Assembly: GCA_021791495.1 (NCBI GenBank)
Contig: JAJYWN010000016.1
Coordinates: 38,970-102,969 of the forward strand
Length of the DNA: 64,000 bases
Direction: 5' to 3'
Source: Bacillota bacterium
GTDB lineage: Bacteria > Bacillota > Sulfobacillia > JAJYWN01
Below are positions 1 through 64,000 of this stretch, piece by piece. The translations under genes and the position numbers were made by a program. How positions within the stretch are numbered: the first letter of the stretch is position 1; the number at the start of each line of letters is the position of its first letter. The notes under the pieces were generated by a model. It did not search any database. It saw only the letters and a program-made list of their open reading frames with translations, and had not been told where the DNA came from.

Positions 1-708
1 GGCGCCAACGCTTCGACGGAAGCGGCGCGGTTCCACGACGTCGGCGGGCCGGCCGAGGCCGAAATGGCCGCGTCACGTGAAACGATCCGGCTGGGCTGGA
101 CCGCGGCGGTGGGCCGGCATACCCGGTTCCTCCTGTTCGTGGGCCGCCTGTCAAAGGAGAAGAACCTCAGCTTCCTGGTGGACGCCCTGAGCGAGTTAGT
201 GGCGGCGGGTCGCGACTACTACCTCATCATCGTTGGGGACGGCCCGGATCGGCTCAGGGTGGCGGCACAGGCGGAAAAGATGGGACTGGCCCGGCGCGTG
301 GTCTTCACGGGCGCGCTGATCCCCAGCCAGGTACAGCAGTTCTACCGGGCCGCCGATGTGTTCGTCTTCGCCTCCCCCCACGAGACTCAGGGGCTGGTGC
401 TGCTGGAGGCCATGGCCAACGGGCTGCCCGTGGTGGCGGTGGACTCACCGGCCAGTTCGGAACTGACAGGGGGCGGCGACAGCGGTCTCTTGGTGCCCGC
501 CGACCCGTCCCAGATGGCCGCCGCCGTCCGAAGAGTGGCGGAGACCCCAGAAGTGTCGGAACGCTTGGGCCAGCGGGGCCGGGAGCGGGCCGCCCAATTC
601 TCCACTACAGCTATGACGGCGCACCTGGAAGACTTCTACTACGAGCTGATAGACCAGCACAGCGGGCAAAAGCCCGCTGAGCCGGATTTCTCTTTTTCGC
701 CCCGGTAG
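1..708 (+). CDS. GT4 family glycosyltransferase, 5'-truncated by window edge
   Basis: GT4 C-terminal motifs (FVGRLSKEKN, IVGDGP, ETQGLVLLEAMANGLPVV). The frame is open from base 1, so ATG 64 is internal. Confidence 0.9.
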   Translation, partial: GANASTEAARFHDVGGPAEAEMAASRETIRLGWTAAVGRHTRFLLFVGRLSKEKNLSFLVDALSELVAAGRDYYLIIVGDGPDRLRVAAQAEKMGLARRVVFTGALIPSQVQQFYRAADVFVFASPHETQGLVLLEAMANGLPVVAVDSPASSELTGGGDSGLLVPADPSQMAAAVRRVAETPEVSERLGQRGRERAAQFSTTAMTAHLEDFYYELIDQHSGQKPAEPDFSFSPR

Positions 709-735
709 CCTTTCCTCCCGGTGACCCGCCCTACG

Positions 736-2943
736 TTAGAGGGCGTAGTCCGACGCGAAGCGCGCGATGTGCCGGTCGTACCAATCGGTGACGAGGTCCA
801 GGCGTTCCACCCGGTGCCGCGGCTGTCCACCCCTGGACATCCCGTGGCTCTCGTCGGGGAAGCGGACGAAGACCACCTCGCGCCGCAGCCACTTCAGGGC
901 GGTGTAGAGCATCTCGCCCTGGGAGATGGGGCACCGGTAGTCGTTCTCCTGGTGCAGGATGAGGAGCGGCGTGCGCATGTTTTCCACATAGGTGATGGGG
1001 GAGAACTCCATGTAGCGTTGCAGGTCCTCCCAGGGTTTGGTTTGTGACTCCCAGAGGCCGTTCCTAACGCCCACGTCGCTGCTGCCCCACTGGAAGTAGC
1101 GGTCGCAGGTACTGCGCATGGTGATAGCGGCCTTGAAGCGCTCGGTGTGGCCGATGACCCAGTTGGTCATGTAGCCGCCGAAGCTCCCGCCGGCTACGGC
1201 CAGGCGATCGGGGTCGGCCACGCCCAGGGCGATGGCGTGATCGACGCCCGCCATGATGTCATCGTAATCCTTCCCACCATCCATGCGGCCGGCGGCTACA
1301 AAGGTTTGGCCGTAGCCCGAGCTGCTGCGGGGATTGGTGTAGACGACGGCGAACCCGGCCGTGGCGAGGAGTTGGAATTCAAGGAAAAAGGCGTGCCCGT
1401 AGGCGGAATGGGGACCACCGTGAATCTCCAGCATGGTAGGGTAACGGCGGCCGGCGATGTAACCGGCGGGTTTCAAGAGCCAGCCTTCGATGTCCCACCC
1501 GTCGGTACTCTTGTAGTTGATGGTCTCGACTTCGCCCAATTGGACCTGGTCTAGCAGGTCCTGGTTAACCTTGGTCAGGCGGACCTCGCCGTCCCGAATC
1601 AGGGCGTAGATGTCGCCCGGGATGTGGACCGTTGAAGAAGCCAGAGCCACCGTTCCACTATCCTTGGCCACGGAGAAGGAATAGACCGACCGCCCGCCGG
1701 CGGTGAGAGGGGTCACTTTCCCCGACGCCAGGTCAAGGCGCGACAGGTGGTCGCTACCTCCATCGTGGACGAGGAAAAGGAGGGTGGAACCGCCGGCGCT
1801 CCACACGGGGGTAACCGAAGCCCCTCCCATGCGGCAGTCGGAGCCGACACCGGGGGTGCAGTCACGGTCCAGGTCCGGTGTGAGGCAGACCGGTGGCAAG
1901 ACGGCCGGGCTTTCGCCCGCGCCACTGCCGGCGGCGCCCGTCAGCTCGGGGACATCCACCGCCCACAAGGAAGTCACGGTGGCGGCGCGGTATTTGCCGT
2001 CATGGCCAAGGTAGGCGATGCGGCAGCCGTCGGGGGACCAGGAGGGGTTGGAGCACGGGCCAAGGCTGGCCGTCAGTTTGACCGGTAGAGCCTTGGAGCC
2101 GTCCGCGTTCCGCCCCACCGGGAGGATATAGACGTCATTGAAGGAGACATAATCACGGTCGGGCGATGGGTTGGCCACGTAGGCGATGTACCGGCCGTCC
2201 GGAGACCAGGCCGCTCCGGCGCAGTCATAGTCGCCCGAAGTGACGGGCCAGGGCTCTCCTCCGTCCACCGGCACGACCCAGATGTGGTTCCACCTGCCGT
2301 CCCAGAAGCCCTCGCCGTCCATCTTATAGCGGAGGCGGGTGATGATCTTCACGTCACTCTCTTCGGCCTGCCCGCCTGCGGTGGCCCCGGCGCCGCCGTT
2401 GGTCCCGTTGGCGCCGGACACTGCCGCACCGGATACTGGCGCGCCGGACCCACCGGTCGCGCCGTTGGCGGCCGGCCCCGCCCCGCTCTCTTTCTTTCCA
2501 GAAGGATAGCGCCCTCCGGTGGCGCCGCTGTCTGCCACCTTATGGCTGAAAGCGATGAAGCGACCGTCCGGCGACCAAACGGGGTTGCCGGCTCCTCCCT
2601 TAATCTTCGTCAGCTGGCGGGCCTCACCGCCGTTGGCCGGCAGGAGCCAGATCTGTCGGTCACCGCCCCGGTCGGAAACAAAGGCAATGGTCTGTCCGTC
2701 GGGGGACCAGCGGGGGGAACTGTCCGACTTGGGGCCGCCCGAGAAAGGTTGGGGGGCCATTCCGCCGACCCCGGGCCCGGGCTCCGTCCCCACCATCCAA
2801 ATGGAGGAGCGATACTTCTTCTTATCATTTGGGTCGCAGATGGTTTGAACGTACGCGACCCTACCCCCGTCCGGGGAGATCTGCGGGTCACTCACCCATT
2901 TGAAGGAATAGAGGTCGGCCGATTTCAAGGGGCGCTTGTCCAT
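736..2943 (-). CDS. S9 family serine peptidase (acylaminoacyl-peptidase/YuxL-like) with beta-propeller
   Basis: WSPDG propeller repeats, IHGGPH, nucleophile GGSFGG, ENDYRC, DESHG. Start placed at ATG 2943 (MDKRPL) with GGAGGGTG RBS upstream. Confidence 0.92.
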   Translation of the reverse strand: MDKRPLKSADLYSFKWVSDPQISPDGGRVAYVQTICDPNDKKKYRSSIWMVGTEPGPGVGGMAPQPFSGGPKSDSSPRWSPDGQTIAFVSDRGGDRQIWLLPANGGEARQLTKIKGGAGNPVWSPDGRFIAFSHKVADSGATGGRYPSGKKESGAGPAANGATGGSGAPVSGAAVSGANGTNGGAGATAGGQAEESDVKIITRLRYKMDGEGFWDGRWNHIWVVPVDGGEPWPVTSGDYDCAGAAWSPDGRYIAYVANPSPDRDYVSFNDVYILPVGRNADGSKALPVKLTASLGPCSNPSWSPDGCRIAYLGHDGKYRAATVTSLWAVDVPELTGAAGSGAGESPAVLPPVCLTPDLDRDCTPGVGSDCRMGGASVTPVWSAGGSTLLFLVHDGGSDHLSRLDLASGKVTPLTAGGRSVYSFSVAKDSGTVALASSTVHIPGDIYALIRDGEVRLTKVNQDLLDQVQLGEVETINYKSTDGWDIEGWLLKPAGYIAGRRYPTMLEIHGGPHSAYGHAFFLEFQLLATAGFAVVYTNPRSSSGYGQTFVAAGRMDGGKDYDDIMAGVDHAIALGVADPDRLAVAGGSFGGYMTNWVIGHTERFKAAITMRSTCDRYFQWGSSDVGVRNGLWESQTKPWEDLQRYMEFSPITYVENMRTPLLILHQENDYRCPISQGEMLYTALKWLRREVVFVRFPDESHGMSRGGQPRHRVERLDLVTDWYDRHIARFASDYAL

Positions 2944-3357
2944 AGCTTGGTTCACCCTCCGAAAGGTTCGAGTGTAGGAGGTATTCGGGAGAAGCCATCT
3001 CTGTCCTTCAGGCCATCTTCGTCTGAACGGCGTCTGCGGCGGCCGGGACGGTGCGTGTGTAGTCCGCATTGGGGGGGTGGGGGGTATCCGCCGCCGCGGG
3101 GTCGTGGGAGTCAATTCGGGACACTTTTCCGAGACCAACATGGTATCTTGGGTTAACCCCCGGCCATTGTGCTGGCTTTCACAAGGAGGCGGCCGGCATC
3201 TCGGGGTGAGGATCACACTGTCTTGCTTGCATTTCCGCCTGCTAGAGAGCATGGGTCCACATCCGGGTTCCCGGGCGGCACGACAGTCCGGGGGTGGTTC
3301 GGACGGGGCACGAGGGGGGTCCGGACCTTGGCGGTGGAGGTCCGAGATGCCTCTCCA

Positions 3358-3374
3358 ATACCCCCCTAGGGTAT
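3358..3374. promoter_or_regulatory. CsoR/RcnR-family operator-like box ATACCC-N5-GGGTAT
   Basis: Minus strand reads ATACCCTAGGGGGGTAT, versus the B. subtilis copZA CsoR core ATACCCTACGGGGGTAT as recalled (1 mismatch in 17). Confidence 0.5.
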
Positions 3375-3618
3375 GGTTACGCGACGGGGCGTAAACCCAA
3401 GATACCCTCTTGTCGAGAGAAAGGTATCTTGAATTGACTCCACCCGCTGTTTCCGCCGCGCCTCGGCATCAACCGCGCCTGGAATGGTACTCAGGGGCCA
3501 TTTGTCCATGTTGTCAACAACCCGAAGCCACCGAGCGCGGCTTCTTCTCAGGCTATTGGGAGACAATCTGGCTCTTTGCCTTCTTCCCGGCTCCGGCTGG
3601 GGCGCTGGCCGAAGCCCA

Positions 3619-4245
3619 TCAGGCTGGAACGTATTTCTGGAACAGCTTCTCCGCCCGCTCCACGTTATAGATCCCGCAGACGCACGGCTGGGCGACCAGG
3701 ATGGCGGCCTGGCGCGGGGTGCGTTTGCCGGCTTTCACCTGGCCGATGAGGCGCTCCACCAAGTGACGTGAGACCATCCCGTGACCACACATGGTCAAGA
3801 ACTCCAAAGCCTCCTCGGACGGCAGGTCCCCGGTCTTCCCCCAGATGTTCAGGGATAGGTTTACGGAATGTGGCCTGATCTCTAGCTCGCGGGCCATATC
3901 TTCCACCTCGTCGATGAGCCCGGAGATAGTGATGGAGAGGCCCATGTCCAGCTCTTTCACACGCCGCACGAATTCGCGGACCTTGGCCTTGTCGGCGAAG
4001 GAGCAGCGCACGCGCGGGACGCCGGACAGCTTCTCCTTGATCTGCTCGAAAGTGGCACCCGAGTAGATGGTCCCGCATTCATAGGACCCGATGTTCGTGG
4101 GGCCCAGTTCGTAGATGATGTCCAGCATCTTCAGGAGCTTCTCTTTCGAACCTTCCTGGTTGAACCCCACGGCCGGAGTGGCTAAGATTACATAATCATT
4201 TTGGAGCGATTCGGCGCTCCCGCGCCGGTGTAGAGAGTGCGTCAT
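3619..4245 (-). CDS. Uncharacterised Cys/His-motif protein (paralog 1), partner of the 4Fe-4S protein
   Basis: Starts MTHSLHR at ATG 4245. Motifs TMCGHGMV and CVCGIYN are shared with 5965-6714. Confidence 0.85.
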   Translation of the reverse strand: MTHSLHRRGSAESLQNDYVILATPAVGFNQEGSKEKLLKMLDIIYELGPTNIGSYECGTIYSGATFEQIKEKLSGVPRVRCSFADKAKVREFVRRVKELDMGLSITISGLIDEVEDMARELEIRPHSVNLSLNIWGKTGDLPSEEALEFLTMCGHGMVSRHLVERLIGQVKAGKRTPRQAAILVAQPCVCGIYNVERAEKLFQKYVPA

Positions 4246-4249
4246 TGCC

Positions 4250-4978
4250 TTACACCTCCGATAGGGGGCGGCCCAGGCCCAGATTGATCTTGGCATTCGG
4301 CCGGACCGTGAAGCCCAGCTTTTCGACATCTTCCCGCACCGGGATGCGGCCATCGGGGTCATACCGGGTGATGAGGTCGAGCGAGAAGACGGTGTCCAAC
4401 TCCTTGGCCACGCGCCGGACCTCGGTCAAGATAGCCTCCAGCCGCTCGGCCGGGGCGGTGAATTCGATGATGCAGGAGATCATCCGGAGTCCCAGGCGCC
4501 TCGCCGGAAAAGTCCCGTTCGCCGGGTCATCCATGATGTGGGACAGCGGGCTCATGTGCTCCCAAACGATGCCGATACGGGCCAGGGCCGTGGTGACCTT
4601 CTGGACCTCGGCCAGAGTGGTCCCCAGGCAGGGACGGCCCATTTCCAAGGCCACGCCGATCTCCCCACGTTTGACGCGGCCGGTGACGTCGTTGGTCTTG
4701 ACCTCCTCCGTGCCCCGTCCGGGTATCTTCGTCACCTTGTGGGTGGTCATCGGGTCGGAGAAGTATTTGGAAATACCCCTTTCCGTCTCGAAGAGGTTGG
4801 GATCGTCGTAGATGGCCCCCGTGGGGCACTTCACGATGTAGCGGCGGCCGCAGGTCCCGCACTCGGCGCAGATATCCAGATCGATGCTGGCTTTCTTCCC
4901 AGACACACTGATGGCTCCCACGGGGCAGTAGGGAACGCAGATGCCGCAGCCGTTGCACTTTTCTTGGTCGATCAGCAC
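4250..4978 (-). CDS. 2x[4Fe-4S] ferredoxin-domain protein with uncharacterised C-terminal domain (paralog 1)
   Basis: CNGCGICVPYCP and CAECGTC...CP; PGRGTEEVKTNDVTGRVKRGE; GTG start with AAAGGAG RBS. Confidence 0.9.
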   Translation of the reverse strand: MLIDQEKCNGCGICVPYCPVGAISVSGKKASIDLDICAECGTCGRRYIVKCPTGAIYDDPNLFETERGISKYFSDPMTTHKVTKIPGRGTEEVKTNDVTGRVKRGEIGVALEMGRPCLGTTLAEVQKVTTALARIGIVWEHMSPLSHIMDDPANGTFPARRLGLRMISCIIEFTAPAERLEAILTEVRRVAKELDTVFSLDLITRYDPDGRIPVREDVEKLGFTVRPNAKINLGLGRPLSEV

Positions 4979-5026
4979 GAGTCGTAGTCTCCTTTCTATG
5001 GGGTGGGCAGGGAGAGGCGTGGGGCC

Positions 5027-5962
5027 CTATGGATTCTTTCGGACCTCTGCCAGGGCCGCAAGAATCTCAGCGCGTCCGCCGGCCCCTTGGCCTCCGAAGC
5101 GGTGGTCCAGACCAAGGGCGGCGATACCCGCCAACTTGTCCCGTTCGGCGCGGGCCATGGTGGCGTCGGCGCCGATCTCGGTCAGGAAATCCACCACGTC
5201 GGCCATCTCCTCCGACCGGCGGGCCGCGTGCAGCGCAGCGCCCGCCAGGCGGTAATCCACGAGTCGAGCGAAGGGCCTTCCGGGCTCATCCAGGGTGGAC
5301 ATGACTTGGTCCAGCACACCGTAGGCCGAGGCCGCCGTGGCCAGTTCCCAGATGAGAGAGTCCAGACCTTTCTGGTAGATGCTACGGAACATCTTGATGG
5401 CCGACGCCTCACCGGGGATCTGGCCGACGACTTTCACATTCAGGCCCAGGGCGGGAGCGGCTTCCGCCAAGGCGGCCGAACCCGGTCCGGACAGCAGCAT
5501 GGGCACGTGTACTCCGTCGACGGCGAAACGGCCGACCACCGCCGCGTCGACGAAACGCCCGCCCCGCGCCGCTACTTTCTCGCCGAGGGCGCGTTTCTTC
5601 GGAGGGCTCATGGTATTCACGTCAACGAAGGTCTTTCCGGCCAACCCCATTCCGGCCGCCTCGATGACCGCCGAAGCACCGGCGGCCGTGACTGCCGAGA
5701 AAACGAGGTCCACCCCAGACTGCGTCACCGCCTCGAAGGCGGAGTGACACAGCTTCACTCCGGTCTCTTGGGCTCTCTGAAGGATCAGCGCCGCGCGGGA
5801 ACCGGCCGCGGGACCGGTCCCGCCGGAAACGGGAGCGTCACGGTCGAAGGCAACTACCATGGGGGGCTGGGGAAGGGCCCGCCACCCCTTGGCCAGCTCA
5901 TAGCCGGCCTCGCCCAGCCCCAGAAGGGCGATGACGCCGGACGCGGAGGTTGGAGCCGCCAT
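5027..5962 (-). CDS. NAD(P)-dependent oxidoreductase, 6-phosphogluconate/3-hydroxyisobutyrate dehydrogenase-like (DUF1932 type)
   Basis: Rossmann GLGEAG; FVDVNTMSP; FVDAAVVG; ASAIKMFRSIYQKG; HAARRSEEM. Confidence 0.85.
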   Translation of the reverse strand: MAAPTSASGVIALLGLGEAGYELAKGWRALPQPPMVVAFDRDAPVSGGTGPAAGSRAALILQRAQETGVKLCHSAFEAVTQSGVDLVFSAVTAAGASAVIEAAGMGLAGKTFVDVNTMSPPKKRALGEKVAARGGRFVDAAVVGRFAVDGVHVPMLLSGPGSAALAEAAPALGLNVKVVGQIPGEASAIKMFRSIYQKGLDSLIWELATAASAYGVLDQVMSTLDEPGRPFARLVDYRLAGAALHAARRSEEMADVVDFLTEIGADATMARAERDKLAGIAALGLDHRFGGQGAGGRAEILAALAEVRKNP

Positions 5963-5964
5963 GG

Positions 5965-6714
5965 CTACTCCTCCTCGCCGGCTCCGGCACCACTGCCGCT
6001 ATCGCCACCTCCATCCTCAAAGCCGGCACAGCTTTCACATCCGGTCGGCGGTGTCGCCGTCGCCCCGCCGTCACGGGCGGCTCGAGCCGCGGCCTTGGCG
6101 GCGGTGGCCATCTCACCCACGAGCTTGCCGGCGCGGACGTGGTTGAAAATGCCGCAGGGGCACAATGCGGCCAGTTTCTTCCCGGCCTCCTCCGCCGAGA
6201 TTCTCCCGGCACGCACCTCTCGGGCCATCTTTTCCACGATCCCGGGCGCCACCATGTGGTGCCCGCACATCGTGGTTACGGCCAGAGTCTCCTGCTTCGG
6301 CAGGAGCTCCTTCTTGCCCCAGACTCCCAGGGAGAAGTTGATGGTGTGCGGGGTGAGCCCGGCGGCCTTGCACGCCGGAAGGACGTAGTCCAAGGGTCCG
6401 CTGATGACCACGGACAGACCAGTGTCGGCGGTCTTGACCTGCTTCAGAAACTCCGTCACATGTTCGGGGGCGTTCAGAACCCCGCGCAGACGGGACTGGT
6501 TGGAGATGCGGGACTTTACATAATCAACCGGGTATAGCAGAATTGACCCGGACTTGACGTCTCCCCAGTTCGAGCAACCCACGGCCTCGGCGGCGGCCAG
6601 GAAGGCGCGGGCCTTCTCGGCGATGCCGGTGTCGTTGATACCTTTCGCCTGGTACATAAGCCAGACGTAGTCTTCGTTCTGGTATTCACCTTGGCGGTGA
6701 AGGGTGTGTGTCAT
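5965..6714 (-). CDS. Uncharacterised Cys/His-motif protein (paralog 2) with low-complexity CxxC tail
   Basis: Starts MTHTLHR at ATG 6714; TMCGHHMV; CPCGIFN; tail contains GCESCAG. Confidence 0.85.
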   Translation of the reverse strand: MTHTLHRQGEYQNEDYVWLMYQAKGINDTGIAEKARAFLAAAEAVGCSNWGDVKSGSILLYPVDYVKSRISNQSRLRGVLNAPEHVTEFLKQVKTADTGLSVVISGPLDYVLPACKAAGLTPHTINFSLGVWGKKELLPKQETLAVTTMCGHHMVAPGIVEKMAREVRAGRISAEEAGKKLAALCPCGIFNHVRAGKLVGEMATAAKAAARAARDGGATATPPTGCESCAGFEDGGGDSGSGAGAGEEE

Positions 6715-6805
6715 GGTGGCCGTCTTCCTCCTTGTCTTCTTCCGTGTCGGCCAGATGCCGTCAGGTGCGTCTGGTTCGTCAGATGGGCCAGATGGGCCAG
6801 GTGCG

Positions 6806-7534
6806 CTAGTCCGTAACCAGGGGCCGGCCCAGGCCGACGTTGACTTTCCCTCTGGTGGGCACGGGCAGCCCGTACTTGGGCAGCTCGGCGATGGCCGCGC
6901 TGCGGCCTTCTTCGTCCACCCGCAGCACCAGTCCAAGGGAGAAGACGGTATCGATCTCTTTTTCCACGCGCTGGAGGGCCTGGATGACCCCGCCCATATT
7001 GGACGTGGGAGTCTTACCTTCGATGATGATGGAGAGGAAGTACTTGTCCCCGATGCCGGGCAGGAACTCACCGGTCTCCAAGTTGGTCATGAGCTTGCCG
7101 ATGGGGCTGACGTGGCCGGGCTCCAGTTTCAGCCCGGCGGCGCACACGGCCCGGGCCACTTTTTCGACGTCCCGGAGATAGCAGCCTACGCCAGGGCGCC
7201 CCATGTCGATGGCGAACCCGACCTCACCCTTCTTCACTCGCCCCGTCACATCGTTGGTTTTCGACTCCTCCGTACCCCGGCCCGGAACCCCTGTTTCAGC
7301 CGTGGTCACCGTGGGGTCGGAAATGACGTGGCAAAACTCGTCGATGAAGGCCTCCAGCGAACTGGGGGTCATGGCGTCTTGTGGGCAGGCCTTGTTGCGC
7401 ACACAAACGTAGCAGTCGGTGCAGCGATGTGGGTCCACCCCGGCCTTCCGGTTCTTGACCTTGATGGCTCCCACGGAGCAATAGGCCAGGCAGTCGCCGC
7501 AGCCGGTACACTTCTCCTGATCAATGAGAATCAA
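6806..7534 (-). CDS. 2x[4Fe-4S] ferredoxin-domain protein (paralog 2)
   Basis: CTGCGDCLAYCS and CTDCYVC...CP; PGRGTEESKTNDVTGRVKKGE; TTG start at 7534 after GGAGGTG RBS. Confidence 0.9.
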   Translation of the reverse strand: MILIDQEKCTGCGDCLAYCSVGAIKVKNRKAGVDPHRCTDCYVCVRNKACPQDAMTPSSLEAFIDEFCHVISDPTVTTAETGVPGRGTEESKTNDVTGRVKKGEVGFAIDMGRPGVGCYLRDVEKVARAVCAAGLKLEPGHVSPIGKLMTNLETGEFLPGIGDKYFLSIIIEGKTPTSNMGGVIQALQRVEKEIDTVFSLGLVLRVDEEGRSAAIAELPKYGLPVPTRGKVNVGLGRPLVTD

Positions 7535-7593
7535 GCGGTCGCACCTCCGTTTCAATCCACATTCCCGCGCGGGGAATGACGAGAGACAAGCGG

Positions 7594-9105
7594 TTACTGG
7601 GTGACGCCCGCGGTCTTACGGATCCGGGCCACGATCCCACGGGCCAGGGGAATCAGGAGCATGACGATGGCCACCACTATCAGAACCCTCGAAATGGGGC
7701 GCGTGAAGAAGATGGCCAGGCTGCCGTGGGAGATCATCAGCGACTGGCGCAGAGTCATTTCCAGCTGACTGCCAAGCACCAGAGCCAGGACCAGCGGCGC
7801 CTGAGGGTACCCGAGCTTGCGCATGACGAAGCCGAGAATGCCGAAAACCAGCATGATCCAGACGTCGTTGAGGTTGTTATTGAGGCTGTATACTCCGACC
7901 ACACAGAACACCACGATCAAGCTGGACAAGATCCATTGGGGGATGCGAAGAATCTGGACGAAGGTGGGGATAAACGCGATATTCAAGATGACCAGCAAGA
8001 CGTTGCCGATGTACATGCTGGCAATCAAACCCCAGACGAACTGGGGATTCTTTTCGAAAAGCAGCGGCCCCGGGCGCAGGCCCAGCATCATCAGGGCTCC
8101 CATCATCACCGCGGTGGTGGCCGATCCGGGCACGCCCAAGGTCAACAGGGGCACCATGGCGCCCACCGAGGCGGCGTTATTAGCCGATTCAGGTGCCGCG
8201 ACGCCGACGATTTCGCCCTTACCGAAGGTCTCCGGGTGCTTGGAGAGTTTCTTCTCCGAGGCGTAAGACAAGAACGACGCAATGGTGGCTCCAGCCCCGG
8301 GTAGGACGCCGACCACGAATCCCAAGAAGGTCGACCGCAAGATGGCCCAACGGGTAGCGACCCAGTCCTTGGCCTTCGGGAAGACGTTCTTCAAGGCCAG
8401 ATCGGCTTTCTGAATCTCCAGGGGCTGGATTTTCTCGACGCTGGCCAGGACCTCAGTGATGCCGAACAGCCCCATGGCGATGGGCAGGAAATCGAAACCG
8501 CCCAGCAACTGCCGTGTGCCCAAGGTGAAGCGGGCCGACCCACTCACGATGTCGATGCCCACGATGGAGAGAAAGAGTCCGGCCAGGGTGGCGATGATGG
8601 TCTTCGAAGGGGACCCCTCGGTCAGGCCGGCCAGAGCCGTGAACCCCAAGAGCATCAGCGCCACGTACTCCGGGGGGCCGAAAGACAGGGCCCAACTGGC
8701 CAGGGTGGGCGCCAGGAACATGAAAATAACCTGGCTGATGGTGCCGGCGATGAAGGACCCGAGAGCGGCGATCCCCAAGGCCACACCGGCCCGGCCTTTA
8801 CGTGCCATCTGATACCCGTCGATGGTGGTCATGACCGATGAGGCTTCACCTGGGACGTTGATGAGGACCGAGGTGATGGTGCCGCCGTACATGGCTCCGT
8901 AGTAAATGCCGGCCAGCATGATGATGGCGGTGACCGGGTTCCGGCCGAAGGTCAGGGGTAGGAGAATGGCTACCCCGGCCGACGGGCCGATTCCGGGCAG
9001 GGCACCGATGATGGTGCCGAAAACGACTCCGATGAAACAGAACAGCAGGTTCACCGGGCTCAAGGCGACCCCGAAACCCATCGCCAGGTTACTCAGGACA
9101 TCCAT
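7594..9105 (-). CDS. tctA: Tripartite tricarboxylate transporter large permease
   Basis: GALPGIG, YYGAMYGGTITSVLINVPGE, AAPESANNA, GVPGSATTA. Confidence 0.95.
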   Translation of the reverse strand: MDVLSNLAMGFGVALSPVNLLFCFIGVVFGTIIGALPGIGPSAGVAILLPLTFGRNPVTAIIMLAGIYYGAMYGGTITSVLINVPGEASSVMTTIDGYQMARKGRAGVALGIAALGSFIAGTISQVIFMFLAPTLASWALSFGPPEYVALMLLGFTALAGLTEGSPSKTIIATLAGLFLSIVGIDIVSGSARFTLGTRQLLGGFDFLPIAMGLFGITEVLASVEKIQPLEIQKADLALKNVFPKAKDWVATRWAILRSTFLGFVVGVLPGAGATIASFLSYASEKKLSKHPETFGKGEIVGVAAPESANNAASVGAMVPLLTLGVPGSATTAVMMGALMMLGLRPGPLLFEKNPQFVWGLIASMYIGNVLLVILNIAFIPTFVQILRIPQWILSSLIVVFCVVGVYSLNNNLNDVWIMLVFGILGFVMRKLGYPQAPLVLALVLGSQLEMTLRQSLMISHGSLAIFFTRPISRVLIVVAIVMLLIPLARGIVARIRKTAGVTQ

Positions 9106-9132
9106 TGGTCTTCACTCCTTGAGGGTGAACTG

Positions 9133-9606
9133 CTAGAGTCCCAATTTCTCGAAAAGGAGTCCCACCGGGAACCGGACCTCCAATAGACGGGCGAAAACGA
9201 GGTAGAAGGCCAGTGGGACCCCGATCCCCCAGCGGATGGCCGACCGCCAAGAGGCCTTGGCCTCGTAGCGTAGCATGAACGCCATGAATAGGGCCAGGCC
9301 GATCAGCATCCCGAAATACCCGGTAATAAGCACCATGGCTACGGACCCGGCCGTCACCCGCAGGACACGCCCGAGTCCCTCACGGCCTTCGATGAACGGC
9401 AGACCCGGCCCGCCGGAATTCCGGTCTATCAGGAGACCGCCGAAGACAATGACCCCGCAGACGATCAGGAACAAGCCCACCCAAAACGAAGCGAAGCCTG
9501 GGCCGGGCACGCCTTCAAGGTAATAGGACAGGCCCAGCGAGGCAACGGTGATGTATGTGCCCACCGCCGTGATGGCAGAAGCCATGATGATGTTGGCCGT
9601 CCTCAA
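9133..9606 (-). CDS. tctB: Tripartite tricarboxylate transporter small permease
   Basis: 157 aa, about 4 TM, GVPGPGF motif, C-terminal LLEVRFPVG; lies between tctC and tctA. Confidence 0.88.
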   Translation of the reverse strand: MRTANIIMASAITAVGTYITVASLGLSYYLEGVPGPGFASFWVGLFLIVCGVIVFGGLLIDRNSGGPGLPFIEGREGLGRVLRVTAGSVAMVLITGYFGMLIGLALFMAFMLRYEAKASWRSAIRWGIGVPLAFYLVFARLLEVRFPVGLLFEKLGL

Positions 9607-9692
9607 GCGATGCTCACTTCCTTCCGAAAACGCGCGGCTCCAGGTGAACCAAGCTGCCCGGGGCGCTGTAAGACGCTGGATTGAGAGGCGAG

Positions 9693-9725
9693 AGGAGAGG
9701 CTGCCGGAGCATGGCAGCCTCTCCT
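9693..9725. other. 13-bp perfect hairpin between tctC and tctB
   Basis: AGGAGAGGCTGCC-ggagcat-GGCAGCCTCTCCT; no U-tract on the minus strand. Confidence 0.6.
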
Positions 9726-9741
9726 TCTCTAGACGGACTCG

Positions 9742-10737
9742 TTACTTGATCTGCCCCAGGGCCTTGAACACTGTGGTGTACAGGTCGTTCATCTGTTTGA
9801 CGGCGGTGGCGAAGGTCTTCGAATCCATGAAAGCCGGGGTGATCAGGTTCTTCTCAACATAGTCCTTGGTCCACTTGGAGCTCTGAGACATCTTCTGGAA
9901 AGCGGTTTCAAGGATCTTCACGTCCTCAGGCGGGAAGTCCTTGGGACCGAGCACGCCACGGAGTTGCTTGAAGATGACTGTCCCATAACCCAGTTCCTTG
10001 AAGGTCGGGGTGTCCTTCAGCGCGCCGCCCAGGCGGACGTCGGTGGCGACGGCCAACGGGATCATCTTTTTGGCTTCGATCTGAGCCATGGCCTCGCCGG
10101 GGTTGGCGATGGTCATGTCGGTGTGGCCGCCCATGACGTCGGTGACGGCCTCAGCGCCGCTGTTGAACGGGATGTAGTTGAAGGTGACACCGGCCTCCTT
10201 TTCAAGGAGATAGGTCACCACACGGTCATCGGAGGTGGCGCCGGTCCCGGCCACGCTGAGGGTCTTGGGCGGAGCCTTCTTGGCCGCGTCGATGATGTCT
10301 TTCAGGGACTTGTACTTCGACTTGTCGTTCACGAGGAGGACGTAAGTGTCATAAGCAAGCCCGACGATGGGGGTGAAGGAGTCGGTCTTGACGTCGGACT
10401 TTCCCAGGAGCGGGGTGGTCCACCAGCTGGAGCTGACGGTGCCGAGGGTGTAAGGAACGTCGGCCTTCTGCTTGTCGCGGATGTAGGCGTAGCCCACGGC
10501 GCCGGAGCCACCGGCCTTATTCATGACAGTCAGGGGCTGCTTGAGAAGTTTCTCAGCGTCAAAGACCGAAGCGATGGCACGGGCCAACAGGTCGCTGCCG
10601 CCGCCCGGGTTGAACGGGACCACAAACTCGATCGCCTTGCTCGGGTAGGGTTTGGAGCCGCAACCGGCCAGGAAAGTGGTAGCCAAGAGTGCGGCGACCA
10701 TGGCCAGCGCCAGGAAACGGACTCTTGCGGACTTCAC
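9742..10737 (-). CDS. tctC: Tripartite tricarboxylate transporter substrate-binding lipoprotein (Bug family)
   Basis: Lipobox LAGC; YPSKAIEFVVPFNPGGGSD; NKAGGSG; YIPFNSGAEA. Confidence 0.93.
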   Translation of the reverse strand: MKSARVRFLALAMVAALLATTFLAGCGSKPYPSKAIEFVVPFNPGGGSDLLARAIASVFDAEKLLKQPLTVMNKAGGSGAVGYAYIRDKQKADVPYTLGTVSSSWWTTPLLGKSDVKTDSFTPIVGLAYDTYVLLVNDKSKYKSLKDIIDAAKKAPPKTLSVAGTGATSDDRVVTYLLEKEAGVTFNYIPFNSGAEAVTDVMGGHTDMTIANPGEAMAQIEAKKMIPLAVATDVRLGGALKDTPTFKELGYGTVIFKQLRGVLGPKDFPPEDVKILETAFQKMSQSSKWTKDYVEKNLITPAFMDSKTFATAVKQMNDLYTTVFKALGQIK

Positions 10738-11150
10738 TAAACGGACCTCCTTCCACTTCTAGGGAACCTCAATCTCCGTCACGACAACTCAGTCACGACA
10801 ACGCCAAAGTCCTGGGAGCAACAGGAAAATAAGGAATGTCCTCTCGCTGGTTTTCCTAGAATCACCTCTTTTCCTTTGGTCACTAGAGGAATTAGAGGCA
10901 AAAAGCAGGCCTTTTGGCTATCTTTTGTTATCATACCACATTTTGCATCATTATCACTAGAGAAGAGCCACTTGGGACTAATGTCACAGTACCCCTCCCA
11001 CTAGGCCGTCCGTGGCAAAGAAGACCAGTTAAAGGTGGCAAGCCGGCGCCGGACTAGATTCAGGCAGGATGCGGGGCCGGAGAGGTGGAAGCAATCCACC
11101 GTCATGTCGACCGCATAACGGTAGCTGGAAATAGGAGAGGGGGACGGCAG

Positions 11151-13298
11151 GTGGGCCCATACAGCATCCTTCTGCTCGGCGCGCCGGCGATGCAGGGGCC
11201 GGACGGCCCCGTCCCCATCCCGAACATTAAGGCCCAAGCCCTGCTCTGGTACTTGGCGGAGCAAGGCGACCGGCCGTTCTTCCGCGCCCACCTGGCATCG
11301 CTCCTATGGGACTCCGACAGCGAGACCGATCGGCGGAACAGCCTGAACTCAACTCTTTCCAGGATGCGCAAAGCCCTTCCACTATGGCCTTTTCTCTCCG
11401 ACCGCGACCGGTTGGCGTGGGACCGGGGGAAAGGGGTAGCGGTGGACACGGAGCAGCTGGCCGCACTGCTCAGGACGGTGCGCCGGGAGGCGCGGGCTTT
11501 TGGAGCCGGTCCGTCGCGCGCCGATCGCGACCGCCTGGCGGCCGCCGTTGCCCTCTGGCGGGGGCCCTTTCTGGCGGGCTTTGAAGTTCCCGGCGACACT
11601 CTTTACGACGAGTGGTTGGACCAGAAACGTAACCTGTATGAGACTCTGACGCTGGATACATTGTCACAGTTGATCCAAATGGATGAAATGGCCGCGGCGT
11701 GGCCCGAGATGGCCTCCCGGGCCAGGCAGGCCATGGCCATCGACCCCCTTCAGGAGACCTTTCACCGCTCATTGATGACCGCTCTCTATCAGCTGGGCGA
11801 CCGCGCCGCGGCCTTGGCTCAGTATTCGGAATGCCGGCGCCTTCTGGCGGAAGAACTCGGGACGGAACCTGACCCGGCCACCAGCGCCCTCCGTGACATC
11901 ATTGCCAAAGGCCGCTTGCTGCGCCCATCGGGAGTGTCTCTTGGGGGCCTGACAGAAATGGTTGGTACTTCCAGCCCAGGCGTTCGCGACTCCGGGCTCG
12001 CGGCTCCCGGCACGGTGGTAGAGGGCCTGCCGGCGGCGACCGCGCCGGCCGGCCCCGTGCCGGCCGGTGATAGACCCAAGCTGCCCTCAAGCCAGACTGT
12101 CGGCCCAGCTGCCGGCCCAGTCGCGGTCCGGGTGGGTGCGGTCGCCACCGCCTTTGCCAAGCGGACCCTATTGGTCGGGCGGGAGAGGGAACTCGAATCC
12201 TTGTCCGGCGCCATGACCGCCACGGAGCGGAATCGGCAGACCGTCATCTTCCTGTGCGGTGAGGAGGGCGCCGGCAAGACTCGGCTGGTGGAGGAGATCG
12301 AAGCTCGCTGGCGGAGAGAAAGACCACCGGGATCCTGGTTCACCGCTCGCTGCGCCGAGGAGTTGCGGAATCTGCCGCTGGCGCCCCTGGTGGCGGCGTT
12401 GGACCTGGCGGTCAAGGGACTCGTGACTAACCGGGCAGGTCTTAGTTCAGACACCGTTGCCACCTTGGCCCGGTTGTTCCCTGAGAGCATAGGCCCGGTG
12501 GCCGGTTTCCCGTTGCTTCCCGAACCGGGCGCCGATGAATCACGCCGGCGTTCCTTTCAGGCGCTGGCGGATTTCCTGGAGGCTTTGCCGCATCCCACGG
12601 TGTTGGTGATCGAGGACAGCCAGTGGGCAGACGCCGATACTTGGTCTTTCATCGCGTTCCTGGCACGGCGCGCCACGAACAGTCCGCCGGTTGTCCTGGT
12701 CACGGCCCGGTCGAGCGACCTTCCCGAAGGAGGAAGGGCCCTGCTTGAACGGATGCAGCACGAGGGAGAGTTGACGCGCCTGGAACTTGGCCCTTTGTCC
12801 GGAGCGGCCGTGCAGGCGTTGGCGGTGGCCGCCGGGATGCCGCTCTCCCCAGCCGCGACGAAGACCCTGTCCTCCTTCACCGGCGGAAACCCGTGGTTCA
12901 CCGTGGAGACCCTGCGAGCCGCGGCGGACACCGGGTGGCCTCAGACAGTAGTGGGTGAGGGTCGGGTCGACAGTGGCAGCCCGGTCTGGCCAGTGCCCGC
13001 CGCGATCCGAGCAAGCGTGTCCACCCGGTTGGCGCGACTGTCCCCGGCGGCCCGCGAGGTGGCTTTGGTCGCTTCCGTCAGTCCGGAGGGCCTGCCTTTT
13101 GAGGATATCCTGCAGGCCACGGCGCTTTCGGAGTTCGATGCGCTAGAGGGTCTGGAAGTCCTGGTCCAGTCGGGTACCCTGGAAGAGCGCACGACAGGGG
13201 AGATTGCTTTCCGGTGCGATCTGATCCGACAGGCCGTGCTGGCGTCCATGAGCAGGGCGCGTCGGGAAAGCCTCGGGCGAAAGACGGCTTCCAAGTAA
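11151..13298 (+). CDS. SARP/AfsR-type regulator: wHTH + BTAD + AAA ATPase
   Basis: KAQALLWYLA, AAVALWRGPFL, DPLQETFHRSLMTALYQLGDRAAALAQY, Walker A GEEGAGKT, Walker B LVIEDSQWAD. GTG 11151 follows AGGAGAGGGG; the ORF track starts at 11085. Confidence 0.88.
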   Translation: MGPYSILLLGAPAMQGPDGPVPIPNIKAQALLWYLAEQGDRPFFRAHLASLLWDSDSETDRRNSLNSTLSRMRKALPLWPFLSDRDRLAWDRGKGVAVDTEQLAALLRTVRREARAFGAGPSRADRDRLAAAVALWRGPFLAGFEVPGDTLYDEWLDQKRNLYETLTLDTLSQLIQMDEMAAAWPEMASRARQAMAIDPLQETFHRSLMTALYQLGDRAAALAQYSECRRLLAEELGTEPDPATSALRDIIAKGRLLRPSGVSLGGLTEMVGTSSPGVRDSGLAAPGTVVEGLPAATAPAGPVPAGDRPKLPSSQTVGPAAGPVAVRVGAVATAFAKRTLLVGRERELESLSGAMTATERNRQTVIFLCGEEGAGKTRLVEEIEARWRRERPPGSWFTARCAEELRNLPLAPLVAALDLAVKGLVTNRAGLSSDTVATLARLFPESIGPVAGFPLLPEPGADESRRRSFQALADFLEALPHPTVLVIEDSQWADADTWSFIAFLARRATNSPPVVLVTARSSDLPEGGRALLERMQHEGELTRLELGPLSGAAVQALAVAAGMPLSPAATKTLSSFTGGNPWFTVETLRAAADTGWPQTVVGEGRVDSGSPVWPVPAAIRASVSTRLARLSPAAREVALVASVSPEGLPFEDILQATALSEFDALEGLEVLVQSGTLEERTTGEIAFRCDLIRQAVLASMSRARRESLGRKTASK

Positions 13299-13511
13299 CT
13301 AGGCCCACTGGTGTTGGAGAGCCGTTTGAGTCATGACCGAACGCCCCGGCTCCGCGGATTTTGGAACAGCAAACCATTGCAACAACGAACGACCGTTTTC
13401 TCCAATTCCTGCAGTATTTGGGTTACAGTTAGTTATGGGTTATGGTATGGTTAGGGTGCACCGTTATACTTCTTATTTACAGAACCTGTTTGGAGGACTC
13501 TGGAAGTCGCC

Positions 13512-15272
13512 ATGGCATTGACTGGTGGGCGCTACGCCGACAAGAAAGCCATCGACGTCCTACTGACCACGGAGGGCACGTATCCGGTGGCCCGTGGCGG
13601 CGTGGGCACTTGGTGCGACACGCTGATTCGAGGCGTACCCGGCGTGAATTACAGCGTCTACGTGGTCATGGCCCATCCCTACCTACCGGACCGTTATAAG
13701 ATTCCGAGCGGCGTCTCTGTGTTGCGTGTCCCGATGTGGGGCACGGAGGAGCCTACCGAACACCTGGACGTGCCGTTCTCGGAGATCTACGAACGGAAAC
13801 TGCGCACCACCCCGTCCGTGCTGACGGCGGATTTCCTGCCGATGGTCGACAGTTTCATGACCGACCTCTGGAACCCGGACCCAGATGGACACAGACTGGG
13901 TCAAACGATGTTCAGCATGTATCGCTGGTTCAAGATTCACGACTACATGGAGGCCATGAAGTCCCGTGAGGTCTGGGACTTCTTCATCCGGGGCCTACGC
14001 GAAGAGCGCTGGAACAAATTCCCGTCCCCGCCCACTTTGACCGATTGCGTCCAGTCCATGGGCTGGCTCTACCGCTTCTTCGTCGTTCTCACTACGCCCG
14101 TACCCCTTGCCGACGTGACCCATAGCTCGGCGGCGGCCTTCTCCGGGCTACCGGGAGTCCTGGCGAAACTGGACCGGAAGACACCGTACCTTCTGTCCGA
14201 GCACGGAGTGTACCTGCGCGAGCAGTACCTGTCCGTGGGAAAGTCGAAGATGACTGCCTACGCCAAGCAGTTTTTGATTGGACTGGTGCGCGGCACGGTC
14301 ACGGCCAACTACGCCCACGCCGACGTGGTGGCGCCCGTCGCCGCCTTCAACGCCAGGTGGGAGAGACGGTTCGGCGTGCCGGAGGACAAGATCCGCGTCA
14401 TCTATAATGGCGTCGATCCCAACGCCTTCAAGCCACGGCCGCGTCCCGAGAACACGGTGCCGACCGTCGTCACGCTGGCGCGCATCGACCCGCTGAAAGA
14501 CATCCTGACGCTGATCCGGTCAGCCGCCTACGTCCGCGAAAGGATGCCCGAGGCCAAGTTCGTGGTCTACGGCGGGGTTAGCGTACCCAGCTACTATCGG
14601 GAATGCCTCGAACTCCGCGACCAGTTGGGTCTACAGGAGAGCTTCATTTTCGCCGGGCATGTGGACGATGCACCGTCCGCCTACGCCAGCGGGGACCTGG
14701 TAGTTTTGTCAAGTGTCAGTGAGGGCTTCCCCTACACCGTGGTTGAGGCGATGATGTCCGGCCGCGCCGTGGTGGCCACGGACGTGGGCGGCACCAGGGA
14801 GGCCTGCGCGGGGGCCGGCCTCTTGGTTGAGCCCGGCAATCACGCGGAGATGGGCGAAGCAATCCTCCGTCTGCTCCATGATCCAGCCCTACGCGCGTCG
14901 CTGGCCGCGGAAGCCCGCGAAAGAGCGCTGGCTTACTTCACGATTCAGCAGAATCTGAACCTATATAGAAAAGCTTATGAGGATCTGGCGCAGCCAGAGG
15001 AAGTTTCGGTCGATGTGTCGAAATTTATCGGTCGCCGCCGCATGCTTGCGTTGGTGCGTGCCAGGGCCTTGCAGGCCATCGGCCGAAACGCGGAGGCCAT
15101 TCGGGAATACCGCGTCGCGGTCGACTTGGCACCTACGGACGCTACGGCGCCGGCGCTCCTTCTAACCATAGCCGAGCTTTATCTATCGCGCGGGGAAATT
15201 CAGCGCTCATGGCAAGAGATGGAAAGAGCGGAAGCGCTTGCGGCGGCGATTCGCCAACGGAGGGCAGGCTGA
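13512..15272 (+). CDS. pelF: PelF-like GT4 glycosyltransferase (DUF3492) with C-terminal TPR-like extension
   Basis: LLTTEGTYPVARGGVGTWCD, LSEHGVYLRE, IYNGVD, RIDPLKDILTL, SEGFPYTVVEAM; GGAGG RBS. Confidence 0.88.
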   Translation: MALTGGRYADKKAIDVLLTTEGTYPVARGGVGTWCDTLIRGVPGVNYSVYVVMAHPYLPDRYKIPSGVSVLRVPMWGTEEPTEHLDVPFSEIYERKLRTTPSVLTADFLPMVDSFMTDLWNPDPDGHRLGQTMFSMYRWFKIHDYMEAMKSREVWDFFIRGLREERWNKFPSPPTLTDCVQSMGWLYRFFVVLTTPVPLADVTHSSAAAFSGLPGVLAKLDRKTPYLLSEHGVYLREQYLSVGKSKMTAYAKQFLIGLVRGTVTANYAHADVVAPVAAFNARWERRFGVPEDKIRVIYNGVDPNAFKPRPRPENTVPTVVTLARIDPLKDILTLIRSAAYVRERMPEAKFVVYGGVSVPSYYRECLELRDQLGLQESFIFAGHVDDAPSAYASGDLVVLSSVSEGFPYTVVEAMMSGRAVVATDVGGTREACAGAGLLVEPGNHAEMGEAILRLLHDPALRASLAAEARERALAYFTIQQNLNLYRKAYEDLAQPEEVSVDVSKFIGRRRMLALVRARALQAIGRNAEAIREYRVAVDLAPTDATAPALLLTIAELYLSRGEIQRSWQEMERAEALAAAIRQRRAG

Positions 15273-15297
15273 ACGGCACGGAAAGGGTGGGTGTCAC

Positions 15298-15834
15298 GTG
15301 AGCGGTACGACATCCTTACGGCGGCGCATGATGGGGTACTCCCCTGCCGCCGTGGCCGAAGCGTTGCGGCAAGGCCAGGAACGCCATAACCAGGAGATGG
15401 AGCGTCTCCGGCAGGAGCTCGAGAAGTTGCGGGAGAAATCGGCGGCCCTGTCCAGGCAGATTTCGGCGGCCGAGGCCAAAGCCCAGAGCACCGACGTCCT
15501 GGTCCACACTTTGACCGCCCGTATCCTGGAATGGGTTAATCAGCGGGCCGGTGCCGTTAAGGCCCTTGCTGAGCGTGATACCCGGGCCGAGAGTGAACTG
15601 CGGTCCGAATTGGAGAGGCTGCACGCCGTGCTGACGCACCTTCAGGAATCTCAGTCCAGGTTTGGCAATGAACTCAGCAGTCTGATGCGGCGCTTCCGCG
15701 ATGAGGTCGTGTCCTTGCGGGTCGGACTTCCGTCATCCTCGCCGGCGAACAGCGCGTTGTCTGAAGTGGCGGCCGGGCCACGGACCCAGATGCCTTCTCT
15801 TCCAGGGGAACGGAAGGAGTCCGCTATCAGATGA
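15298..15834 (+). CDS. DivIVA-like coiled-coil protein
   Basis: N-terminal RRRMMGYSPAAV resembles the DivIVA F-x4-GY-x3-V head, followed by a heptad coiled coil; GTG start. Confidence 0.6.
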   Translation: MSGTTSLRRRMMGYSPAAVAEALRQGQERHNQEMERLRQELEKLREKSAALSRQISAAEAKAQSTDVLVHTLTARILEWVNQRAGAVKALAERDTRAESELRSELERLHAVLTHLQESQSRFGNELSSLMRRFRDEVVSLRVGLPSSSPANSALSEVAAGPRTQMPSLPGERKESAIR

Positions 15835-17285
15835 CCCGGGCAGACCGTAAGAGGGCCGGGTTGCCTGTGGAGCGACTCGGGAGAAGCTTTATCGGTCTGG
15901 ATCCCGCGGTGGTGGAGGACGTCCTTCGCCATCAGTCGGCGGAGGACGCACGCCAGCAACTCTTCCTTCAGGAGCTAGTCAAGGCTGAACAGGCCCAGCA
16001 GGAACGGCTGCGGTCTCGCCTGACGTCGGTCGAGAACGACCTGCGCGTCGAGGAGGCGCAGGCCGCCCACCTGGAAAGCGCCGCGAAACTGGCCGATGAT
16101 ACCGGTGAGATCATCCGTGAGGCTGTCCAGCGCTATCTGAATGTCCTGGAGGGCGAGGCGGCCGAGCGGCGCAGCGGGTTGGAGATGCGTGTTTCCGAAC
16201 TCCGCGACCAGGTCCGGCAAAGTATCCGGCAGCTCGAACTGGCCGCCGAGCAGATGGGCGCTCTGAAGGGGGGAGACCGCTCGGGCCTAATGGCGGGCTT
16301 CCCCGGATCGATTGGGCTAAACCCGGCTACGTCCCTCGTGCCACCGGTACCCGCAATTCGTCGTTCGGAGTCTCCTCCGGACGTTCCGCCTCCGAGTCCG
16401 CTCCGAGCCCCGGCGACGGTCCAGAGTCCGGCGGCCGACCGCTCACCCGCCGACCAGCGGTCGAACCCTGGTTCAGGTGGTCGGGTGGTGCTTTTCCGGG
16501 CTGCCTCCGCGCATGAAAATGAACCCGACACAGAACCGCGGCCGGCTGAGCCTGAGTTGGCCGGACGGGAGCGGTCCGATGAGCCGCCGGCGGCTGGTTA
16601 TCTTCCGGTGTCGCCAGCATACCAGTCCTTCGGGAGGTCGGCGGCCACCGACTTCACCGAAGGCTCGGACACAAGGGGGGAGGAGCCGCCGGCGCTGTTC
16701 CCGGTCCCCCCGATCCCGACGACCGACGAGAGACTGGAGGGCGACCCGAAGCCGGCGGTACCGGCTGCGACGTCACCACCGGTCCGAATGAGAGCGCCTC
16801 CCCCGGCCCTTGAGGACAGCCACGCGACCACCGTGCCGGTAAGCGCTGGACCAGCAAGGACGAGCCTGTTCGCTACGGCGTCCCCAGCCGAGCCCGAGAC
16901 GGCCGCCCCGCCCGGGGTCGCACCTCGATCCGCGGCAGCCGGCGCCCCGGAAGGGGATGCACCGGTCGAGGCCGTCCCAGCCGCCGCGACCGCGGTAAGC
17001 GCCCCCAGCGCGCCAGGGGGCGACGCCCCACCGAAGATAGCCCAACCCGCTCCGGCCCCTTCCGCTGCGCAGATGGCCGCCGGCATCAAAGGCCGTCTGG
17101 CTTTGAGCATGGCCAGGCTTCTCGATGGGAAGGTCGTTGGAACGGACCTCCGGGATGATGGCGGGAACCTAGTCGCGGCCCGCGGCACGCCGATCACGTC
17201 CGAAGTGACGGCGAAAGCCGAGGCGGCGGGACTCTTACCCGACCTGATTCTTCATATGGTGTGGCCCGAGGAAGTGGAGGCGTGA
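15831..17285 (+). CDS. DivIVA-like coiled coil + Pro/Ala-rich linker + conserved-looking C-terminal domain
   Basis: RSFIGLDPAVVEDVL head, coiled coil, long disordered region, C-terminal LLDGKVVGTDLRDDGGNLVAARGTPITSEVTAKAEAAGLL; ATGA overlap with the previous gene. Confidence 0.7.
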   Translation: MTRADRKRAGLPVERLGRSFIGLDPAVVEDVLRHQSAEDARQQLFLQELVKAEQAQQERLRSRLTSVENDLRVEEAQAAHLESAAKLADDTGEIIREAVQRYLNVLEGEAAERRSGLEMRVSELRDQVRQSIRQLELAAEQMGALKGGDRSGLMAGFPGSIGLNPATSLVPPVPAIRRSESPPDVPPPSPLRAPATVQSPAADRSPADQRSNPGSGGRVVLFRAASAHENEPDTEPRPAEPELAGRERSDEPPAAGYLPVSPAYQSFGRSAATDFTEGSDTRGEEPPALFPVPPIPTTDERLEGDPKPAVPAATSPPVRMRAPPPALEDSHATTVPVSAGPARTSLFATASPAEPETAAPPGVAPRSAAAGAPEGDAPVEAVPAAATAVSAPSAPGGDAPPKIAQPAPAPSAAQMAAGIKGRLALSMARLLDGKVVGTDLRDDGGNLVAARGTPITSEVTAKAEAAGLLPDLILHMVWPEEVEA

Positions 17286-18880
17286 GCCGTGCCCCGAGGG
17301 TGGCTGATTCCGGAGATTCCGTAGACTTCCAGAGCCTCCGGCGTCAGATCTCCGAAAGCGGTTCCCACCCGCTCGACGTATCGCATGTCGCCGCCATGCT
17401 GGAGCTAAGCGGGATCACCGACCGCCGGGCGGTGTCCCTGGGGTACGATGACGTCTTCGACCTGGCACAGGCCCTCTATGAGTCGCTCTCGACGGACATG
17501 CGTTGGGAGACGGTCTTGGCCGATGACGGAGATCCCTGGTACAAGAGGTTCTTCCAGACTATCCGTCTTTACCTGCGCGGCCTCTCTTTCGCCGCGCCCA
17601 TGATTCTGTCGTCCGCTTCGGTCCTGGCGCTGCGTTTCTCCCTATGGTCCTACGTGGATTTCAGCACGGAAATCGCCACGGCCATCGCCCTGGCCACCTT
17701 CGGCAGCTTCCTGGTGACCGGCGGATTCACCCAGGCCATCGCCCGCCGTGGGCTGTTCTACATCACCCAGGAACAGTGGCGCCTGGCCCGCATATCCACG
17801 GCCCGCCTGCTACTGATGGGAGTATATGCCATCGTCCTGACGGTGCTGCTCGTCATCATCTTTGTGGCAATCATCCCCATCTTGCCTTGGCCGATCGTGG
17901 GCTACACCTTCTTGTACTTCCTCCCCATGTCCTTCATCTGGCTGGGGACGGGGCTTCTCTATATGCTCGACTGGGAGCCGGTCATCCTCGTGCTCATCAG
18001 TTTCGGCATCGGGATGGTGTATTACTTCTTCGATATCCGCAAGGTTCCGATGATGTACGCGCAGGCCATCAGCATGTGGATCATCGCCGTCATTTCCTTC
18101 CTCCTGGCCTTCGTCCTCTTCCGGCGCCTGGAAAGGCGGAATCCCAAGGAGATGGAGCAGTCGCACCGGATGCGCTGGTCACAGGCCACCCGGTCGCTCA
18201 TGCCCTTCTTCATCTACGGCGTCGCCTATTTCGCTCTGAACTTCGCCGATCGGGTCATGGCCTGGTCGCGCCCCGAGGAGTTTCACCCCTACTTCATCTG
18301 GTTTCGCGGCGACTACGAGCTCGGCCTAGACTGGGCGCTGTGGTGTCTGTTCGTGCCTATGGGAATAGTCGAGATTTACATCGTCGGGATGTTCCGCCGG
18401 ATCCAACGCCTCGGAAAGCACGTGAATGTGGCCAACATCCCCGCCTTCAATCGTGGCTTTCAGTTGTACCACCTGCGGACCATGATCCTCGTTCTCGTAT
18501 CCGGGTTCGCCAGCATCCCCGGCCTGGTCTGGCTGGCGAAATGGCTTTTCCAACTGGGGTTGCTGTACTTCGACCCGATGGACAACCCCATCACCCGTTT
18601 CGTATTCCTGGTCGGATCGCCGTCTTTCAGCATCATCGCCGCCGGGCTGCAGGGGTCTCTGGTGCTCTTCAGTTTGAACGAACCTTGGGTCGCCACTCGG
18701 GCGGCCGGCTCGGCGTTGCTCCTGAACATCATCGTGGGGTTCCTGGCCAGCCGCTATGTAGCCTACTGGTGGGCCGTGTGGGGGTTGGCTGTGGGAAGCC
18801 TGGTCTTCACCGGCCTCATCACGGTCCAGGCGATGCGGGTCCTTGGCCGGTTGGATTTCCACCTGATGCGGGGCGCCTAG
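17282..18880 (+). CDS. pelG: PelG-like polysaccharide transporter/membrane protein
   Basis: About 12 TM; FADRVMAWS and YELGLDWAL resemble PelG motifs; N-terminal VAAMLELSGITD...YDDVFDLA; downstream of pelF. Confidence 0.7.
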   Translation: MSRAPRVADSGDSVDFQSLRRQISESGSHPLDVSHVAAMLELSGITDRRAVSLGYDDVFDLAQALYESLSTDMRWETVLADDGDPWYKRFFQTIRLYLRGLSFAAPMILSSASVLALRFSLWSYVDFSTEIATAIALATFGSFLVTGGFTQAIARRGLFYITQEQWRLARISTARLLLMGVYAIVLTVLLVIIFVAIIPILPWPIVGYTFLYFLPMSFIWLGTGLLYMLDWEPVILVLISFGIGMVYYFFDIRKVPMMYAQAISMWIIAVISFLLAFVLFRRLERRNPKEMEQSHRMRWSQATRSLMPFFIYGVAYFALNFADRVMAWSRPEEFHPYFIWFRGDYELGLDWALWCLFVPMGIVEIYIVGMFRRIQRLGKHVNVANIPAFNRGFQLYHLRTMILVLVSGFASIPGLVWLAKWLFQLGLLYFDPMDNPITRFVFLVGSPSFSIIAAGLQGSLVLFSLNEPWVATRAAGSALLLNIIVGFLASRYVAYWWAVWGLAVGSLVFTGLITVQAMRVLGRLDFHLMRGA

Positions 18881-18908
18881 AAGGGCGCCCCGACGGAGGA
18901 CGTGTTCT

Positions 18909-20891
18909 TTGGCAGACATTCGTCCCTGGCCGTGGGTAGCAGCCATAGCGCTTCTTCGGGTGGCACTGGCCATTGGCGTCATCTATGTCTTGCTGCCCTG
19001 GGTCATGTTCCCGCGCCTGGACGAGCCCGAAGACAACCCCCTAGTCTCACGGGCAATCTGGATATCCTTCTTTAGCGCGGTGGTCGTGCATGTCCTGGCG
19101 GGGTTGCGCATTTTCGAGGCCCCCGTCTTCATCGTGATCTGCCTGCTCATGGCCTTGAAGAACCGGCTCTACGCCGTCTCGGTGGAAGGGCGCACCCAGC
19201 TCCGCGTGCGGGCCCTCAGTTGGCTTTTCGATCGGGTAGACGGCAAGCCGCTCGCTCGGCGCGACCATCCTTTCGGCCTGAGGGCTCTGGCCAACCTCCG
19301 CCTGTGGCCGTCGCTGTCGTGGACTATCCTCGCCCTCGAATTCGGGGCCGTGGCCTACATCCTCTTCGCCAAAGCTTTCACCACGCCCGTTCCGCCCCTG
19401 TCCGACGCGCCGGTGAACCTCGCGTGGATGAAGTACGTCGAGAACAACGTCCTATACCACAATGAGGTCTACCCGCGGGGGATGTACACCGCGCTGTCCC
19501 TGCTGCGCAAGTTCACGTGGCTGTTGTCTTTCGTCCTCCTCGACATGGCCGGCCCCCTGATCAGCCTGGCCTCCGTGGCGTCACTAGCCTTCTTCATTCG
19601 GAAGACGACCGATTCCTGGGGCGCCGTGGTGGTTACGGTCGCCTTGTATGGCTTATTCCCGACCTTCCTTCCGGCCGACCTGGGTCGCCGGGGTGCCCCA
19701 AACTCCGAGGAGTTCGGCTTCATTTTCATCCTTCTGGCCGCCTGGTTCTTATGGTCCTTCCTAATACAGGGGCGCAGGGGTGACCGGACCACGGCCGCCG
19801 CCGCCGCGGGCATGGCGGCTTTCACTCACCCGGTTTCCGCGCTCTTTACCATTGCTATGATGGCGGGCGTGACCCTTTCGTCCATCATCTACCGCTGGAA
19901 TCAGGCTTGGCGGCGGCTGCCCGGGGCCGTCCTCTGGGCCGGCGGGGCCGGGGTCATCGCGGCCCTCCCGCCTTTCACGGCCATCCTCTTCGGCGAGACC
20001 TGGCATTCCTCGTCGCTGCAGTATCTCACTACCACTACGGGCGCTCTCTCCGAGATGAACCCGCTCCATGTGGGAGCGCTGGCCCTCTCCGGCGGGTTGG
20101 CCCTCATCCTGCCGATCGTCGCTTGGCGCCTGGGGCAGAAGACCGCGGGTCTGGGCGCCGCCGCCGCCGTGGCCGCCGTTGGCTTGGTGGTATACCTGGC
20201 GCCCAACTTCGGCCTGAACAGCGGGGTACTGCTCGACCGTGGCGGTGAGATCGGGGCCATCGGCCTCGCCGTGCTGGCCGGGCTGCTGTGGGCGCTGGTG
20301 GAGCGCTCCCTGGGACGGTTTCGTCAGGCGGGGGTGCTGGCTGCGGTACTGGCCGTGGGGCTGACTTTCTCCAAGGTCCCGACATCCGGTCCGCAACCCT
20401 ACTACTACTACTCCCGGGAGATGATCGAGACCTATATGCGCGGCGCCTTGACCTATGAGCCCGGCACCTGGACCCTTGTCGCCGGTTTCCGGGGGTACTC
20501 CCTGGCTCTGGGCCGGGCCATTCACAACTACCCGAACGATTTCCTCCTGATGGCCTCGCAGATGCCGGTCGACCTAGCCCAGTGGTATGATGCCCCCTGG
20601 AAGCTCGCCAACGGGCAGACGACCAAGGAGAAAACCCCGAACTTCGTCCTCGTGGTCGAGAAAGTCTCTCCGGTCGCGCCCGGAACAAACGACCGGGCCC
20701 GCGAGGAGGCAACCTTGGCCGACGCGGCCAAATTGGAGGCGTGGATACAGGAGAACCGGGGGAAACTGCCGCTCCAACCGATCTTGTCCGATGAGAACGT
20801 TGACGTCTGGACGTTGACGATTCCGGTACCCAAGAAGCCTGGCGATATCTTTAATCCCAGGCCGGCGCCCAGCGGCCCCATCGGGAGGTAG
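18909..20891 (+). CDS. Polytopic membrane protein, GT-C-like (paralog A)
   Basis: Many TM segments; loop SDAPVNLAWMKY...VYPRG; NSEEFG; soluble C-terminal domain; homologous to 27787-29820. Confidence 0.7.
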   Translation: MADIRPWPWVAAIALLRVALAIGVIYVLLPWVMFPRLDEPEDNPLVSRAIWISFFSAVVVHVLAGLRIFEAPVFIVICLLMALKNRLYAVSVEGRTQLRVRALSWLFDRVDGKPLARRDHPFGLRALANLRLWPSLSWTILALEFGAVAYILFAKAFTTPVPPLSDAPVNLAWMKYVENNVLYHNEVYPRGMYTALSLLRKFTWLLSFVLLDMAGPLISLASVASLAFFIRKTTDSWGAVVVTVALYGLFPTFLPADLGRRGAPNSEEFGFIFILLAAWFLWSFLIQGRRGDRTTAAAAAGMAAFTHPVSALFTIAMMAGVTLSSIIYRWNQAWRRLPGAVLWAGGAGVIAALPPFTAILFGETWHSSSLQYLTTTTGALSEMNPLHVGALALSGGLALILPIVAWRLGQKTAGLGAAAAVAAVGLVVYLAPNFGLNSGVLLDRGGEIGAIGLAVLAGLLWALVERSLGRFRQAGVLAAVLAVGLTFSKVPTSGPQPYYYYSREMIETYMRGALTYEPGTWTLVAGFRGYSLALGRAIHNYPNDFLLMASQMPVDLAQWYDAPWKLANGQTTKEKTPNFVLVVEKVSPVAPGTNDRAREEATLADAAKLEAWIQENRGKLPLQPILSDENVDVWTLTIPVPKKPGDIFNPRPAPSGPIGR

Positions 20892-20898
20892 AGCCGAC

Positions 20899-21717
20899 GT
20901 GAAGGCCAAGCCGAAAGCGATCGTGGTCATCCCCGAGTACAACGAAGAAAAGACCATCACCAACGTCCTGGAGAGGACCTATCCCTACGCCGACCTGGTT
21001 GTCGTCGTGAACGATGGCTCCACGGATACGTCCGGCCACCTGGTGCGGAAATGGGCCGCCGCCCATCCTGGAGTGGTCCTCCTTACTCTGGCTCGCAACC
21101 AGGGCATGTCCGGCGCCCTGCTCATGGGGTTCACTTTCGTTCTCCAACTGCTGGACCGCGGCTTCGTCGATCCCGAAGACGTGGTGGTCAACATCGACGC
21201 AGATGGTCAGCACTTGCCGGAGGAGATTCCCGTGGCCCTGGAGGCGATGAAGGCGGGTGGTAGCGACGTCCTCCTCGGGAAACGTGACCTCCGTGGTTAT
21301 CCTTGGTTCAAGCACATCGGCAACTGGGGCCTCTCCCTGTGGGCCACGCTGCTCTCTGGCTATCATTACCAGGACGTGGAGTGCGGCTTCCGCCTGATGC
21401 GGGTGGAGGTGCTGGCCGACATGCTGTCGTATTTCGCCGGCCGTCGGTACGGCTGCGCTCAGGAGATCGGGGTGATCACGGCTCGACGCGGGTGGAGAAT
21501 CGATAACCGTTTCCAGACCAATATCGCCTACTACCGGGCAGGGGCGCGGATCAGGGACGGGATCACGAACTTGCGCATGGGCTTCATGGCCTTCCTTCGC
21601 GTGGCGCTGAACCGCCGGACGCCGCTGGACGTCCGGTACGCCATGATCTCTGGACTGGTGGTGGAAGACACTCTTCAGGAGAGGGTGACGTTCAGGCCAT
21701 GGGCCGCGTCCTCCTGA
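20899..21717 (+). CDS. GT2 glycosyltransferase, polyprenol-phosphate sugar synthase-like
   Basis: VIPEYNEE, VNDGSTD, DADGQH, DVECGFR. Confidence 0.88.
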   Translation: MKAKPKAIVVIPEYNEEKTITNVLERTYPYADLVVVVNDGSTDTSGHLVRKWAAAHPGVVLLTLARNQGMSGALLMGFTFVLQLLDRGFVDPEDVVVNIDADGQHLPEEIPVALEAMKAGGSDVLLGKRDLRGYPWFKHIGNWGLSLWATLLSGYHYQDVECGFRLMRVEVLADMLSYFAGRRYGCAQEIGVITARRGWRIDNRFQTNIAYYRAGARIRDGITNLRMGFMAFLRVALNRRTPLDVRYAMISGLVVEDTLQERVTFRPWAASS

Positions 21718-22862
21718 CCGACGGCCAGCAGCGCAAGACTCTGACCGCCGTCCGGTCCCTGGGGCGACGCGGGGACAGCGTCTGGGTGGCCGACGTCACG
21801 CTCTTCTCGACCAGTCGCTTCTCCCGTTATTGCCACCGGGGCTTGGTCTGCCCGAGACCTGAGGAAGAGGGCCGGTTCTGGAACTGGGTCCTGGCAGTGG
21901 TGGACCGGTACGCGCTGGACCTTTTCATGCCCATGGATGATTTCACCACGGAGGTGGGTGTGGAGTGTCAAGGTGAACTGCCTCCGGGATGCGGTTCCCT
22001 GCTCCCCACGCCCCAGCAATACGCGGCGGCACGGGACAAGGGCGCCACCGCCCAGCTGGCGATGAAGGCTGGGGTACGGCTGCCCCGCACTTTCGAGGTG
22101 GCCGACCGCGGGGAGATGGAGGCGGCCCTGGCGGTACTGGGTGGGCCAGCCGTGATCAAGCCCAGGTATTCGTCGGGTGGACGTGGTATCTACTTCGTTC
22201 AGGACCGGGCCGAAGCCGAGCGAGCCTGGACCATGGCGGAAGGCCGGCCGGAATGGGGCGGCCTCCTGGTTCAGGAACGCATTCCTTTGGGGCGTAAGTT
22301 CGACGTCTGCCTGCTCTATGGACCGGCGGGCGATGTCCGGGCTTCCTTCGTGCAGGAGGAACTCCGGTGGTTTCCGCTGGAGTCGGGCGCTAGCACCCTT
22401 CAGGAGAGCGTCGACCGACCGGACCTGGTGGACCTGGCGGCGCGGCTTCTCTCCCCGGTGGGATGGCGCGGCCCCGTCGAGGTGGAGTTCATGCTGGACC
22501 GCACTGGCGCCCCGGTGTTGATGGAGATCAACCCGCGGTTCTGGGCATCGCTGGCGCTGGCGGTGCAATGCGGCGTGGACTTCCCGTCCTTGACGGCGGA
22601 CCTCGCCTGGGGCCGCGACGTGCGGGGACCGGCGAAGTACCCGGTCGGACGGCGGTGCCGCTGGCTTTTGCCGGGCGACTTACTGCACGCCATGGCCAGA
22701 CGAGGAAGGGGCATCACCCCCCCCTTCTTCGCCACCTACGACGGACGGACGGTCGACGACATACTGTCCTGGGAAGACCCCGGTCCGACACTGGGTGTGG
22801 TCTTGGCCATGCTGCGGTATTCGTTGGATCCGGGCATGTGGAGGATGCTGCTGCGGTGGTAA
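21699..22862 (+). CDS. ATP-grasp carboxylate-amine ligase family protein
   Basis: LTAVRSLGRRG, ARDKG, VIKPR, LVQERIP, VEVEFM, LMEINPRFWAS. Confidence 0.85.
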   Translation: MGRVLLTDGQQRKTLTAVRSLGRRGDSVWVADVTLFSTSRFSRYCHRGLVCPRPEEEGRFWNWVLAVVDRYALDLFMPMDDFTTEVGVECQGELPPGCGSLLPTPQQYAAARDKGATAQLAMKAGVRLPRTFEVADRGEMEAALAVLGGPAVIKPRYSSGGRGIYFVQDRAEAERAWTMAEGRPEWGGLLVQERIPLGRKFDVCLLYGPAGDVRASFVQEELRWFPLESGASTLQESVDRPDLVDLAARLLSPVGWRGPVEVEFMLDRTGAPVLMEINPRFWASLALAVQCGVDFPSLTADLAWGRDVRGPAKYPVGRRCRWLLPGDLLHAMARRGRGITPPFFATYDGRTVDDILSWEDPGPTLGVVLAMLRYSLDPGMWRMLLRW

Positions 22863-23755
22863 GCCATGTTCTCAGCTTCGACGTGGAAAACTGGTTCGAC
22901 GGAAACCTCCACCGCCGCTGGACTGGGAGGCTGGGAGAGACTGGCGCTGCGACTGGCGATCGTCTGCCGGCCGAAGTGGACGCCGTCCTGTCCCTGCTTT
23001 CCGAAGCCGGCGGGGTCAAAGCTACCTTCTTCGTGCTGGGCAGTGTCGCGGCGGCGCATCCCGAGGTGGTGCGCCGGCTGGCCGACGGGGGGCACGAGAT
23101 TGGCTGCCATGGCATGGAGCACGACTTGGTCAGGGAGGTGACGCCCGTCCGCTACCTCGAAGGGCTTCGCCGGGCGCGGGGGCTCTTACAGGAACTGTCC
23201 GGCCAGCCTGTGGCGGGCCATCGCGCTCCTTCTTGGTCCATCGACCGCCGCGTCCCCTGGGCGGTGGCTGCGGTCATCGATGCGGGGTTCAGTTATGACT
23301 CCAGCGTTTTCCCTGCCCGGACGCCTCTCTACGGCGAGCCGTCCTGGCCTGTGGCGCCATTCTGGCTGGCCACTTCTGCCGGGAAGCACCTCCTCGAACT
23401 GCCGCCCGCCGTCCTCCGCTTGGGGCCGCTGTCCCTGCCCTACGGCGGTGGGTTGTACTGGCGCGTGCTGCCATTCGCCTTGGTCCATCTTCTCCTGCGT
23501 CGGGCGAGTTCTCCCCGGGTGACCTATCTGCACCCCTGGGAGCTGAACCCCGAGCCGGCGGGGCCGCTTCCGGCGGGGACACCGTTTGCGGCCAGGGCTG
23601 CCCTGCACTGGGGCGTGAAGCATAGCCGCGGGCGACTGAGGCGCCTCCTGTCGGCCCTTGGATTCCAGGAGTTTCGCGCCGTGGTGGGTAGTCTTTCGGC
23701 CGACCCGCGGCTTCCCACGGTTACTCTCCGAGGTCTGGAGGATGAGGCGGCGTGA
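22856..23755 (+). CDS. CE4 polysaccharide deacetylase (DUF3473 type)
   Basis: LSFDVENWF, ATFFVLG, HEIGCHGMEH, GHRAPSWS, YDSSVFP, YLHPWEL. GTG 22856 overlaps the previous stop. Confidence 0.88.
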   Translation: MVSHVLSFDVENWFDGNLHRRWTGRLGETGAATGDRLPAEVDAVLSLLSEAGGVKATFFVLGSVAAAHPEVVRRLADGGHEIGCHGMEHDLVREVTPVRYLEGLRRARGLLQELSGQPVAGHRAPSWSIDRRVPWAVAAVIDAGFSYDSSVFPARTPLYGEPSWPVAPFWLATSAGKHLLELPPAVLRLGPLSLPYGGGLYWRVLPFALVHLLLRRASSPRVTYLHPWELNPEPAGPLPAGTPFAARAALHWGVKHSRGRLRRLLSALGFQEFRAVVGSLSADPRLPTVTLRGLEDEAA

Positions 23756-25557
23756 TCCTGTCGGAAATGCCTTGGTGGGTGTCGGCGGCAGCTGGAGCCG
23801 CTTCGATCCTTCTAGCCTGGATTATTTCGTCGCTCGTGTTCGGAGGGGCGCGACGCCGCCGCGGAGACCCGGTGGCCCCGGTGTCTCTGCCGGGTCTGGA
23901 GAACGTCCAATCGCTGGACGAAGCCAGCGCCCGCATCCTGGACCACGTGGCCACCTGGGTCAAGGGGAAGTCCTATCACGCCTACTGGCTCGACGACAAG
24001 GGCGGGGCCTGGTGGCTGCGGGCCAGCCTCACCAGACCGGAATATCCGGACGTGGCTCCGAACTACTCCGGCCTGGTCATGGACGGCAGCCGGGCCGTAC
24101 CGCTATCCTTGCCCTTCGACGCGACCTTGACCTCCTCGCGCATCCGGGGGCCCCGCGACGAGCGTTGGCTGGACCTGCCCATCGGCAAGGACCTGCTGGT
24201 AACCGTCCTCCTCGGGCCGATTGGTGCCCTATCCGTCGCCGAGATCAGGCGGCTGGACCAGTCCTGCCAGACCCTGGCGCCGCTGGCTCTGACCGTGCGC
24301 CGCTGGCGCTCCGCGATGGAGGAAGCCCAGCACTATCGCGATTTGCTGGAGTCCACCCGCGTGGCTCTTGATGTCACGCTCCATATCGATCGGGCCGTCG
24401 AACTGCTCCTGAACGTTGGAGGCCAAGCGGTGGAGGCTCTGGTTCAGGTGGCGGTGGTGGAAGGGCCCAAGGAACCCTTGATCATCTCCAATTCCAGTGA
24501 AGGCAAAGCGCTGGGCCGCCGGATCGCCGAGAACGCGGAGCCGCGCCTGATGGCGCTGCCCCCCCAGCCCGACGTGGTTCCCGGAAGCCGGATGCCCACC
24601 CTGGGCTCGCTCTACAACGGCTGTGTGCGCGTCCCGGTGATGGTTTCCGGCAAGGAACCGGTGGGCTGTTTCTTCTACTTCATGAAGCACGCGCCGGCGG
24701 TCAACGGATACCAGACCGCGGTCCTCCGGGCTCTGGGCGAGAGAGCGTCGCAATTGGTGGCCAGCCAGCGCCAGGTCCAGAATGCCTCGGCAGGGTACGC
24801 CGATACTCTGGGAATCCTAGTCAATGCCATGGACGGCCTGTCCCCGCATAGCCAGGGGCACTCTCTTCGGGTGGCCCGGTTGGCCCGAATGATCGCCGGA
24901 CAGATGAAGCTGCCGCCGGACGAGGCGCAGGCAGTGGCCCAGGGTGCCTTCTACCACGATGTCGGCATGGTAGCGGTCGATCCGCGGGTGGTCCTGAAGC
25001 CCCAGAAGCTCACGTCCGGGGAGTACCAGCAGGTGAAACGGCACGCCGAGTTGGGCGGTCAGCTAGTGAGTGCCCTACCGGCCGCTCTCCCTCTGGGGGA
25101 GATCGTGGCCGGCCACCATGAGCGGTGGGATGGCGACGGGTATCCCCGCGGTCTGCGGGGGGAGGAGATTCCTCTGGGTGCCCGGATCGTGGCGGCCGCT
25201 GATCTGTTCGAAGCCAAGACCACCGGCCGCGCCTACCGGTCTCCCGTACCTTTCCTCCAAGCCGTCCAGGACATCCGCGCCGCGGCCGGCAGCCATTTGG
25301 ACCCCCAGGTAGTCGGCGCGTTGGTAGCGGCTTTCGCGGAGGCGGCGCGGGCGGTGTCGCCAAGCCTGCCCCTGGCCGCTTGCTGGGAGATGCGGTGCAT
25401 CCCGGCGGCCGTCTGTTCGGGGTGCGTCAACCGGCAGACCGGCGCGGGGCGTTGTTGGGAGGCGGGGAGCAACCTGTGTTCCCGCCACGGCGACCGTTGC
25501 GCGGAATGCCTTGTCTACACCGAAGCGACTTCGCGTTTGGCGGCGGGACGCGCGTGA
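23752..25557 (+). CDS. TM + GAF-like + degenerate HD-GYP + C-terminal Cys/Trp-rich (two-CW-like) protein
   Basis: N-terminal TM; GHSLRVA, YHDVGM, HHERWDGDGYP, ADLFEAK; tail CWEMRC...C..C...CWE...C......C..CLVY. Confidence 0.85.
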   Translation: MILSEMPWWVSAAAGAASILLAWIISSLVFGGARRRRGDPVAPVSLPGLENVQSLDEASARILDHVATWVKGKSYHAYWLDDKGGAWWLRASLTRPEYPDVAPNYSGLVMDGSRAVPLSLPFDATLTSSRIRGPRDERWLDLPIGKDLLVTVLLGPIGALSVAEIRRLDQSCQTLAPLALTVRRWRSAMEEAQHYRDLLESTRVALDVTLHIDRAVELLLNVGGQAVEALVQVAVVEGPKEPLIISNSSEGKALGRRIAENAEPRLMALPPQPDVVPGSRMPTLGSLYNGCVRVPVMVSGKEPVGCFFYFMKHAPAVNGYQTAVLRALGERASQLVASQRQVQNASAGYADTLGILVNAMDGLSPHSQGHSLRVARLARMIAGQMKLPPDEAQAVAQGAFYHDVGMVAVDPRVVLKPQKLTSGEYQQVKRHAELGGQLVSALPAALPLGEIVAGHHERWDGDGYPRGLRGEEIPLGARIVAAADLFEAKTTGRAYRSPVPFLQAVQDIRAAAGSHLDPQVVGALVAAFAEAARAVSPSLPLAACWEMRCIPAAVCSGCVNRQTGAGRCWEAGSNLCSRHGDRCAECLVYTEATSRLAAGRA

Positions 25558-26384
25558 GCCGGCGCCTGGGCGATGTGCGGACCTTTGCCGTGTACTACGG
25601 CACCGGCGGCGAGGATGTCCTGTCCACCTATGACCTGGCCATCGTGGCCGCGCCGGGGCGAGACCGGGAGCGGATCGCCGCCATAAGGGAGAAGGGCACC
25701 TTGATCTTGGCCTACTTGAGCGTTTTGGAAGCGCCGCTGGGCGAGCCTGATGATGTCCGAAGGCCGGGAGAGGCACTCGTCCAGGAGGCTCCCGCTAATG
25801 TCCTGACCGGCCCGGGAGGACCGGTGGTCAACCGGCAATGGAGGACGTGGGTGCTGGATCCGCGGCATGAGAGAACTCGCGACCGATTCCTCGGTCAGGC
25901 CGAAGACCTGCTTGATCGGGGATATGATGGCCTCTTTCTCGACACCATGGCCGACTTGGAAGATCTGCCCGAGGCCGTGGCCGCCGGTGGGTTAACGGGG
26001 CAGGCGACCATCGTAGAGGCCGCCCGCCTGGTAGCCGAGGCCGCGGCTAGCTTCGGGTGCGCGATGGTTCAGAACCGTGGCTTTCGCCTCCTGCTGCCCC
26101 TGACCATGCCGTATCTTGATGGGTTGTGCTGGGAGTCCTTCCCGTATCGCCGGATCGGGCTCTTCCCCCGGAGGAACCGCACCATCCGCTCACTACAAGG
26201 GGCGGAGGGAGCTGCCGGACTACGCGTTCTGGCACTGAACGAATGGAGCGAGACCAAAGTCGCCCAACAGGAGGAGCGTTCGGCCTCGCGCGCGGCCCGA
26301 CGGTGCGGCTTTCCGTGGTATGGGACCCTCCACTACACTGATCTGCCCAGCCCGGCCCCGGCGGCGGGAGTGATGCCGACATGA
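25554..26384 (+). CDS. PelA-like endo-alpha-1,4-galactosaminidase (GH114/GH166-like TIM barrel)
   Basis: FAVYYG, YDLAIV, LAYLSVLE, GYDGLFLDT, VQNRGF, LCWESF; GTGA overlap start at 25554. Confidence 0.78.
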   Translation: MSRRLGDVRTFAVYYGTGGEDVLSTYDLAIVAAPGRDRERIAAIREKGTLILAYLSVLEAPLGEPDDVRRPGEALVQEAPANVLTGPGGPVVNRQWRTWVLDPRHERTRDRFLGQAEDLLDRGYDGLFLDTMADLEDLPEAVAAGGLTGQATIVEAARLVAEAAASFGCAMVQNRGFRLLLPLTMPYLDGLCWESFPYRRIGLFPRRNRTIRSLQGAEGAAGLRVLALNEWSETKVAQQEERSASRAARRCGFPWYGTLHYTDLPSPAPAAGVMPT

Positions 26385-27715
26385 TCTTCAGTCGAAATCT
26401 TCTCTTGGCGGCCGTGTCTTTCTTCCTGTGGTCCGCCTCGTACAACCTCATAGCTCCGTTCCTCCCGCTTCTCGCCAGGGAGTTGGGCGCCACCTCGGTC
26501 CAGATGGGCTTGGTGGGAAGCATCGGAATGCTGGGAGCCGCCACCTTGGTGTTCCCCATCTCGGTCCTGTCCGACCGGGTCGGCCGGCGCCCGGCTCTGG
26601 TCCTGGGATGGGTCGCCAGCGCCGCCGGGATGTTCATCATGTGGCCGGCCCGATCCTGGGCCGGCCTGCTGCCGGGTGTCTTTTTGTCTATGGCGGCGGT
26701 GGCCGCGCTACCGACCTTGAACGCCTTGGCTCTGGAGGAGCTTCCGGCGCCCCGGCGTGCCCGTGGGTTCGCCTTGCTCTACGCCGCCGCACCCCTGGGG
26801 ACCCTCCTGGGGTCGGCGGTGTCGGGGTTCCTCGGCACGCTGGTGGGTCTGCAGGCCAGCACGGCGGTGGCCGGCGCCTGTCTCTTAGGAGCAACTCTGG
26901 TGCTGCTGCCGATCACGGAGCGCCGTCCTGCCGGAGCAGATGAAACTGCCACGGCCGGGGCGGCCGCGAGCGGCAGGCCGGGCGGGTCGACTGGACCGGG
27001 CGGACCGGGCGGACCGGGCGAACGAGGCGGGCCAGGCGGGTCCGCCGCCACCGACGGTCGCCAACCAGGCGGAATACTCCTAGCCCTGTTCAGCGTGATG
27101 TCAGCCGGGGCTCTCTTCCTCATGGGCTTGCCGGGGAGCTTCATCGTTCCCTATGTCAAGGAGGTTTCCCGGGTCAGTCTCGTGCTGGCGGGGCTGGCCG
27201 TTTCGGTCCTGTCCGGCGCCCAGCTGGCCTGGTCGCTACTGTTCTCTACATGGCCGCGGTTTTCCGGGAGAGTCCGGGTGGGGCGTGGCCGGACCGAACT
27301 CGAACTCTCGCGCGCCACACTTCAGGCGATAACTGTTTGCCTGGCCGCCAACGCGCTGTTCGGTCTGCTTCTCCCCTCAGGGTTGGCCGCCGCCGCCGTG
27401 GTCGCTCTGGTCCTTCGGGGCAGTCAGTTTGCCTTGCAGTCTCTGGGATCCGCGCTGATGGGCGATGTCGTACCTGTCGGCCCGGGTCTCAGTACCCGGT
27501 TGACCACCCTCAGCGTGGCGCTGGGAGTCGGCGCCGCTGCCGCCCCGGTGGCGGGGGGATGGCTTTACGGCATCCGGCCCGCGTTGCCCTTTTGGGTCAT
27601 GGCCGCGGCGGCCGCCGTGGGCGCGGTCCTCCTGGCAGCCGTCAACCAGTGGTTGCCGGAAGCCGGCGCCCGGGCCGAGCGCCGCTCCGGCGTGGCGGCA
27701 GGAGAGAATCCGTGA
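26381..27715 (+). CDS. MFS transporter
   Basis: Motif A (LSDRVGRRP); 12 TM with a Gly/Pro-rich central loop. Confidence 0.85.
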   Translation: MIFSRNLLLAAVSFFLWSASYNLIAPFLPLLARELGATSVQMGLVGSIGMLGAATLVFPISVLSDRVGRRPALVLGWVASAAGMFIMWPARSWAGLLPGVFLSMAAVAALPTLNALALEELPAPRRARGFALLYAAAPLGTLLGSAVSGFLGTLVGLQASTAVAGACLLGATLVLLPITERRPAGADETATAGAAASGRPGGSTGPGGPGGPGERGGPGGSAATDGRQPGGILLALFSVMSAGALFLMGLPGSFIVPYVKEVSRVSLVLAGLAVSVLSGAQLAWSLLFSTWPRFSGRVRVGRGRTELELSRATLQAITVCLAANALFGLLLPSGLAAAAVVALVLRGSQFALQSLGSALMGDVVPVGPGLSTRLTTLSVALGVGAAAAPVAGGWLYGIRPALPFWVMAAAAAVGAVLLAAVNQWLPEAGARAERRSGVAAGENP

Positions 27716-27786
27716 ACGGCCAATGCTGTTCCTACCCTGATCGATGGAGGCCCGCCGGCGGGTAGGCGGACACTGTCAAAGAAGGA

Positions 27787-29820
27787 GTGAGGTCGGGCGT
27801 GCTGCGAGCGGAAGAGGCGCTTTCCATAGCCTTGCGTTTCGCCTTCTGGTTCGGCCTTTTCCCGTACATCCTTCTGTCTGGCCGGGGCCGGCCGCGCCTC
27901 GACCGCTTCATGATGGGCCTTCTGGGTTCGCTGGCGCTGGTCATTGTCGAGGGGCAGGTTCTGTCGGCGCTGGGGTTGTGGGAGCCCATATCTGTGTGGG
28001 GTACGGTCTTGGCCTTCATCCTGGCAACGATCGCCCGCCGCCTCCGGGGCGTGAACTGGGAGAGCAAGCTGCTCAAGAGCCTTGAGCGGACCGAGGAAGG
28101 CGGGGTGGAGGAACTCCGGAACCTGGTCGCCAAGGGGCGGGAGAGCGTCTCCAGCCGCCGCCAGAGAAGGCCGTCGGCGAGGCGCGGCGCGCGGGCCGAC
28201 CGGGATGTCCTCGCCTGGGTTGTCGGAGCCGTGGTGATGGCCGGCGCACTGTTCCTCTTATACAATCAGGTGATCAGACACTACTACCTGCCGGCCTCTG
28301 AGTCCTACCAGCACCTGGCGTGGGTCAAGTATCTGCAGAAGTCCCCGGCGACGGTGGGCCAACCCACACATATCTACCAAGAAGGGGTCTATCCCTACGG
28401 CTATCATGCTTTCATATCGGCTCTGAGCCTCCTGGACTTCCTCGATCCCTTCATCGTCATCAGTTTCGCCGGCCCTCTGACCGGCCTCTTGCTCCTTCTG
28501 TCCGTTGGATACGCCGCCTACCGGCTAACCGGCAGGGTGATCTCGGCCGCACTCGCGATGGGCGTTCTGGCTGCCGGTTACTTCGGCTCGGGTGTCACTG
28601 GCGCTTCACGGGCCATCAGCCCTCTCCCTCCGGAGTTCGGGGCCGTCTTCGCCCTTCCCAGCCTGGTGAGCGCATGGCTCTTCCTGAGCACCCGCAGCCG
28701 GGATCAGGCGATCCTGGCGGTCGGGGCGGCCTTTCTGACGGCTGCCGTCTCCCCTTGGGCTTTCTGTTACCTGCTGGTGGCCCTCCTTATCCTCGGCGTG
28801 GTCGCCAGCGCCGCACGCCTGGCTGCCGGGCGGACGGCCGTCCGGCTGTTTCTGGGGGCGGCGGGGGCGGGGATCGTCACCGCGGTCCCCCTTGTGGCCG
28901 CGCGCTTATACGGTATCCCCTTCCATCCCGGCCTTTCGCCATGGTCACCGGGGAAAGGGATCCTGGCCGCCGGCGGAGGGAGCACCGCGGGCGGCTGGAT
29001 CTCGGCGGGGTTTGCCCACGTCGGCCTGGGAGCGGGCGTCTTGCTCCTGGTGGCCGGAGTCATCGGCTGGCGCCGTGGAGAGAAGGCGAACTCTCCCTTG
29101 GCGGTGGGCCTGGGTACCATGATCGTCCTCTCCTTCGTCCTATCGGGAGCCTGGGAAGGGCCGCTCTTCGTGGACCCGGCGCTGGCCAGCCTGCTCTTCG
29201 CTCTTTTCGCGGCGCTGGGAGCGGGACTGGGTCTGAACTTCGTCGCCGATGTCCTGATGTTGAACGGCCGGTGGCGGACGGGGATCGCGGCGGTCCTACT
29301 GATAGGTGCAGTCTTTTATTGGAAGCCGGTCCCGGCGGTGCCGCTCGGCCAGTACGAATACGACGACGAGGCTAAGGCGTATCTGTATATTGTGCACATG
29401 GCCCGGCGGTGGGACTGGACCATCATCTCGACGCAGGCGGCCCTCCCCAAGGTCCTCGGGTACGGTTTCCACATGCAAATTCTGGAGTTTGCCCGAAGCT
29501 ATTCCTACGATCAGATCCGTGAACCTGGCTTCGAACTGGCCACGAAGGATACAGGCGACTTCTTCATCTTCATCGAGAAAGTGCCGCTGGGAACCAAGGA
29601 GACCATCGAACCGAATGCGCAGACGCCTTTCCCGGTGGGCCGGGGGCTGGGCGCCACGACCGATGGATATTACCTGGATCCCCAGGCGCGTGCGAGTATC
29701 ATGGCCAGGTCCTGGGGGTTTGTCGAGGAATACCGGAAGATTCACCCGGATCTGGTGAAAGTCATTGTGGATAACCAGACCTTCCGCGTCTACCGGATCA
29801 CGCATGCGGGGGGACCATAA
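27787..29820 (+). CDS. Polytopic membrane protein, GT-C-like (paralog B)
   Basis: SESYQHLAWVKY...VYPYG; PLPPEFG; same architecture as 18909-20891. Confidence 0.7.
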   Translation: MRSGVLRAEEALSIALRFAFWFGLFPYILLSGRGRPRLDRFMMGLLGSLALVIVEGQVLSALGLWEPISVWGTVLAFILATIARRLRGVNWESKLLKSLERTEEGGVEELRNLVAKGRESVSSRRQRRPSARRGARADRDVLAWVVGAVVMAGALFLLYNQVIRHYYLPASESYQHLAWVKYLQKSPATVGQPTHIYQEGVYPYGYHAFISALSLLDFLDPFIVISFAGPLTGLLLLLSVGYAAYRLTGRVISAALAMGVLAAGYFGSGVTGASRAISPLPPEFGAVFALPSLVSAWLFLSTRSRDQAILAVGAAFLTAAVSPWAFCYLLVALLILGVVASAARLAAGRTAVRLFLGAAGAGIVTAVPLVAARLYGIPFHPGLSPWSPGKGILAAGGGSTAGGWISAGFAHVGLGAGVLLLVAGVIGWRRGEKANSPLAVGLGTMIVLSFVLSGAWEGPLFVDPALASLLFALFAALGAGLGLNFVADVLMLNGRWRTGIAAVLLIGAVFYWKPVPAVPLGQYEYDDEAKAYLYIVHMARRWDWTIISTQAALPKVLGYGFHMQILEFARSYSYDQIREPGFELATKDTGDFFIFIEKVPLGTKETIEPNAQTPFPVGRGLGATTDGYYLDPQARASIMARSWGFVEEYRKIHPDLVKVIVDNQTFRVYRITHAGGP

Positions 29821-29837
29821 CAAAGGGGGAACGAGTC

Positions 29838-30776
29838 GTGGGGGCTGAGGCGGTTGCTAGAGTTCTGGTCACCGGGGGTGCCGGTTTCGTGGGGTCCTAC
29901 GTGGCCAGGGCGTTGCTGGGCGCGGGCCAGGAGGTGGTGATCCTGGACGACCTGTCATCCGGTTTCGCCAGTAACGTTCCGGCCGGGGCCAGACTGGTGG
30001 AAGGTGACATAAGGGACGCCGCCCACCTAGAGCGCGTGCTGGCGGGGACGCGGCCCCAAGGGGTGGTTCATTGCGCCGCACAAGTGGGCGTTAGCGCCTC
30101 GGTAGCCGACCCCATGAACGATCTGGAACGCAACATAGTAGGAACGGTGAGGCTGGTTCAGGCGGCGGCCGCGGCCGGGGTCCGGTCCTTCGTCTACTCT
30201 TCGTCGGCGGCCGTATACGGCAACCCCGAGAGCGTGCCCATCACGGAGACGCATCCCACGAAGCCCCTCAGCCCCTACGGTCTGTCGAAGTTGACAGCCG
30301 AACGGTACGTCGCTCTCCTGGGCGAGCAATACGGCCTGAAATGGGCCTGCCTCCGATACGCCAATATCTTCGGGCCCGGCCAGCGGGCGGCGGGCGACGG
30401 GGCCGTGATACCGACTTTCCTGGAAGCCTTCGCGTCCGGACGCGATCCCGTGATTCAGGGAGACGGAGAGCAGACGCGGGATTTCATCTTCGTGGAAGAC
30501 GTGGCCAAGGCCAACCTCCTGGCTCTTTCGGGTGATGCTTCCGGGGTCTTCAATGTCGGAAGCGGTCAGGCCATGAGTATCAAGGCGCTCTGGCAAGCCG
30601 CGGCGTCCCTCATGGGATGGGACCGGCCGCCCGTCTACGGACCACCGCGTCCCGGTGACATCCGCGACTCCGTCCTGTCGGTGAGCGCCGCTGCCCAGAG
30701 TCTGGGGTGGGGTTCGCAGACGAGGTTCGGCGATGGCCTGCGGGCCACGGTGGCGGCGCTGAGACAGACTCTTTGA
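29838..30776 (+). CDS. galE: UDP-glucose/UDP-GlcNAc 4-epimerase (GalE/PelX-like SDR)
   Basis: TGGAGFVG, HCAAQ, SSSAAVYG, YGLSK, LRYANIFGP, TRDFIFVEDVA. Confidence 0.88.
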   Translation: MGAEAVARVLVTGGAGFVGSYVARALLGAGQEVVILDDLSSGFASNVPAGARLVEGDIRDAAHLERVLAGTRPQGVVHCAAQVGVSASVADPMNDLERNIVGTVRLVQAAAAAGVRSFVYSSSAAVYGNPESVPITETHPTKPLSPYGLSKLTAERYVALLGEQYGLKWACLRYANIFGPGQRAAGDGAVIPTFLEAFASGRDPVIQGDGEQTRDFIFVEDVAKANLLALSGDASGVFNVGSGQAMSIKALWQAAASLMGWDRPPVYGPPRPGDIRDSVLSVSAAAQSLGWGSQTRFGDGLRATVAALRQTL

Positions 30777-30863
30777 GCACAGCTAGCGTTCACGGTGACC
30801 CTGCACTCCCGAGGTAGTCCCGCGATTGGCCACCGCGTCGTCCTTTTTCGGCAAAGGTTCTCA

Positions 30864-30893
30864 TTGAGCAGAAGGTTCCCGCGGTGCTAGAAT
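30864..30893 (+). promoter_or_regulatory. Putative sigma-A promoter for the yihY-family gene
   Basis: TTGAGC-18 bp-TAGAAT with TGn extension. Confidence 0.45.
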
Positions 30894-30902
30894 GTCAGGG
30901 AG

Positions 30903-31853
30903 ATGAAGCCAATAACCCACGCTTACGCAGGTATTTTACACCTTTTCCGTTCGTACGCCCGGCACGATGGCGCTTTCATCGCCGCCGCCATCTCTTTTTA
31001 CGGCTTGCTATCGTTGTTCCCGTTGTTGCTGGTGACCGTGGCGATTCTGAACGGGCTCTTTCCGACGGCGCCGGTCCTGGCCGATATCGTGAGACAAATC
31101 GAGGCCGTGGCCCCCGGCTCCGGCGCGCTCATTGGGGGCACGCTGGGCGAGGCTTTGCGGGCGCGGCCGCAGCTCAGTGTCTTGGCGGCGCTGACCTTGC
31201 TCTGGTCTGCCTCCGGAGTCTTCTCGGCCATTTCTCGGGCCCTGAACCGGATCTATCATGTCAAGTCGCCACGCACCTTCATCGGTCACCGGTTGATGGC
31301 GCTGGCGGTGGCGGTGGTGGGGATGGTGGCCTTCATGGCGCCGTTCGTTGTGACCATTGCCGTCCAGTTGGGCGAGAGGCTGCCCTTCAACGTCCTGGGC
31401 CTGAAACTGCTGAGCCAGACCCCTTTTTGGCGGGCGGTCTCGGTGGGTGGCACGTTCCTGATGACGCTGGCCGCCTTCACCGTGATCTATTGGCGCCTGC
31501 CGAACCACCGGCCGCCGCTCACGGCCAAAGAAGTCTTCCCCGGGGCCTTGATCGGCGCCACGGTTTTTGAGGCGGCCAAACGCGCCTTCACCTGGTATAT
31601 CCCAAACCTGTCGAAGTACCGTCTGGTCTATGGTTCGCTGACAGCCGTGGTCGTGCTCTTGATGTACTTCTATATCGGGTCCAGTCTGCTGTTGTTCGGC
31701 GCGGAGATCTCGGCGGCCTACCCGTGGCGGAACCGCGCGGGCCACGAACAAGAGGAAAGCGATCCGTCCGGCGCCAGCCCGGCGCCCGCCAAGCCCGCCA
31801 AGCCCGCCAAGCCCCGGCGCCGGTGGCGCCGCAAGCGCCACGACGCCGCCTAA
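30903..31853 (+). CDS. YihY/BrkB (virulence factor) family membrane protein
   Basis: AAAISFYGLLSLFPLL, ALNRIY, YGSLTAVVVLLMYFY. Confidence 0.9.
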   Translation: MKPITHAYAGILHLFRSYARHDGAFIAAAISFYGLLSLFPLLLVTVAILNGLFPTAPVLADIVRQIEAVAPGSGALIGGTLGEALRARPQLSVLAALTLLWSASGVFSAISRALNRIYHVKSPRTFIGHRLMALAVAVVGMVAFMAPFVVTIAVQLGERLPFNVLGLKLLSQTPFWRAVSVGGTFLMTLAAFTVIYWRLPNHRPPLTAKEVFPGALIGATVFEAAKRAFTWYIPNLSKYRLVYGSLTAVVVLLMYFYIGSSLLLFGAEISAAYPWRNRAGHEQEESDPSGASPAPAKPAKPAKPRRRWRRKRHDAA

Positions 31854-31951
31854 AGGGCTGGCCCAAGCCTGCCATGGAAAGATAAGAGACATTCACCGAG
31901 CGGGCGCACGACGGGCATGGGCGCTCGCCGGTTATCAGGAGGCGGTCTGGT

Positions 31952-33814
31952 TTGGCGCTTTCCAAAGAGACCTTGAAAGACATCGCCCGCGACTATTTCC
32001 GCCGCGAGGTAGAGGACAGCGTGCTGGAGGATTCGGCTTCCCGGGTCCGCACCATTCTGGCCTGGATCAGCACCGTGGAGCAGGCCAGGGCCCGGGACCT
32101 GGAACCCTCGGCGATCTTCGACGCGGCCGACCCGGCGTGGGATGTGCAGGCCGCCGGGTCGCGGCTCCACCCTGGAAGAGGAGCTTGGGAGACGGTGGGT
32201 CCGGTCGGACCGGGCGGCAGCGGTTATGGTCTGCCGCCTGGACAGGGGACTGGCAAGGGGGCCATAGGTGCCCCGCAGGCGGGTGTCGCACAAGGCAACA
32301 CTCCGTCGTCCGCGCCGGCGGAACCGTCGTCAACGGCGGCGGCGAAGGCGCCGGCACGCCAACCCTTGGGACTCCCCATTCCGGGTCTCCTGGCCATGAG
32401 CCTGAGCGAAGCCGCCGCCCGCGTCCGAAATAGGCAAGTCTCTCCGGTGGATCTGGTTCAGGCGGCCCTGGACCGCATTACCGACCTGAACCCTAAGAAC
32501 TCCGCCTTCATTACCATCACCGGCGATCAAGCCCTAGAGCAGGCGCACCGCGCCCAAGAGGCCATCGCCCAGGGCCGGGCCGGTTCCCTTGGTCCCCTGG
32601 CCGGCGTGCCCATCGGCGTGAAGGACATCATTAGGACGGCTGGGGTACGCACCACCTGCGGCTCGCGCCTTCTGGCCGAGTACATCCCGGACGAAGATGC
32701 CGCGGTGGTCCAGCGCCTGCGTTCCGCCGGGGCCATCATGGTCGGGAAGACAAACACCCACGAGTTCGCCTTCGGGGCCACTGGGGTGAACCCGAACTAT
32801 GGCGCCGCCCGCAATCCCAACGACCCTAACCGCGTTTCCGGCGGCTCCAGCAGCGGCTCCGCCGTGGCCGTGACCACCGGCATGGTCTTCGGCGCCCTGG
32901 GTACCGATACCGGCGGCTCCATCCGCATCCCCGCCGCCGCGTGCGGCGCCGTTGGGCTGAAGCCCACCTACGGCCGCGTCAGCAAGCGCGGCATTTTTCC
33001 GCTCAGCTGGTCTTTGGACCACGCCGGCCCCATCACGCGCACCGTGCGCGACGCCGCCCTCCTCCTTCAGGTGCTGGCCGGCCCCGACCCCTTGGACCCC
33101 TCCACCGCCGCTCGTCCGGTGCCCGATTACTCCAAGGCGCTGGACCGCGCCGCCACCGACGGTCTGAAAGGGTTGAAAGTCGGCGTGCCGCACGCGTGGC
33201 TGACGACTCGCCTCCAGCCCGGCGTCCGCGCCCATTACGAGGCGGCGCTGAAGGCCTTGGCGGGCCTCGGGGCCGAGGTGGTGGAGGCCGACTACCCGCC
33301 GGCCGACCCCATGATGCTGGCCAACCGCCTGCTGGCCCTGACCGAAGCTGCCGCCTATCACGCGCCCTTCCTGGCGGACCCCGCCAAGGCGCGCCTCTAC
33401 GGCGCCGACGTCCGCGCCCGCCTGGAGATGGGCCAGTACATCATGGCCCGCGACTACATCCTGGGCCAGCGGCTGCGCGGCGAGATCGCCTGGGTAGTGG
33501 CGAAAACCATGGCCCAGGTGGACGTACTGGCCATGCCCACCCTGCCGGTGGTGGCGCCCCTTATCGGTCAGGACTTTGTGGACTGGCCGGAAGGGGCCGG
33601 ACAAGGGGAGGCGGCGGCGCCCGCCCGCGAGGCGGTGCCCGATGCCCTCATCCGGTTCACCGCGCCCATCAACGTCACCGGCCAGCCCACCATCTCGGTG
33701 CCCTGCGGGTTCGCGGAACCAGGTCTTCCGGTGGGGCTGCAGATCGTGGGGCGGGCTTTCGATGAGGAGACCGTGTTGCGGGTGGCCGCGGCCTACGAGG
33801 CGGCGCGGAGTTAG
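31952..33814 (+). CDS. Amidase-signature enzyme (GatA/AtzE-like) with N-terminal ~60-aa GatC-like segment
   Basis: GVKDII, GKTNTHEFAFG, SGGSSSGS, GTDTGGSIRIPAA. Confidence 0.9.
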   Translation: MALSKETLKDIARDYFRREVEDSVLEDSASRVRTILAWISTVEQARARDLEPSAIFDAADPAWDVQAAGSRLHPGRGAWETVGPVGPGGSGYGLPPGQGTGKGAIGAPQAGVAQGNTPSSAPAEPSSTAAAKAPARQPLGLPIPGLLAMSLSEAAARVRNRQVSPVDLVQAALDRITDLNPKNSAFITITGDQALEQAHRAQEAIAQGRAGSLGPLAGVPIGVKDIIRTAGVRTTCGSRLLAEYIPDEDAAVVQRLRSAGAIMVGKTNTHEFAFGATGVNPNYGAARNPNDPNRVSGGSSSGSAVAVTTGMVFGALGTDTGGSIRIPAAACGAVGLKPTYGRVSKRGIFPLSWSLDHAGPITRTVRDAALLLQVLAGPDPLDPSTAARPVPDYSKALDRAATDGLKGLKVGVPHAWLTTRLQPGVRAHYEAALKALAGLGAEVVEADYPPADPMMLANRLLALTEAAAYHAPFLADPAKARLYGADVRARLEMGQYIMARDYILGQRLRGEIAWVVAKTMAQVDVLAMPTLPVVAPLIGQDFVDWPEGAGQGEAAAPAREAVPDALIRFTAPINVTGQPTISVPCGFAEPGLPVGLQIVGRAFDEETVLRVAAAYEAARS

Positions 33815-33819
33815 GGTGG

Positions 33820-34389
33820 TCAGGCCCTGGCCAGCACCACTCCGAACTGGCGCGCTTTATCCAGTAACTCCTCGTTCTCGGCCACGTCGCCGAGATTCTC
33901 CGCCTGCCCGCAGATGTACCCCATCCAGCGCATGTTGGCGTAGTCGGCGGCCTGGCGCACCACGTTGATGACGTTGGACACGCCGGCGGCCGCGGGGTCG
34001 GCGTCACCGTAGACGACGGCGAGGGCGAGCTTCTTCCCTTGGAGAGTGCGGATCCGCTCGCCGCTGCTGAAAGGTAGGAGCCGGTCCAGGAAGACCTTGG
34101 TCTGGGCCGATAAGGAGAAGAAGTAGACCGGCGTACCCACTAGCAGACAGTCGGCCTCCGCCACCTTTGGGTAGAGGTCACGCATGTCATCTTCCTTGAA
34201 ACAATAGTCGGCGTTTGGGTCCGCCTGAATGCAAGTCTCACAAGCGTCGCAGAACTCGATGCGCAGTTCGGCGAGGTTCACTTTCTCCACTCCGGCCCCC
34301 ACCGAAGCCGCACCCTCCAAAATGGCGGAAACCAGAGCATCGGTATTGCCCTCCTTGCGGGGGCTACCCACCGCGGCCAGCACTTTCAT
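33820..34389 (-). CDS. Flavodoxin-like NAD(P)H-FMN reductase / iron-sulfur flavoprotein family
   Basis: GSPRKEGNT, CDACETC...C, GTPVYF, KVFLDR. Confidence 0.88.
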   Translation of the reverse strand: MKVLAAVGSPRKEGNTDALVSAILEGAASVGAGVEKVNLAELRIEFCDACETCIQADPNADYCFKEDDMRDLYPKVAEADCLLVGTPVYFFSLSAQTKVFLDRLLPFSSGERIRTLQGKKLALAVVYGDADPAAAGVSNVINVVRQAADYANMRWMGYICGQAENLGDVAENEELLDKARQFGVVLARA

Positions 34390-34531
34390 GCCTTTCGACC
34401 TCCCGCGCCACCTTCTCGCGACTATCTAGCATGCTCTGAGCCGCTGCGCAGGAAACACAAGGCGCAGCCCGAATCCTTTCTCGCGCCGATTCGGGAAAGC
34501 TAGGGCGGCGGAAGGTGGCAAAGGAGCCGCT

Positions 34532-35146
34532 ATGGACGTAATGGATGAACGACATCACGAGGGTGGGCCGGCGGCCGGGACGGCAGTCGGAACGGGGACC
34601 GGTGCCGGTGGCCCCAGCGCCTTTCGGCCGGAATCGGGTGGTGGCAGTAGCACGTTTCGGCCCGAACCCGGCGGCGCCAGCAGCCTGGAGGTGGCCCGCG
34701 CGGCCATCCGCCTGGCCATCAGCGCCGACCGCGAAGAGGAGCGCGTCTTGAAGGAGGAGTACCGGCGCCGCGGTATCCGAACGGCGGCGGTGGACCACGG
34801 CGGCGAGTACGTCTTGTCCATTCGGAAGCTAATCGAGAAAGCGGTGGTGGCCGCCAAGCGCGAAGGCGTGGTGGGTGAGTCACACCTGGAGGAGGGTGCC
34901 GTGGCCGGGGCGGCCCACGAGGCCGTCAGCAAGTTCGGCGAGAAGGCGCTGGGGCTAAACATCGGCGGAAAGATGGGACTGGCCAGCCAAGGGGAACACG
35001 TGGTGGTGGCCTTCTTCGCGAACGTGGGCCTCCTTCACCTGAATGAAGTGGGCGTCTCCATGGCCCACCGGCCGGTGCCGCGCCGTCCACAGGGTGCGGG
35101 CGTGGGTGTGCCGCCGAAAGCTGAGTCCGGCCCGCGTTGGGAGTAA
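34532..35146 (+). CDS. HutP-family RNA-binding protein with low-complexity N-terminus
   Basis: AAVDHGGE, AAKREGVV, EGAVAGAAHEA, GGKMG, GLLHLNE...AHR. Confidence 0.8.
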   Translation: MDVMDERHHEGGPAAGTAVGTGTGAGGPSAFRPESGGGSSTFRPEPGGASSLEVARAAIRLAISADREEERVLKEEYRRRGIRTAAVDHGGEYVLSIRKLIEKAVVAAKREGVVGESHLEEGAVAGAAHEAVSKFGEKALGLNIGGKMGLASQGEHVVVAFFANVGLLHLNEVGVSMAHRPVPRRPQGAGVGVPPKAESGPRWE

Positions 35147-35160
35147 TGATCCGCGCCCCT

Positions 35161-35261
35161 TGTTGCTCCTCGGGCTTGTTGCTCCTCGTACTCTGTTGCT
35201 CCTCGTAGTCTGTTGCTCCTCGTACTCTGTTGCTCCTCGTAGTCTGTTGCCCCTCGTACTC
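35161..35261. repeat. Tandem repeat, 6 copies of a ~17-bp unit TGTTGCTCCTCGTA(C/G)TC
   Basis: Units start at 35161, 35177, 35194, 35211, 35228 and 35245; TACTC and TAGTC endings alternate. Confidence 0.95.
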
Positions 35262-35262
35262 C

Positions 35263-35291
35263 TGGACACCGGCGGGCGCTGGGTGTAAAAT
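35263..35291 (+). promoter_or_regulatory. Sigma-A promoter for thiT-thiN
   Basis: TGGACA-17 bp-TAAAAT, directly upstream of the TPP aptamer. Confidence 0.65.
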
Positions 35292-35311
35292 AACCGCAAA
35301 ACCACATATTG

Positions 35312-35400
35312 CCCCACGGGGGAGCCCTTTAGGCTGAGAGGCGGGCACGGAAGCCCGCGACCCCGACACCTGATCTGGATAATACCAGCGTAGGAAGTGG
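35312..35400 (+). ncRNA. TPP riboswitch
   Basis: GGGG...GCTGAGA...GACCC...ACCTGATCTGGATAATACCAGCGTAGGAAG; P1 CCAC/GTGG; upstream of thiT. Confidence 0.95.
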
Positions 35401-35541
35401 AGCTGACCGAGGAAGACAGACCGGCCGCGTCCCCGACTAAAGGTGTCGCGGCCTTCGTTATTGGCTCATCCTCCGTGAGGGCGCCAACCAAGCACCCCAC
35501 GGGCGTCACCCGCGCCCCCGGGGGAAGGAGGCGAAAGTAGG

Positions 35542-36072
35542 GTGAAGAAATCGAAGTTTACGTCGGCGGCCATGGCGGAAGCCGGAATGGCCATCGCCCT
35601 GACCGGGCTCCTGCACATGATCACTATCTACCAAATGCCTCAGGGAGGCCGTGTCACGGCGGCGGCGATGGTACCTCTCGTTTTCCTGGCCTTGCGCCGC
35701 GGGCCGGCGGTGGGGATGGTGGCCGGGACGGTTTTCGGCCTTTTCAACTACATTCAGGATCCCTTCTTCGTCCACCCGGTCCAGTTCTTACTGGACTATC
35801 CGGTGCCTTTTATGCTGTTGGGGCTGGCCGGATGTTTCCGCCGCTGGCCGGCGGTGGGTGTCGTGGTGGCCATCGCGGCGCGGTTCGCCAGCCATGTGGT
35901 GTCGGGCGCGGTGTTCTTCGCCTCGTACGCACCCAAGGGGATGAACCCATGGATCTACTCGGCAGTCTATAACGCGACCTATTTGGTGCCGGAGCTCATC
36001 GTCACCGTGGTGGTCATCGTGGCGCTCTGGAGCGTCCCCGCTCTGGGCCGGGGGGCCAGAGTGGAAGGCTAG
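35542..36072 (+). CDS. thiT: ECF S-component thiamine transporter
   Basis: MPQGGRVT, RGPAVG, HPVQFLLDYP, SGAVFFASYAP, YNATY; TPP riboswitch upstream. Confidence 0.92.
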   Translation: MKKSKFTSAAMAEAGMAIALTGLLHMITIYQMPQGGRVTAAAMVPLVFLALRRGPAVGMVAGTVFGLFNYIQDPFFVHPVQFLLDYPVPFMLLGLAGCFRRWPAVGVVVAIAARFASHVVSGAVFFASYAPKGMNPWIYSAVYNATYLVPELIVTVVVIVALWSVPALGRGARVEG

Positions 36073-36089
36073 CCGCGGCGCGGAGCCTC

Positions 36090-37019
36090 ATGAAGGTGGA
36101 AGGCCAGTTGTGTAGCGTTTTCTGTGGCAAGGGTTGCGGAGGGTGCCCGGCCGGTGGCGGGGCGCCCTCCGTTGCGTGTCCCGGAAACGGGTGCGGTCAA
36201 TGCCGCGGGGCGGCGGGTGCCGGAGCCGGTGCCGGAGCCGGCCTGGGTCCCGGCGCCGCTCTGCCGAAACTCGTGATCTTCGCCGGCGGAGACATCCGGG
36301 ATGAGGCCGCCGTGGCCCGCTGGACCGGCGGAGCCGATCTGGTAGTCGCGGCCGACTCTGGGCTCGGGCGCGCCTTCGCCTGCGGGCTGACCCCGGACGC
36401 TTTGGTGGGCGACCTGGATTCGGCGGCGCCGGCCGACGTGGAAGCGGCGCGGCGGGCGGGGGTCGCCATGCTCACAGTGAATCCCGTGAAAGACGAAACT
36501 GATTTGGAACTGGCGGTCGAGTACGGGCTGGCACGACTCGGCATTCCCGCCGGCGTCCAACTAGACCTGCCCGCTGCTCCCGGCGACCCAAGCCCGTCTG
36601 CTCTACCGAGCCTGCCCGACCCGTCCGGCCCGATAGCCCATATCATTCTAGCCGGCATTACGGGCGGGAGGCTGGACCATACCCTGGCCGCCTTCGGCCT
36701 GATGGCGCGGCTGTCGCGACAAGGGCATTGTGTCGAAGCCGGGGATGGGGTGGCCTGGGCCACGATCCTCGGAGGTCGGCGCCTGGCCATCCAGTTACGT
36801 GGCCACCCAGGCGAGTACCTGTCTCTCATACCCTTGCTGTCCGACGTGACCGGTGTAACCCTGTCCGGGTTCAAGTACCCGTTGACCAAGGCCACGCTAC
36901 CGTGGGGCAAGTCCGTGGGTGTGAGTAACGAGTTTGCCACGCCCCAGGCTCTCGTCCAGATCGACGGCGGCTGGCTTCTGGTGGTCAAGCCGGGATCGGT
37001 GCCACCGGCCCATGAGTAG
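36090..37019 (+). CDS. thiN: Thiamine pyrophosphokinase with Cys-rich N-terminal extension
   Basis: AADSG, VGDLDS, KDETDLELA, GGRLDH, YLSLIPL, GFKYPL, GVSNE. Confidence 0.9.
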   Translation: MKVEGQLCSVFCGKGCGGCPAGGGAPSVACPGNGCGQCRGAAGAGAGAGAGLGPGAALPKLVIFAGGDIRDEAAVARWTGGADLVVAADSGLGRAFACGLTPDALVGDLDSAAPADVEAARRAGVAMLTVNPVKDETDLELAVEYGLARLGIPAGVQLDLPAAPGDPSPSALPSLPDPSGPIAHIILAGITGGRLDHTLAAFGLMARLSRQGHCVEAGDGVAWATILGGRRLAIQLRGHPGEYLSLIPLLSDVTGVTLSGFKYPLTKATLPWGKSVGVSNEFATPQALVQIDGGWLLVVKPGSVPPAHE

Positions 37020-37049
37020 AACTGGTTGGCGGAGGGATTGCGCCTCACG

Positions 37050-37390
37050 GAACTAAACTGTCGATTCGAGAATGGTTTCGCGGAGAGCGCTTGTGTCTGG
37101 AGTACACATTGCCCTCCGTCACACCCCTTTTGGGGACCAATTCCGCCTGACCCGATGCCGATTGCAACTCCTACCCCCATAGATCCTCGGCATCCCCGCC
37201 CGTCCTCTCCGCCTGAAATCTTAGGCCAGCTCAGATAGCACGATGTTTTCTCCGGGGGCAGAGTTTGCTCCTTACCTTCATCCGGGCTATCCGGTGCTAT
37301 CCGGTGCCCCAACGCCCCGTCGGCTGCAAAATGGGTATTCGGGACACACAGCCTGAGCCAAAATCAGGTCCCGAATGGACAGTTTAGTTC
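37050..37390. repeat. 341-bp non-coding element bounded by 19-bp inverted repeats
   Basis: GAACTAAACTGTCGATTCG (37050-68) versus CGAATGGACAGTTTAGTTC (37372-90), 1 mismatch; no clear target-site duplication. Confidence 0.75.
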
Positions 37391-37450
37391 AGGAATTCAC
37401 AACCGGTTTCCAGCGGAAGGAAATACGGTCTGCGCCTTCAAGGAAGGAAG

Positions 37451-38413
37451 ATGGAAGCGGGTGGAAGCGGCCTTGGGTATGGGCTGGGGTGTGGTGTGGC
37501 GCTGGGGAATGAAGGGGGGAGGACCGTGAAAGCACTGCTGATACCGGTCAAAGTCTTGGTGGCTGATAACCTACCGTTATCGGCCAGGCTTCTGTTCTTC
37601 CTGATCCTTCTCAAAACGCGGGAATCAGGGAAAGCCTGCACCCTGACCCAAGACGAAATGGCGACAATCCTTGGTGTCTCACGTTCGACCGTATACAGGG
37701 ATTTGCGCGTCCTGCTTTCGGCCGGCCTCATCAAGATCGAAGGGCACCGCAAATATGTAGCCCTTGACCCCGATCGCGCCAAGGACCAGGCCGCGATCGA
37801 GAAAGCGAAGCTCCGGGTCGCCCACGCCAAGTCTATAGGCCAAGGGCTACTACAGGCCTTGGGCACCGAGGTGTTCGATGACGATTCATTTATCGCCGAC
37901 GCCCGCCTAGACTGCATGACGAACAAGAAGACCGGAGCCCAACTGGAGCTGGACCTCTACTCCGCCAAGTACAAGGTCGCCTTCGAGTTCAATGGCGCAC
38001 AGCACGAGGGCCCAACCGAGCTCTACCCTGATGAAGAGGAGGCAGGAGAGAGGCAGATGCTAGATGACGTCAAAGTGGGTCTCTGCGTGAAGAACGGTAT
38101 CAAGCTCATCATCGTCCGTCCCGAGGATCTTAGTGTTCAAAGGCTGTTAGCTCTGGTCGGCGATGCCTTGCCACTCAGACCAGGCGCTTTGGATAGCGCT
38201 GTAGTCGCCTATCTTGAGAAGATGTGCTACTTCTACAGGCGAAAGGCTCTAAGATCCTCTCGCTCGGCAACGGCCTGCCCGAGTGAAGGTACGGGTGAAG
38301 GAGAAGGTACACCGCGCGAACGGTCCGGCTCCATCCGCCGCTTCATTCCCCGGTCAGGTTCGAAAGGCAATCCCGCGGTTCAGGAAGAGCAAGGTCAAGC
38401 ACCCCAAAGCTGA
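37451..38413 (+). CDS. Winged-HTH + PD-(D/E)XK/Vsr-like nuclease-domain protein
   Basis: TQDEMATILGVSRSTVYRDLRVLLSAGLI; LELDLY...AFEFNGAQH...DDVKVGLCVKNGIKLIIV. True start may be GTG 37526. Confidence 0.75.
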   Translation: MEAGGSGLGYGLGCGVALGNEGGRTVKALLIPVKVLVADNLPLSARLLFFLILLKTRESGKACTLTQDEMATILGVSRSTVYRDLRVLLSAGLIKIEGHRKYVALDPDRAKDQAAIEKAKLRVAHAKSIGQGLLQALGTEVFDDDSFIADARLDCMTNKKTGAQLELDLYSAKYKVAFEFNGAQHEGPTELYPDEEEAGERQMLDDVKVGLCVKNGIKLIIVRPEDLSVQRLLALVGDALPLRPGALDSAVVAYLEKMCYFYRRKALRSSRSATACPSEGTGEGEGTPRERSGSIRRFIPRSGSKGNPAVQEEQGQAPQS

Positions 38414-38435
38414 GACGGTAAGATGCAGAGATTGC

Positions 38436-39542
38436 CTAGGCTTGCGGCGGCGACGGCGGAACTGGCGGCGTCGGTGCAGCCGGTGCAGTCGGTGCAGCCG
38501 GTGCAGCCGGTGCAGCCGGTGCAGTCGGTGCAGTCGGTGCAGCCGGTGCAGCCGGTGCAGCCGGTGCAGCCGGTGCAGCCACGTTGACCTGGGAACCGGT
38601 GTTGGCCCCGGCATCGAGACCGACACCCGCCCGGGAGTCAGGCCGCCTGAACAGCCTGGGAAGCGCGACCAAGAGGACGCCGGCGGCCAGCACGACGGCC
38701 CCGGCCAGGATTACCCTGGACTCCACGCCTCCGACTGCGTCACTTACCAATGCCATCCGCACCTCGGGTTTGATGGGGGCCAGCATGATCGAGGCGGGAT
38801 CATTCGGACCGCCCTTGCCGACGTTGGCCACGGCTTTCTGCGCCACGGCCAGCAGCTTCGGTGCCCCGACCAATGCCTCCGCCAGAAGCCCTCCGCCCCC
38901 AAGGACGCACATGAATCCCAAGGGACGGGCGGCCCGGCGCGACGCTCCCCGCACCAGCCATATCAAAAGGCCCAATGCGGCGCAGACACCGATGGCCGCC
39001 GGGACGGCGATCTGGCGGTAGTGCCAGTATTTGCGGGCCTGCTGCCACTGGGTGTCGCTCCAGTTGATGCTCTTGGCCAGGTCCACCGTATCGGGGATGG
39101 CGCCGCCTATCCCTTGTTGGATGCCGGTCAGGTCCATGCCTGGCGCCGCCTTTTTGGCTTCGGCGAGCAGAGTGTCTTTCAGCTCTTTGAGGGGTACGGT
39201 GATGGTGGCCTTTCCCGTACTGCTGAGAACCTTCTTGGCCTGGCTCACCACGCTGCGCGCCTGCGTCAGAAACCACTGCTCCGAAAGAGTGGCCGAAAGG
39301 ACCTTCTCTACCGTAGCCCGCATCTCGGGAGTATCCGCGCCGTGCTCGACGAAGCTCCTGACCATGTCGGCCTTAAATGCGGTCAGGACCTGGTGCTTCT
39401 CGATGAGGTCGATGTAGTAGTTGGGCTCGGCCGCGGTGGCGCTGACGGCCGCCAGCGTCCCGGTGGCGAGAAGCGCGGGTACGAGTAAGACACCAAGGAT
39501 GAGTGTGGTCAGCCATCTGACAACGGCCAGGAAGGTCTTCAC
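38436..39542 (-). CDS. Hypothetical membrane protein with C-terminal (AAP/TAP)12 tail
   Basis: N-terminal TM, helical soluble region, three further TMs; convergent with the nuclease gene. Confidence 0.75.
38472..38579. repeat. 9-bp tandem repeat CGGTGCAG(C/T) x12 inside the CDS
   Basis: 12 units counted; encodes AAP/TAP on the minus strand. Confidence 0.95.
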
Positions 39543-39733
39543 CGCGGGTTCCGCCCTTTCTCCAAGAAATGGCTGGTGCTAGGTTATGGGTTCATGCGCC
39601 AAATCCTGCTGCGGAATGCGAAAAGACGGCCCCCGGCGCGCTTCTTACGCTCCAGGGACCGCCGCCGCTACCGCGGTCATCACCGCGGCCGCCACTTCTT
39701 TTGCCACATCTGTTGCTTCCGCCAGTACCGCCC

Positions 39734-40633
39734 CTACTCCGCACCCGTCACCGAACGGACCGTCCAGACATTGTTCACCTTCGCCAGATCTACTACGATC
39801 GTGTCCGAAGTCTGGACGGGCGGGGTACCCGGCGTCGACGGCGTGTAGGTCCGGACTACCCGGAAGCTGACCCGCATAGCGTCCGCCGACTGGGAGATGA
39901 CCTGCGGGTTCTCGATCAGTTCGCGCACCGGTGGGGCCTTGGCTTCGCCCACCGGCACCTGGGTCACCACCGGCGCCGGGGTGGCGACCTTGCCCTTGGC
40001 GAACAGGCGCAGGTCAGAAACCACGCGGGTGGTGCCGCTCCCGAACTCCGACCGGATCAGCCCGATGTCCCGGGCGTAGTACTCGTAGGTCTTGGCCGTT
40101 TGACCGGGCGTGGTCACCTCGACCTTCACCACGTCCTGGAACGAGCCCGCTGGTACGTCGACCACGCCGCCGATGCTCATGATACTGCGGGTTTCCGAAC
40201 CGTTAGCCCAGGAGGTCCCGGGTACCACCGGCGCCTTCAGCAGCACGTAATTCTCCTCAGGCGTCAGGGTCAACAGGTTGCGGTCTTCGGCCAGTTCCTT
40301 CCGGGCAAGGCGCGTAACGGCGTCATTGGTAACCTTGAACAGCGAACCGGTCGTCGTCCCCGACTTGCCGCGGAACTGCGCCAGATCACCCTGGGCGCGC
40401 ACACACTCGTTTGTGTACGTGGCGAACTCGTTCCCCGTCCCCTGATACTCCCAGCGCAGGCCGGGCTGGATGGGGAAGTAGAGAGCCGGGCTCAGCCCCT
40501 GGATCGTCGGAGCCGGCGACAAGGGTACGGGAGGTTTCTTCGCCCCCCACCGGCAGCCGGGCGCCGTCACGGCGATGGTCAATACCATTGCCGCTATCAG
40601 CCCTAAGAGAAGCACTCTTTTCGTCGTCCTCAT
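39734..40633 (-). CDS. Hypothetical lipoprotein resembling the N-terminal domain of clostridial GerMN-containing lipoproteins
   Basis: Signal MRTTKRVLLL...TAPGC; YFP...YQGTGNEFATY, LLKAPVVPGTSW, VDVPAGSF, YYARDIGLIRSEF. Confidence 0.7.
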   Translation of the reverse strand: MRTTKRVLLLGLIAAMVLTIAVTAPGCRWGAKKPPVPLSPAPTIQGLSPALYFPIQPGLRWEYQGTGNEFATYTNECVRAQGDLAQFRGKSGTTTGSLFKVTNDAVTRLARKELAEDRNLLTLTPEENYVLLKAPVVPGTSWANGSETRSIMSIGGVVDVPAGSFQDVVKVEVTTPGQTAKTYEYYARDIGLIRSEFGSGTTRVVSDLRLFAKGKVATPAPVVTQVPVGEAKAPPVRELIENPQVISQSADAMRVSFRVVRTYTPSTPGTPPVQTSDTIVVDLAKVNNVWTVRSVTGAE

Positions 40634-40909
40634 GTCCTTACACCCCTTTGACGGACGCCTTCTCGAGACATCCGATGACATTTTGCGATAGGGTCCGGTG
40701 TTAGTATGTCGCCCTTCACAGGAAGCACAAACTCGGTTAATATAGTCGAGAGGGGAAATCCGAGTTTAACACTGGGAATTCCGGATGCCGGATCCGTGGG
40801 CCGTCAGGTTGGTTCCGCCCGAAAAACGGGGCATGACCCGGAATTTCGGACCGAAAGACGATAGAACATACCATCGAGAAGCAGAAACGAAAGCTGGGGA
40901 TGGGCCAAA

Positions 40910-43432
40910 ATGCCTGCTGATTCCGAGTCTACCGCCGTTGAACTCAAGGAGATATCTTTCGACCTTACCGGCATGACCTGCGCGTCTTGTGCCGCCAACA
41001 TCGAACGGCGTCTCCGCAAGACCGAGGGCGTCACCCAGGCGAACGTGAATTTCGCCGCGGAGAAAGCCGTGGCCACCTACGACCCCACGAAGGTAACCCC
41101 CGACCAGATGGTCGCCACCGTCAAGGACATCGGTTACGGGGCGGCCTACGGCAAACGCGTCGACTTCAACCTGGTCGGGATGACCTGCGCCAACTGCGCC
41201 ATGCGGATCGAGAAGGGCCTGTCGCGCGCGCCCGGCGTTTACTCCGCCGCCGTGAACTTCGCCGCCGAGAAAGCGACCGTTTTCTACGAGCCCGGGTCGA
41301 CTACCCCCGAGAAGCTGCGGAAGGTCGTCAGCGACCTGGGCTATAAAGCCATGGTCGCCGAGGACCGGGCCGACCGCGACCGCGAGAAGCAGGAACGCGA
41401 GCGCGAGATCCGCCGCCAGATGTTCCGCCTGGGCATCTCGGCCATCATGTCCGTACCCCTGCTCCTCATGATGATCAACGACGTCCTGCCCTTCGGCTTC
41501 CCCATGGTCTTCCATAACCGGTGGGTCCAGCTGGCCCTGGCCACACCGGTCCAGTTCGTGGCCGGATGGCAGTTCTACGTCGGCGCCTATAAGAACCTGA
41601 CCCACGGCAGCGCGAACATGGACGTCCTGGTGGCCCTGGGCACGTCGGCGGCTTACTTCTTCAGCATCTACGAAGCCTTCATTAAGGGCGGCGAGCGCAC
41701 CTATTTCGAGACCGCCGCCATCCTCATCACCCTCATCATCCTTGGGAAACTCCTCGAAGCCCGCGCCAAGGGGCGGACTTCCGAAGCCATCAAGAAGCTG
41801 ATGGGCCTGCGCGCCAAGACCGCCACGGTCATCCGCGGCGGCGAAGAGAGGGAAGTGCCGGTCGAGCAGGTCGAGCTGGGTGACCTGGTGCTGGTCCGGC
41901 CCGGCGATAAGATCCCGGTCGACGGCGTGATCAAAGAAGGCTTCTCCACCGTGGACGAGTCCATGCTCACCGGCGAAAGCATCCCCGTGGATAAGAAAGT
42001 GGGCGATCCGGTCATCGGCGCCACGATCAACAAGCTCGGCACCTTCAAATTCGAGGCCACCAAGGTCGGCTCCGAAACGGCCCTGGCCCAAATCATCAAG
42101 GTCGTCGAGGATGCCCAGGGCAGCAAGGCACCCATCCAGCGCTTCGCCGACGTGGTCTCCTCCTACTTCGTCCCGGCCGTGGTGGGGGTGGCTTTCCTCA
42201 CCTTCTTAGGCTGGTACTTCTTCGGCGCCCCCGGGAACCTGGAACGCGCCATCCTGAACATGGTGGCCGTCCTGGTCATCGCCTGCCCCTGCGCCCTGGG
42301 GCTGGCCACGCCCACCTCCATCATGGTGGGCACGGGGCGGGGAGCGGAAAAAGGCATCCTCATCAAGGGTGGGGAACATCTGGAGCGGGCCCACGCCCTG
42401 AACACGGTGGTGTTGGACAAGACCGGCACCATCACCAAGGGCGAACCGTCGGTGACCGACGTCGTCCTCTTTTCCGACGAGAGTTCGCCGGCTGCTCAGG
42501 ACGAACTGCTGCGACTGGCGGCCTCAGCCGAGAAGGGGTCGGAACATCCCCTTGGGCAGGCCATCGTCCGGGCGGCGCGCGAGCGGAACCTGGCGCTGGG
42601 AGAGACATCGGACTTCGAAGCCGTCCCCGGCCACGGCATCCGGGCCACGGTGGCCGGCGGGGCCGGCGTGGTTGGAGGGGCCGGCGGGAACGGTGGCGCC
42701 GGCGATGCCGCCGCGACGGGCGGCCATCGCCTCGCCATCGGCAACCGCAAGCTCCTAGCCCTTGACGGGATCTCCCTGTCCCAGTTCGAACCCGCCATCG
42801 ACCTCCTGGAAAGTCAGGGCAAGACCGCTATGCTGGTGGCCGCCGGCGGCGTGGCGGCCGGGGCCATTGCCGTGGCCGATACGGTGAAAGAGAACTCGCG
42901 CGACGCCATCGCCGAGCTGAAAGGTATGGGCATCCAGGTCGTCATGATCACCGGCGACAACCGGCGCACCGCCGACGCCATCGCCGCCCAGGTGGGCATC
43001 GACCCCGAGAATGTACGGGCCGAGGTCCTGCCAGAGGACAAGGCCAACGAGGTGGACGCGTTGATGAAAGCGGGCCGCACCGTGGGCATGGTAGGTGACG
43101 GCATCAACGACGCCCCGGCCCTGGCCACGGCCGACCTGGGCATCGCCATTGGTACCGGCACCGACGTGGCCATGGAGACCGCCGATGTGACCTTGATGCG
43201 CGGCGATTTGCGCGGCATCCCGGCCATGATCAAACTGAGCCGGGCGACCATCCGGAATGTACGGCAGAACCTGTTCTGGGCCCTATTCTATAACACCATC
43301 GGTATCCCCGTGGCGGCCCTCGGTTTCCTGAACCCCGTCATCGCCGGCGCGGCCATGGCCTTCAGCTCTGTGTCCGTGGTCACCAACGCGCTGCGCCTGC
43401 GCGGCTTCGACCCGTATCGAGGGATGGTTTGA
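40910..43432 (+). CDS. copA: Cu(I)-exporting P1B-1 ATPase
   Basis: Two HMA domains (MTCASC, MTCANC), [29 protein letters not shown]. Confidence 0.95.
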
Positions 43433-43497
43433 GAGTGGATGGTCTGAAGCAAGTGGTCCGAAGCTGAACGCTGTGAAGCGAGATGCGCTGAAAAAGT

Positions 43498-43513
43498 AGC
43501 CCGCCGGCGGGCT
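43498..43513. other. 16-bp perfect palindrome after copA (possible terminator or operator)
   Basis: AGCCCGCCGGCGGGCT, flanked by GCTGA/TCAGC and an A-tract. Confidence 0.3.
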
Positions 43514-43558
43514 TCAGCCCCCCTTACGCTGGGCAAACTAGCCGCGGAGGGGGATTTC

Positions 43559-43747
43559 ATGCAGGTGCTTCTGGATATGCTCCTGGCTGCGGCGGTCTTA
43601 GCGGTCTTGGCCTTCATATACTCGTGGTTCACCCACGAACGCCCGGTCGTCCGGCAGGCGCAGGCCCGGGTGGTGAACCTGGCGGAAGAACGTCGTCGGC
43701 GCGCCAGTTCGCGCCTGACCCGGTCCAACCGTCTTGGAAAGCGGTAG
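43559..43747 (+). CDS. Small single-TM protein (62 aa)
   Basis: GGAGGGGG RBS, hydrophobic N-terminus, Arg-rich tail. Confidence 0.55.
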   Translation: MQVLLDMLLAAAVLAVLAFIYSWFTHERPVVRQAQARVVNLAEERRRRASSRLTRSNRLGKR

Positions 43748-43807
43748 AAAGCCATACATAGCGCCCCCACGTTAGGGAAGTGCTAGCGGTATCAGGGGGG
43801 CACTGAT

Positions 43808-45547
43808 GTGCATTCGTGGCTGAAGCCGATCGCCAACGCTTTCTTACAGAAGGACACTGAAACACCGGACCAACTTGCTCCGGACCGGCTGGAACTCACA
43901 CAGACGCCGGTCTCCGGGCGGCCTTACGAAGACGGCCAGGCTCTCAAGGCGCTCCTCTCCAAGAGCGAAGATGTGGTGACCCGTCCTTTCGGTGACTTCG
44001 TCGCGGTCTACCTGGAAGGGGCTGTGGACGGCCCGACGTTCCAGGAAGCCGTCATCGAGAAACTGGAGAAGTGGTTCCAGGGCCAACGGATACCACCAGA
44101 GATGGCCACGCCACCAGACGATGCGGAACAGAAAGGCAGCGCGCAGACCGCGCCGGAATCAGTTCAAGGGCGGGCCGGTCAAGAAAAGACCGGCGCGTCC
44201 GGATCGCCATCTCCCCCGGAATCGAAAGATGAAAGCACAGACAAGACCGTCAAGCCCATCCCGGTCGACGAGTATGTCAGGAAGAAGCCGGAGCGCCCGC
44301 ACGTCCCCAGTTTCGACAACTTCGGCGTGACCAATCCTGAGGCCGTGGGCGTCTACTCGCTGGAGCAGGCGGCCCGCGAGATCCTGGCGGGCAGCGCCGT
44401 CCTTTTTGGCCGGGGCTTCCCGTTCGCGGTGGAAGTGAGGGCCCCCGGCTGGCCCATGCGGCCGGTAAGCGGGCCCACAGCCGAACCTTCAGTCAGGTCG
44501 GCCGAGGACACCTTCGTCGAAGACCTGCGGCCCAACGTGGCTCTGGTCAGGCGGAAAGTGCAGGACCCCGACCTCATGATCAAGGTAATCCCCATCGGCG
44601 GTATCGCCAAACTGCCCGCCGCCATCGCCTACCTCAACCGTGGACAGGCCCCGGCCCGCGCCAAACAGGTCGAAGACCTGCTCCGGGCATACCAGGCGGA
44701 GACTGTGGTGGAGTTGGGTGTGGTCCGGCGCTGCCTTTGCGCCAACCAGCTCGTCGTTCCAACCACTCTGGCCACCGAACGTCCCGACCGGCTCGCCAAA
44801 CTCCTTTACCTCGAGCGAGTGGCCGTCCTGGTACAGAACTTCCCCAACGCCCTGGTGGTCCCGGTCCAGTTCGGTGAGTTTCTGTCCGTCCCGGACGACT
44901 CAATGTTCCCAGCCATTGGTTCGTTGTTCTTGAAGTTCATCAGAATCCTGGCCGCGATAATAGCCGTCTATCTGCCGTCCCTGTACATCGCGATCATCGG
45001 GTATTCTCCCGACCTGCTCCGGTTGGAGCTGGCCACCTTCGTCGCCGGCGACCGGGCGGCCGTGCCCCTTAACGCCATCCTCGAGATAGCACTCCTATTG
45101 ATGTTCTTGGAGATCCTCCTGGAGGCCACGGTCAGACTCCCCGCCCGGGTCAGCGCGGCCGGTACCGTGGTAGGAGGCCTCATCATCGGGCAGGCCATCG
45201 TCCGGGCCCACCTGGTCAGTGGCCTATCCATCGTCATCGTGGCGTCGACGGCCGTCAGTTCCTGGATTTTCTCCTCCTACGAGATGTCCGTGGTGATGCG
45301 GTCCGCCCAATGGATTCTCTCGGCGGGAGCGATGGTGTTCGGCATCCCGGGAATTCTGTGCACCTCTTTCGCTCTTATCACGCTGGTCAACGCCCATGGG
45401 GCCATGAGAACGCCATACCTACTCCCTCTCATGCGGCGGGCCTCCGCTCCCTCTGGTTCGCGGAAGACCTTCCGTCCCGCGAACCAGGTGGGACGACAGT
45501 ACAAGAAGGCGGGCGGGCCCGCCATGGCGCCAAGGAAAGCGGGTTAA
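43808..45547 (+). CDS. gerKA: Spore germination receptor A subunit
   Basis: EPSVRSAEDTFVE, TERPDR, YLPSLYIA, EILLEATVRLP, VVGGLIIGQA. Gene order A-C-B matches gerK. Confidence 0.88.
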   Translation: MHSWLKPIANAFLQKDTETPDQLAPDRLELTQTPVSGRPYEDGQALKALLSKSEDVVTRPFGDFVAVYLEGAVDGPTFQEAVIEKLEKWFQGQRIPPEMATPPDDAEQKGSAQTAPESVQGRAGQEKTGASGSPSPPESKDESTDKTVKPIPVDEYVRKKPERPHVPSFDNFGVTNPEAVGVYSLEQAAREILAGSAVLFGRGFPFAVEVRAPGWPMRPVSGPTAEPSVRSAEDTFVEDLRPNVALVRRKVQDPDLMIKVIPIGGIAKLPAAIAYLNRGQAPARAKQVEDLLRAYQAETVVELGVVRRCLCANQLVVPTTLATERPDRLAKLLYLERVAVLVQNFPNALVVPVQFGEFLSVPDDSMFPAIGSLFLKFIRILAAIIAVYLPSLYIAIIGYSPDLLRLELATFVAGDRAAVPLNAILEIALLLMFLEILLEATVRLPARVSAAGTVVGGLIIGQAIVRAHLVSGLSIVIVASTAVSSWIFSSYEMSVVMRSAQWILSAGAMVFGIPGILCTSFALITLVNAHGAMRTPYLLPLMRRASAPSGSRKTFRPANQVGRQYKKAGGPAMAPRKAG

Positions 45548-45551
45548 CGGT

Positions 45552-46697
45552 ATGCCTGTTTCCCCTGTCCGGAGAAACCGGCGCCGGCGGCTGGCGGCTC
45601 TGGCCATGATCATCACTCTACTGGTCACGTTGTCCGCGGGGTGCTGGGACTTCATCGAAATCGAACGCCGGGCCTTCGTCTTGGCAGTGGGAGTGGACCC
45701 CGGCACCACCCAGAAGCTCCGCGTCACCGTCCAGATCCTGGTGCCCATCGGCGTCTCTCCCGAAGGGGCGGCGCCCACCAAGCCCTACCGGGTCCTCACC
45801 TTCGAAGCCGACTCCCTGGGTGACTTCACCAACCAGCTCATCAGCAGCTTGCGTCACATTATCGATTTCGGACATCTGACCTACATCGTCTTGCAGGAGG
45901 AACTGGCCCGCCCGGGACTCCAGGAATTTGAGTGGTTCTCACGCTCACTCCGGCTACCGGGCTCGGTGCAGTTCATGTTGACCAGGGACACGTCCGAAGC
46001 GGTGGTCTCCGCCACCACTCCGATAGACCCCATCCCGGCGACCTACGTGTCCGAAGGAGCGAAAAGAAAGGAGAAGACAGGTTCCGCGGTAGTCTACACC
46101 ACTTTGCGCGAGGCCTTCGTCCGCGCCTTCAATAACCCGTTGGAGGATGCCTTCGCCCAAGGGCTTACTTCGCAGAAGTACGGGATCAACTTCGACGGCT
46201 TGGCCGTGTTCTCGCAGTTGAAACTGGCCGGCTGGCTGGACGAAGATGAGACGAGCATCTTCAAGTTAGTACAGCACTCCTCGGCGGTCCATCGCTACAT
46301 CACCACCCACCTGGACGACGGTACGCGGGTCACGGCCGAGTCCAGCGGGGGCCGGGTCGGCTACGGAGCGCGTCTGGACGAGGACGGCCAGCCGACCCTA
46401 TGGGTGAAAGCCGATCTGGAGGTCGAGTTGAAAGAGGCCCCTGGGAGAGCGGTTTCCACCACCGAGGCCCAGCACGAGATCGAATCCGCTCTGGCCAAGG
46501 AAGTCCAGACCAAGATAACGGATGTCATCAGAAAACTGCAAGGGATAAACTCCGACCCGTTAGGCTTTGGTGAACGGTTGCGGCGGCGGGCCCCCACGTA
46601 CCCGGACCTGGGCGCGTGGCATGACGGTGTCTACCAGAGCGTTCCATTGGAAGTTGAAGTAAAAGTGCACATGGCGACGAGGGGTTTCCGCCGCTAG
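45552..46697 (+). CDS. gerKC: Ger(x)C germination lipoprotein
   Basis: Lipobox LSAGCWD, EIERRAFVLAVGVD, GLAVF, DPLGFG. Confidence 0.88.
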   Translation: MPVSPVRRNRRRRLAALAMIITLLVTLSAGCWDFIEIERRAFVLAVGVDPGTTQKLRVTVQILVPIGVSPEGAAPTKPYRVLTFEADSLGDFTNQLISSLRHIIDFGHLTYIVLQEELARPGLQEFEWFSRSLRLPGSVQFMLTRDTSEAVVSATTPIDPIPATYVSEGAKRKEKTGSAVVYTTLREAFVRAFNNPLEDAFAQGLTSQKYGINFDGLAVFSQLKLAGWLDEDETSIFKLVQHSSAVHRYITTHLDDGTRVTAESSGGRVGYGARLDEDGQPTLWVKADLEVELKEAPGRAVSTTEAQHEIESALAKEVQTKITDVIRKLQGINSDPLGFGERLRRRAPTYPDLGAWHDGVYQSVPLEVEVKVHMATRGFRR

Positions 46698-46712
46698 AGG
46701 AGGCAAAGTATC

Positions 46713-47852
46713 TTGGCCGTCACATTCTGGGAAATGGTCGCGCTCATGTCGGTGGTGACCGTCTGCGGGAACGTCTTCGTCGCCCCTCACGCTTTCGTGA
46801 CCGCCGCCGGCCACGTCTGGTGGGTGCCCTTCGCCGGGGGGATGGCCGTCACCCTCTTTCTGACAGCGCTCATGGCCAAGGTCCGCAACCGCCACCCACG
46901 GGTGCCCGCCCTGCAGTGGCCCCAGGTCTTCTTCGGGCCGGTCATCGGCCGCATCGTGTTGTTCCTATGGCTCTTTGATCTGTTTCTCTCCATCGTGGGA
47001 GACCTCTGGCTCATCACCAGCGTCATCACTATCACTGAGCTCTTCTCCACGCCCCACCAGGCGCTGGTTACCGCGGTGGCGCTGGCGGTATTGGCTGGAG
47101 CCCTGTCCGGTCTGGCCAACCTGGCCCGCCTCTCGCCATTGGCCGCCGCCGGGAACGCTTTCACCCTCATCATCGCGGTGTTTGTCGGCCGGTTCTTCTT
47201 AGACTACGGGTACCTGTTGCCCCTCACTCAGTGGCAGGACCTGCGGCCCCAATCCCTGGAGTTCTGGGTGTCGCTGGCCCATGTCATCCGGTATGTCCCC
47301 ATGATCGCCATCCTCGCCGGGATGGCTCCCCCGGGAGTGCAGGCCTGGCTGGCACCCTGGGTGGGAATACTCATCGGAGAAACCATCGTCGGTCTGACCA
47401 TAGTCTCGCCCATCGCTTCGCTGGGCATGGAAGGAGCCAGAGTCATCCACCGGCCCTTCAACTACCTGGCCGACGCCATCGAGATCGCCAACTTCCCCCT
47501 CCGGCGCATCGGCTCCCTGGCTCAACTGTTCTTCACCGTTAACCTCCTGTTTACCATGGCCACCCGAATGGCTGTGGTTGGCTTGGGACTGAAAACCCTG
47601 CTCCCCAAGCTCAAGGTCCAGTCGTATGTTATCCTGGCCTTTGTTCTGGCCCTGGGCCTGGCCATACCCATCGCCAACACGGAAGTTGCCCCTGAGATCT
47701 GGTTTTACTACGTGACCGTCTCCAGCCTGGCCTTTGTTCCCATAGTGATCGTCCTCTGGCTGGTCGCCACCTGGCGCAAGGCCGACGCCGACCCGCTGGC
47801 CGCGACCATTCCCGCCGAAGAGTCGGGGGGGCAGTGGCACGCCGCGTCTTGA
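46713..47852 (+). CDS. gerKB: Germination receptor B subunit (GerAB family)
   Basis: About 10 TM; STPH, YLLPL, GMEGA...PF, EIANFPLRRI; follows gerKC. Confidence 0.8.
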   Translation: MAVTFWEMVALMSVVTVCGNVFVAPHAFVTAAGHVWWVPFAGGMAVTLFLTALMAKVRNRHPRVPALQWPQVFFGPVIGRIVLFLWLFDLFLSIVGDLWLITSVITITELFSTPHQALVTAVALAVLAGALSGLANLARLSPLAAAGNAFTLIIAVFVGRFFLDYGYLLPLTQWQDLRPQSLEFWVSLAHVIRYVPMIAILAGMAPPGVQAWLAPWVGILIGETIVGLTIVSPIASLGMEGARVIHRPFNYLADAIEIANFPLRRIGSLAQLFFTVNLLFTMATRMAVVGLGLKTLLPKLKVQSYVILAFVLALGLAIPIANTEVAPEIWFYYVTVSSLAFVPIVIVLWLVATWRKADADPLAATIPAEESGGQWHAAS

Positions 47853-47974
47853 GCGACGTTGGCTCCATCCGGTTACTGTCCAAGCCGTCATAATCACCCG
47901 TCCGGACCAGTAGGATTCTGGCGGGAGCCCGCGGCCTCCGGACGAAACGGGCCGCGCTCCGGGGGGCGACGGGA

Positions 47975-48976
47975 ATGCGGCTACGCCAGCGATTGCGCAG
48001 GGGGATCCGGGCCGGAGGCGAGCGGTGGCGCGCCTTCTTCGGACTTGTTCAAGGTGAGCCGGATTCTCGGATGACCGGCGACGAGGCCGAGAGCGGTATT
48101 TCGGCCTACCAACGCCCGGCGTCCGCCCGTGGCTCCGCCCGAGGTGGAGATGGTTGGAGTGGCGCGGCGGACGTCTACCGGCGTCCGAGACGGCAGCCGT
48201 ATCGCGAGACCCTTGATAGCCGCGCCGGCCGCGGTAGCGACCGTGATGTTGCCCCGCGCTGGCCTCTGTGGGTCACCCAGAGTCTGGCGGCGTTGGTCAT
48301 CTTCATCGTCGCGGTGGCCTACACCCATTCCGGGTTGCCGGGGCAGGCGCAGCTCCGGACGGCCCTGACCCGCCTGGTGACCACAGACTACGATTTCCAG
48401 GGCCTCTTGACCAGACTCCCGTCGTGGGATAAGGTCAAGAGCGTCTTCGGCCCGGGTGCCCTGACCCGCCTTTGGTGGCAGGGCGATGACCAAGGGAAGC
48501 CGACCGGCCTGAACGACTCCACCGGGGTCGGTACCGGTACTGGAACCGGCAACGGGACAGGCACCGGCACGACGCTGCGCCTCATCGCTCCTGTGCCCGG
48601 AGCGGTATCTTCCGGATTCGGTTGGCGCATCGACCCCCAAACCAAGAAGGAGGAGTACCACCCCGGCCTAGACCTGAAGGCCAAGTTGGGTGACCTGATC
48701 CTGTCCGCCGCCGCCGGTAAGGTGCTCCACGTGGGTAACGACCCCACCGGTTACGGCAGATGGCTCGAAATCGACCACGGCAACGGTGTGACCACCATTT
48801 ACGGCCACACCTCCGAAATCCTGGTGAAGGAGAAGGACACCGTTAAACAGGGCCAGGTCATCGCCAAGGTGGGGCAGACCGGGAACGCGCAGGCGCCACA
48901 TCTCCACTTCGAAGTCCGCCGGAACGGAGAGGTCATCGACCCCGCGCCCGCGCTGGGCCTGGCTCAGGGGAGTTAG
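47975..48976 (+). CDS. spoIVFA: M23/LytM peptidase, SpoIVFA-like
   Basis: Single TM; PVPGAVSSGFG, HPGLD, YGH, HLHFE; directly upstream of the M50 gene. Confidence 0.75.
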   Translation: MRLRQRLRRGIRAGGERWRAFFGLVQGEPDSRMTGDEAESGISAYQRPASARGSARGGDGWSGAADVYRRPRRQPYRETLDSRAGRGSDRDVAPRWPLWVTQSLAALVIFIVAVAYTHSGLPGQAQLRTALTRLVTTDYDFQGLLTRLPSWDKVKSVFGPGALTRLWWQGDDQGKPTGLNDSTGVGTGTGTGNGTGTGTTLRLIAPVPGAVSSGFGWRIDPQTKKEEYHPGLDLKAKLGDLILSAAAGKVLHVGNDPTGYGRWLEIDHGNGVTTIYGHTSEILVKEKDTVKQGQVIAKVGQTGNAQAPHLHFEVRRNGEVIDPAPALGLAQGS

Positions 48977-49004
48977 GGCGCCGGGGCGTGGCGCCGGAAC
49001 CGGG

Positions 49005-50039
49005 GTGCGACTGGGCCGCTTCGGCACGCTGCGTCTGACCGTCGACCCGCTCTTCCTGGGGGTCCTGGCCCTGGCCGTCGTTCTCGGAAAGCCGGCCGAA
49101 GCGGCCCTGGCCCTGATCGCCCTGGCTGCCCACGAATTCGCCCACCTCGCCTTGGCCGGGGCCACCGGCTTTCGTCCCACGGCTCTGCACCTCATGCCTT
49201 TCGGGGGCGTGGCGACCCTGGCGGAGGACTTGCACCTGCGCCCGGCGGCGGAGTTCCTCGTGGCGGCCGCCGGCCCCGCCGCTAACCTGGCCCTGGCCGC
49301 CCTGGCGGCCTGGCTCCGGTCGCTCCCTCTGACCCAAGGTCCGGTGGCCGCTTTTGCCGTCTGGGTCAACCTTGGTCTGGCCGCCGCCAATCTCGTGCCG
49401 GCCGAACCCCTGGACGGGGGGCGGGTGCTTCGGGCGGTGTTGGCCGAGTGGTGGGGGGAGAAGCGGGCCGCGCGCCTTTCCCGTACCTGCACCACGGCGG
49501 TCATTATCGCCCTGGCGGCCGCCGCGCTGGTCCTTCCCCTGGTGTCCGTCAAACACGTGGCCTGGTCCGTCAACCTGCTGGTCCTGGCCCTCTTTATCCA
49601 GCTGGGCCGCGTCCGGGCCGGTGCCGCGCTGGGCGCCGCATCCGCCGCGGCTTTCGCCGCCACCACCACCGGCCACCTTTTCTACCGCCGCCTGCGTCAA
49701 AAGAGGCAGGACCTCCAGGACGGGATCATCCTCTCAGGACAACACTTAGTGATGTCGGAGAACGCCCGCCTGCTGCCGGCCCTGGACCGGCTGCGGGCCG
49801 GGAAGTACAGCTTCGTCGCCGTCTGTGGGTCCGACCTCACCCTCCGGGGAACGGTAGGGGAAGCCGAAGCGGTGCGTGTCCTGGCGGAAAAGGGGGCCCG
49901 GGCCACCGGTGCCGACCTGCTGCCGCGGGCCTCCGGCCCCCTCCCCAAGACCTCCGGTTCACTCCCTACTACCTCCGGTCCGCTCCCGAAGAATGCCGCC
50001 TCACCTCCTGGGAGCCCGGACTTGCCTCCTACTAAGTAG
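49005..50039 (+). CDS. spoIVFB: M50 intramembrane metalloprotease, SpoIVFB-like
   Basis: HEFAH, AAAGPAAN, NLVPAEPLDGGR, CBS-like C-terminus; synteny. Confidence 0.85.
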   Translation: MRLGRFGTLRLTVDPLFLGVLALAVVLGKPAEAALALIALAAHEFAHLALAGATGFRPTALHLMPFGGVATLAEDLHLRPAAEFLVAAAGPAANLALAALAAWLRSLPLTQGPVAAFAVWVNLGLAAANLVPAEPLDGGRVLRAVLAEWWGEKRAARLSRTCTTAVIIALAAAALVLPLVSVKHVAWSVNLLVLALFIQLGRVRAGAALGAASAAAFAATTTGHLFYRRLRQKRQDLQDGIILSGQHLVMSENARLLPALDRLRAGKYSFVAVCGSDLTLRGTVGEAEAVRVLAEKGARATGADLLPRASGPLPKTSGSLPTTSGPLPKNAASPPGSPDLPPTK

Positions 50040-50162
50040 TGCTAAATCATCACCTGAATTACCCAGGTAGAAATCTGCAACCACCATTGGATATAATCTA
50101 GTTTAGATTGTTACCAACAGATGCCAGAGAAGAGGCCGCACGGAGGCGCCCGAGAAGACATC

Positions 50163-52244
50163 ATGACCGACCTGGAACGCCTGATAGAATACGAAATCCT
50201 TCCCCGCGTCGCCAAACCGGCCCGCTACACCGGCGGCGAGTGGAACATGATCCGGAAGGATCACGCCCAGACGGCGATCAAGGTCGCCCTGGCTTTCCCC
50301 GATGTCTACGAGATCGGCATGTCCCACCTGGGGTTGCGGATCCTGTACGATGTGGTGAACCGGCGCCTCGACGCCTTGGCGGAGCGGGTCTTCGCCCCAT
50401 GGCTGGACATGGAAGAGGCCCTGCGGGCCCGCGGCATCCCCTTGTTCACCTTGGAAAGCCGCACGCCGGTTTCAGCCTTCGACCTGCTCGGTTTCTCGCT
50501 GCAATATGAACTCTCTTACACCAATTTGCTGAACATGCTGGACCTGGCGGGATTGCCGCTGGCGGCGGCGGAGCGGGACGCCCGTCATCCCCTGGTCATC
50601 GCCGGCGGCCCCTGCGCCTATAACCCGGAGCCCCTGGCGCCATTCCTGGATGCGGTGGTGCTGGGCGAGGGCGAAGAGGTGCTGGGGGAGATCATCGACC
50701 TTCTGGCGCGCCACAAGGCGGCGGGCGGCGGTATGGTCAAGGACGCGGACGCCGCCGCCGGCCCCGACCGAGAAGCGGCCATCGACGGTGCCGCCGTACA
50801 TCGTCAAAGTCGCGCCCAGTTCCTGCGAGACTTGGCGCGTATCCCCGGGGTCTACGTCCCCTCTCTGTATGAGGTTTCTTATCACCCCAATGGCGCGGTG
50901 GCCGCCATCACTCCGGTGAAGGGCGCGGTCGGTGACGGACAGTCCGCGGCGGCCCAGGCTCCGCCGGTGGTCGAGAAGCGGCTCTTGGCCTCGATGGCCG
51001 GGGCGCCCTATCCCTCGGCGCCTGTGGTCCCCTTTATCGACATCGTCCACGACCGCGCCATGGTGGAGGTTTTCCGCGGGTGCACCCAGGGCTGCCGTTT
51101 TTGCCATGCCGGTATGGTTTACCGGCCGGTCCGCGAGAAGACGGCCGCCGAAGTGGTGGACCAGGCGGCCCGGCAGGTGGCCAGCACCGGACACGACGAG
51201 CTTTCGCTGGTTTCGCTCAGCTCCTGTGACTACTCCCGCATCGGGCCCGTGCTGCGCGAACTCCTCGATACCCACGCGCCTTCGGGAGTGGGAGTGTCGC
51301 TCCCTTCCTTGCGTGTCGACTCCTTCTCCGTGGCCTTGGCCCAAGAGGTACAGCGGGTGCGGAAGACGGGGCTGACCTTCGCGCCGGAGGCCGGGACGCA
51401 GCGCCTGCGCGATGTCATCAACAAGCGCGTCACCCGCGAGGACATCCTGGGCACGGCGGGGGCGGCTTTCGCCGCGGGGTGGGATGGGCTGAAGCTGTAC
51501 TTCATGATCGGCCTGCCCACCGAGACCGAGGAAGACCTCGAAGGTATCGTCGAGCTGGCCCGGGCCATAGTGGCCAAGTACGAGGAAGTGAACGCGGGTC
51601 ATAAGCGACGCCGGCCCGTGCGCGTCACGGTCAGCGTTTCTACCTTCGTGCCCAAGGCCATGACGCCGTTCCAGTGGGAACCACAGGATGGGATCGACAC
51701 CATCAAGGCTAAACAGGCTTACCTGAAGAGACGCCTCCCGAAGGGCAAGATCGAGTTGAACTGGCACGAGCCCGAGGCCAGCTTCATCGAAGCCGTCATG
51801 GCGCGTGGCGACCGGCGGCTGGCCCGTACCCTTGAGGAAGTGTGGCGGCTGGGGGCCCGTTTCGACGGGTGGGGCGACCAGTTCCGGTTCGACCGCTGGA
51901 CCGAGGCTTTCGCCAAGAGCGGGGTGGACCCCACTTTCTACGCCAACCGGCGGCGGGCCGAGGACGAGGTGTTCCCCTGGGACCACCTCACGGGCGGGGT
52001 GGATAAAGAGTTTCTTGTAGATGAGCGGCGCGCGGCTTTCCATGGACAGACCACCGACGACTGCCGCCAGGTGGGTTGCACTAATTGCGGCGTATGCCCG
52101 GCTCTGGGTGTGGCCATCGACCTGCACCCGGAGGACGACCGCGCGGAACGTGATGGCCGCGCGGAACGTGGCGATCGCGCCACCGTTGCGGCTGTGCCGG
52201 CCTCTCCCGCGGAATCCCTGAGCGAAGGGGGCACGGCCCGGTGA
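50163..52244 (+). CDS. B12-binding radical SAM protein (TIGR03960 type)
   Basis: KPARYTGGE, FPDVYEIGMSHLG, RGCTQGCRFC, APEAGTQRLR; start at MTDLE. Confidence 0.92.
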   Translation: MTDLERLIEYEILPRVAKPARYTGGEWNMIRKDHAQTAIKVALAFPDVYEIGMSHLGLRILYDVVNRRLDALAERVFAPWLDMEEALRARGIPLFTLESRTPVSAFDLLGFSLQYELSYTNLLNMLDLAGLPLAAAERDARHPLVIAGGPCAYNPEPLAPFLDAVVLGEGEEVLGEIIDLLARHKAAGGGMVKDADAAAGPDREAAIDGAAVHRQSRAQFLRDLARIPGVYVPSLYEVSYHPNGAVAAITPVKGAVGDGQSAAAQAPPVVEKRLLASMAGAPYPSAPVVPFIDIVHDRAMVEVFRGCTQGCRFCHAGMVYRPVREKTAAEVVDQAARQVASTGHDELSLVSLSSCDYSRIGPVLRELLDTHAPSGVGVSLPSLRVDSFSVALAQEVQRVRKTGLTFAPEAGTQRLRDVINKRVTREDILGTAGAAFAAGWDGLKLYFMIGLPTETEEDLEGIVELARAIVAKYEEVNAGHKRRRPVRVTVSVSTFVPKAMTPFQWEPQDGIDTIKAKQAYLKRRLPKGKIELNWHEPEASFIEAVMARGDRRLARTLEEVWRLGARFDGWGDQFRFDRWTEAFAKSGVDPTFYANRRRAEDEVFPWDHLTGGVDKEFLVDERRAAFHGQTTDDCRQVGCTNCGVCPALGVAIDLHPEDDRAERDGRAERGDRATVAAVPASPAESLSEGGTAR

Positions 52245-53050
52245 GGGTGCGCATCCTTTTCGCCAAGGACCCGGCCGTCCGGTTCATATCCCACCTGGAC
52301 CTGGCCCGGGCGTGGGAGAGAGCCCTCCGGCGCAGCGGCGTGCCGCTCAAGCTGGCGGGAGAGTTCAACCCTCACCCGAGATTGGTCTTCGCCGCCCCGC
52401 TATCGGTGGGGGCTTGCGGCGAGCGCGAACTCCTGGACGTTTTCTTGGCCCAAGGCATGGGCCTGGACGAGTTCGCGCGGGCAGTGCGGACCCGGTTGCC
52501 CGCCGGCCTGCCGCTCCTGGGTGTCCGAGAAGTGTCGCCGGAGGAGCCGGCCCTGACCGCCCAGGCCAACCTGGCCGACTACCGTTGGGAACCACGGGGC
52601 CCGTCGGCACTGGGGAGCGTTCGACAAGACGTGGAGGCCGGGGCGGCGGCCGCCGAAGTACTGCATCGCGCTGTTGAAGCTTTCTGGGCGGCACCGGCGT
52701 GCCCGGTGGAGCGGAAGACCAAGTCCGGCCAACTCCGCACCATCGACGTCCGCCCGCTGCTAAAGGGGCTGGCAGTCGAGGTTGGAGACCTTTCGAGCGA
52801 CGGAAGCCGGTCGAGCGATGGAGGCCGGCCGGCGGGTGCGCCGGATTCGGCGGTGGTTTTCCGTGCGGCCCTGGGGACCGAAGACGCCGTGCGGCCTTCG
52901 GAAGTGGTGGCGGCCTTGGGCGCTTGTCTCAAGCAAGTTTTCGCCCCCGAGGCTGGATTGGTCACTCGCGGGTGGCTGTATCATGAGAACGGCGAAGGCG
53001 GCTCTCTGCCCCTTTGGCCGCCGACTGGGGACGGGCCGGCGATGTTCTGA
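52241..53050 (+). CDS. Radical SAM-associated protein (TIGR03936/DUF2344 type)
   Basis: RFISHLDL, RALRRSG, FNPHPRLVFAAPLSVG, DVRP; GTGA overlap. Confidence 0.9.
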   Translation: MRVRILFAKDPAVRFISHLDLARAWERALRRSGVPLKLAGEFNPHPRLVFAAPLSVGACGERELLDVFLAQGMGLDEFARAVRTRLPAGLPLLGVREVSPEEPALTAQANLADYRWEPRGPSALGSVRQDVEAGAAAAEVLHRAVEAFWAAPACPVERKTKSGQLRTIDVRPLLKGLAVEVGDLSSDGSRSSDGGRPAGAPDSAVVFRAALGTEDAVRPSEVVAALGACLKQVFAPEAGLVTRGWLYHENGEGGSLPLWPPTGDGPAMF

Positions 53051-53227
53051 CCGGCCCGGCAGGGGGGCGAAGTGAGTTTCGGCGCCACCTAGCAAGCCTG
53101 GTAGTATCGCCGGCTATACTACCAAACTCCATATGCGAGAAATCGGAACCTCACGGTTCCGTCTTGAATGTCACAAGTTCGGGATCTGACTGTAGTTTTT
53201 GAAGAGTTCTAGTCTGGAGATGGTGCG

Positions 53228-54919
53228 ATGACCAAGGAGATATTGGTCAGCATCGACCAGGACGAAATCCGTGCCGCCGTCCTTGAGGACGGGGTTCTGG
53301 TCGAGATTTACATCGAGCGGGCTTCGGCCGCCCGCGTCGTCGGTAACATCTACAAGGGCCGCGTCGAAAACGTCTTGCCGGGCATGGAGGCCGCCTTCGT
53401 CAGCATCGGTTTGGAGCGCAACGCCTTTCTGTACGTCAGTGACGCCCTGGCTCCCCGCGGCGAGGATAACGAGGAGATCGTGCCGCCGCCCCGCACGCGG
53501 AACATCAAGGACCTGCTGCGCCCCGGCCAGGAACTGATCCTGCAAATCACCAAGGAGCCCATCGGCACCAAGGGGGCGCGGGTCACCAGTCACGCGACGC
53601 TCCCTGGCCGCTACTGCGTGCTCATGCCCACCGTGGAATATGTGGGCGTGTCGCGGCGCATCGAAGACCCGGCCGAGCGGGACCGGTTGCGGAAGCTGGC
53701 CGACAAACTCCGGCCGCCCGATACCGGGATCATCATCCGCACGGCGGCGGAAGGGCGGAGCGATGCTGAGATAGCAGGTGACATCCGCTTCCTCAGCCAC
53801 CTCTGGACGCGCATCGGGAACCGGGCCCGTACCAGTTCGGCGCCGGCCCTCCTCCACCGAGACCTGGGCCTAACGTTCCGCATGGTGCGTGACCACTTCA
53901 CCGAGGACGTGACCCGCTTCATCGTCGATTCGAAGCAGGAGTACGACCGGGTCATGGAGCTTCTGGACGAGATGAGCCCGAACCTGAAGAGCCGCGTTTC
54001 CATCTTCGAGAGCCGGGACCGCTCGCTCTTCGATACCTACGGGGTGGAACAGGAGATCGAGAAAGCCAGCCGCAAGAAAGTCTGGTTGCGGAGCGGTGGC
54101 TATATAATCATCGACCAGACTGAGGCTCTGACGGTCATCGACGTCAATACCGGCAAGTTCGTGGGTTCCACGAACCTTGAAGACACGGTACTGCGGAATA
54201 ACCTGGAGGCGGCCTACGAGATCGCCCGGCAGTTGCGGCTGCGCGACATCGGGGGGATCATCATCGCCGACTTCATAGACATGGAGTCTCCCGAGCACCG
54301 CCACCGGGTGGTCCACACCTTGAACGAGGCGGTGAAGAGGGACCGCACGAAGACCCACATTTTGGGCCTCACCCAGCTGGGGCTGGTGGAGATGACCAGA
54401 AAGAAAGTGCGCGAGGGCCTGGAGGACGTGCTGACGAAGCCGTGCCCGTACTGCGAGGGGCGCGGCAAGGTGCTGGCCGAGGAGACCATGGCCGGCCGGG
54501 TGCGGCGCCAGATCAAGGACGTGCTGCGCAACAGCGATAGCGAGGCGGTGCTCATCGAGGTCCACCCATCGGTGGCGTCGCTGGTCATCGGGCCCAGCGG
54601 GAATAACCTCAAGGACCTGGAGAAGGAGCTGGGCCGGTCCATTTTCGTGCGCGGGGCCGAGGACTGCCACATCGAGGAAATCCGGGTGCGGGGCCTCGGG
54701 CCGCGCGAAGAGGTGGAGACGAAGGCCCTGCCCGTGCGGGTCGGGCAAACCTTGGACGTCCGCGTCGAGGAACCCCACGTTTCGAACTTGTGGGACGGTG
54801 TCGCCCGCCTGGACGGTTACGTCATCGACGTGGCCGGGGGCGGCAGCCACGTGAACGAGACGGTGCGCGTGGAAGTGGAGAAGGTCTACCGGACGTACGC
54901 CAAGGCCCGGATCGTTTAG
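53228..54919 (+). CDS. rng: Rne/Rng family ribonuclease with C-terminal TRAM-like domain
   Basis: GNIYKGRV, EAAFVSIG, KEPIGTKG, IDVNTGK, RLRDIGGIIIADFID, CPYC. Confidence 0.93.
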   Translation: MTKEILVSIDQDEIRAAVLEDGVLVEIYIERASAARVVGNIYKGRVENVLPGMEAAFVSIGLERNAFLYVSDALAPRGEDNEEIVPPPRTRNIKDLLRPGQELILQITKEPIGTKGARVTSHATLPGRYCVLMPTVEYVGVSRRIEDPAERDRLRKLADKLRPPDTGIIIRTAAEGRSDAEIAGDIRFLSHLWTRIGNRARTSSAPALLHRDLGLTFRMVRDHFTEDVTRFIVDSKQEYDRVMELLDEMSPNLKSRVSIFESRDRSLFDTYGVEQEIEKASRKKVWLRSGGYIIIDQTEALTVIDVNTGKFVGSTNLEDTVLRNNLEAAYEIARQLRLRDIGGIIIADFIDMESPEHRHRVVHTLNEAVKRDRTKTHILGLTQLGLVEMTRKKVREGLEDVLTKPCPYCEGRGKVLAEETMAGRVRRQIKDVLRNSDSEAVLIEVHPSVASLVIGPSGNNLKDLEKELGRSIFVRGAEDCHIEEIRVRGLGPREEVETKALPVRVGQTLDVRVEEPHVSNLWDGVARLDGYVIDVAGGGSHVNETVRVEVEKVYRTYAKARIV

Positions 54920-55030
54920 CAGCCTGCGCTGTGCGTGTATTGGCATAAGTATTCACCTGGGTGGCGTTGTGATGAATTGCTCCGCCTCGGCCCCGGGGCG
55001 GTCGAAAAGAAGGAATGAGCTTCAAATTTC

Positions 55031-55214
55031 GTTCCGTCTTTTAGACCGCGGAGTGTCGGGTGCCACTTCTTGGGGGGGTGGACAGCAAGACATCGACGCC
55101 AGAAACCTGTGACGTTAACCGTAATCACCAATTCCGGTCAACTTTCTGCGGCCAGAGATCAGTCTTGACGCTGAAAGATCTCCGAAATCGGGCCGGCGGT
55201 CTGAAAGACGGAAC
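55031..55214. repeat. 184-bp intergenic element bounded by 19-bp inverted repeats
   Basis: GTTCCGTCTTTTAGACCGC (55031-49) versus GCGGTCTGAAAGACGGAAC (55196-214), 1 mismatch. Confidence 0.7.
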
Positions 55215-55411
55215 CGCTTTTTTGGAAGAGTCCTTGTTTCCGACCGTCGATAGGTGGTTGCCGTTCACGTTGTTGACATAAAACCCCACAATTTCGCAGG
55301 CCGCAACCCGGAGGAAGGCACACTGGCTTGGCGAAAAAAGTGGTCTGCGCCTGTTGCCAGTCGCGATGGTCTGTGGCGGCGCGCAGCTGATTTCCCCTGG
55401 AGGCGGACCAC

Positions 55412-56311
55412 TTGGCGTTCATCGTTCCTATCGGTGGCGGGGCCATCGGCCCGGCCATCATCAACAAACTCTTGGCCCTCGGCGGAGGCAGGTCGGCCGA
55501 CATCGTGATTCTGCCCACGGCCGCCGGAAAGGACCTGGTGGCCAGCGGTCGGCGGTACGGTGACCTGTTTGTTCGCGAAGGCGCGGGGCACGTGCGCGTC
55601 TTGGAAGTCGCCGATCGCACCGGCGCCGATGATCCGGAGAATGTGACCGCGGTGCGAGGGGCCGATATCATCTTTTTCGGCGGCGGTGACCAGACGCGGA
55701 TCACTGCCGCTTTGGGCGGGTCGAGGATGGAAGCGGTGTTGCGCACCCGCCTGGCGGGGGGACCGGTGGTGCTGGCCGGGACCAGCGCCGGCGCTGCCGT
55801 CATGGGCGAAGTGATGCCGGCGGCGGGAACGGGGTGGGGGGCGGTGCTTCGTGGTGAACGCGGCAGTGCGGCGGTCCTGGACGAAGCCCGCGAACCCTTG
55901 GTGCTGGCGGATGGACTGGGGTTTTTGCCGGGAGTGGCGTTGGACCAGCATTTTCTGGCGCGCGGCCGCTTCGGCCGGCTCCTTTACACGATCTCCAAAT
56001 TCCGCCGGCAGTCCTTCATCGGCCTCGGCATCGATGAAAGCACGGCCCTGGTCGTCCACTATCCGTCTCTCGTCGGCGAAGTCCGCGGGGACGGGGCGGT
56101 GTTGTTGTTCCGAGCCTCCCGCGATGGTTACGATAATCTCCCGGAGATGGGCGGTGGGGGCACGCCTCTGGCGTCTTTCGGGCTAACGGTGGACGTGCTG
56201 GCGCCGGGATGCGCTCTGGACGTCGCGCGCGGGCTGCCCCTCGCACCCTCTGAGGCCGCCCGAGAGGTGGCCGCGGCCGTATCGGCGGAGGCGGCGCAGG
56301 TCGAGGAGTAG
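55412..56311 (+). CDS. Cyanophycinase-like S51 peptidase
   Basis: PIGGG, PTAAG, GGGDQ, GTSAGA, DQHF, GIDE; GGAGG RBS with TTG start. Confidence 0.85.
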   Translation: MAFIVPIGGGAIGPAIINKLLALGGGRSADIVILPTAAGKDLVASGRRYGDLFVREGAGHVRVLEVADRTGADDPENVTAVRGADIIFFGGGDQTRITAALGGSRMEAVLRTRLAGGPVVLAGTSAGAAVMGEVMPAAGTGWGAVLRGERGSAAVLDEAREPLVLADGLGFLPGVALDQHFLARGRFGRLLYTISKFRRQSFIGLGIDESTALVVHYPSLVGEVRGDGAVLLFRASRDGYDNLPEMGGGGTPLASFGLTVDVLAPGCALDVARGLPLAPSEAAREVAAAVSAEAAQVEE

Positions 56312-56350
56312 CGGCGGAAGCACCGCGGGCGCGGGAGCCGGAGGCACTAC

Positions 56351-57565
56351 ATGTCGTCATTCACTACCTTGTCGGCCGCCGAACTACGCGAACTGCGGCG
56401 GATGACCGGCCTCGGGCCGTACCTGGGCATCTTCTACGGCCTGCCGCAGCCGGGACTGCCGCGGTTCGGCCACGGCGGAGATCTGTTCCGGTTGTTGACG
56501 CGGCTTTCGCCTGGGCGCGGTCTCTTCACGTTCGTGTTCACTCCAGAAAGCCTGCGGCCGCCAGAAGCGCTCTGCAAGGCCGACCGACTCGCCGGTCCGT
56601 CGACCGGCCCGTCGACCGCCCCGGTTGCCGGCTGGTTCCACGATGGGCGCGAATGGACGCGGGCGCTTTTCCCTTGGCCGGACGTCCTCTATGACCGTTC
56701 CATCGCCGACACCGAGGAAGAAAACCGCATCTTGGCCTGGGCGCGGTCCCAATTCCCGCCGGACCTGCCGGTCCTGAACAGCTGGCCTCTGGTGCTGGCC
56801 GTCGAAGATAAGTGGCTTACCAACAGCATCTTCGCTTCTCTTGCCGAAGCCCAGCCTTTCTTGCCGGCCATGTCCCTCTGCCGGAGCATGGCGGACATCC
56901 GCGACATGCTGGACAGGTTCGGCGCCGCGGTCCTGAAAGAACGGTACGGCCATAAGGCCCGGCGCGTGGCTTTCATCCGGCGGGAGGACGACCGCTTCGC
57001 CTCCGTCCGGGACACCGGCGGCCGCCAGGAACGGGCCGCGGGACTGGCCTGGCCTGATCTCGCGAAAATCCTGCAAACCCACATCGCCGGTGGTGAGTTC
57101 TTGGTCCAGCAGGCCATCGATCGGGCCCGTTTCCAGGGGCGCCATATTGAGCTGCGCGTGGTCATGCATAAAGCCGTGGATCGAGGCTTGGGCCGCGATC
57201 AGTGGTTGCGCACCGGGATGGTGTGCCGCCTCACGGACCCGGACCTTCCCTTCCTGGCTTTGGGCCGGGAGCTGGACGAACGCCCGTCAAGGGTCCTGCC
57301 GCGGGTTTTCGGGACAGCCCGGGCGGAGGCCCTATTAGACCAGGTCCGCTCTCTGGCCCGCTTGGTGAAAGTACTGGAAGACCGCACCGGCCCGGGAGCC
57401 GAGCTGGCCGTGGATTTTATGATCGATTCGGAGGCCCGTCCCTGGCTGCTCGAGGTGAACACTAGGCCGGCCATGCTTTTGAAAGCTACGGAATCCGAGA
57501 AACTGCGCCGCCGGGGGGCCGTGCGCCTCCTTGAATACGCCCGGTCCCTGGTCGAAAGACGGTGA
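56351..57565 (+). CDS. YheC/YheD family ATP-grasp protein
   Basis: WPDVLYDR, EDKW, LVQQAI, ELRVVMHK, LAVDFMID, WLLEVNTRP. Confidence 0.82.
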   Translation: MSSFTTLSAAELRELRRMTGLGPYLGIFYGLPQPGLPRFGHGGDLFRLLTRLSPGRGLFTFVFTPESLRPPEALCKADRLAGPSTGPSTAPVAGWFHDGREWTRALFPWPDVLYDRSIADTEEENRILAWARSQFPPDLPVLNSWPLVLAVEDKWLTNSIFASLAEAQPFLPAMSLCRSMADIRDMLDRFGAAVLKERYGHKARRVAFIRREDDRFASVRDTGGRQERAAGLAWPDLAKILQTHIAGGEFLVQQAIDRARFQGRHIELRVVMHKAVDRGLGRDQWLRTGMVCRLTDPDLPFLALGRELDERPSRVLPRVFGTARAEALLDQVRSLARLVKVLEDRTGPGAELAVDFMIDSEARPWLLEVNTRPAMLLKATESEKLRRRGAVRLLEYARSLVERR

Positions 57566-57612
57566 ATTCGCGACGACGCAAGTTCGCGGCGACATAAGTT
57601 CGCGGCGGCGCA

Positions 57613-57641
57613 TTGCCTTAATTCGAAGTCCGTGGTAACAT
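57613..57641 (+). promoter_or_regulatory. Sigma-A promoter of rplU-rpmA
   Basis: TTGCCT-17 bp-TAACAT with TGn. Confidence 0.6.
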
Positions 57642-57644
57642 TTC

Positions 57645-57750
57645 TAAATGCGGTGGCTTCATGAGAGCCCCGTCAACCGCACGGTAAAGGCCGACGCAAA
57701 AGCGCTCCTTTTGGAGCGTGCCCGAACCGGCGAGTCCAACCCCGGAGGGG
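57645..57750 (+). ncRNA. L21 leader-like ribosomal protein leader
   Basis: GCGGT/ACCGC stem, ACCGCAC and GGCGAGTC motifs directly upstream of rplU. Confidence 0.65.
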
Positions 57751-57757
57751 TGCTATC

Positions 57758-58072
57758 GTGTACGCGATCGTTCAGACTGGTGGCAAGCAGTACAAGGTTT
57801 CGCCCGGCGACGTGATCCGCGTGGAGAAGTTGGATGTGGAAGAGGGCCAGACCACCGAGCTTTCCAGCGTTCTGGCCGTAACCAGGGACGACGGTCAAGT
57901 GGTGGTCGGTACCCCGTTCATCGCCGGCGCCAAGGTGAAGGCCACCGTCCTGCAGCACGGAAAGGCTGATAAGGTCCTGGTCTTCAAGTATAAGTCGAAG
58001 GCCAACTACCGCCGTCGCCACGGTCACCGTCAGCCGTTCACCCGCGTGAAGATCGACGAAATCGCCTTCTAA
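57758..58072 (+). CDS. rplU: 50S ribosomal protein L21
   Basis: YAIVQTGGKQYKV, GHRQPFT. Confidence 0.98.
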   Translation: MYAIVQTGGKQYKVSPGDVIRVEKLDVEEGQTTELSSVLAVTRDDGQVVVGTPFIAGAKVKATVLQHGKADKVLVFKYKSKANYRRRHGHRQPFTRVKIDEIAF

Positions 58073-58132
58073 GAACGCAGGTGCGCCAGGCGAGGATCAT
58101 CGGACGTTGGTCCGAGTCAGGAGGTCGTTGAT

Positions 58133-58396
58133 ATGGCACATAAAAAGGGTGTAGGTAGTTCCCGTAACGGTCGGGATAGTGTTTCTAAGAGATTAGGTGT
58201 GAAGAGTGGAGACGGCTCGGTCGTCACGGCCGGCACCATCATCGTCCGCCAGCGTGGCACGCGCGTCCACCCCGGCAAGAACGTCGGGATCGGCGGCGAC
58301 GATACACTCTTCGCCTTGGCCGACGGCACGGTGAAATTCGAGCAGAAGGGCCGCGACCTCAAGGTCGTGAGCGTCCTCCCCGTCACCGCCGACTAG
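58133..58396 (+). CDS. rpmA: 50S ribosomal protein L27 (no N-terminal extension)
   Basis: [21 protein letters not shown]; AGGAGGT RBS 7 nt before the ATG. Confidence 0.98.
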
Positions 58397-58427
58397 GATC
58401 GACGGTCGTCAACTACACCAGAATCGC

Positions 58428-58460
58428 ACAAGAGGCCCGCTGCCATAGCTGGCCTCTTGT
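58428..58460 (+). terminator. Putative intrinsic terminator after rpmA
   Basis: ACAAGAGGCC...GGCCTCTTGT stem followed by TGTT. Confidence 0.55.
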
Positions 58461-58506
58461 TGTTATCAGGGGTAAGACCCAGCCGGACTCCCTCAAGACC
58501 CACTCA

Positions 58507-59433
58507 ATGAAGGGATTCGCCACCCGCATAGGGAAACTGGTGGCAAGAGTCGTGGGGGGTGGGCTATTGGACGCAAGGCAAGGGGACGCCCCGGGCCTGC
58601 GCCGCCGCCGGAGCAACGTGTTGGCTGCGGTTCTGGCCGGCCTTCCCGTGCTTATGGTCGTCGCCTCCAGTCTGGGTGTGGTCGCCACTTACGAAATTCC
58701 AGACTGGTCGGACGACACCCAGCGCGTCATGGCGGTCCTTTTTCTGATGCTGGGCGGGGCCGGGCTTTTCCTTGAGATCGAAATGCAGTGGCGCCGCCTG
58801 CGCGAGGCCCGGATCGAAGGCGACCGCCTTCTTCGCCACCGCCGCCACGATTATGCCAACCACCTTCAAGTCCTTTCGGGCTGGGCGCAGCTAGGAGACC
58901 TGGCCCGTCTCCGGTCTTATGTAAAGTCCGTCTCCAGCGATGTGGCCCAGGAGTCCGCGCTTTGTCGCAATCTCCCCGATCTTGCCGCCGCCGAACTGAC
59001 CAAGCTCCGGATGGCGGTACGGACGGGGGGCGGGCGCTTCAGTCTCCGCGTACGAGAGGCCGAGGAATTGACCGGCGACGAGCGGCACAGCATCCTAGCC
59101 GGCCTGACGGCCCTGAACGGCTTCTTTGGCGGCCTGACCGCCTATCCGACCTCAGACTGGACCTTGGAACTCACCGCGGGTGGGACTCCCGAAGGCTGTC
59201 CGGCGTTGGGAACTGGGTGCCCTACGCCGCACTGCTTCTGCGCCCGGCTCACGGGATGGCAGGGGACGGACCCCACCACGGCCCAGGAGGTGGCGGCCGG
59301 TCACCGCGGAAGCCAACGGGGAGGCCCCTTGGACCGCAAGATCCTCCGGCGGGAAGACGGGCGCGACGTACTGGTCTTTCCTCTGGGGCCGCACGCCGGC
59401 GGGGCGGCGGTTTCTCCGTTGGTTAAAGGGTAA
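58507..59433 (+). CDS. Spo0B-like phosphotransferase domain protein with two N-terminal TM segments
   Basis: RRHDYANHLQVLSGW; located between rpmA and obg, as spo0B is in Bacillus. Confidence 0.7.
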   Translation: MKGFATRIGKLVARVVGGGLLDARQGDAPGLRRRRSNVLAAVLAGLPVLMVVASSLGVVATYEIPDWSDDTQRVMAVLFLMLGGAGLFLEIEMQWRRLREARIEGDRLLRHRRHDYANHLQVLSGWAQLGDLARLRSYVKSVSSDVAQESALCRNLPDLAAAELTKLRMAVRTGGGRFSLRVREAEELTGDERHSILAGLTALNGFFGGLTAYPTSDWTLELTAGGTPEGCPALGTGCPTPHCFCARLTGWQGTDPTTAQEVAAGHRGSQRGGPLDRKILRREDGRDVLVFPLGPHAGGAAVSPLVKG

Positions 59434-59463
59434 GCTAAAGGCCAACCCTACCGAAACGAGTGA

Positions 59464-60942
<1,479 letters not shown>

Positions 60943-60943
60943 G

Positions 60944-61552
60944 TTGCGCATCGGAGTAATGGGGGGGACCTTCGATCCCATCCATTACGGCCACCTGGTC
61001 ACCGCCGAATCCGCCCGCGTCAAGTTCGGTCTCCATAGGGTCATCTTCGTCCCGGCCGGTCGGCCGCCCCACAAGAGCGCCGGAGGTGTCTCCGAGGCGC
61101 GCCACCGCTACCTCATGACGGTCCTGGCGACCATCATGGACCCGAACTTCGAGGTCTCCCGCATCGAGATCGACCGGCCGGGGCCCTCGCATACAGCCGA
61201 TACTCTCCGTCTCATGCGGGCGGAGTCAGGTGATTCCTGTGAGTTCTACTTCATCACCGGGGCCGACGCGGTCCTGGAGATGATGAACTGGCATGACCCC
61301 GGCGAAATCCTCTCCCAGTGTCAGGTCATCGCCGCCACGCGTCCAGGTTACAGCCGCGAGAGGCTGCACAACTGCGCCGTTGAAATGGCCCGCCGTTTCG
61401 GTCACCACCCGCTGGAAATGGAAGTGCCCGCCCTGGCCATTTCGTCCAGCGACATCCGGCGTCGCGTCGGTGAAGGCGAGGCTATCCGCTATCTGCTCCC
61501 AGATGCCGTCGAGAGCTACATCCGCAAGGCCGGCCTATACACAGCTGTTTGA
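60944..61552 (+). CDS. nadD: Nicotinate-nucleotide adenylyltransferase
   Basis: GGTFDPIHYGH, PPHK, FITGAD, ISSSDIR; TTG 60944 after GGGAGGT RBS. Confidence 0.95.
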   Translation: MRIGVMGGTFDPIHYGHLVTAESARVKFGLHRVIFVPAGRPPHKSAGGVSEARHRYLMTVLATIMDPNFEVSRIEIDRPGPSHTADTLRLMRAESGDSCEFYFITGADAVLEMMNWHDPGEILSQCQVIAATRPGYSRERLHNCAVEMARRFGHHPLEMEVPALAISSSDIRRRVGEGEAIRYLLPDAVESYIRKAGLYTAV

Positions 61553-61672
61553 ACAGTTCTGTAAAGCTAAATGACTGCTTCTAACTCTTGCTATGAATGA
61601 AGCTTTGTTGTAAGATGTCTATTGGAATTCATTGCTGCAAGGGCCAGCTGTTGGGAAAGGAGGTGCTATTTG

Positions 61673-61930
61673 GTGCCAAGGACCCTCTACGTGGGCAACC
61701 TGCCCTGGAAGACGTCTGAGGATGAACTGAACCAGGCTTTCGGCGCTTATGGCCAGGTCCAGAGTTGCCGCATCATCACCGACCGGGAGACCGGGAGGTC
61801 TCGCGGTTTTGGCTTCGTAGAAGTGGACGACTCCGATGTGGACAACGTGGTCCAGAACATGAACGGCTTTGTGTTGGGCGGGAGGGAACTGGTGGTCAGC
61901 GAGGCGAAACCCCGTCAACCCCGGTTCTAG
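61673..61930 (+). CDS. RRM-domain RNA-binding protein
   Basis: RNP2 LYVGNL, RNP1 RGFGFVEV; AGGAGGTG RBS. Confidence 0.93.
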   Translation: MPRTLYVGNLPWKTSEDELNQAFGAYGQVQSCRIITDRETGRSRGFGFVEVDDSDVDNVVQNMNGFVLGGRELVVSEAKPRQPRF

Positions 61931-62101
61931 TCGTTTTCTTGCGCGGGTTGTCTCTTTTCCATAGAACTGAATAGCACCTATGCCCGCCAAATCGGCGGGT
62001 CTGCCTCCTTGGTAATTTCCGGATCCGAACGGTTCCGTTGAAAAGTCCGGGAGGCTTTGCTATTTGGGCAGGTTTTTCACAAGAGGAACAGCGGGCCGTC
62101 G

Positions 62102-62110
62102 TGCTATAAT
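62102..62110 (+). promoter_or_regulatory. Extended -10 element (TGnTATAAT) upstream of the GT4 gene
   Basis: TGCTATAAT; no canonical -35 at 17 bp. Confidence 0.45.
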
Positions 62111-62175
62111 TACTTGTCCATGTCATAAGAGCGCCGTGTGACGGTGCCGTTCTTCACGCGGGGGGCCTGCATTTC

Positions 62176-63309
62176 TTGAAGGTCTTACACCTCATTAGCG
62201 GTGGCGACACCGGGGGGGCCAAGCCGCACGTCCATTCCCTCGTACGGTCGTTGTCCCAGCATAACGTGGAGGCACGCCTGGCCTGCTTCATGGAAGGACC
62301 GTTTTACCAGGAAGCCGTGCAACTCGGTCTGAACGTGGTCCTGCTAAAGCAGCTTCGCCGCTATGACCTTTCGGTGCTGAGAGCCATCGTGCGCATGGTG
62401 CGGGATGACGGCTACGACCTCCTGCACGCCCACGGGGCCCGTGCCAATTTCCTGGTCGCCTTGGTCAAGGGGCGTCTCGGGGTGCCGTGCCTCACCACCG
62501 TGCACAGCGATTACCGTCTGGACTTCCTCGGCAGCCTGTACAAGAACCTGGTCTACACCACTCTAAACTCACTGGCGCTGCGAAGGTTCGACTACTACGT
62601 CACGGTTTCGGAAGAGTTGCGCCAGGTCTTGATGGCCCGTGGCTTCGCCGCCGACCGTATCTCCGTGATCACAAACGGCATCGATTTCGACGCGAAGCTT
62701 CATCTGCCACCGAAAGATCAAGTCTTGGCCGCGAACGGCCTCGCTTTCGGCCCGGACGATCTTGTCGTCGGTACGGTGGGGCGGCTGAGCCGGGTGAAAG
62801 ACTACCCGACCTTGCTCCGCGCGGCCGCCGAAGTGGTCGCCACGCAGCCAAGGGCGCACTTCCTGATCGTCGGGGACGGCGAGGAGCGGGCCGCTCTGGA
62901 GAGCCTGGCGCAGTCCTTGCGAATCCTCCCGAACGTCCATTTCCTGGGCTTTCACGCGAACCCTCATCCTCTCCTGAACATCCTGGACGTCAACGTTCTC
63001 ACGTCGATCAGCGAGGGCTTGCCGTATGCCCTGCTTGAAGGAGCACGATTGGCGGTGCCCGCAGTGAGCACCCGAGTGGGCGGGGTCCCGCACCTCATCG
63101 CCGACGACGAGAAAGGGCGCTTGTTCGAGGTCGGCGACCACCGCCAACTGGCGGCGCACCTCATCACCTTGTTGGGGGACAGAGAAATGCGCCGCCGTCT
63201 GGGGACGAACTTGCGGGAGCACGCCCGGCAGAACTTCTCTGTGGAACGGATGGCCACACGCCAAATCGAGATCTACAAAGGAATCATCGAGGGGGGACGG
63301 GTCCGTTGA
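62176..63309 (+). CDS. GT4 glycosyltransferase (cell-wall polysaccharide locus)
   Basis: HLISGGDTGGAKPH, HAHGARAN, TVHSD, ITNGID, VGRLSRVKD, SEGLPYALLEG. Confidence 0.9.
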   Translation: MKVLHLISGGDTGGAKPHVHSLVRSLSQHNVEARLACFMEGPFYQEAVQLGLNVVLLKQLRRYDLSVLRAIVRMVRDDGYDLLHAHGARANFLVALVKGRLGVPCLTTVHSDYRLDFLGSLYKNLVYTTLNSLALRRFDYYVTVSEELRQVLMARGFAADRISVITNGIDFDAKLHLPPKDQVLAANGLAFGPDDLVVGTVGRLSRVKDYPTLLRAAAEVVATQPRAHFLIVGDGEERAALESLAQSLRILPNVHFLGFHANPHPLLNILDVNVLTSISEGLPYALLEGARLAVPAVSTRVGGVPHLIADDEKGRLFEVGDHRQLAAHLITLLGDREMRRRLGTNLREHARQNFSVERMATRQIEIYKGIIEGGRVR

Positions 63310-63797
63310 GAATCGTCGACCGCCAGGGTCGTCTGTTCGGCCTTATCAACATCATCGATATCTTGGTCGTGCTTCTGGTGGTTTCGGCTCTTGGTTTCTA
63401 CGTGTACAAGCATAAGGCCGTGAACCCGCGTATCGCTCCAGCGGCCAAGACATACACGGTGCAGGTACTGGTTCAGGAAGTCCGGCAGGTTACGGTGAAC
63501 GAACTGAGATCCGGGCTTGTGGTGAAGGAGTTCGACGCCAACACCGTCATGGGGACCATCCGCGCCGTGGATATCAAACCGGCGCTGCGGCTCGTGCAGC
63601 GGGATGACGGCCAAGTGCTATCCACCCCGGTGCCCGACCGGTCCGACGTGACACTGACCATCGAGGCGCCCGCCCAGACGACCGATTGGAGTATCCGCAT
63701 CGCCAACACGGACATGCGGATCGGTTCGACGATCAAGGTTACGGGCCAGCGGTTCATGGTCACGGGAACGGTGGTCGGATTGGAGGAGAAGAAGTAA
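63306..63797 (+). CDS. DUF4330-like protein
   Basis: IVDRQGRLFGLINIIDILVV N-terminus, TM, beta-rich domain. Confidence 0.75.
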   Translation: MRIVDRQGRLFGLINIIDILVVLLVVSALGFYVYKHKAVNPRIAPAAKTYTVQVLVQEVRQVTVNELRSGLVVKEFDANTVMGTIRAVDIKPALRLVQRDDGQVLSTPVPDRSDVTLTIEAPAQTTDWSIRIANTDMRIGSTIKVTGQRFMVTGTVVGLEEKK

Positions 63798-63800
63798 GCT

Positions 63801-64000
63801 ATGCTGGCTAGGGCTTGGCGGAACCGCATAGCCGGACTGGCCCAGTGGGCGGCGACCGTGGGAGCATGGGTTGATTCCAGCTTCGTCAGCCGTTCGCTGG
63901 GTAAGACTGGCGCGGTCTTGGGGGCGGCCCTGGCCACCTCCGTTCCCGCCAGGGTCCTGTGGTGGGACCGGTGGGCCGGCCAGATGGCGGCGGCCCGACG
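63801..64000 (+). CDS. Hypothetical protein, 3'-truncated by window edge
   Basis: ATG 63801, frame open to the end of the window; product not identifiable from 66 codons. Confidence 0.45.
   Translation, partial: MLARAWRNRIAGLAQWAATVGAWVDSSFVSRSLGKTGAVLGAALATSVPARVLWWDRWAGQMAAAR

What the first reader, a model, noticed from the sequence alone, without database searches (positions are those of the whole stretch)
15298..17285. Two DivIVA-like coiled-coil proteins wedged between pelF and pelG
Seen: both start with DivIVA-head-like sequences (RRRMMGYSPAAV; RSFIGLDPAVVEDVL) followed by coiled coils and are translationally coupled. The second adds about 270 aa of Pro/Ala-rich disorder and a compact C-terminal module resembling, from memory, repeats in Bacillota PRC-barrel proteins. 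Known: DivIVA senses negative membrane curvature and recruits partners. Inference: dedicated scaffolds that position the synthase at poles, septa or the forespore, which I have not seen described for Pel.
Basis: inference. Interest (0 to 1): 0.62.

Follow-up and report, generated by a model that had tools for sequence, protein, structure and literature searches.

The report
DivIVA-like pair in Pel-like operon
Two back-to-back genes encode very diverged relatives of the membrane scaffold protein DivIVA; in the genomes sampled they travel almost only with an unusual form of the Pel sugar-polymer synthase, so they probably replace its missing membrane adaptors PelD and PelE.

Summary
ORF1 (15298-15834, 178 aa) and ORF2 (15831-17285, 484 aa) are real, translationally coupled genes under purifying selection, lying between a TPR-tailed PelF and a multi-pass membrane protein.

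They are paralogs of each other. Both are remote members of the DivIVA family. The window's own copies fall below Pfam's cut-off, but three natural ORF1 orthologs pass it. Family profiles also pick out the genome's true DivIVA ahead of every other reading frame outside the pair.

ORF2 adds a 259-aa Pro/Ala-rich linker and a roughly 50-aa core fold within a 79-aa C-terminal module. It resembles the BBM2 module of RNA polymerase.

In one sample of 401 Bacillota genomes, the pair is present in 9 of 9 genomes with TPR-tailed PelF. It is present in 0 of 14 genomes with canonical PelF.

The downstream "pelG" has a MOP-transporter fold but no sequence match to PelG.

Best reading: a dedicated membrane-peripheral scaffold that stands in for PelD and PelE. 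Polar or septal targeting is untested. I rate it a new variant of a known kind, of moderate to high interest.

The parts
13512..15272 (+). Variant PelF: a GT4 glycosyltransferase with DUF3492 and an extra TPR-like C-terminal tail of about 80 aa (roughly 15030-15272).
   Evidence: NF038011 PelF scores 156 bits against a cut-off of 100; DUF3492 and Glycos_transf_1 match; TPR hits at residues 513-546 are weak. The tail is kept in every locus where the pair lies next to pelF and is absent where the pair is absent.
15298..15834 (+). ORF1: a 178-aa cytoplasmic coiled-coil protein and divergent DivIVA-family member. Its head motif lies at aa 5-26 (15310-15375).
   Evidence: DivIVA is the top Pfam hit for the N-terminal part, at 19.8 bits against a cut-off of 28. 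Orthologs pass the cut-off at 42.1, 41.7 and 31.9 bits. hhalign against DivIVA gives probability 97.9%, P 5e-13. There is no TM segment. dN/dS is 0.13.
15831..16268 (+). ORF2 N-terminal domain (aa 1-146): a DivIVA-like head (aa 14-35, 15870-15935) followed by coiled coil. It is a paralog of ORF1.
   Evidence: hhalign against ORF1 gives probability 98%, P about 1e-13. Against DivIVA it gives probability 97.3%, P 1.6e-11 over 126 columns. The family HMM finds ORF1 (E 1.6e-10) and then the genome's true DivIVA (E 4.2e-7) ahead of all other ORFs.
16269..17045 (+). ORF2 linker (aa 147-405): Pro/Ala-rich, variable in length and sequence, with one conserved short motif, VVLFR, at aa 219-223 (16485-16499).
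   Evidence: Composition is P 20%, A 18%. Relatives align poorly here. The motif [VIL][VILQ][PLQ]F[RKE] is found in 11 of 13 orthologs checked; GWRPG or FWG motifs occur in 8 of the 13 but not in the window's copy.
17046..17282 (+). ORF2 C-terminal module (aa 406-484): one helix followed by a small beta/alpha unit. It is BBM2-like and shared with double PRC-barrel proteins.
   Evidence: The AF2 model has mean pLDDT 79 and about 90 in the core. The leading Foldseek hits are RNA polymerase beta or beta' chains, over 37-41 residues at about 1 A rmsd in most, E from 0.02. The genome's own RpoB residues 279-324 are the best non-self hit. Profile A7 finds PRC-barrel proteins. There is no Pfam model for it.
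17282..18880 (+).
   Evidence: The AF2 model has pLDDT 82.6 and pTM 0.76. Foldseek finds MATE, MurJ and WzxE transporters at E from 1e-4 and TM-scores of 0.5-0.6. Pfam PelG finds nothing in the genome at E<=10. hhalign against nine Bacillota PelG proteins gives probability 1%. The GTGA overlap with ORF2 is at 17282.

Best explanation
What they are. ORF1 and the N-terminal 146 residues of ORF2 are two old paralogs of the DivIVA family. DivIVA proteins are cytoplasmic coiled-coil proteins that attach to the inner face of the membrane through a basic and hydrophobic head loop, and recruit partner proteins.

Proposed mechanism. The two proteins are made in fixed proportion with the membrane protein X, through chained ATGA and GTGA start-stop overlaps. 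I propose they assemble into a membrane-peripheral scaffold, either homo- or hetero-oligomeric. This scaffold would hold the soluble, TPR-tailed glycosyltransferase PelF against X and the rest of the export machinery. It would thereby do the job that PelD and PelE do in canonical Pel synthases, both of which are missing here.

ORF2's long flexible linker carries conserved short motifs. Its C-terminal BBM2-like module would act as a tethered docking arm for a further partner.

Shown: homology to DivIVA; paralogy of the two proteins; absence of TM segments; translational coupling; near-perfect co-occurrence with TPR-tailed PelF; the fold class of X and of the C-terminal module.

Inferred: membrane binding, oligomerisation, contact with the PelF tail or with X, and any effect on where in the cell the polymer is made.
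For: Homology to DivIVA.
- hhalign of 25 ORF1-type and 22 ORF2-N-type sequences against 30 Bacillota DivIVA proteins gives probabilities of 97.9% and 97.3%, with P 5e-13 and 1.6e-11 over 126-128 columns.
- The head alone scores 35-37, against a maximum of 18 in 150 column shuffles.
- Family HMMs searched against all 47,957 six-frame ORFs of the genome retrieve its bona fide DivIVA as the best hit outside the pair, at E 2.6e-5 and 4.2e-7. The next hits have E above 0.01.
- Natural orthologs of ORF1 pass Pfam's DivIVA cut-off of 28 bits, at 42.1, 41.7 and 31.9 bits.
- GpsB (4UG1) is the only PDB hit among those listed that aligns through the head.

Dedication to this synthase.
- The order pelF(tail)-small-large-X is kept in 11 further metagenomic or MAG lineages and in 7 species-representative genomes; in an eighth the pair follows pelF while X is transcribed divergently.
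- In one 401-genome sample the pair is in 9/9 genomes with tailed PelF, in 0/14 with canonical PelF, and in 1 genome without PelF.
- In Actinomycetota and Deinococcales, tail-less pelF is followed directly by X with no pair between them.
- In L111 the pair stays with pelF while X is transcribed divergently.

Other support.
- Neither protein has a TM segment.
- Start-stop overlaps link ORF1 to ORF2 to X.
- The operon has CE4, GH114 and epimerase genes but no PelD or PelE.

Precedents (from my own knowledge, not checked here): DivIVA interacts with the glycan synthase CslA at Streptomyces hyphal tips; GpsB docks cell-wall synthases. Papers on CslA and DivIVA were listed but not read.
Against: The window's own ORF1 and ORF2 do not reach Pfam's DivIVA threshold. 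ORF1 scores 16-19.8 bits and ORF2 gives no hit, so membership rests on transitive and profile evidence. Coiled-coil composition can inflate such evidence.

Both heads begin at about DivIVA position 11. They therefore lack the short H1 helix that precedes the intertwined lipid-binding loop (loop anatomy from PMC7340271).

The Arg18-equivalent residue is hydrophobic in the window's copies.

The pair occurs without an adjacent pelF in three loci: L079, L112 and L114. It can therefore exist apart from the synthase.

No oligomer, membrane-binding or interaction model could be computed, because only single-chain predictions were available. The partner of the C-terminal module is unknown.
Confidence: 0.5

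Rival explanations
1. Spatial targeting. The pair senses negative membrane curvature as DivIVA does. Its main role would be to place the synthase at poles, septa or the forespore, rather than merely to assemble it.
For: The DivIVA-family homology covers nearly the whole domain. The head keeps a hydrophobic residue at the Phe17 position, flanked by Arg or Lys. From my own knowledge, not checked here: DivIVA recruits CslA to Streptomyces hyphal tips; papers on CslA and DivIVA were listed but not read.
Against: The H1 helix is missing and the loop is altered. In DivIVA, curvature preference comes from higher-order assembly through the C-terminal tetramerisation region, and its conservation here was not established. 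The genome keeps a canonical DivIVA for that role. There are no localisation data.
Confidence: 0.2
2. Regulatory brake or switch. The pair sequesters or gates PelF post-translationally, for example in response to the operon's HD-GYP protein or to c-di-GMP, rather than scaffolding it.
For: The operon lacks the c-di-GMP receptor PelD but encodes an HD-GYP protein (note e1-5219334). ORF2's linker motifs and C-terminal module look like docking elements.
Against: No nucleotide-binding domain or motif was detected in either protein. The RLG-like stretch in ORF2's head is not conserved across the family.
Confidence: 0.13
3. A general cell-envelope or division module that merely sits next to pelF. On this view the pair works in another process, as other DivIVA/GpsB paralogs and PRC-barrel proteins do.
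For: The pair stands alone near hrcA-grpE-dnaK in L079, and without pelF in L112 and L114. The C-terminal module is shared with widespread PRC-barrel proteins that are not linked to Pel.
Against: The 9/9 versus 0/14 association with tailed PelF. The chained start-stop overlaps with X. The co-variation with the PelF tail.
Confidence: 0.1
4. Unrelated coiled-coil proteins whose likeness to DivIVA is chance or compositional.
For: Single-sequence hmmscan of the window's proteins gives many coiled-coil families at similar sub-threshold scores.
Against: The head-only match lies far above the shuffles. DivIVA is specifically retrieved out of 47,957 ORFs. Three orthologs pass Pfam's cut-off with DivIVA as top hit.
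Confidence: 0.05

Closest known systems
DivIVA (Pfam PF05103; B. subtilis DivIVA, mycobacterial Wag31)
   Same: The core head signature is kept: a hydrophobic residue, then G-Y/L, then x4-V, then x3-L, with basic residues before it. A coiled coil follows, and the alignment runs over nearly the whole Pfam domain. The proteins are cytoplasmic with no TM segment. Some orthologs pass the Pfam threshold.
   Different: The window's copies fall below threshold. The first short helix (H1, LTPxDI) is absent. The Arg18 position is hydrophobic. The proteins come as a coupled pair inside a polysaccharide operon rather than in the division/cell-wall (dcw-ylm) region. ORF2 carries an extra linker and C-terminal module that I do not know from described DivIVA proteins.
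GpsB (NF010725; PDB 4UG1)
   Same: A small DivIVA-type head that docks cell-envelope synthases. It is the top NCBIfam hit for ORF1's N-terminus and, among the PDB hits listed, the only one aligned through the head.
   Different: The score is 19 bits against a cut-off of 91. No GpsB C-terminal trimerisation domain was recognised. The partners would be a GT4 and a MOP protein, not penicillin-binding proteins.
PelD/PelE of canonical Pel synthases (P. aeruginosa pelABCDEFG; B. cereus pelDEADAFG, PMC7112168)
   Same: Accessory proteins encoded in the pel operon next to pelF and pelG. From my own knowledge, they are needed to bring cytosolic PelF into a membrane complex. The TPR element of PelE has a counterpart here as a tail on PelF.
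   Different: There is no sequence relation. PelD and PelE are integral membrane proteins (GAF plus degenerate GGDEF, and TPR). ORF1 and ORF2 have no TM segment and no nucleotide-binding domain.
BBM2 (beta-beta' module 2) of bacterial RNA polymerase (E. coli beta-i4, PDB 3LTI; PMC2939025)
   Same: About 40 residues of ORF2's C-terminal module superpose at about 1 A rmsd with about 30% identity. The genome's own RpoB residues 279-324 are its best non-self sequence match.
   Different: The significance is weak (Foldseek E from 0.02; hmmsearch E 1.3). Here the module is a stand-alone terminal unit on a scaffold protein, not an insert in a polymerase lobe.
Double PRC-barrel proteins of Bacillota (PF05239 x2, about 260-400 aa) with an unannotated C-terminal module
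   Same: The C-terminal module is homologous, at E from 1e-7 to 1e-14. It is also preceded by a low-complexity linker. One ORF2 ortholog (L111) has a weak PRC-like segment inside its linker.
   Different: Their N-terminal parts are PRC barrels, not DivIVA-like coiled coils. They are not linked to pelF. The window's genome has none.

Membership tests
DivIVA (PF05103) | The window's protein reaches Pfam's gathering score of 28 bits. | tested here: not met
   ORF1 scores 16.0 bits full-length and 19.8 bits for its N-terminal 65 aa, where DivIVA is the top hit. ORF2 gives no hit.
DivIVA (PF05103) | Homology shown through orthologs and profiles. | tested here: met
   Orthologs L105s, L113s and L109s score 42.1, 41.7 and 31.9 bits. 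The family consensus sequences score 28.8 bits (ORF1-type) and 27.1 bits (ORF2-N-type). hhalign gives probabilities of 97.9% and 97.3%. The reciprocal whole-genome search finds the true DivIVA first.
DivIVA (PF05103) | N-terminal lipid-binding domain: short helix H1, an intertwined loop with an exposed hydrophobic residue (Phe17) and basic residues, then helix H2. | tested here: inconclusive
   The loop-to-H2 signature is aligned and conserved: Met, Phe or Leu stands at the Phe17 position and RRR or GRS precedes it. The alignment starts at DivIVA position 11, so H1 is absent in ORF1 and not detected in ORF2 (anatomy from PMC7340271). No dimer model could be computed.
DivIVA (PF05103) | Coiled-coil body, cytoplasmic, no TM segment. 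| tested here: met
   There are many coiled-coil family hits. The alignment to the DivIVA body runs to column 147-149. The highest 19-residue hydropathy mean is below 1.4.
DivIVA (PF05103) | Binds membranes and accumulates at negatively curved regions. | not testable with these tools
   This needs liposome binding assays and fluorescent fusions.
GpsB (NF010725) | Reaches the NCBIfam cut-off of 91 bits. | tested here: not met
   19 bits, E 1.4e-3, over the head region only.
Pel synthase operon | PelF glycosyltransferase (NF038011, cut-off 100 bits). | tested here: met
   156 bits, plus DUF3492. Canonical Bacillota PelF scores 330-405 bits, so this is a divergent subgroup.
Pel synthase operon | PelG (PF16933). 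| tested here: not met
   No hit in the genome at E<=10. None in nine orthologs of X. hhalign against PelG gives probability 1%. X does have the MOP-superfamily fold; from my own knowledge, that fold is also expected for PelG.
Pel synthase operon | PelD (GAF plus degenerate GGDEF) and PelE (membrane TPR). | tested here: not met
   Pfam scans of the genes from 11085 to 33814 show neither. A whole-genome search for them was not run.
Pel synthase operon | PelA-type modification enzymes (CE4 deacetylase, GH114 hydrolase). | tested here: met
   Polysacc_deac_1 plus DUF3473 at 22856-23755. GH114 at 25554-26384 scores 27.5 bits against a cut-off of 27.
RNA polymerase BBM2 module | Structural superposition with BBM2 of the beta or beta' subunit. 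| tested here: inconclusive
   The leading Foldseek hits are RNAP beta or beta' chains, including 3LTI, at probabilities up to 1.00 and rmsd about 1 A over 37-41 residues in most. E-values run only from 0.02 to 0.5. The sequence match to the genome's own RpoB has E 1.3.

The most novel reading that the evidence does not exclude
The DivIVA-like pair, the TPR tail on PelF and the MOP protein X together form a previously undescribed type of synthase-dependent exopolysaccharide machine. In it, a curvature-sensing scaffold of the cell-division family decides where on the cell the polymer is extruded. In addition, ORF2's C-terminal module defines a new, widespread Bacillota docking domain, shared with PRC-barrel proteins, that plugs different proteins into one conserved cellular partner.
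Probability: 0.2. Interest if true: 0.78.

Novelty: new variant of a known kind. Interest (0 to 1): 0.62.

Why it matters
From my own knowledge, canonical Pel synthases need PelD and PelE to bring cytosolic PelF into a membrane complex. How the many pel-like loci that lack these two proteins work is open.

This locus type is found in Clostridia and Bacilli. It offers a concrete, testable answer: a pair of DivIVA-family proteins that co-varies with a TPR tail on PelF.

The finding would extend the DivIVA/GpsB principle, in which a head-anchored coiled-coil scaffold docks envelope synthases, from peptidoglycan and teichoic acid synthesis to a secreted biofilm polymer.

It also points to an unannotated domain shared by about 15% of the sampled Bacillota genomes, in their PRC-barrel proteins. 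That domain deserves a family model of its own.

Tried and rejected
Searches that found little:
- Word-based homolog searches found only 2-3 close relatives of each protein, and none for the C-terminal module alone.
- Pattern scans of genome and metagenome contigs with the four-sequence ORF1 alignment found nothing, because the patterns were too specific. The family only opened up through PelF-anchored loci and whole-genome profile searches.
- HMMs built from the 3-4 closest sequences did not find the genome's DivIVA. Only the broader profiles did.
- Profile searches of PDB sequences were swamped by designed and eukaryotic coiled coils.
- Earlier notes of this scan, searched by sequence and by words, added nothing on this pair.

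Ideas considered and rejected:
- An MshEN-like c-di-GMP motif in ORF2's RLGRSFIG stretch. The spacing does not fit, and RLG is not conserved in the family.
- A C-terminal amphipathic membrane anchor in ORF2. Hydropathy is low and the PRC-protein homologs are not hydrophobic there.
- A polysaccharide co-polymerase (Wzz-like) role. There is no TM segment.
- A TPR-binding peptide in ORF1's conserved C-terminal KESxxR. It is confined to the nearer clade and is not family-wide.
- X as a true PelG. This was rejected on sequence.
Full report
**What is there**

The finding's coordinates are correct. ORF1 runs from GTG 15298, eight bases after an AGGGTGGG Shine-Dalgarno-like site, to 15834. Its TGA stop overlaps the ATG of ORF2 as ATGA. 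ORF2 runs from 15831 to 17285. Its TGA overlaps an in-frame GTG of the next gene as GTGA at 17282. The three genes are therefore chained by 4-base start-stop overlaps, and the same overlaps recur in nearly all related loci.

Public gene calls start ORF1 eleven codons later. Relatives keep the basic RRR stretch that such a start would cut off, so 15298 is the better start.

Against the orthologs in locus L001, dN/dS is 0.13 for ORF1. It is 0.10 for the ORF2 N-terminal domain and 0.11 for its C-terminal module. These are real genes under purifying selection. The many minus-strand ORFs listed are what a 63-72% G+C sequence produces, and none has any support.

Neither protein has a hydrophobic segment: the highest 19-residue Kyte-Doolittle mean is below 1.4.

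**Context**

The upstream gene (13512-15272) is PelF: NF038011 scores 156 bits against a cut-off of 100, and DUF3492 matches. It has an extra TPR-like tail of about 80 aa.

Downstream come, in order:
- the 539-aa polytopic protein X;
- a GT2;
- an ATP-grasp ligase;
- a CE4 deacetylase with DUF3473;
- an HD-GYP protein;
- a GH114 hydrolase (27.5 bits against a cut-off of 27);
- an MFS transporter;
- a 677-aa protein with no family hit, the second GT-C-like paralog of that note;
- an epimerase.

There is no PelD or PelE. This agrees with earlier first-reader notes on the operon.

**Is the downstream gene pelG?**

Not by sequence.
- Pfam PelG finds nothing in the whole genome at E<=10.
- It finds nothing in nine orthologs of X.
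- A 14-sequence profile of X against nine canonical Bacillota PelG proteins gives hhalign probability 1%.

By fold and position it is PelG-like. The AF2 model (pLDDT 82.6, pTM 0.76) matches MATE, MurJ and WzxE transporters of the MOP superfamily, at E from 1e-4 and TM-scores of 0.5-0.6 over about 470 columns. In Actinomycetota and Deinococcales the same family follows pelF directly.

**Are the two proteins DivIVA-like?**

The window's own sequences alone give only hints.
- DivIVA is the top Pfam hit for ORF1's N-terminal 65 aa, at E 8e-4 and 19.8 bits against a cut-off of 28.
- GpsB is the top NCBIfam hit.
- ORF2 gives nothing.

The family is rare. A profile search of 1.84 billion representative proteins found nine clusters of ORF1-type proteins.

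Anchoring on PelF, on those clusters and on whole-genome profile searches yielded 25 ORF1-type and 22 ORF2-type sequences from Clostridia and Bacilli. With these the evidence becomes consistent.

(a) ORF1 and ORF2's N-terminal domain are paralogs. hhalign gives probability 98% and P about 1e-13 to 1e-14.

(b) Both align to a 30-sequence Bacillota DivIVA profile. Probabilities are 97.9% and 97.3%, with P 5e-13 and 1.6e-11, over 126-128 columns that cover DivIVA positions 11 to about 148.

(c) The head alone scores 35-37. In 150 column shuffles the mean was 9, the SD 2 and the maximum 18. Reversed sequences scored 14.

(d) The two family HMMs were searched with filters off against all 47,957 six-frame ORFs of this genome. 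The genome's single bona fide DivIVA (147 bits to Pfam) is the best hit outside the pair, at E 2.6e-5 and 4.2e-7. Everything else has E above 0.01.

(e) Three natural orthologs of ORF1 pass Pfam's DivIVA cut-off, at 42.1, 41.7 and 31.9 bits. DivIVA is the top Pfam hit in most other orthologs.

The core alignment reads:

    DivIVA 11-KEFSKGFRGYKETEVDDFLDEV
    ORF1    5-TSLRRRMMGYSPAAVAEALRQG
    ORF2   14-ERLGRSFIGLDPAVVEDVLRHQ

More typical orthologs read RFSRSLWGYAPAEVDQYL or VLGYNRQEVDAFL.

I conclude that both are divergent DivIVA-family proteins. Two departures matter.
- The alignment starts at DivIVA position 11, so the short H1 helix before the intertwined lipid-binding loop is missing. 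The loop anatomy is taken from PMC7340271.
- The Arg18 position is hydrophobic in the window's copies. The Phe17 position stays hydrophobic and is preceded by Arg or Lys.

**The rest of ORF2**

Residues 147-405 are 20% Pro and 18% Ala. This stretch varies freely in length in relatives, where whole proteins range from about 300 to 640 aa. It keeps one short motif, [VIL][VILQ][PLQ]F[RKE], which is VVLFR at aa 219 here. Many relatives also have GWRPG or FWG.

Residues 406-484 are the best-conserved part. AF2 gives a helix followed by a small beta/alpha unit, with core pLDDT about 90.

The leading Foldseek hits are segments of RNA polymerase beta or beta'. Most span 37-41 residues at about 1 A rmsd and about 30% identity, with probabilities up to 1.00. 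E-values run only from 0.02 upward. The hits include E. coli beta2-beta-i4 (3LTI), which is built of BBM2 modules (PMC2939025). The genome's own RpoB residues 279-324 are the module's best non-self sequence match.

A 13-sequence profile of the module hit 85 of 401 Bacillota genomes at E<=1e-3. The hits fall into three tiers.
- ORF2 orthologs, at E from 1e-14 to 1e-28.
- A large set of proteins of 250-400 aa, at E about 1e-7 to 1e-11.
- RpoB and RpoC, at E about 1e-4.

The middle tier consists of proteins with two PRC-barrel domains (PF05239) that carry this module at their C-terminus, sometimes twice. Pfam has no model for the module. One ORF2 ortholog (L111) even has a weak PRC-like segment in its linker.

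**Association with the synthase**

The order pelF(tail)-small-large-X is found in 11 further metagenomic or MAG lineages. It is also found in 7 species-representative genomes; in an eighth (L111) the pair follows pelF while X is transcribed divergently.

Within one evenly drawn sample of 401 Bacillota genomes:
- 9 genomes have the divergent, tailed PelF (593-670 aa, 130-161 bits), and all 9 have an ORF2-type protein;
- 14 genomes have canonical PelF (436-532 aa, 330-405 bits), and none has one;
- 1 genome has the pair without PelF.

In Actinomycetota and Deinococcales, PelF lacks the tail and is followed directly by X.

In L111 the pair stays behind pelF while X and the next gene are transcribed divergently. 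This ties the pair to PelF more than to X.

There are exceptions. The pair stands alone in L079 (next to hrcA-grpE-dnaK), in L112 and in L114. In L115 only a short protein bearing the C-terminal module lies between pelF and X.

**How it most likely works**

Shown: DivIVA-family homology, paralogy, cytoplasmic character, coupled translation with X, and near-obligate linkage to a PelF that has gained a TPR tail in an operon that has lost PelD and PelE.

Inferred: the pair forms a membrane-peripheral coiled-coil scaffold, anchored by its basic and hydrophobic head loops. This scaffold recruits PelF, probably through its TPR tail, to X and the export machinery, and so replaces PelD and PelE. ORF2's flexible linker with its short motifs, and the terminal BBM2-like module, would act as a tethered docking arm. 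I put this at about 0.5.

I put it at about 0.2. It is plausible by analogy with DivIVA and CslA in Streptomyces (from my own knowledge; papers on them were listed but not read). It is untested here, and the altered head and the presence of a canonical DivIVA weaken it.

A regulatory brake (0.13), an unrelated envelope function (0.10) and chance resemblance (0.05) are the other rivals.

**Novelty**

Full-text searches found no paper that links DivIVA with pelF or pelG. None describes DivIVA-domain proteins in exopolysaccharide operons, or DivIVA together with PRC-barrel proteins in bacteria. The Gram-positive Pel survey describes other accessory genes; a term search of it found no mention of coiled-coil proteins or of genes lying between pelF and pelG (PMC7112168).

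Some orthologs pass Pfam's DivIVA threshold, so the family label itself adds little. What is new is the architecture (a DivIVA-like domain, a linker and a BBM2/PRC-protein module), the paired arrangement, and the strict link to one PelF subtype.

I rate it a new variant of a known kind, with interest 0.62.

Noticed in passing
window 17282-18880; L047, L051, L054, L056, L058, L059, L062: Protein X belongs to a polytopic MOP-fold family of 438-578 aa with a small N-terminal helical domain. The family has no Pfam or NCBIfam model. It follows pelF directly in Actinomycetota and Deinococcales loci. It may be the functional PelG of a large, unrecognised branch of pel-like loci.
   Followed up: partly
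L095-L104 (for example G145:C31:56300-58000, G102:C14:17300-19000): Double PRC-barrel proteins of Bacillota (about 260-400 aa) carry an unannotated module of about 50 aa at the C-terminus, sometimes in two copies. It is homologous to ORF2's C-terminal module and BBM2-like. It is present in roughly 15% of 401 sampled genomes and absent from the window's genome.
   Followed up: partly
L111 8213-10132 (-), G266; also G393 and G447 (615-640 aa): Some ORF2 orthologs are much longer. One has a weak PRC-barrel hit (18 bits against a cut-off of 21.2) inside the linker. This suggests an ancestral architecture of DivIVA-like domain, PRC barrel and C-terminal module.
   Followed up: partly
L079 5001-6388; L112 5026-7158; L114 5422-7790: The coupled pair also occurs away from any pelF or X gene. 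In L079 it lies between an NTP-transferase gene and signal peptidase, hrcA, grpE and dnaK. Whether those genomes carry pelF elsewhere was not checked.
   Followed up: no
L115 8157-8984 (-), G431: Between pelF and X there is only a 276-aa protein that has the C-terminal module. No DivIVA-like N-domain was detected in it, and no small gene was detected in the 290-bp gap. This may be a reduced or decayed version.
   Followed up: no
window 16485-16499 and orthologs: Short conserved motifs sit in the otherwise free-varying ORF2 linker. They are [VIL][VILQ][PLQ]F[RKE] (here VVLFR) and, in relatives, GWRPG or FWG. They are candidate docking peptides.
   Followed up: partly
window 15298-15330: Public gene calls start ORF1 at the second Met (167 aa). 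That start removes the conserved basic stretch of the DivIVA-like head. GTG 15298 with its Shine-Dalgarno-like site fits the family alignment.
   Followed up: yes
window 15805-15834 and orthologs P0002-P0004, P0008, P0011, P0014: ORF1 ends in a conserved peptide, (G/V)(E/x)(R/x)KES(A/F)x(R/G), after a Pro-rich spacer. The peptide is confined to the nearer clades. It could be a ligand for the PelF TPR tail.
   Followed up: partly
window 62551-63264: A second GT4 gene in the window matches the C-terminal half of the PelF model, at 79 bits against a cut-off of 100. This is ordinary GT4 cross-matching of the kind seen in many genomes.
   Followed up: no
window 25554-26384: The GH114 (PelA-hydrolase-like) assignment only just reaches Pfam's threshold, at 27.5 bits against 27.
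   Followed up: no

Follow-up and report, generated by a model that had tools for sequence, protein, structure and literature searches.

The window, a 64-kb stretch of DNA, carries a Pel-like operon of the PelF/PelG type (Table 1), Pel being a widespread biofilm polysaccharide. The PelF-type glycosyltransferase matches NCBIfam NF038011 with 156 bits (cut-off 100) as well as Pfam DUF3492 and GT1, and its homologues show weak TPR matches at the C-terminus. The PelG-like protein has no direct Pfam match in the window's copy, and its assignment comes from its homologues, of which 16 out of 37, in a sample enriched for such matches, match PF16933 PelG (best E=4.8e-11). Further downstream lie the genes of a CE4 polysaccharide deacetylase, of an HD-GYP protein, which is the subject of this analysis, and of a GH114-like protein whose best PDB matches are to the PelA hydrolase domain (5tcb and 5tsy, E about 4e-4; E=3.8e-4 for 5tcb). 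PelA is periplasmic, whereas no signal peptide was found in the window's CE4 deacetylase (by sequence and hydropathy) or in its GH114-like protein. The operon also holds lipid-carrier/GT-C accessory genes.

Table 1. Features of the Pel-like operon and of its HD-GYP gene (positions are those of the window)
Feature	Position	Strand	Basis or remark
PelF-type GT4 glycosyltransferase, DUF3492 + GT1, C-terminal extension	13512..15272	+	NF038011, Pfam
Divergent PelG-like multi-TM protein, 532 aa	17282..18880	+	matches among homologues
CE4 polysaccharide deacetylase, DUF3473 type	22856..23755	+	Pfam Polysacc_deac_1 + DUF3473
HD-GYP gene	23752..25557	+	601 aa, GTG start; TM, GAF-A, GAF-B, stalk, HD-GYP, Cys module
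N-terminal transmembrane anchor, residues 8-35	23773..23856	+	helix in AF2 model; hydropathy 2.05
GAF-like domain A, residues 55-153	23914..24210	+	AF2 secondary structure; tandem-GAF Foldseek matches
GAF-like domain B, residues 212-311	24385..24684	+	family profile vs PmGH; AF2 model; Pfam GAF_2
Long S-helix-like stalk helix, residues 319-361	24706..24834	+	model pLDDT 82-97; leads into HD-GYP
HD-GYP domain, residues 364-533	24841..25350	+	Pfam HD_5, PDB profile matches, residue census
Met406 codon ATG replacing HDxGK lysine (PmGH K225)	24967..24969	+	sequence
Lys489 codon AAG, at PmGH L310 position	25216..25218	+	mapped by PmGH alignment; family-specific lysine
7-Cys + 1-His module CW..CxxC..CW..CxxHGDxCxxC	25369..25551	+	invariant ligand columns
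PelA-hydrolase/GH114-like TIM-barrel protein	25554..26384	+	Pfam GH114 27.5 bits

We read nine operons in total, that of the window's contig and those of eight other loci, some of them carrying 36-64% identical relatives and others belonging to Paenibacillus, Tumebacillus and Peptococcaceae. PelF, two coiled-coil proteins, a PelG-like protein, a large TM protein and a gene of the HD-GYP family are common to all nine, only in part to L085, whose partial operon ends at the contig edge; CE4, GH114-like and transporter genes follow wherever the contig covers them. The minimal operon, found at one locus, consists of PelF, X1, X2, a PelG-like protein, a 674-aa TM protein, an HD-GYP-GH114 fusion and a second paralogue of the family. 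Neither PelD nor PelE was detected in the window's operon or in the eight related loci, the other operon proteins gave no GAF, GGDEF or PelD-like signal, and no diguanylate cyclase (GGDEF) gene lies within the window. The initial annotation had asked whether such HD-GYP proteins are confined to loci lacking pelD; the family proved to be fixed in PelF/PelG-type operons, with no PelD-like gene detectable in the nine loci.

The HD-GYP gene is coupled to both of its neighbours by GTGA overlaps, as had been observed before, at 23752-55 and at 25554-57: upstream, its GTG start (23752-54) shares bases with the TGA (23753-55) that ends the CE4 deacetylase gene, and downstream, the GTG (25554-56) with which the next gene begins shares bases with the TGA of the HD-GYP gene (25555-57). 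The start that had been assigned to the gene stands, but the end had been placed at 25380, which falls within the open reading frame, the true end being 25557; a stop at 25380 would remove a 60-residue Cys-rich tail of the same protein. The 601-residue protein was modeled by AF2 with a mean pLDDT of 83.4. It begins with a single hydrophobic helix (residues 8-35), and the RRRR after this helix puts all that follows on the cytoplasmic side. At the N-terminus, a hydrophobic helix is found in 93 out of 105 family members, so that about 11% have no TM anchor. Next in the model come two alpha/beta domains (residues 55-153 and 212-311), for which Foldseek returns the tandem-GAF structures 1mc0, 1ykd and 3ibj and the GAF-HD-GYP protein PmGH (4mcw); the GAF-like region recognized in the initial annotation is, therefore, real and moreover double. 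The Pfam GAF_2 match in the GAF-B region is weak (E=0.007), and GAF-A has conserved Y78, L89 and YSGL, the PxYSGL loop being conserved and of low model confidence. The stalk that leads into the HD-GYP domain has equivalents in PmGH and in DvhD of Desulfovibrio vulgaris, where they drive dimerisation (PMC13090378). The HD-GYP domain itself matches Pfam PF13487 HD_5 over residues 364-520 (E=1.1e-33; 116.8 bits, cut-off 27.2; positions 11-170 of the 170-position profile), and its PDB profile matches are 5z7c, 4mcw, 4r8z and 9rbz.

The best structural match (Foldseek E=5.6e-16) is PmGH, the c-di-GMP phosphodiesterase of Persephonella marina (PDB 4MCW/4MDZ), with which the window's protein shares the GAF domain, the stalk and the HD-GYP domain; the family profile aligns residues 210-521 to the GAF and HD-GYP parts of PmGH with E=2.7e-41. 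The two proteins have the same metal ligands, GYP loop and R314/K317-type guanine contacts. All seven core metal ligands of the window's protein are intact (H370, H402, D403, H431, H455, H456 and D484, corresponding to H189, H221, D222, H250, H276, H277 and D305 of PmGH), as are HHERWDGDGYP, I473 and R493-x-Y-R496. The differences from PmGH are K225 to Met, D308 to Glu, E185 to His (a position variable in the family) and L310 to Lys, and, outside the shared part, a TM anchor, a second GAF domain, an 8-Cys/His module and the setting in a polysaccharide operon. The motifs HDVGM, HHERWDGDGYP, ADLFEAK and RAYR, reported in the initial annotation, are all found in the translation; Glu487 is a conservative change of the ADxFDA Asp, which is Glu or Asp in the window's clade and Leu in the sister clade. 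The HDxGK lysine is present in 40 of 45 other HD-GYP domains compared using the same regular expression. In PmGH, the K225A substitution abolishes activity, the D308A variant is inactive, and c-di-GMP is contacted by R314, K317, Y285 and L310 (PMC4159591). Guanine is recognized by RxY[K/R] together with the GYP tyrosine (PMC4159591, bioRxiv 2021.11.05.467447), while cGAMP-shifted HD-GYP enzymes have RxxQ or RxxN instead (bioRxiv 2021.11.05.467447). The effect expected of the Lys-to-Met change is extrapolated from K225A of one trinuclear enzyme, and Lys489 might stand in functionally for the lost lysine.

The family comprises at least 105 full-length members, and the residue census was taken over these 105. 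The position of K225 is never occupied by Lys (Val in 75 members, Met in 24), and in the window's clade it is Met in 18 of 19 sequences, which makes the Lys-to-Met change picked out in the initial annotation a conserved trait. In the same clade, the FEAK Lys and both Arg residues of RxYR, like the seven core metal ligands, are at least 90% conserved or invariant, and since HDVGM, FEAK and RxYR are so strongly conserved there, they are not the result of chance drift. The positions of H250, HHE, the GYP Tyr, R314 and K317 are conserved in 104-105 of the 105 members, Tyr464 and the two RxYR arginines being kept in all 105; the HHExxDGxGYP loop and I473 are invariant, and Lys occupies the 489 position in 95.

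The members fall into two types. About 20, the window's clade, retain the metal site, with all core ligands kept in 18 out of 20 and across 36-64% identity. The window's copy retains its seven core ligands, which its clade conserves as well, and so does not fit the usual meaning of degenerate; this term of the initial annotation was an overstatement, and the copy may carry out residual or regulated hydrolysis. Catalysis would be the simplest reason for keeping a di-metal site. In the remaining members, about 85 from Paenibacillus, Tumebacillus and others, HD is changed to SN, H189 to Y, D305 to Q and D308 to L, the replacement residues being themselves conserved, and the G-site His triad, HHE, GYP, RxYR and the Cys tail are retained. 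Judged by these replacements, the SN-type members are evidently non-catalytic. In crystals, it was PmGH with Fe in the G-site only that trapped c-di-GMP unhydrolysed (PMC4159591). On the tree, the 20 HD-type and the 85 SN-type sequences make up two clans (SH-aLRT 96 and 100) separated by one state change, and since both are without the Lys, its loss must be older than the split. The sister clade occupies the same operon slot without the H/M-site ligands, which shows that selection acts on the family for a purpose other than hydrolysis.

The Cys-rich tail is a module of its own that is present in 102 of the 105 members and that no Pfam or NCBIfam model matches. In a search of 1.84 billion representatives, it was found essentially only behind HD-GYP domains, and none of the Cys-module proteins in a representative sample has HDxGK. 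It is thus a newly defined, unannotated Cys/His module that seemingly occurs only behind lysine-less HD-GYP domains. We found no paper describing a lysine-less Cys-module HD-GYP family, and the survey of Galperin and Chou (bioRxiv 2021.11.05.467447) makes no mention of the TM-GAF-GAF-HD-GYP-Cys architecture. Fusions of the module-bearing HD-GYP were seen with GH114 in three representatives (P0396, P0427 and P0436, with no TM between the domains) and with STAS in three. In every one of these fusions, the output-type domain sits behind the module-bearing HD-GYP, i.e., the HD-GYP is upstream of the outputs, as expected of a sensor. The only candidate partner for which there is independent sequence evidence, through the natural GH114 fusions, is the downstream PelA-hydrolase/GH114-like protein; the activation of the synthase put forward in the initial annotation is more of a conjecture.

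PelD is a proposed post-translational c-di-GMP switch of polymer synthesis and, to our knowledge, the only known post-translational switch of Pel. The window's protein resembles the PelD proteins of P. aeruginosa and B. cereus in that it is membrane-tethered, contains GAF, is encoded inside a PelF/PelG operon and carries a domain of the c-di-GMP-metabolism type with an altered catalytic centre. The nucleotide-binding fold is different, the I-site RxxD of a degenerate GGDEF in PelD and an HD-GYP pocket here, and the partner evidence from sequence points only to the PelA-hydrolase-like protein, unlike in PelD. The PelD-like layout proposed in the initial annotation holds only loosely, with one TM segment instead of four, two GAF domains instead of one and an extra Cys module. 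We rejected membership in the PelD family, there being no PF16963 or PF00990 match, a C-terminal fold that is HD-GYP, and one TM. No homology to PelD was detected for the window's protein; the GGDEF of PelD may evade HMMs, but the HD-GYP fold is positively identified.

Non-catalytic HD-GYP receptors were, as far as we know, structurally shown only in 2026, with DvhD. DvhD (PDB 9RBZ/9RC0) is a membrane protein whose cytoplasmic sensor-stalk-HD-GYP part binds c-di-GMP unhydrolysed and signals by rearrangement of the stalk (PMC13090378). Its structure 9rbz is among the top structural matches of the window's protein, and the RxYR and GYP tyrosine contacts are common to both. In DvhD, HD is replaced by SQ and HH by MN, and no metal is bound (PMC13090378), whereas the window's protein keeps HD and HH; this copy does not belong with the metal-free receptors of the DvhD type. 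The sister clade has lost HD (SN), H189 (Y) and D305 (Q) but kept HH. DvhD, in turn, keeps the lysine at the HDxGK position that the window's family is without, has dCache and PAS inputs, controls a LapG-type protease rather than a polysaccharide machine, and has no Cys module. Other inactive HD-GYP regulators, HnoD, ECA3548 and RpfG of X. campestris, act by binding or protein contacts (bioRxiv 2021.11.05.467447); they have lost HD and/or HHE residues and are REC- or PilZ-linked, and none of them is a TM-GAF-GAF protein with a Cys module or is tied to a Pel-type operon.

The conserved active-site changes suggest that the protein senses c-di-GMP more than it destroys it. The explanation that we prefer, with a confidence somewhat above even, is that the protein is a regulatory subunit dedicated to sensing c-di-GMP, with little or no turnover, and a functional analogue of PelD. 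This keeps much of the original proposal of a weak or dead c-di-GMP receptor replacing PelD, which agrees with the PelD-less operons, the loss of the Lys and the invariant GYP Tyr and RxYR; it departs from that proposal in that the metal site of the window's copy is intact and that the likeness to PelD is one of function only. In such a subunit, the cytoplasmic HD-GYP pocket would bind c-di-GMP through Tyr464, Arg493, Arg496 and, probably, Lys489, and because the equivalent of Lys225 is missing, turnover would be slow or absent and occupancy, not hydrolysis, would be the signal. Occupancy would be relayed through the stalk, as a dimer, and the Cys module at the C-terminus to one or both of two candidate partners, the neighbouring PelA-hydrolase-like protein and the PelF/PelG complex, and polymer output would be set in this way. 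Members of the window's clade, with their intact di-metal site, may in addition hydrolyse c-di-GMP slowly, in the manner of a trigger enzyme, or depend on metal or redox state; in the Paenibacillaceae-type clade the protein would have turned into a pure receptor. The protein would then do for the synthase what PelD does, being a c-di-GMP receptor that contains GAF and is tethered to the membrane, with an unrelated output fold.

A serious rival to the receptor reading is an active local phosphodiesterase, a catalytically competent HD-GYP tethered by the synthase as a local c-di-GMP sink or off-switch with no receptor role, its GAF and Cys-module inputs controlling the enzyme and Met406 being tolerated, perhaps owing to Lys489 or to binuclear chemistry. 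The window's clade has kept the seven core metal ligands, HHE and GYP intact, with strong conservation, the Pfam HD_5 match (1e-33) extends across the whole profile, and PmGH, an active enzyme, has a GAF-HD-GYP architecture; moreover, the active HD-GYP V-cGAP3 has Ser at the position of PmGH D183, and RpfG homologues without a His were reported to be active (bioRxiv 2021.11.05.467447). However, the lysine whose alanine mutant is dead in PmGH is missing in 105 of 105 members and in all module-bearing relatives, and the sister clade is conserved in the same operon position with its H/M metal sites dismantled, which implies that hydrolysis is dispensable for the core job of the family. The sensor-like position of the HD-GYP in the STAS and GH114 fusions also speaks against this possibility, which we consider rather unlikely.

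It is also conceivable that the protein does not read c-di-GMP and is instead a redox, metal, small-molecule or other-nucleotide (pGpG, 3'3'-cGAMP) sensor, in which the di-iron-type site, the 8-Cys module and/or the GAF pockets would sense or another nucleotide would be read, the HD-GYP fold being for the most part a scaffold whose GYP loop makes protein-protein contacts. Conservation of the Cys/His module (102/105) equals that of the HD-GYP motifs, two GAF domains offer possible ligand pockets, the sequences come from mine-drainage metagenomes, for which iron and redox state are plausible cues, the window is free of GGDEF genes, and some inactive HD-GYPs are known to work through protein contacts (RpfG, HnoD; bioRxiv 2021.11.05.467447). 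We nevertheless regard such a sensor as improbable, given that the guanine-specificity motif Arg-x-Tyr-Arg, the GYP tyrosine and I473 are invariant, and that in DvhD exactly these residues suffice for metal-free c-di-GMP binding (PMC13090378). Least probable of all, and in our estimate very unlikely, is that PelD has not been replaced, a cryptic PelD-like receptor being encoded elsewhere in the genome or operon and the HD-GYP protein being only an accessory modulator. The GGDEF domain of B. cereus PelD is indeed invisible to HMMER (Whitfield et al. 2020, PMC7112168), and five operon proteins have no family assignment, but none of the unassigned proteins, two of which are coiled-coil/disordered and three polytopic membrane proteins, combines a TM, a cytoplasmic GAF and a C-terminal domain of roughly 160 aa, and the minimal operon retains only PelF, two coiled-coil proteins, a PelG-like protein, a large TM protein and two HD-GYP family proteins.

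The known routes of c-di-GMP control over synthase-type polysaccharide machines are PilZ domains and the PelD I-site. A bolder extension of the receptor reading, which we offer tentatively and hold to be unlikely, is that this family is a third, independently evolved route, caught changing from an enzyme into a receptor and gating a polymer-processing brake. The di-metal site and the 8-Cys module would make c-di-GMP sensing iron- or redox-dependent in the window's clade, the sister clade would be a metal-poor pure receptor, and the signal would go not to the glycosyltransferase itself but to the cytoplasmic PelA-hydrolase-like domain, which in some species is fused to the sensor.

If the receptor reading is true, the regulation of a PelF/PelG-type operon in a large Bacillota group, which is without PelD but with an HD-GYP protein, would follow another molecular logic, and the family would be the second, unrelated case of a non-catalytic HD-GYP receptor and the first linked to polysaccharide synthesis. 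In the representative sample of Cys-module proteins, the intermediate forms HN, CN, SD and SH occur. There is thus a natural series that leads from proteins that have lost the lysine and kept the metal site, through intermediate forms, to those with the metal site dismantled, and that makes the transition from enzyme to receptor directly testable.

The HD-GYP gene is an open reading frame of 601 codons with a GTG start and lies in an operon containing pelF and a pelG-like gene. As pointed out in the initial annotation, it is coupled by GTGA overlaps on both sides, with the stop codon of the upstream gene at positions 23752-55 and with the start codon of the downstream gene at 25554-57. The start of the gene in that annotation (23752) was correct; the end (25380) falls within the open reading frame and leaves out a Cys-rich tail of 60 residues. 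The 532-aa PelG-like protein represents a divergent PelG lineage whose N-terminal cytoplasmic extension is conserved. Its Bacillota family is large and mostly unannotated (the label in Paenibacillus, Alicyclobacillus, Aneurinibacillus and others is "hypothetical protein"), and the Pfam PelG model reaches a part of it only.

Features of the PelF/PelG-like operon, of the HD-GYP protein and of its fused relatives (nucleotide positions refer to the window unless a locus or residues are named)
Feature	Position	Strand	Remarks
SARP/BTAD and AAA-type regulator	11085-13298		flanks the operon
PelF	13512-15272	+	NCBIfam PelF, 156 bits (cut-off 100)
Two coiled-coil proteins	15331-17285	+	
PelG-like protein, 532 aa, polytopic	17282-18880	+	16 of 37 homologues, a sample enriched for such matches, match Pfam PelG (best 4.8e-11)
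Membrane protein, 660 aa	18909-20891	+	
GT2	20899-21717	+	
ATP-grasp enzyme	21699-22862	+	
CE4 (DUF3473) deacetylase	22856-23755	+	
HD-GYP gene	23752-25557	+	
GH114-like protein	25554-26384	+	closest in the PDB: PelA hydrolase domain
MFS transporter	26381-27715	+	
Membrane protein, 673 aa	27799-29820	+	
GalE-type epimerase	29838-30776	+	
N-terminal hydrophobic helix	residues 8-35		AlphaFold2 model; RRRR directly after
Two alpha/beta domains	residues 55-153 and 212-311		AlphaFold2 model; long helix between them
Stalk helix			AlphaFold2 model; 43 residues
HD-GYP domain, then small C-terminal module			AlphaFold2 model
Module of 7 Cys and 1 His	25369-25551		CW..CxxC..CW..CxxHGDxCxxC
Fusion of HD-GYP-Cys module to GH114/PelA-hydrolase-like domain	locus L092, 10001-12568		protein P0396, 855 aa; also P0427 and P0436

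The AlphaFold2 model of the HD-GYP protein, built on 19 homologues, has a mean pLDDT of 83.4, and Pfam HD_5 (HD-GYP) matches residues 364-520 (E=1.1e-33). In a Foldseek search against the PDB, the first match of the model is PmGH, the GAF-HD-GYP c-di-GMP phosphodiesterase of Persephonella marina, followed by DvhD (the non-catalytic HD-GYP c-di-GMP receptor of Desulfovibrio vulgaris), PA4781, and tandem-GAF structures including PDE2A and CyaB2; the family profile aligns residues 210-521 to the GAF and HD-GYP domains of PmGH. The layout proposed initially, a membrane anchor followed by a GAF-like region and HD-GYP, thus holds, with the corrections that the GAF-like domain is double and that another module follows at the C terminus. 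The first GAF domain carries a strongly conserved P-x-Y-S-G-L loop (PNYSGL, residues 103-108, window positions 24058-24075), which may bind a ligand or a partner and is part of a stretch (residues 97-112) with pLDDT below 50.

When the sequence is mapped onto PmGH, all seven metal ligands are present (H370=H189, H402/D403=H221/D222, H431=H250, H455/H456=H276/H277, D484=D305). The HD dyad (H402/D403) and the HHERWDGDGYP loop are there, as had been noted from the sequence, and the conserved Ile and the guanine-recognition motif R493-A-Y-R496 are also kept. The reported replacement of the HDxGK lysine was likewise confirmed: K225 of PmGH corresponds to Met406. Other departures are Glu487 for D308, Lys489 for L310 and His366 for E185, a third-metal ligand. 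In PmGH, the K225A and D308A substitutions abolish activity, K225 forms hydrogen bonds to D183 and to the ligands E185 and D222, and c-di-GMP is contacted by R314, K317 and Y285, with a hydrophobic contact by L310 (PMC4159591). Ser364, at the position of D183, was considered as a second missing catalytic residue and rejected because Ser likewise occupies this position in the active enzyme V-cGAP3 and all family members have an Asp three residues before it. RAYR in place of RPYR, listed initially among the changes, was judged unimportant, since the functional residues are the two arginines and the tyrosine; A, S and P all occur at the Pro position in this clade.

Protein searches returned 19 full-length relatives at 36-64% identity, and about 90 more were found with a Paenibacillus orthologue as query. 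Of 105 aligned full-length members, none has lysine at the K225 position, which is Val in 75 and Met in 24, and 95 have Lys489. Almost without exception (104-105 members) the proteins keep H431, HHE, both the Gly and the Tyr of GYP, R493 and R496; 102 keep Pro465, 102 have the Cys/His module, and 93 the N-terminal hydrophobic helix. The family tree separates two clans (SH-aLRT 96 and 100) by a single change of state. The HD-type clan (20 members, including the window protein) keeps HD, H189 and D305. The SN-type clan (85 members, from Paenibacillus, Cohnella, Tumebacillus, Aneurinibacillus, Fodinisporobacter and Peptococcaceae) has Tyr for H189, Ser-Asn for HD, Gln for D305 and Leu for D308, replacements that are themselves conserved. 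Since both clans are devoid of the lysine, its loss predates their split. The SN-type proteins retain the G-site His triad, GYP and RxYR; in PmGH, unhydrolysed c-di-GMP was trapped in crystals holding only the G-site Fe (PMC4159591). Three GGDEF proteins of about 1000 aa met in the searches (P0022, P0023, P0025) have two tandem HD-GYP domains, a degenerate first one (RDVGM, SHE) with Met at the lysine position and a canonical second one (HDIGK). Family loci were obtained by exact-protein look-ups; a back-translated pattern scan of species genomes yielded generic HD-GYP domains only, with the Cys module in none of 80 loci.

The C-terminal module alone has no Pfam or NCBIfam match up to E=10. 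Among 1.84 billion representatives, a profile of the module matched 96 proteins (E<=1e-10), and the module occurs essentially only right behind lysine-less HD-GYP domains; it lies directly behind the HD-GYP domain in all ten atypical matches scanned. Regular-expression reading of the module-bearing representatives revealed HDxGK in none of them and the intermediate dyads HN, CN, SD and SH in some. Folded alone by AlphaFold2, the module has a pLDDT of 56, too poor for a fold search, as opposed to 74-88 in the full-length model, which suggests that it probably packs on the HD-GYP domain and needs it to fold. The module could carry two Zn sites or an Fe-S cluster.

The arrangement of the operon, including the HD-GYP family gene, is the same at the loci of five HD-type relatives (one of which, L085, ends at a contig end, so that the operon is seen in part), in Paenibacillus phyllosphaerae, Tumebacillus permanentifrigoris and a Peptococcaceae MAG. 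A minimal operon, L092, consists only of PelF, two small proteins, a PelG-like protein, a 674-aa TM protein, an HD-GYP-GH114 fusion and a second family paralogue. Neither PelD, the usual c-di-GMP receptor of the Pel synthase, nor PelE was matched at the window operon or at any related locus read. The result should be taken with caution, since the GGDEF domain of Bacillus cereus PelD is invisible to HMMER (Whitfield et al., PMC7112168). A home-made GGDEF HMM found nothing within the 64-kb window, which says nothing on the whole genome, and PDB sequence searches with the remaining operon proteins without a family, which are coiled-coil/disordered or polytopic, matched nothing PelD-like or otherwise informative.

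Taken together, the comparison speaks for nucleotide sensing, and not hydrolysis, as the conserved job of the family: the residues that contact c-di-GMP do not vary, no member has the catalytic lysine, and four-fifths of the family have given up the H and M metal sites yet have stayed under selection in this slot of the operon. DvhD provides a solved precedent, an HD-GYP protein that binds c-di-GMP without turnover and signals via its stalk (PMC13090378). The main rival explanation is that the HD-GYP protein is a plain local phosphodiesterase. The window protein is the less derived form. It has kept the whole di-metal site, as has its clade, so that residual or conditional hydrolysis has to be reckoned with; it may act as a trigger enzyme or as a sensor that depends on metal or redox state. 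The lysine missing from it is missing from every member of the family. The initial idea is therefore partly supported: a c-di-GMP receptor in the place of PelD fits the family, "degenerate" overstates the condition of the window copy, and activation of the synthase is a hypothesis. Full-text searches gave no paper on this HD-GYP family, on its Cys module or on Pel-type operons with an HD-GYP component, and Galperin and Chou, who surveyed HD-GYP architectures (bioRxiv 2021.11.05.467447), do not mention the family.

Three representatives of 790-888 aa combine a TM segment, two GAF domains, an SN-type HD-GYP domain, the Cys module and GH114 in one chain. This Rosetta-stone evidence suggests joint action of the HD-GYP protein and the GH114-like protein encoded downstream; this PelA-hydrolase-like protein is its best-supported partner. 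P0439, P0442 and P0447 have GAF, HD-GYP, Cys module and STAS and no TM anchor; in these proteins the sensor unit seems to feed partner-switching outputs (of the anti-sigma antagonist type) outside Pel-like operons. The fusions place the HD-GYP-plus-module unit upstream of output domains, like a sensor. There is no TM segment between the Cys module and GH114, which implies a cytoplasmic GH114-like protein; consistent with this, no signal peptide or TM segment was found in the GH114-like protein or the deacetylase of the window. This would put the trimming and deacetylation of the polymer in the cytoplasm, in contrast to the periplasmic PelA of Pseudomonas.

Some operons contain two HD-GYP family paralogues (L086, 10001-11788 and 16624-18432; L092, 10001-12568 and 12565-14394) in different slots, after the PelG-like gene and between the deacetylase and GH114 genes, which suggests hetero-dimers or a division of labour. 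The SARP/BTAD-type regulator is a possible dedicated transcriptional activator of the operon; a BTAD-AAA-TPR protein also flanks the related locus L086 (from 20524 onward). HutP, SpoVS, Spo0B-type and L21-Prp-L27-Obg genes nearby in the window and in relatives point to a probable spore-former-type Bacillota of high G+C content (about 64%), and the window sequence was found in mine-drainage metagenome runs.
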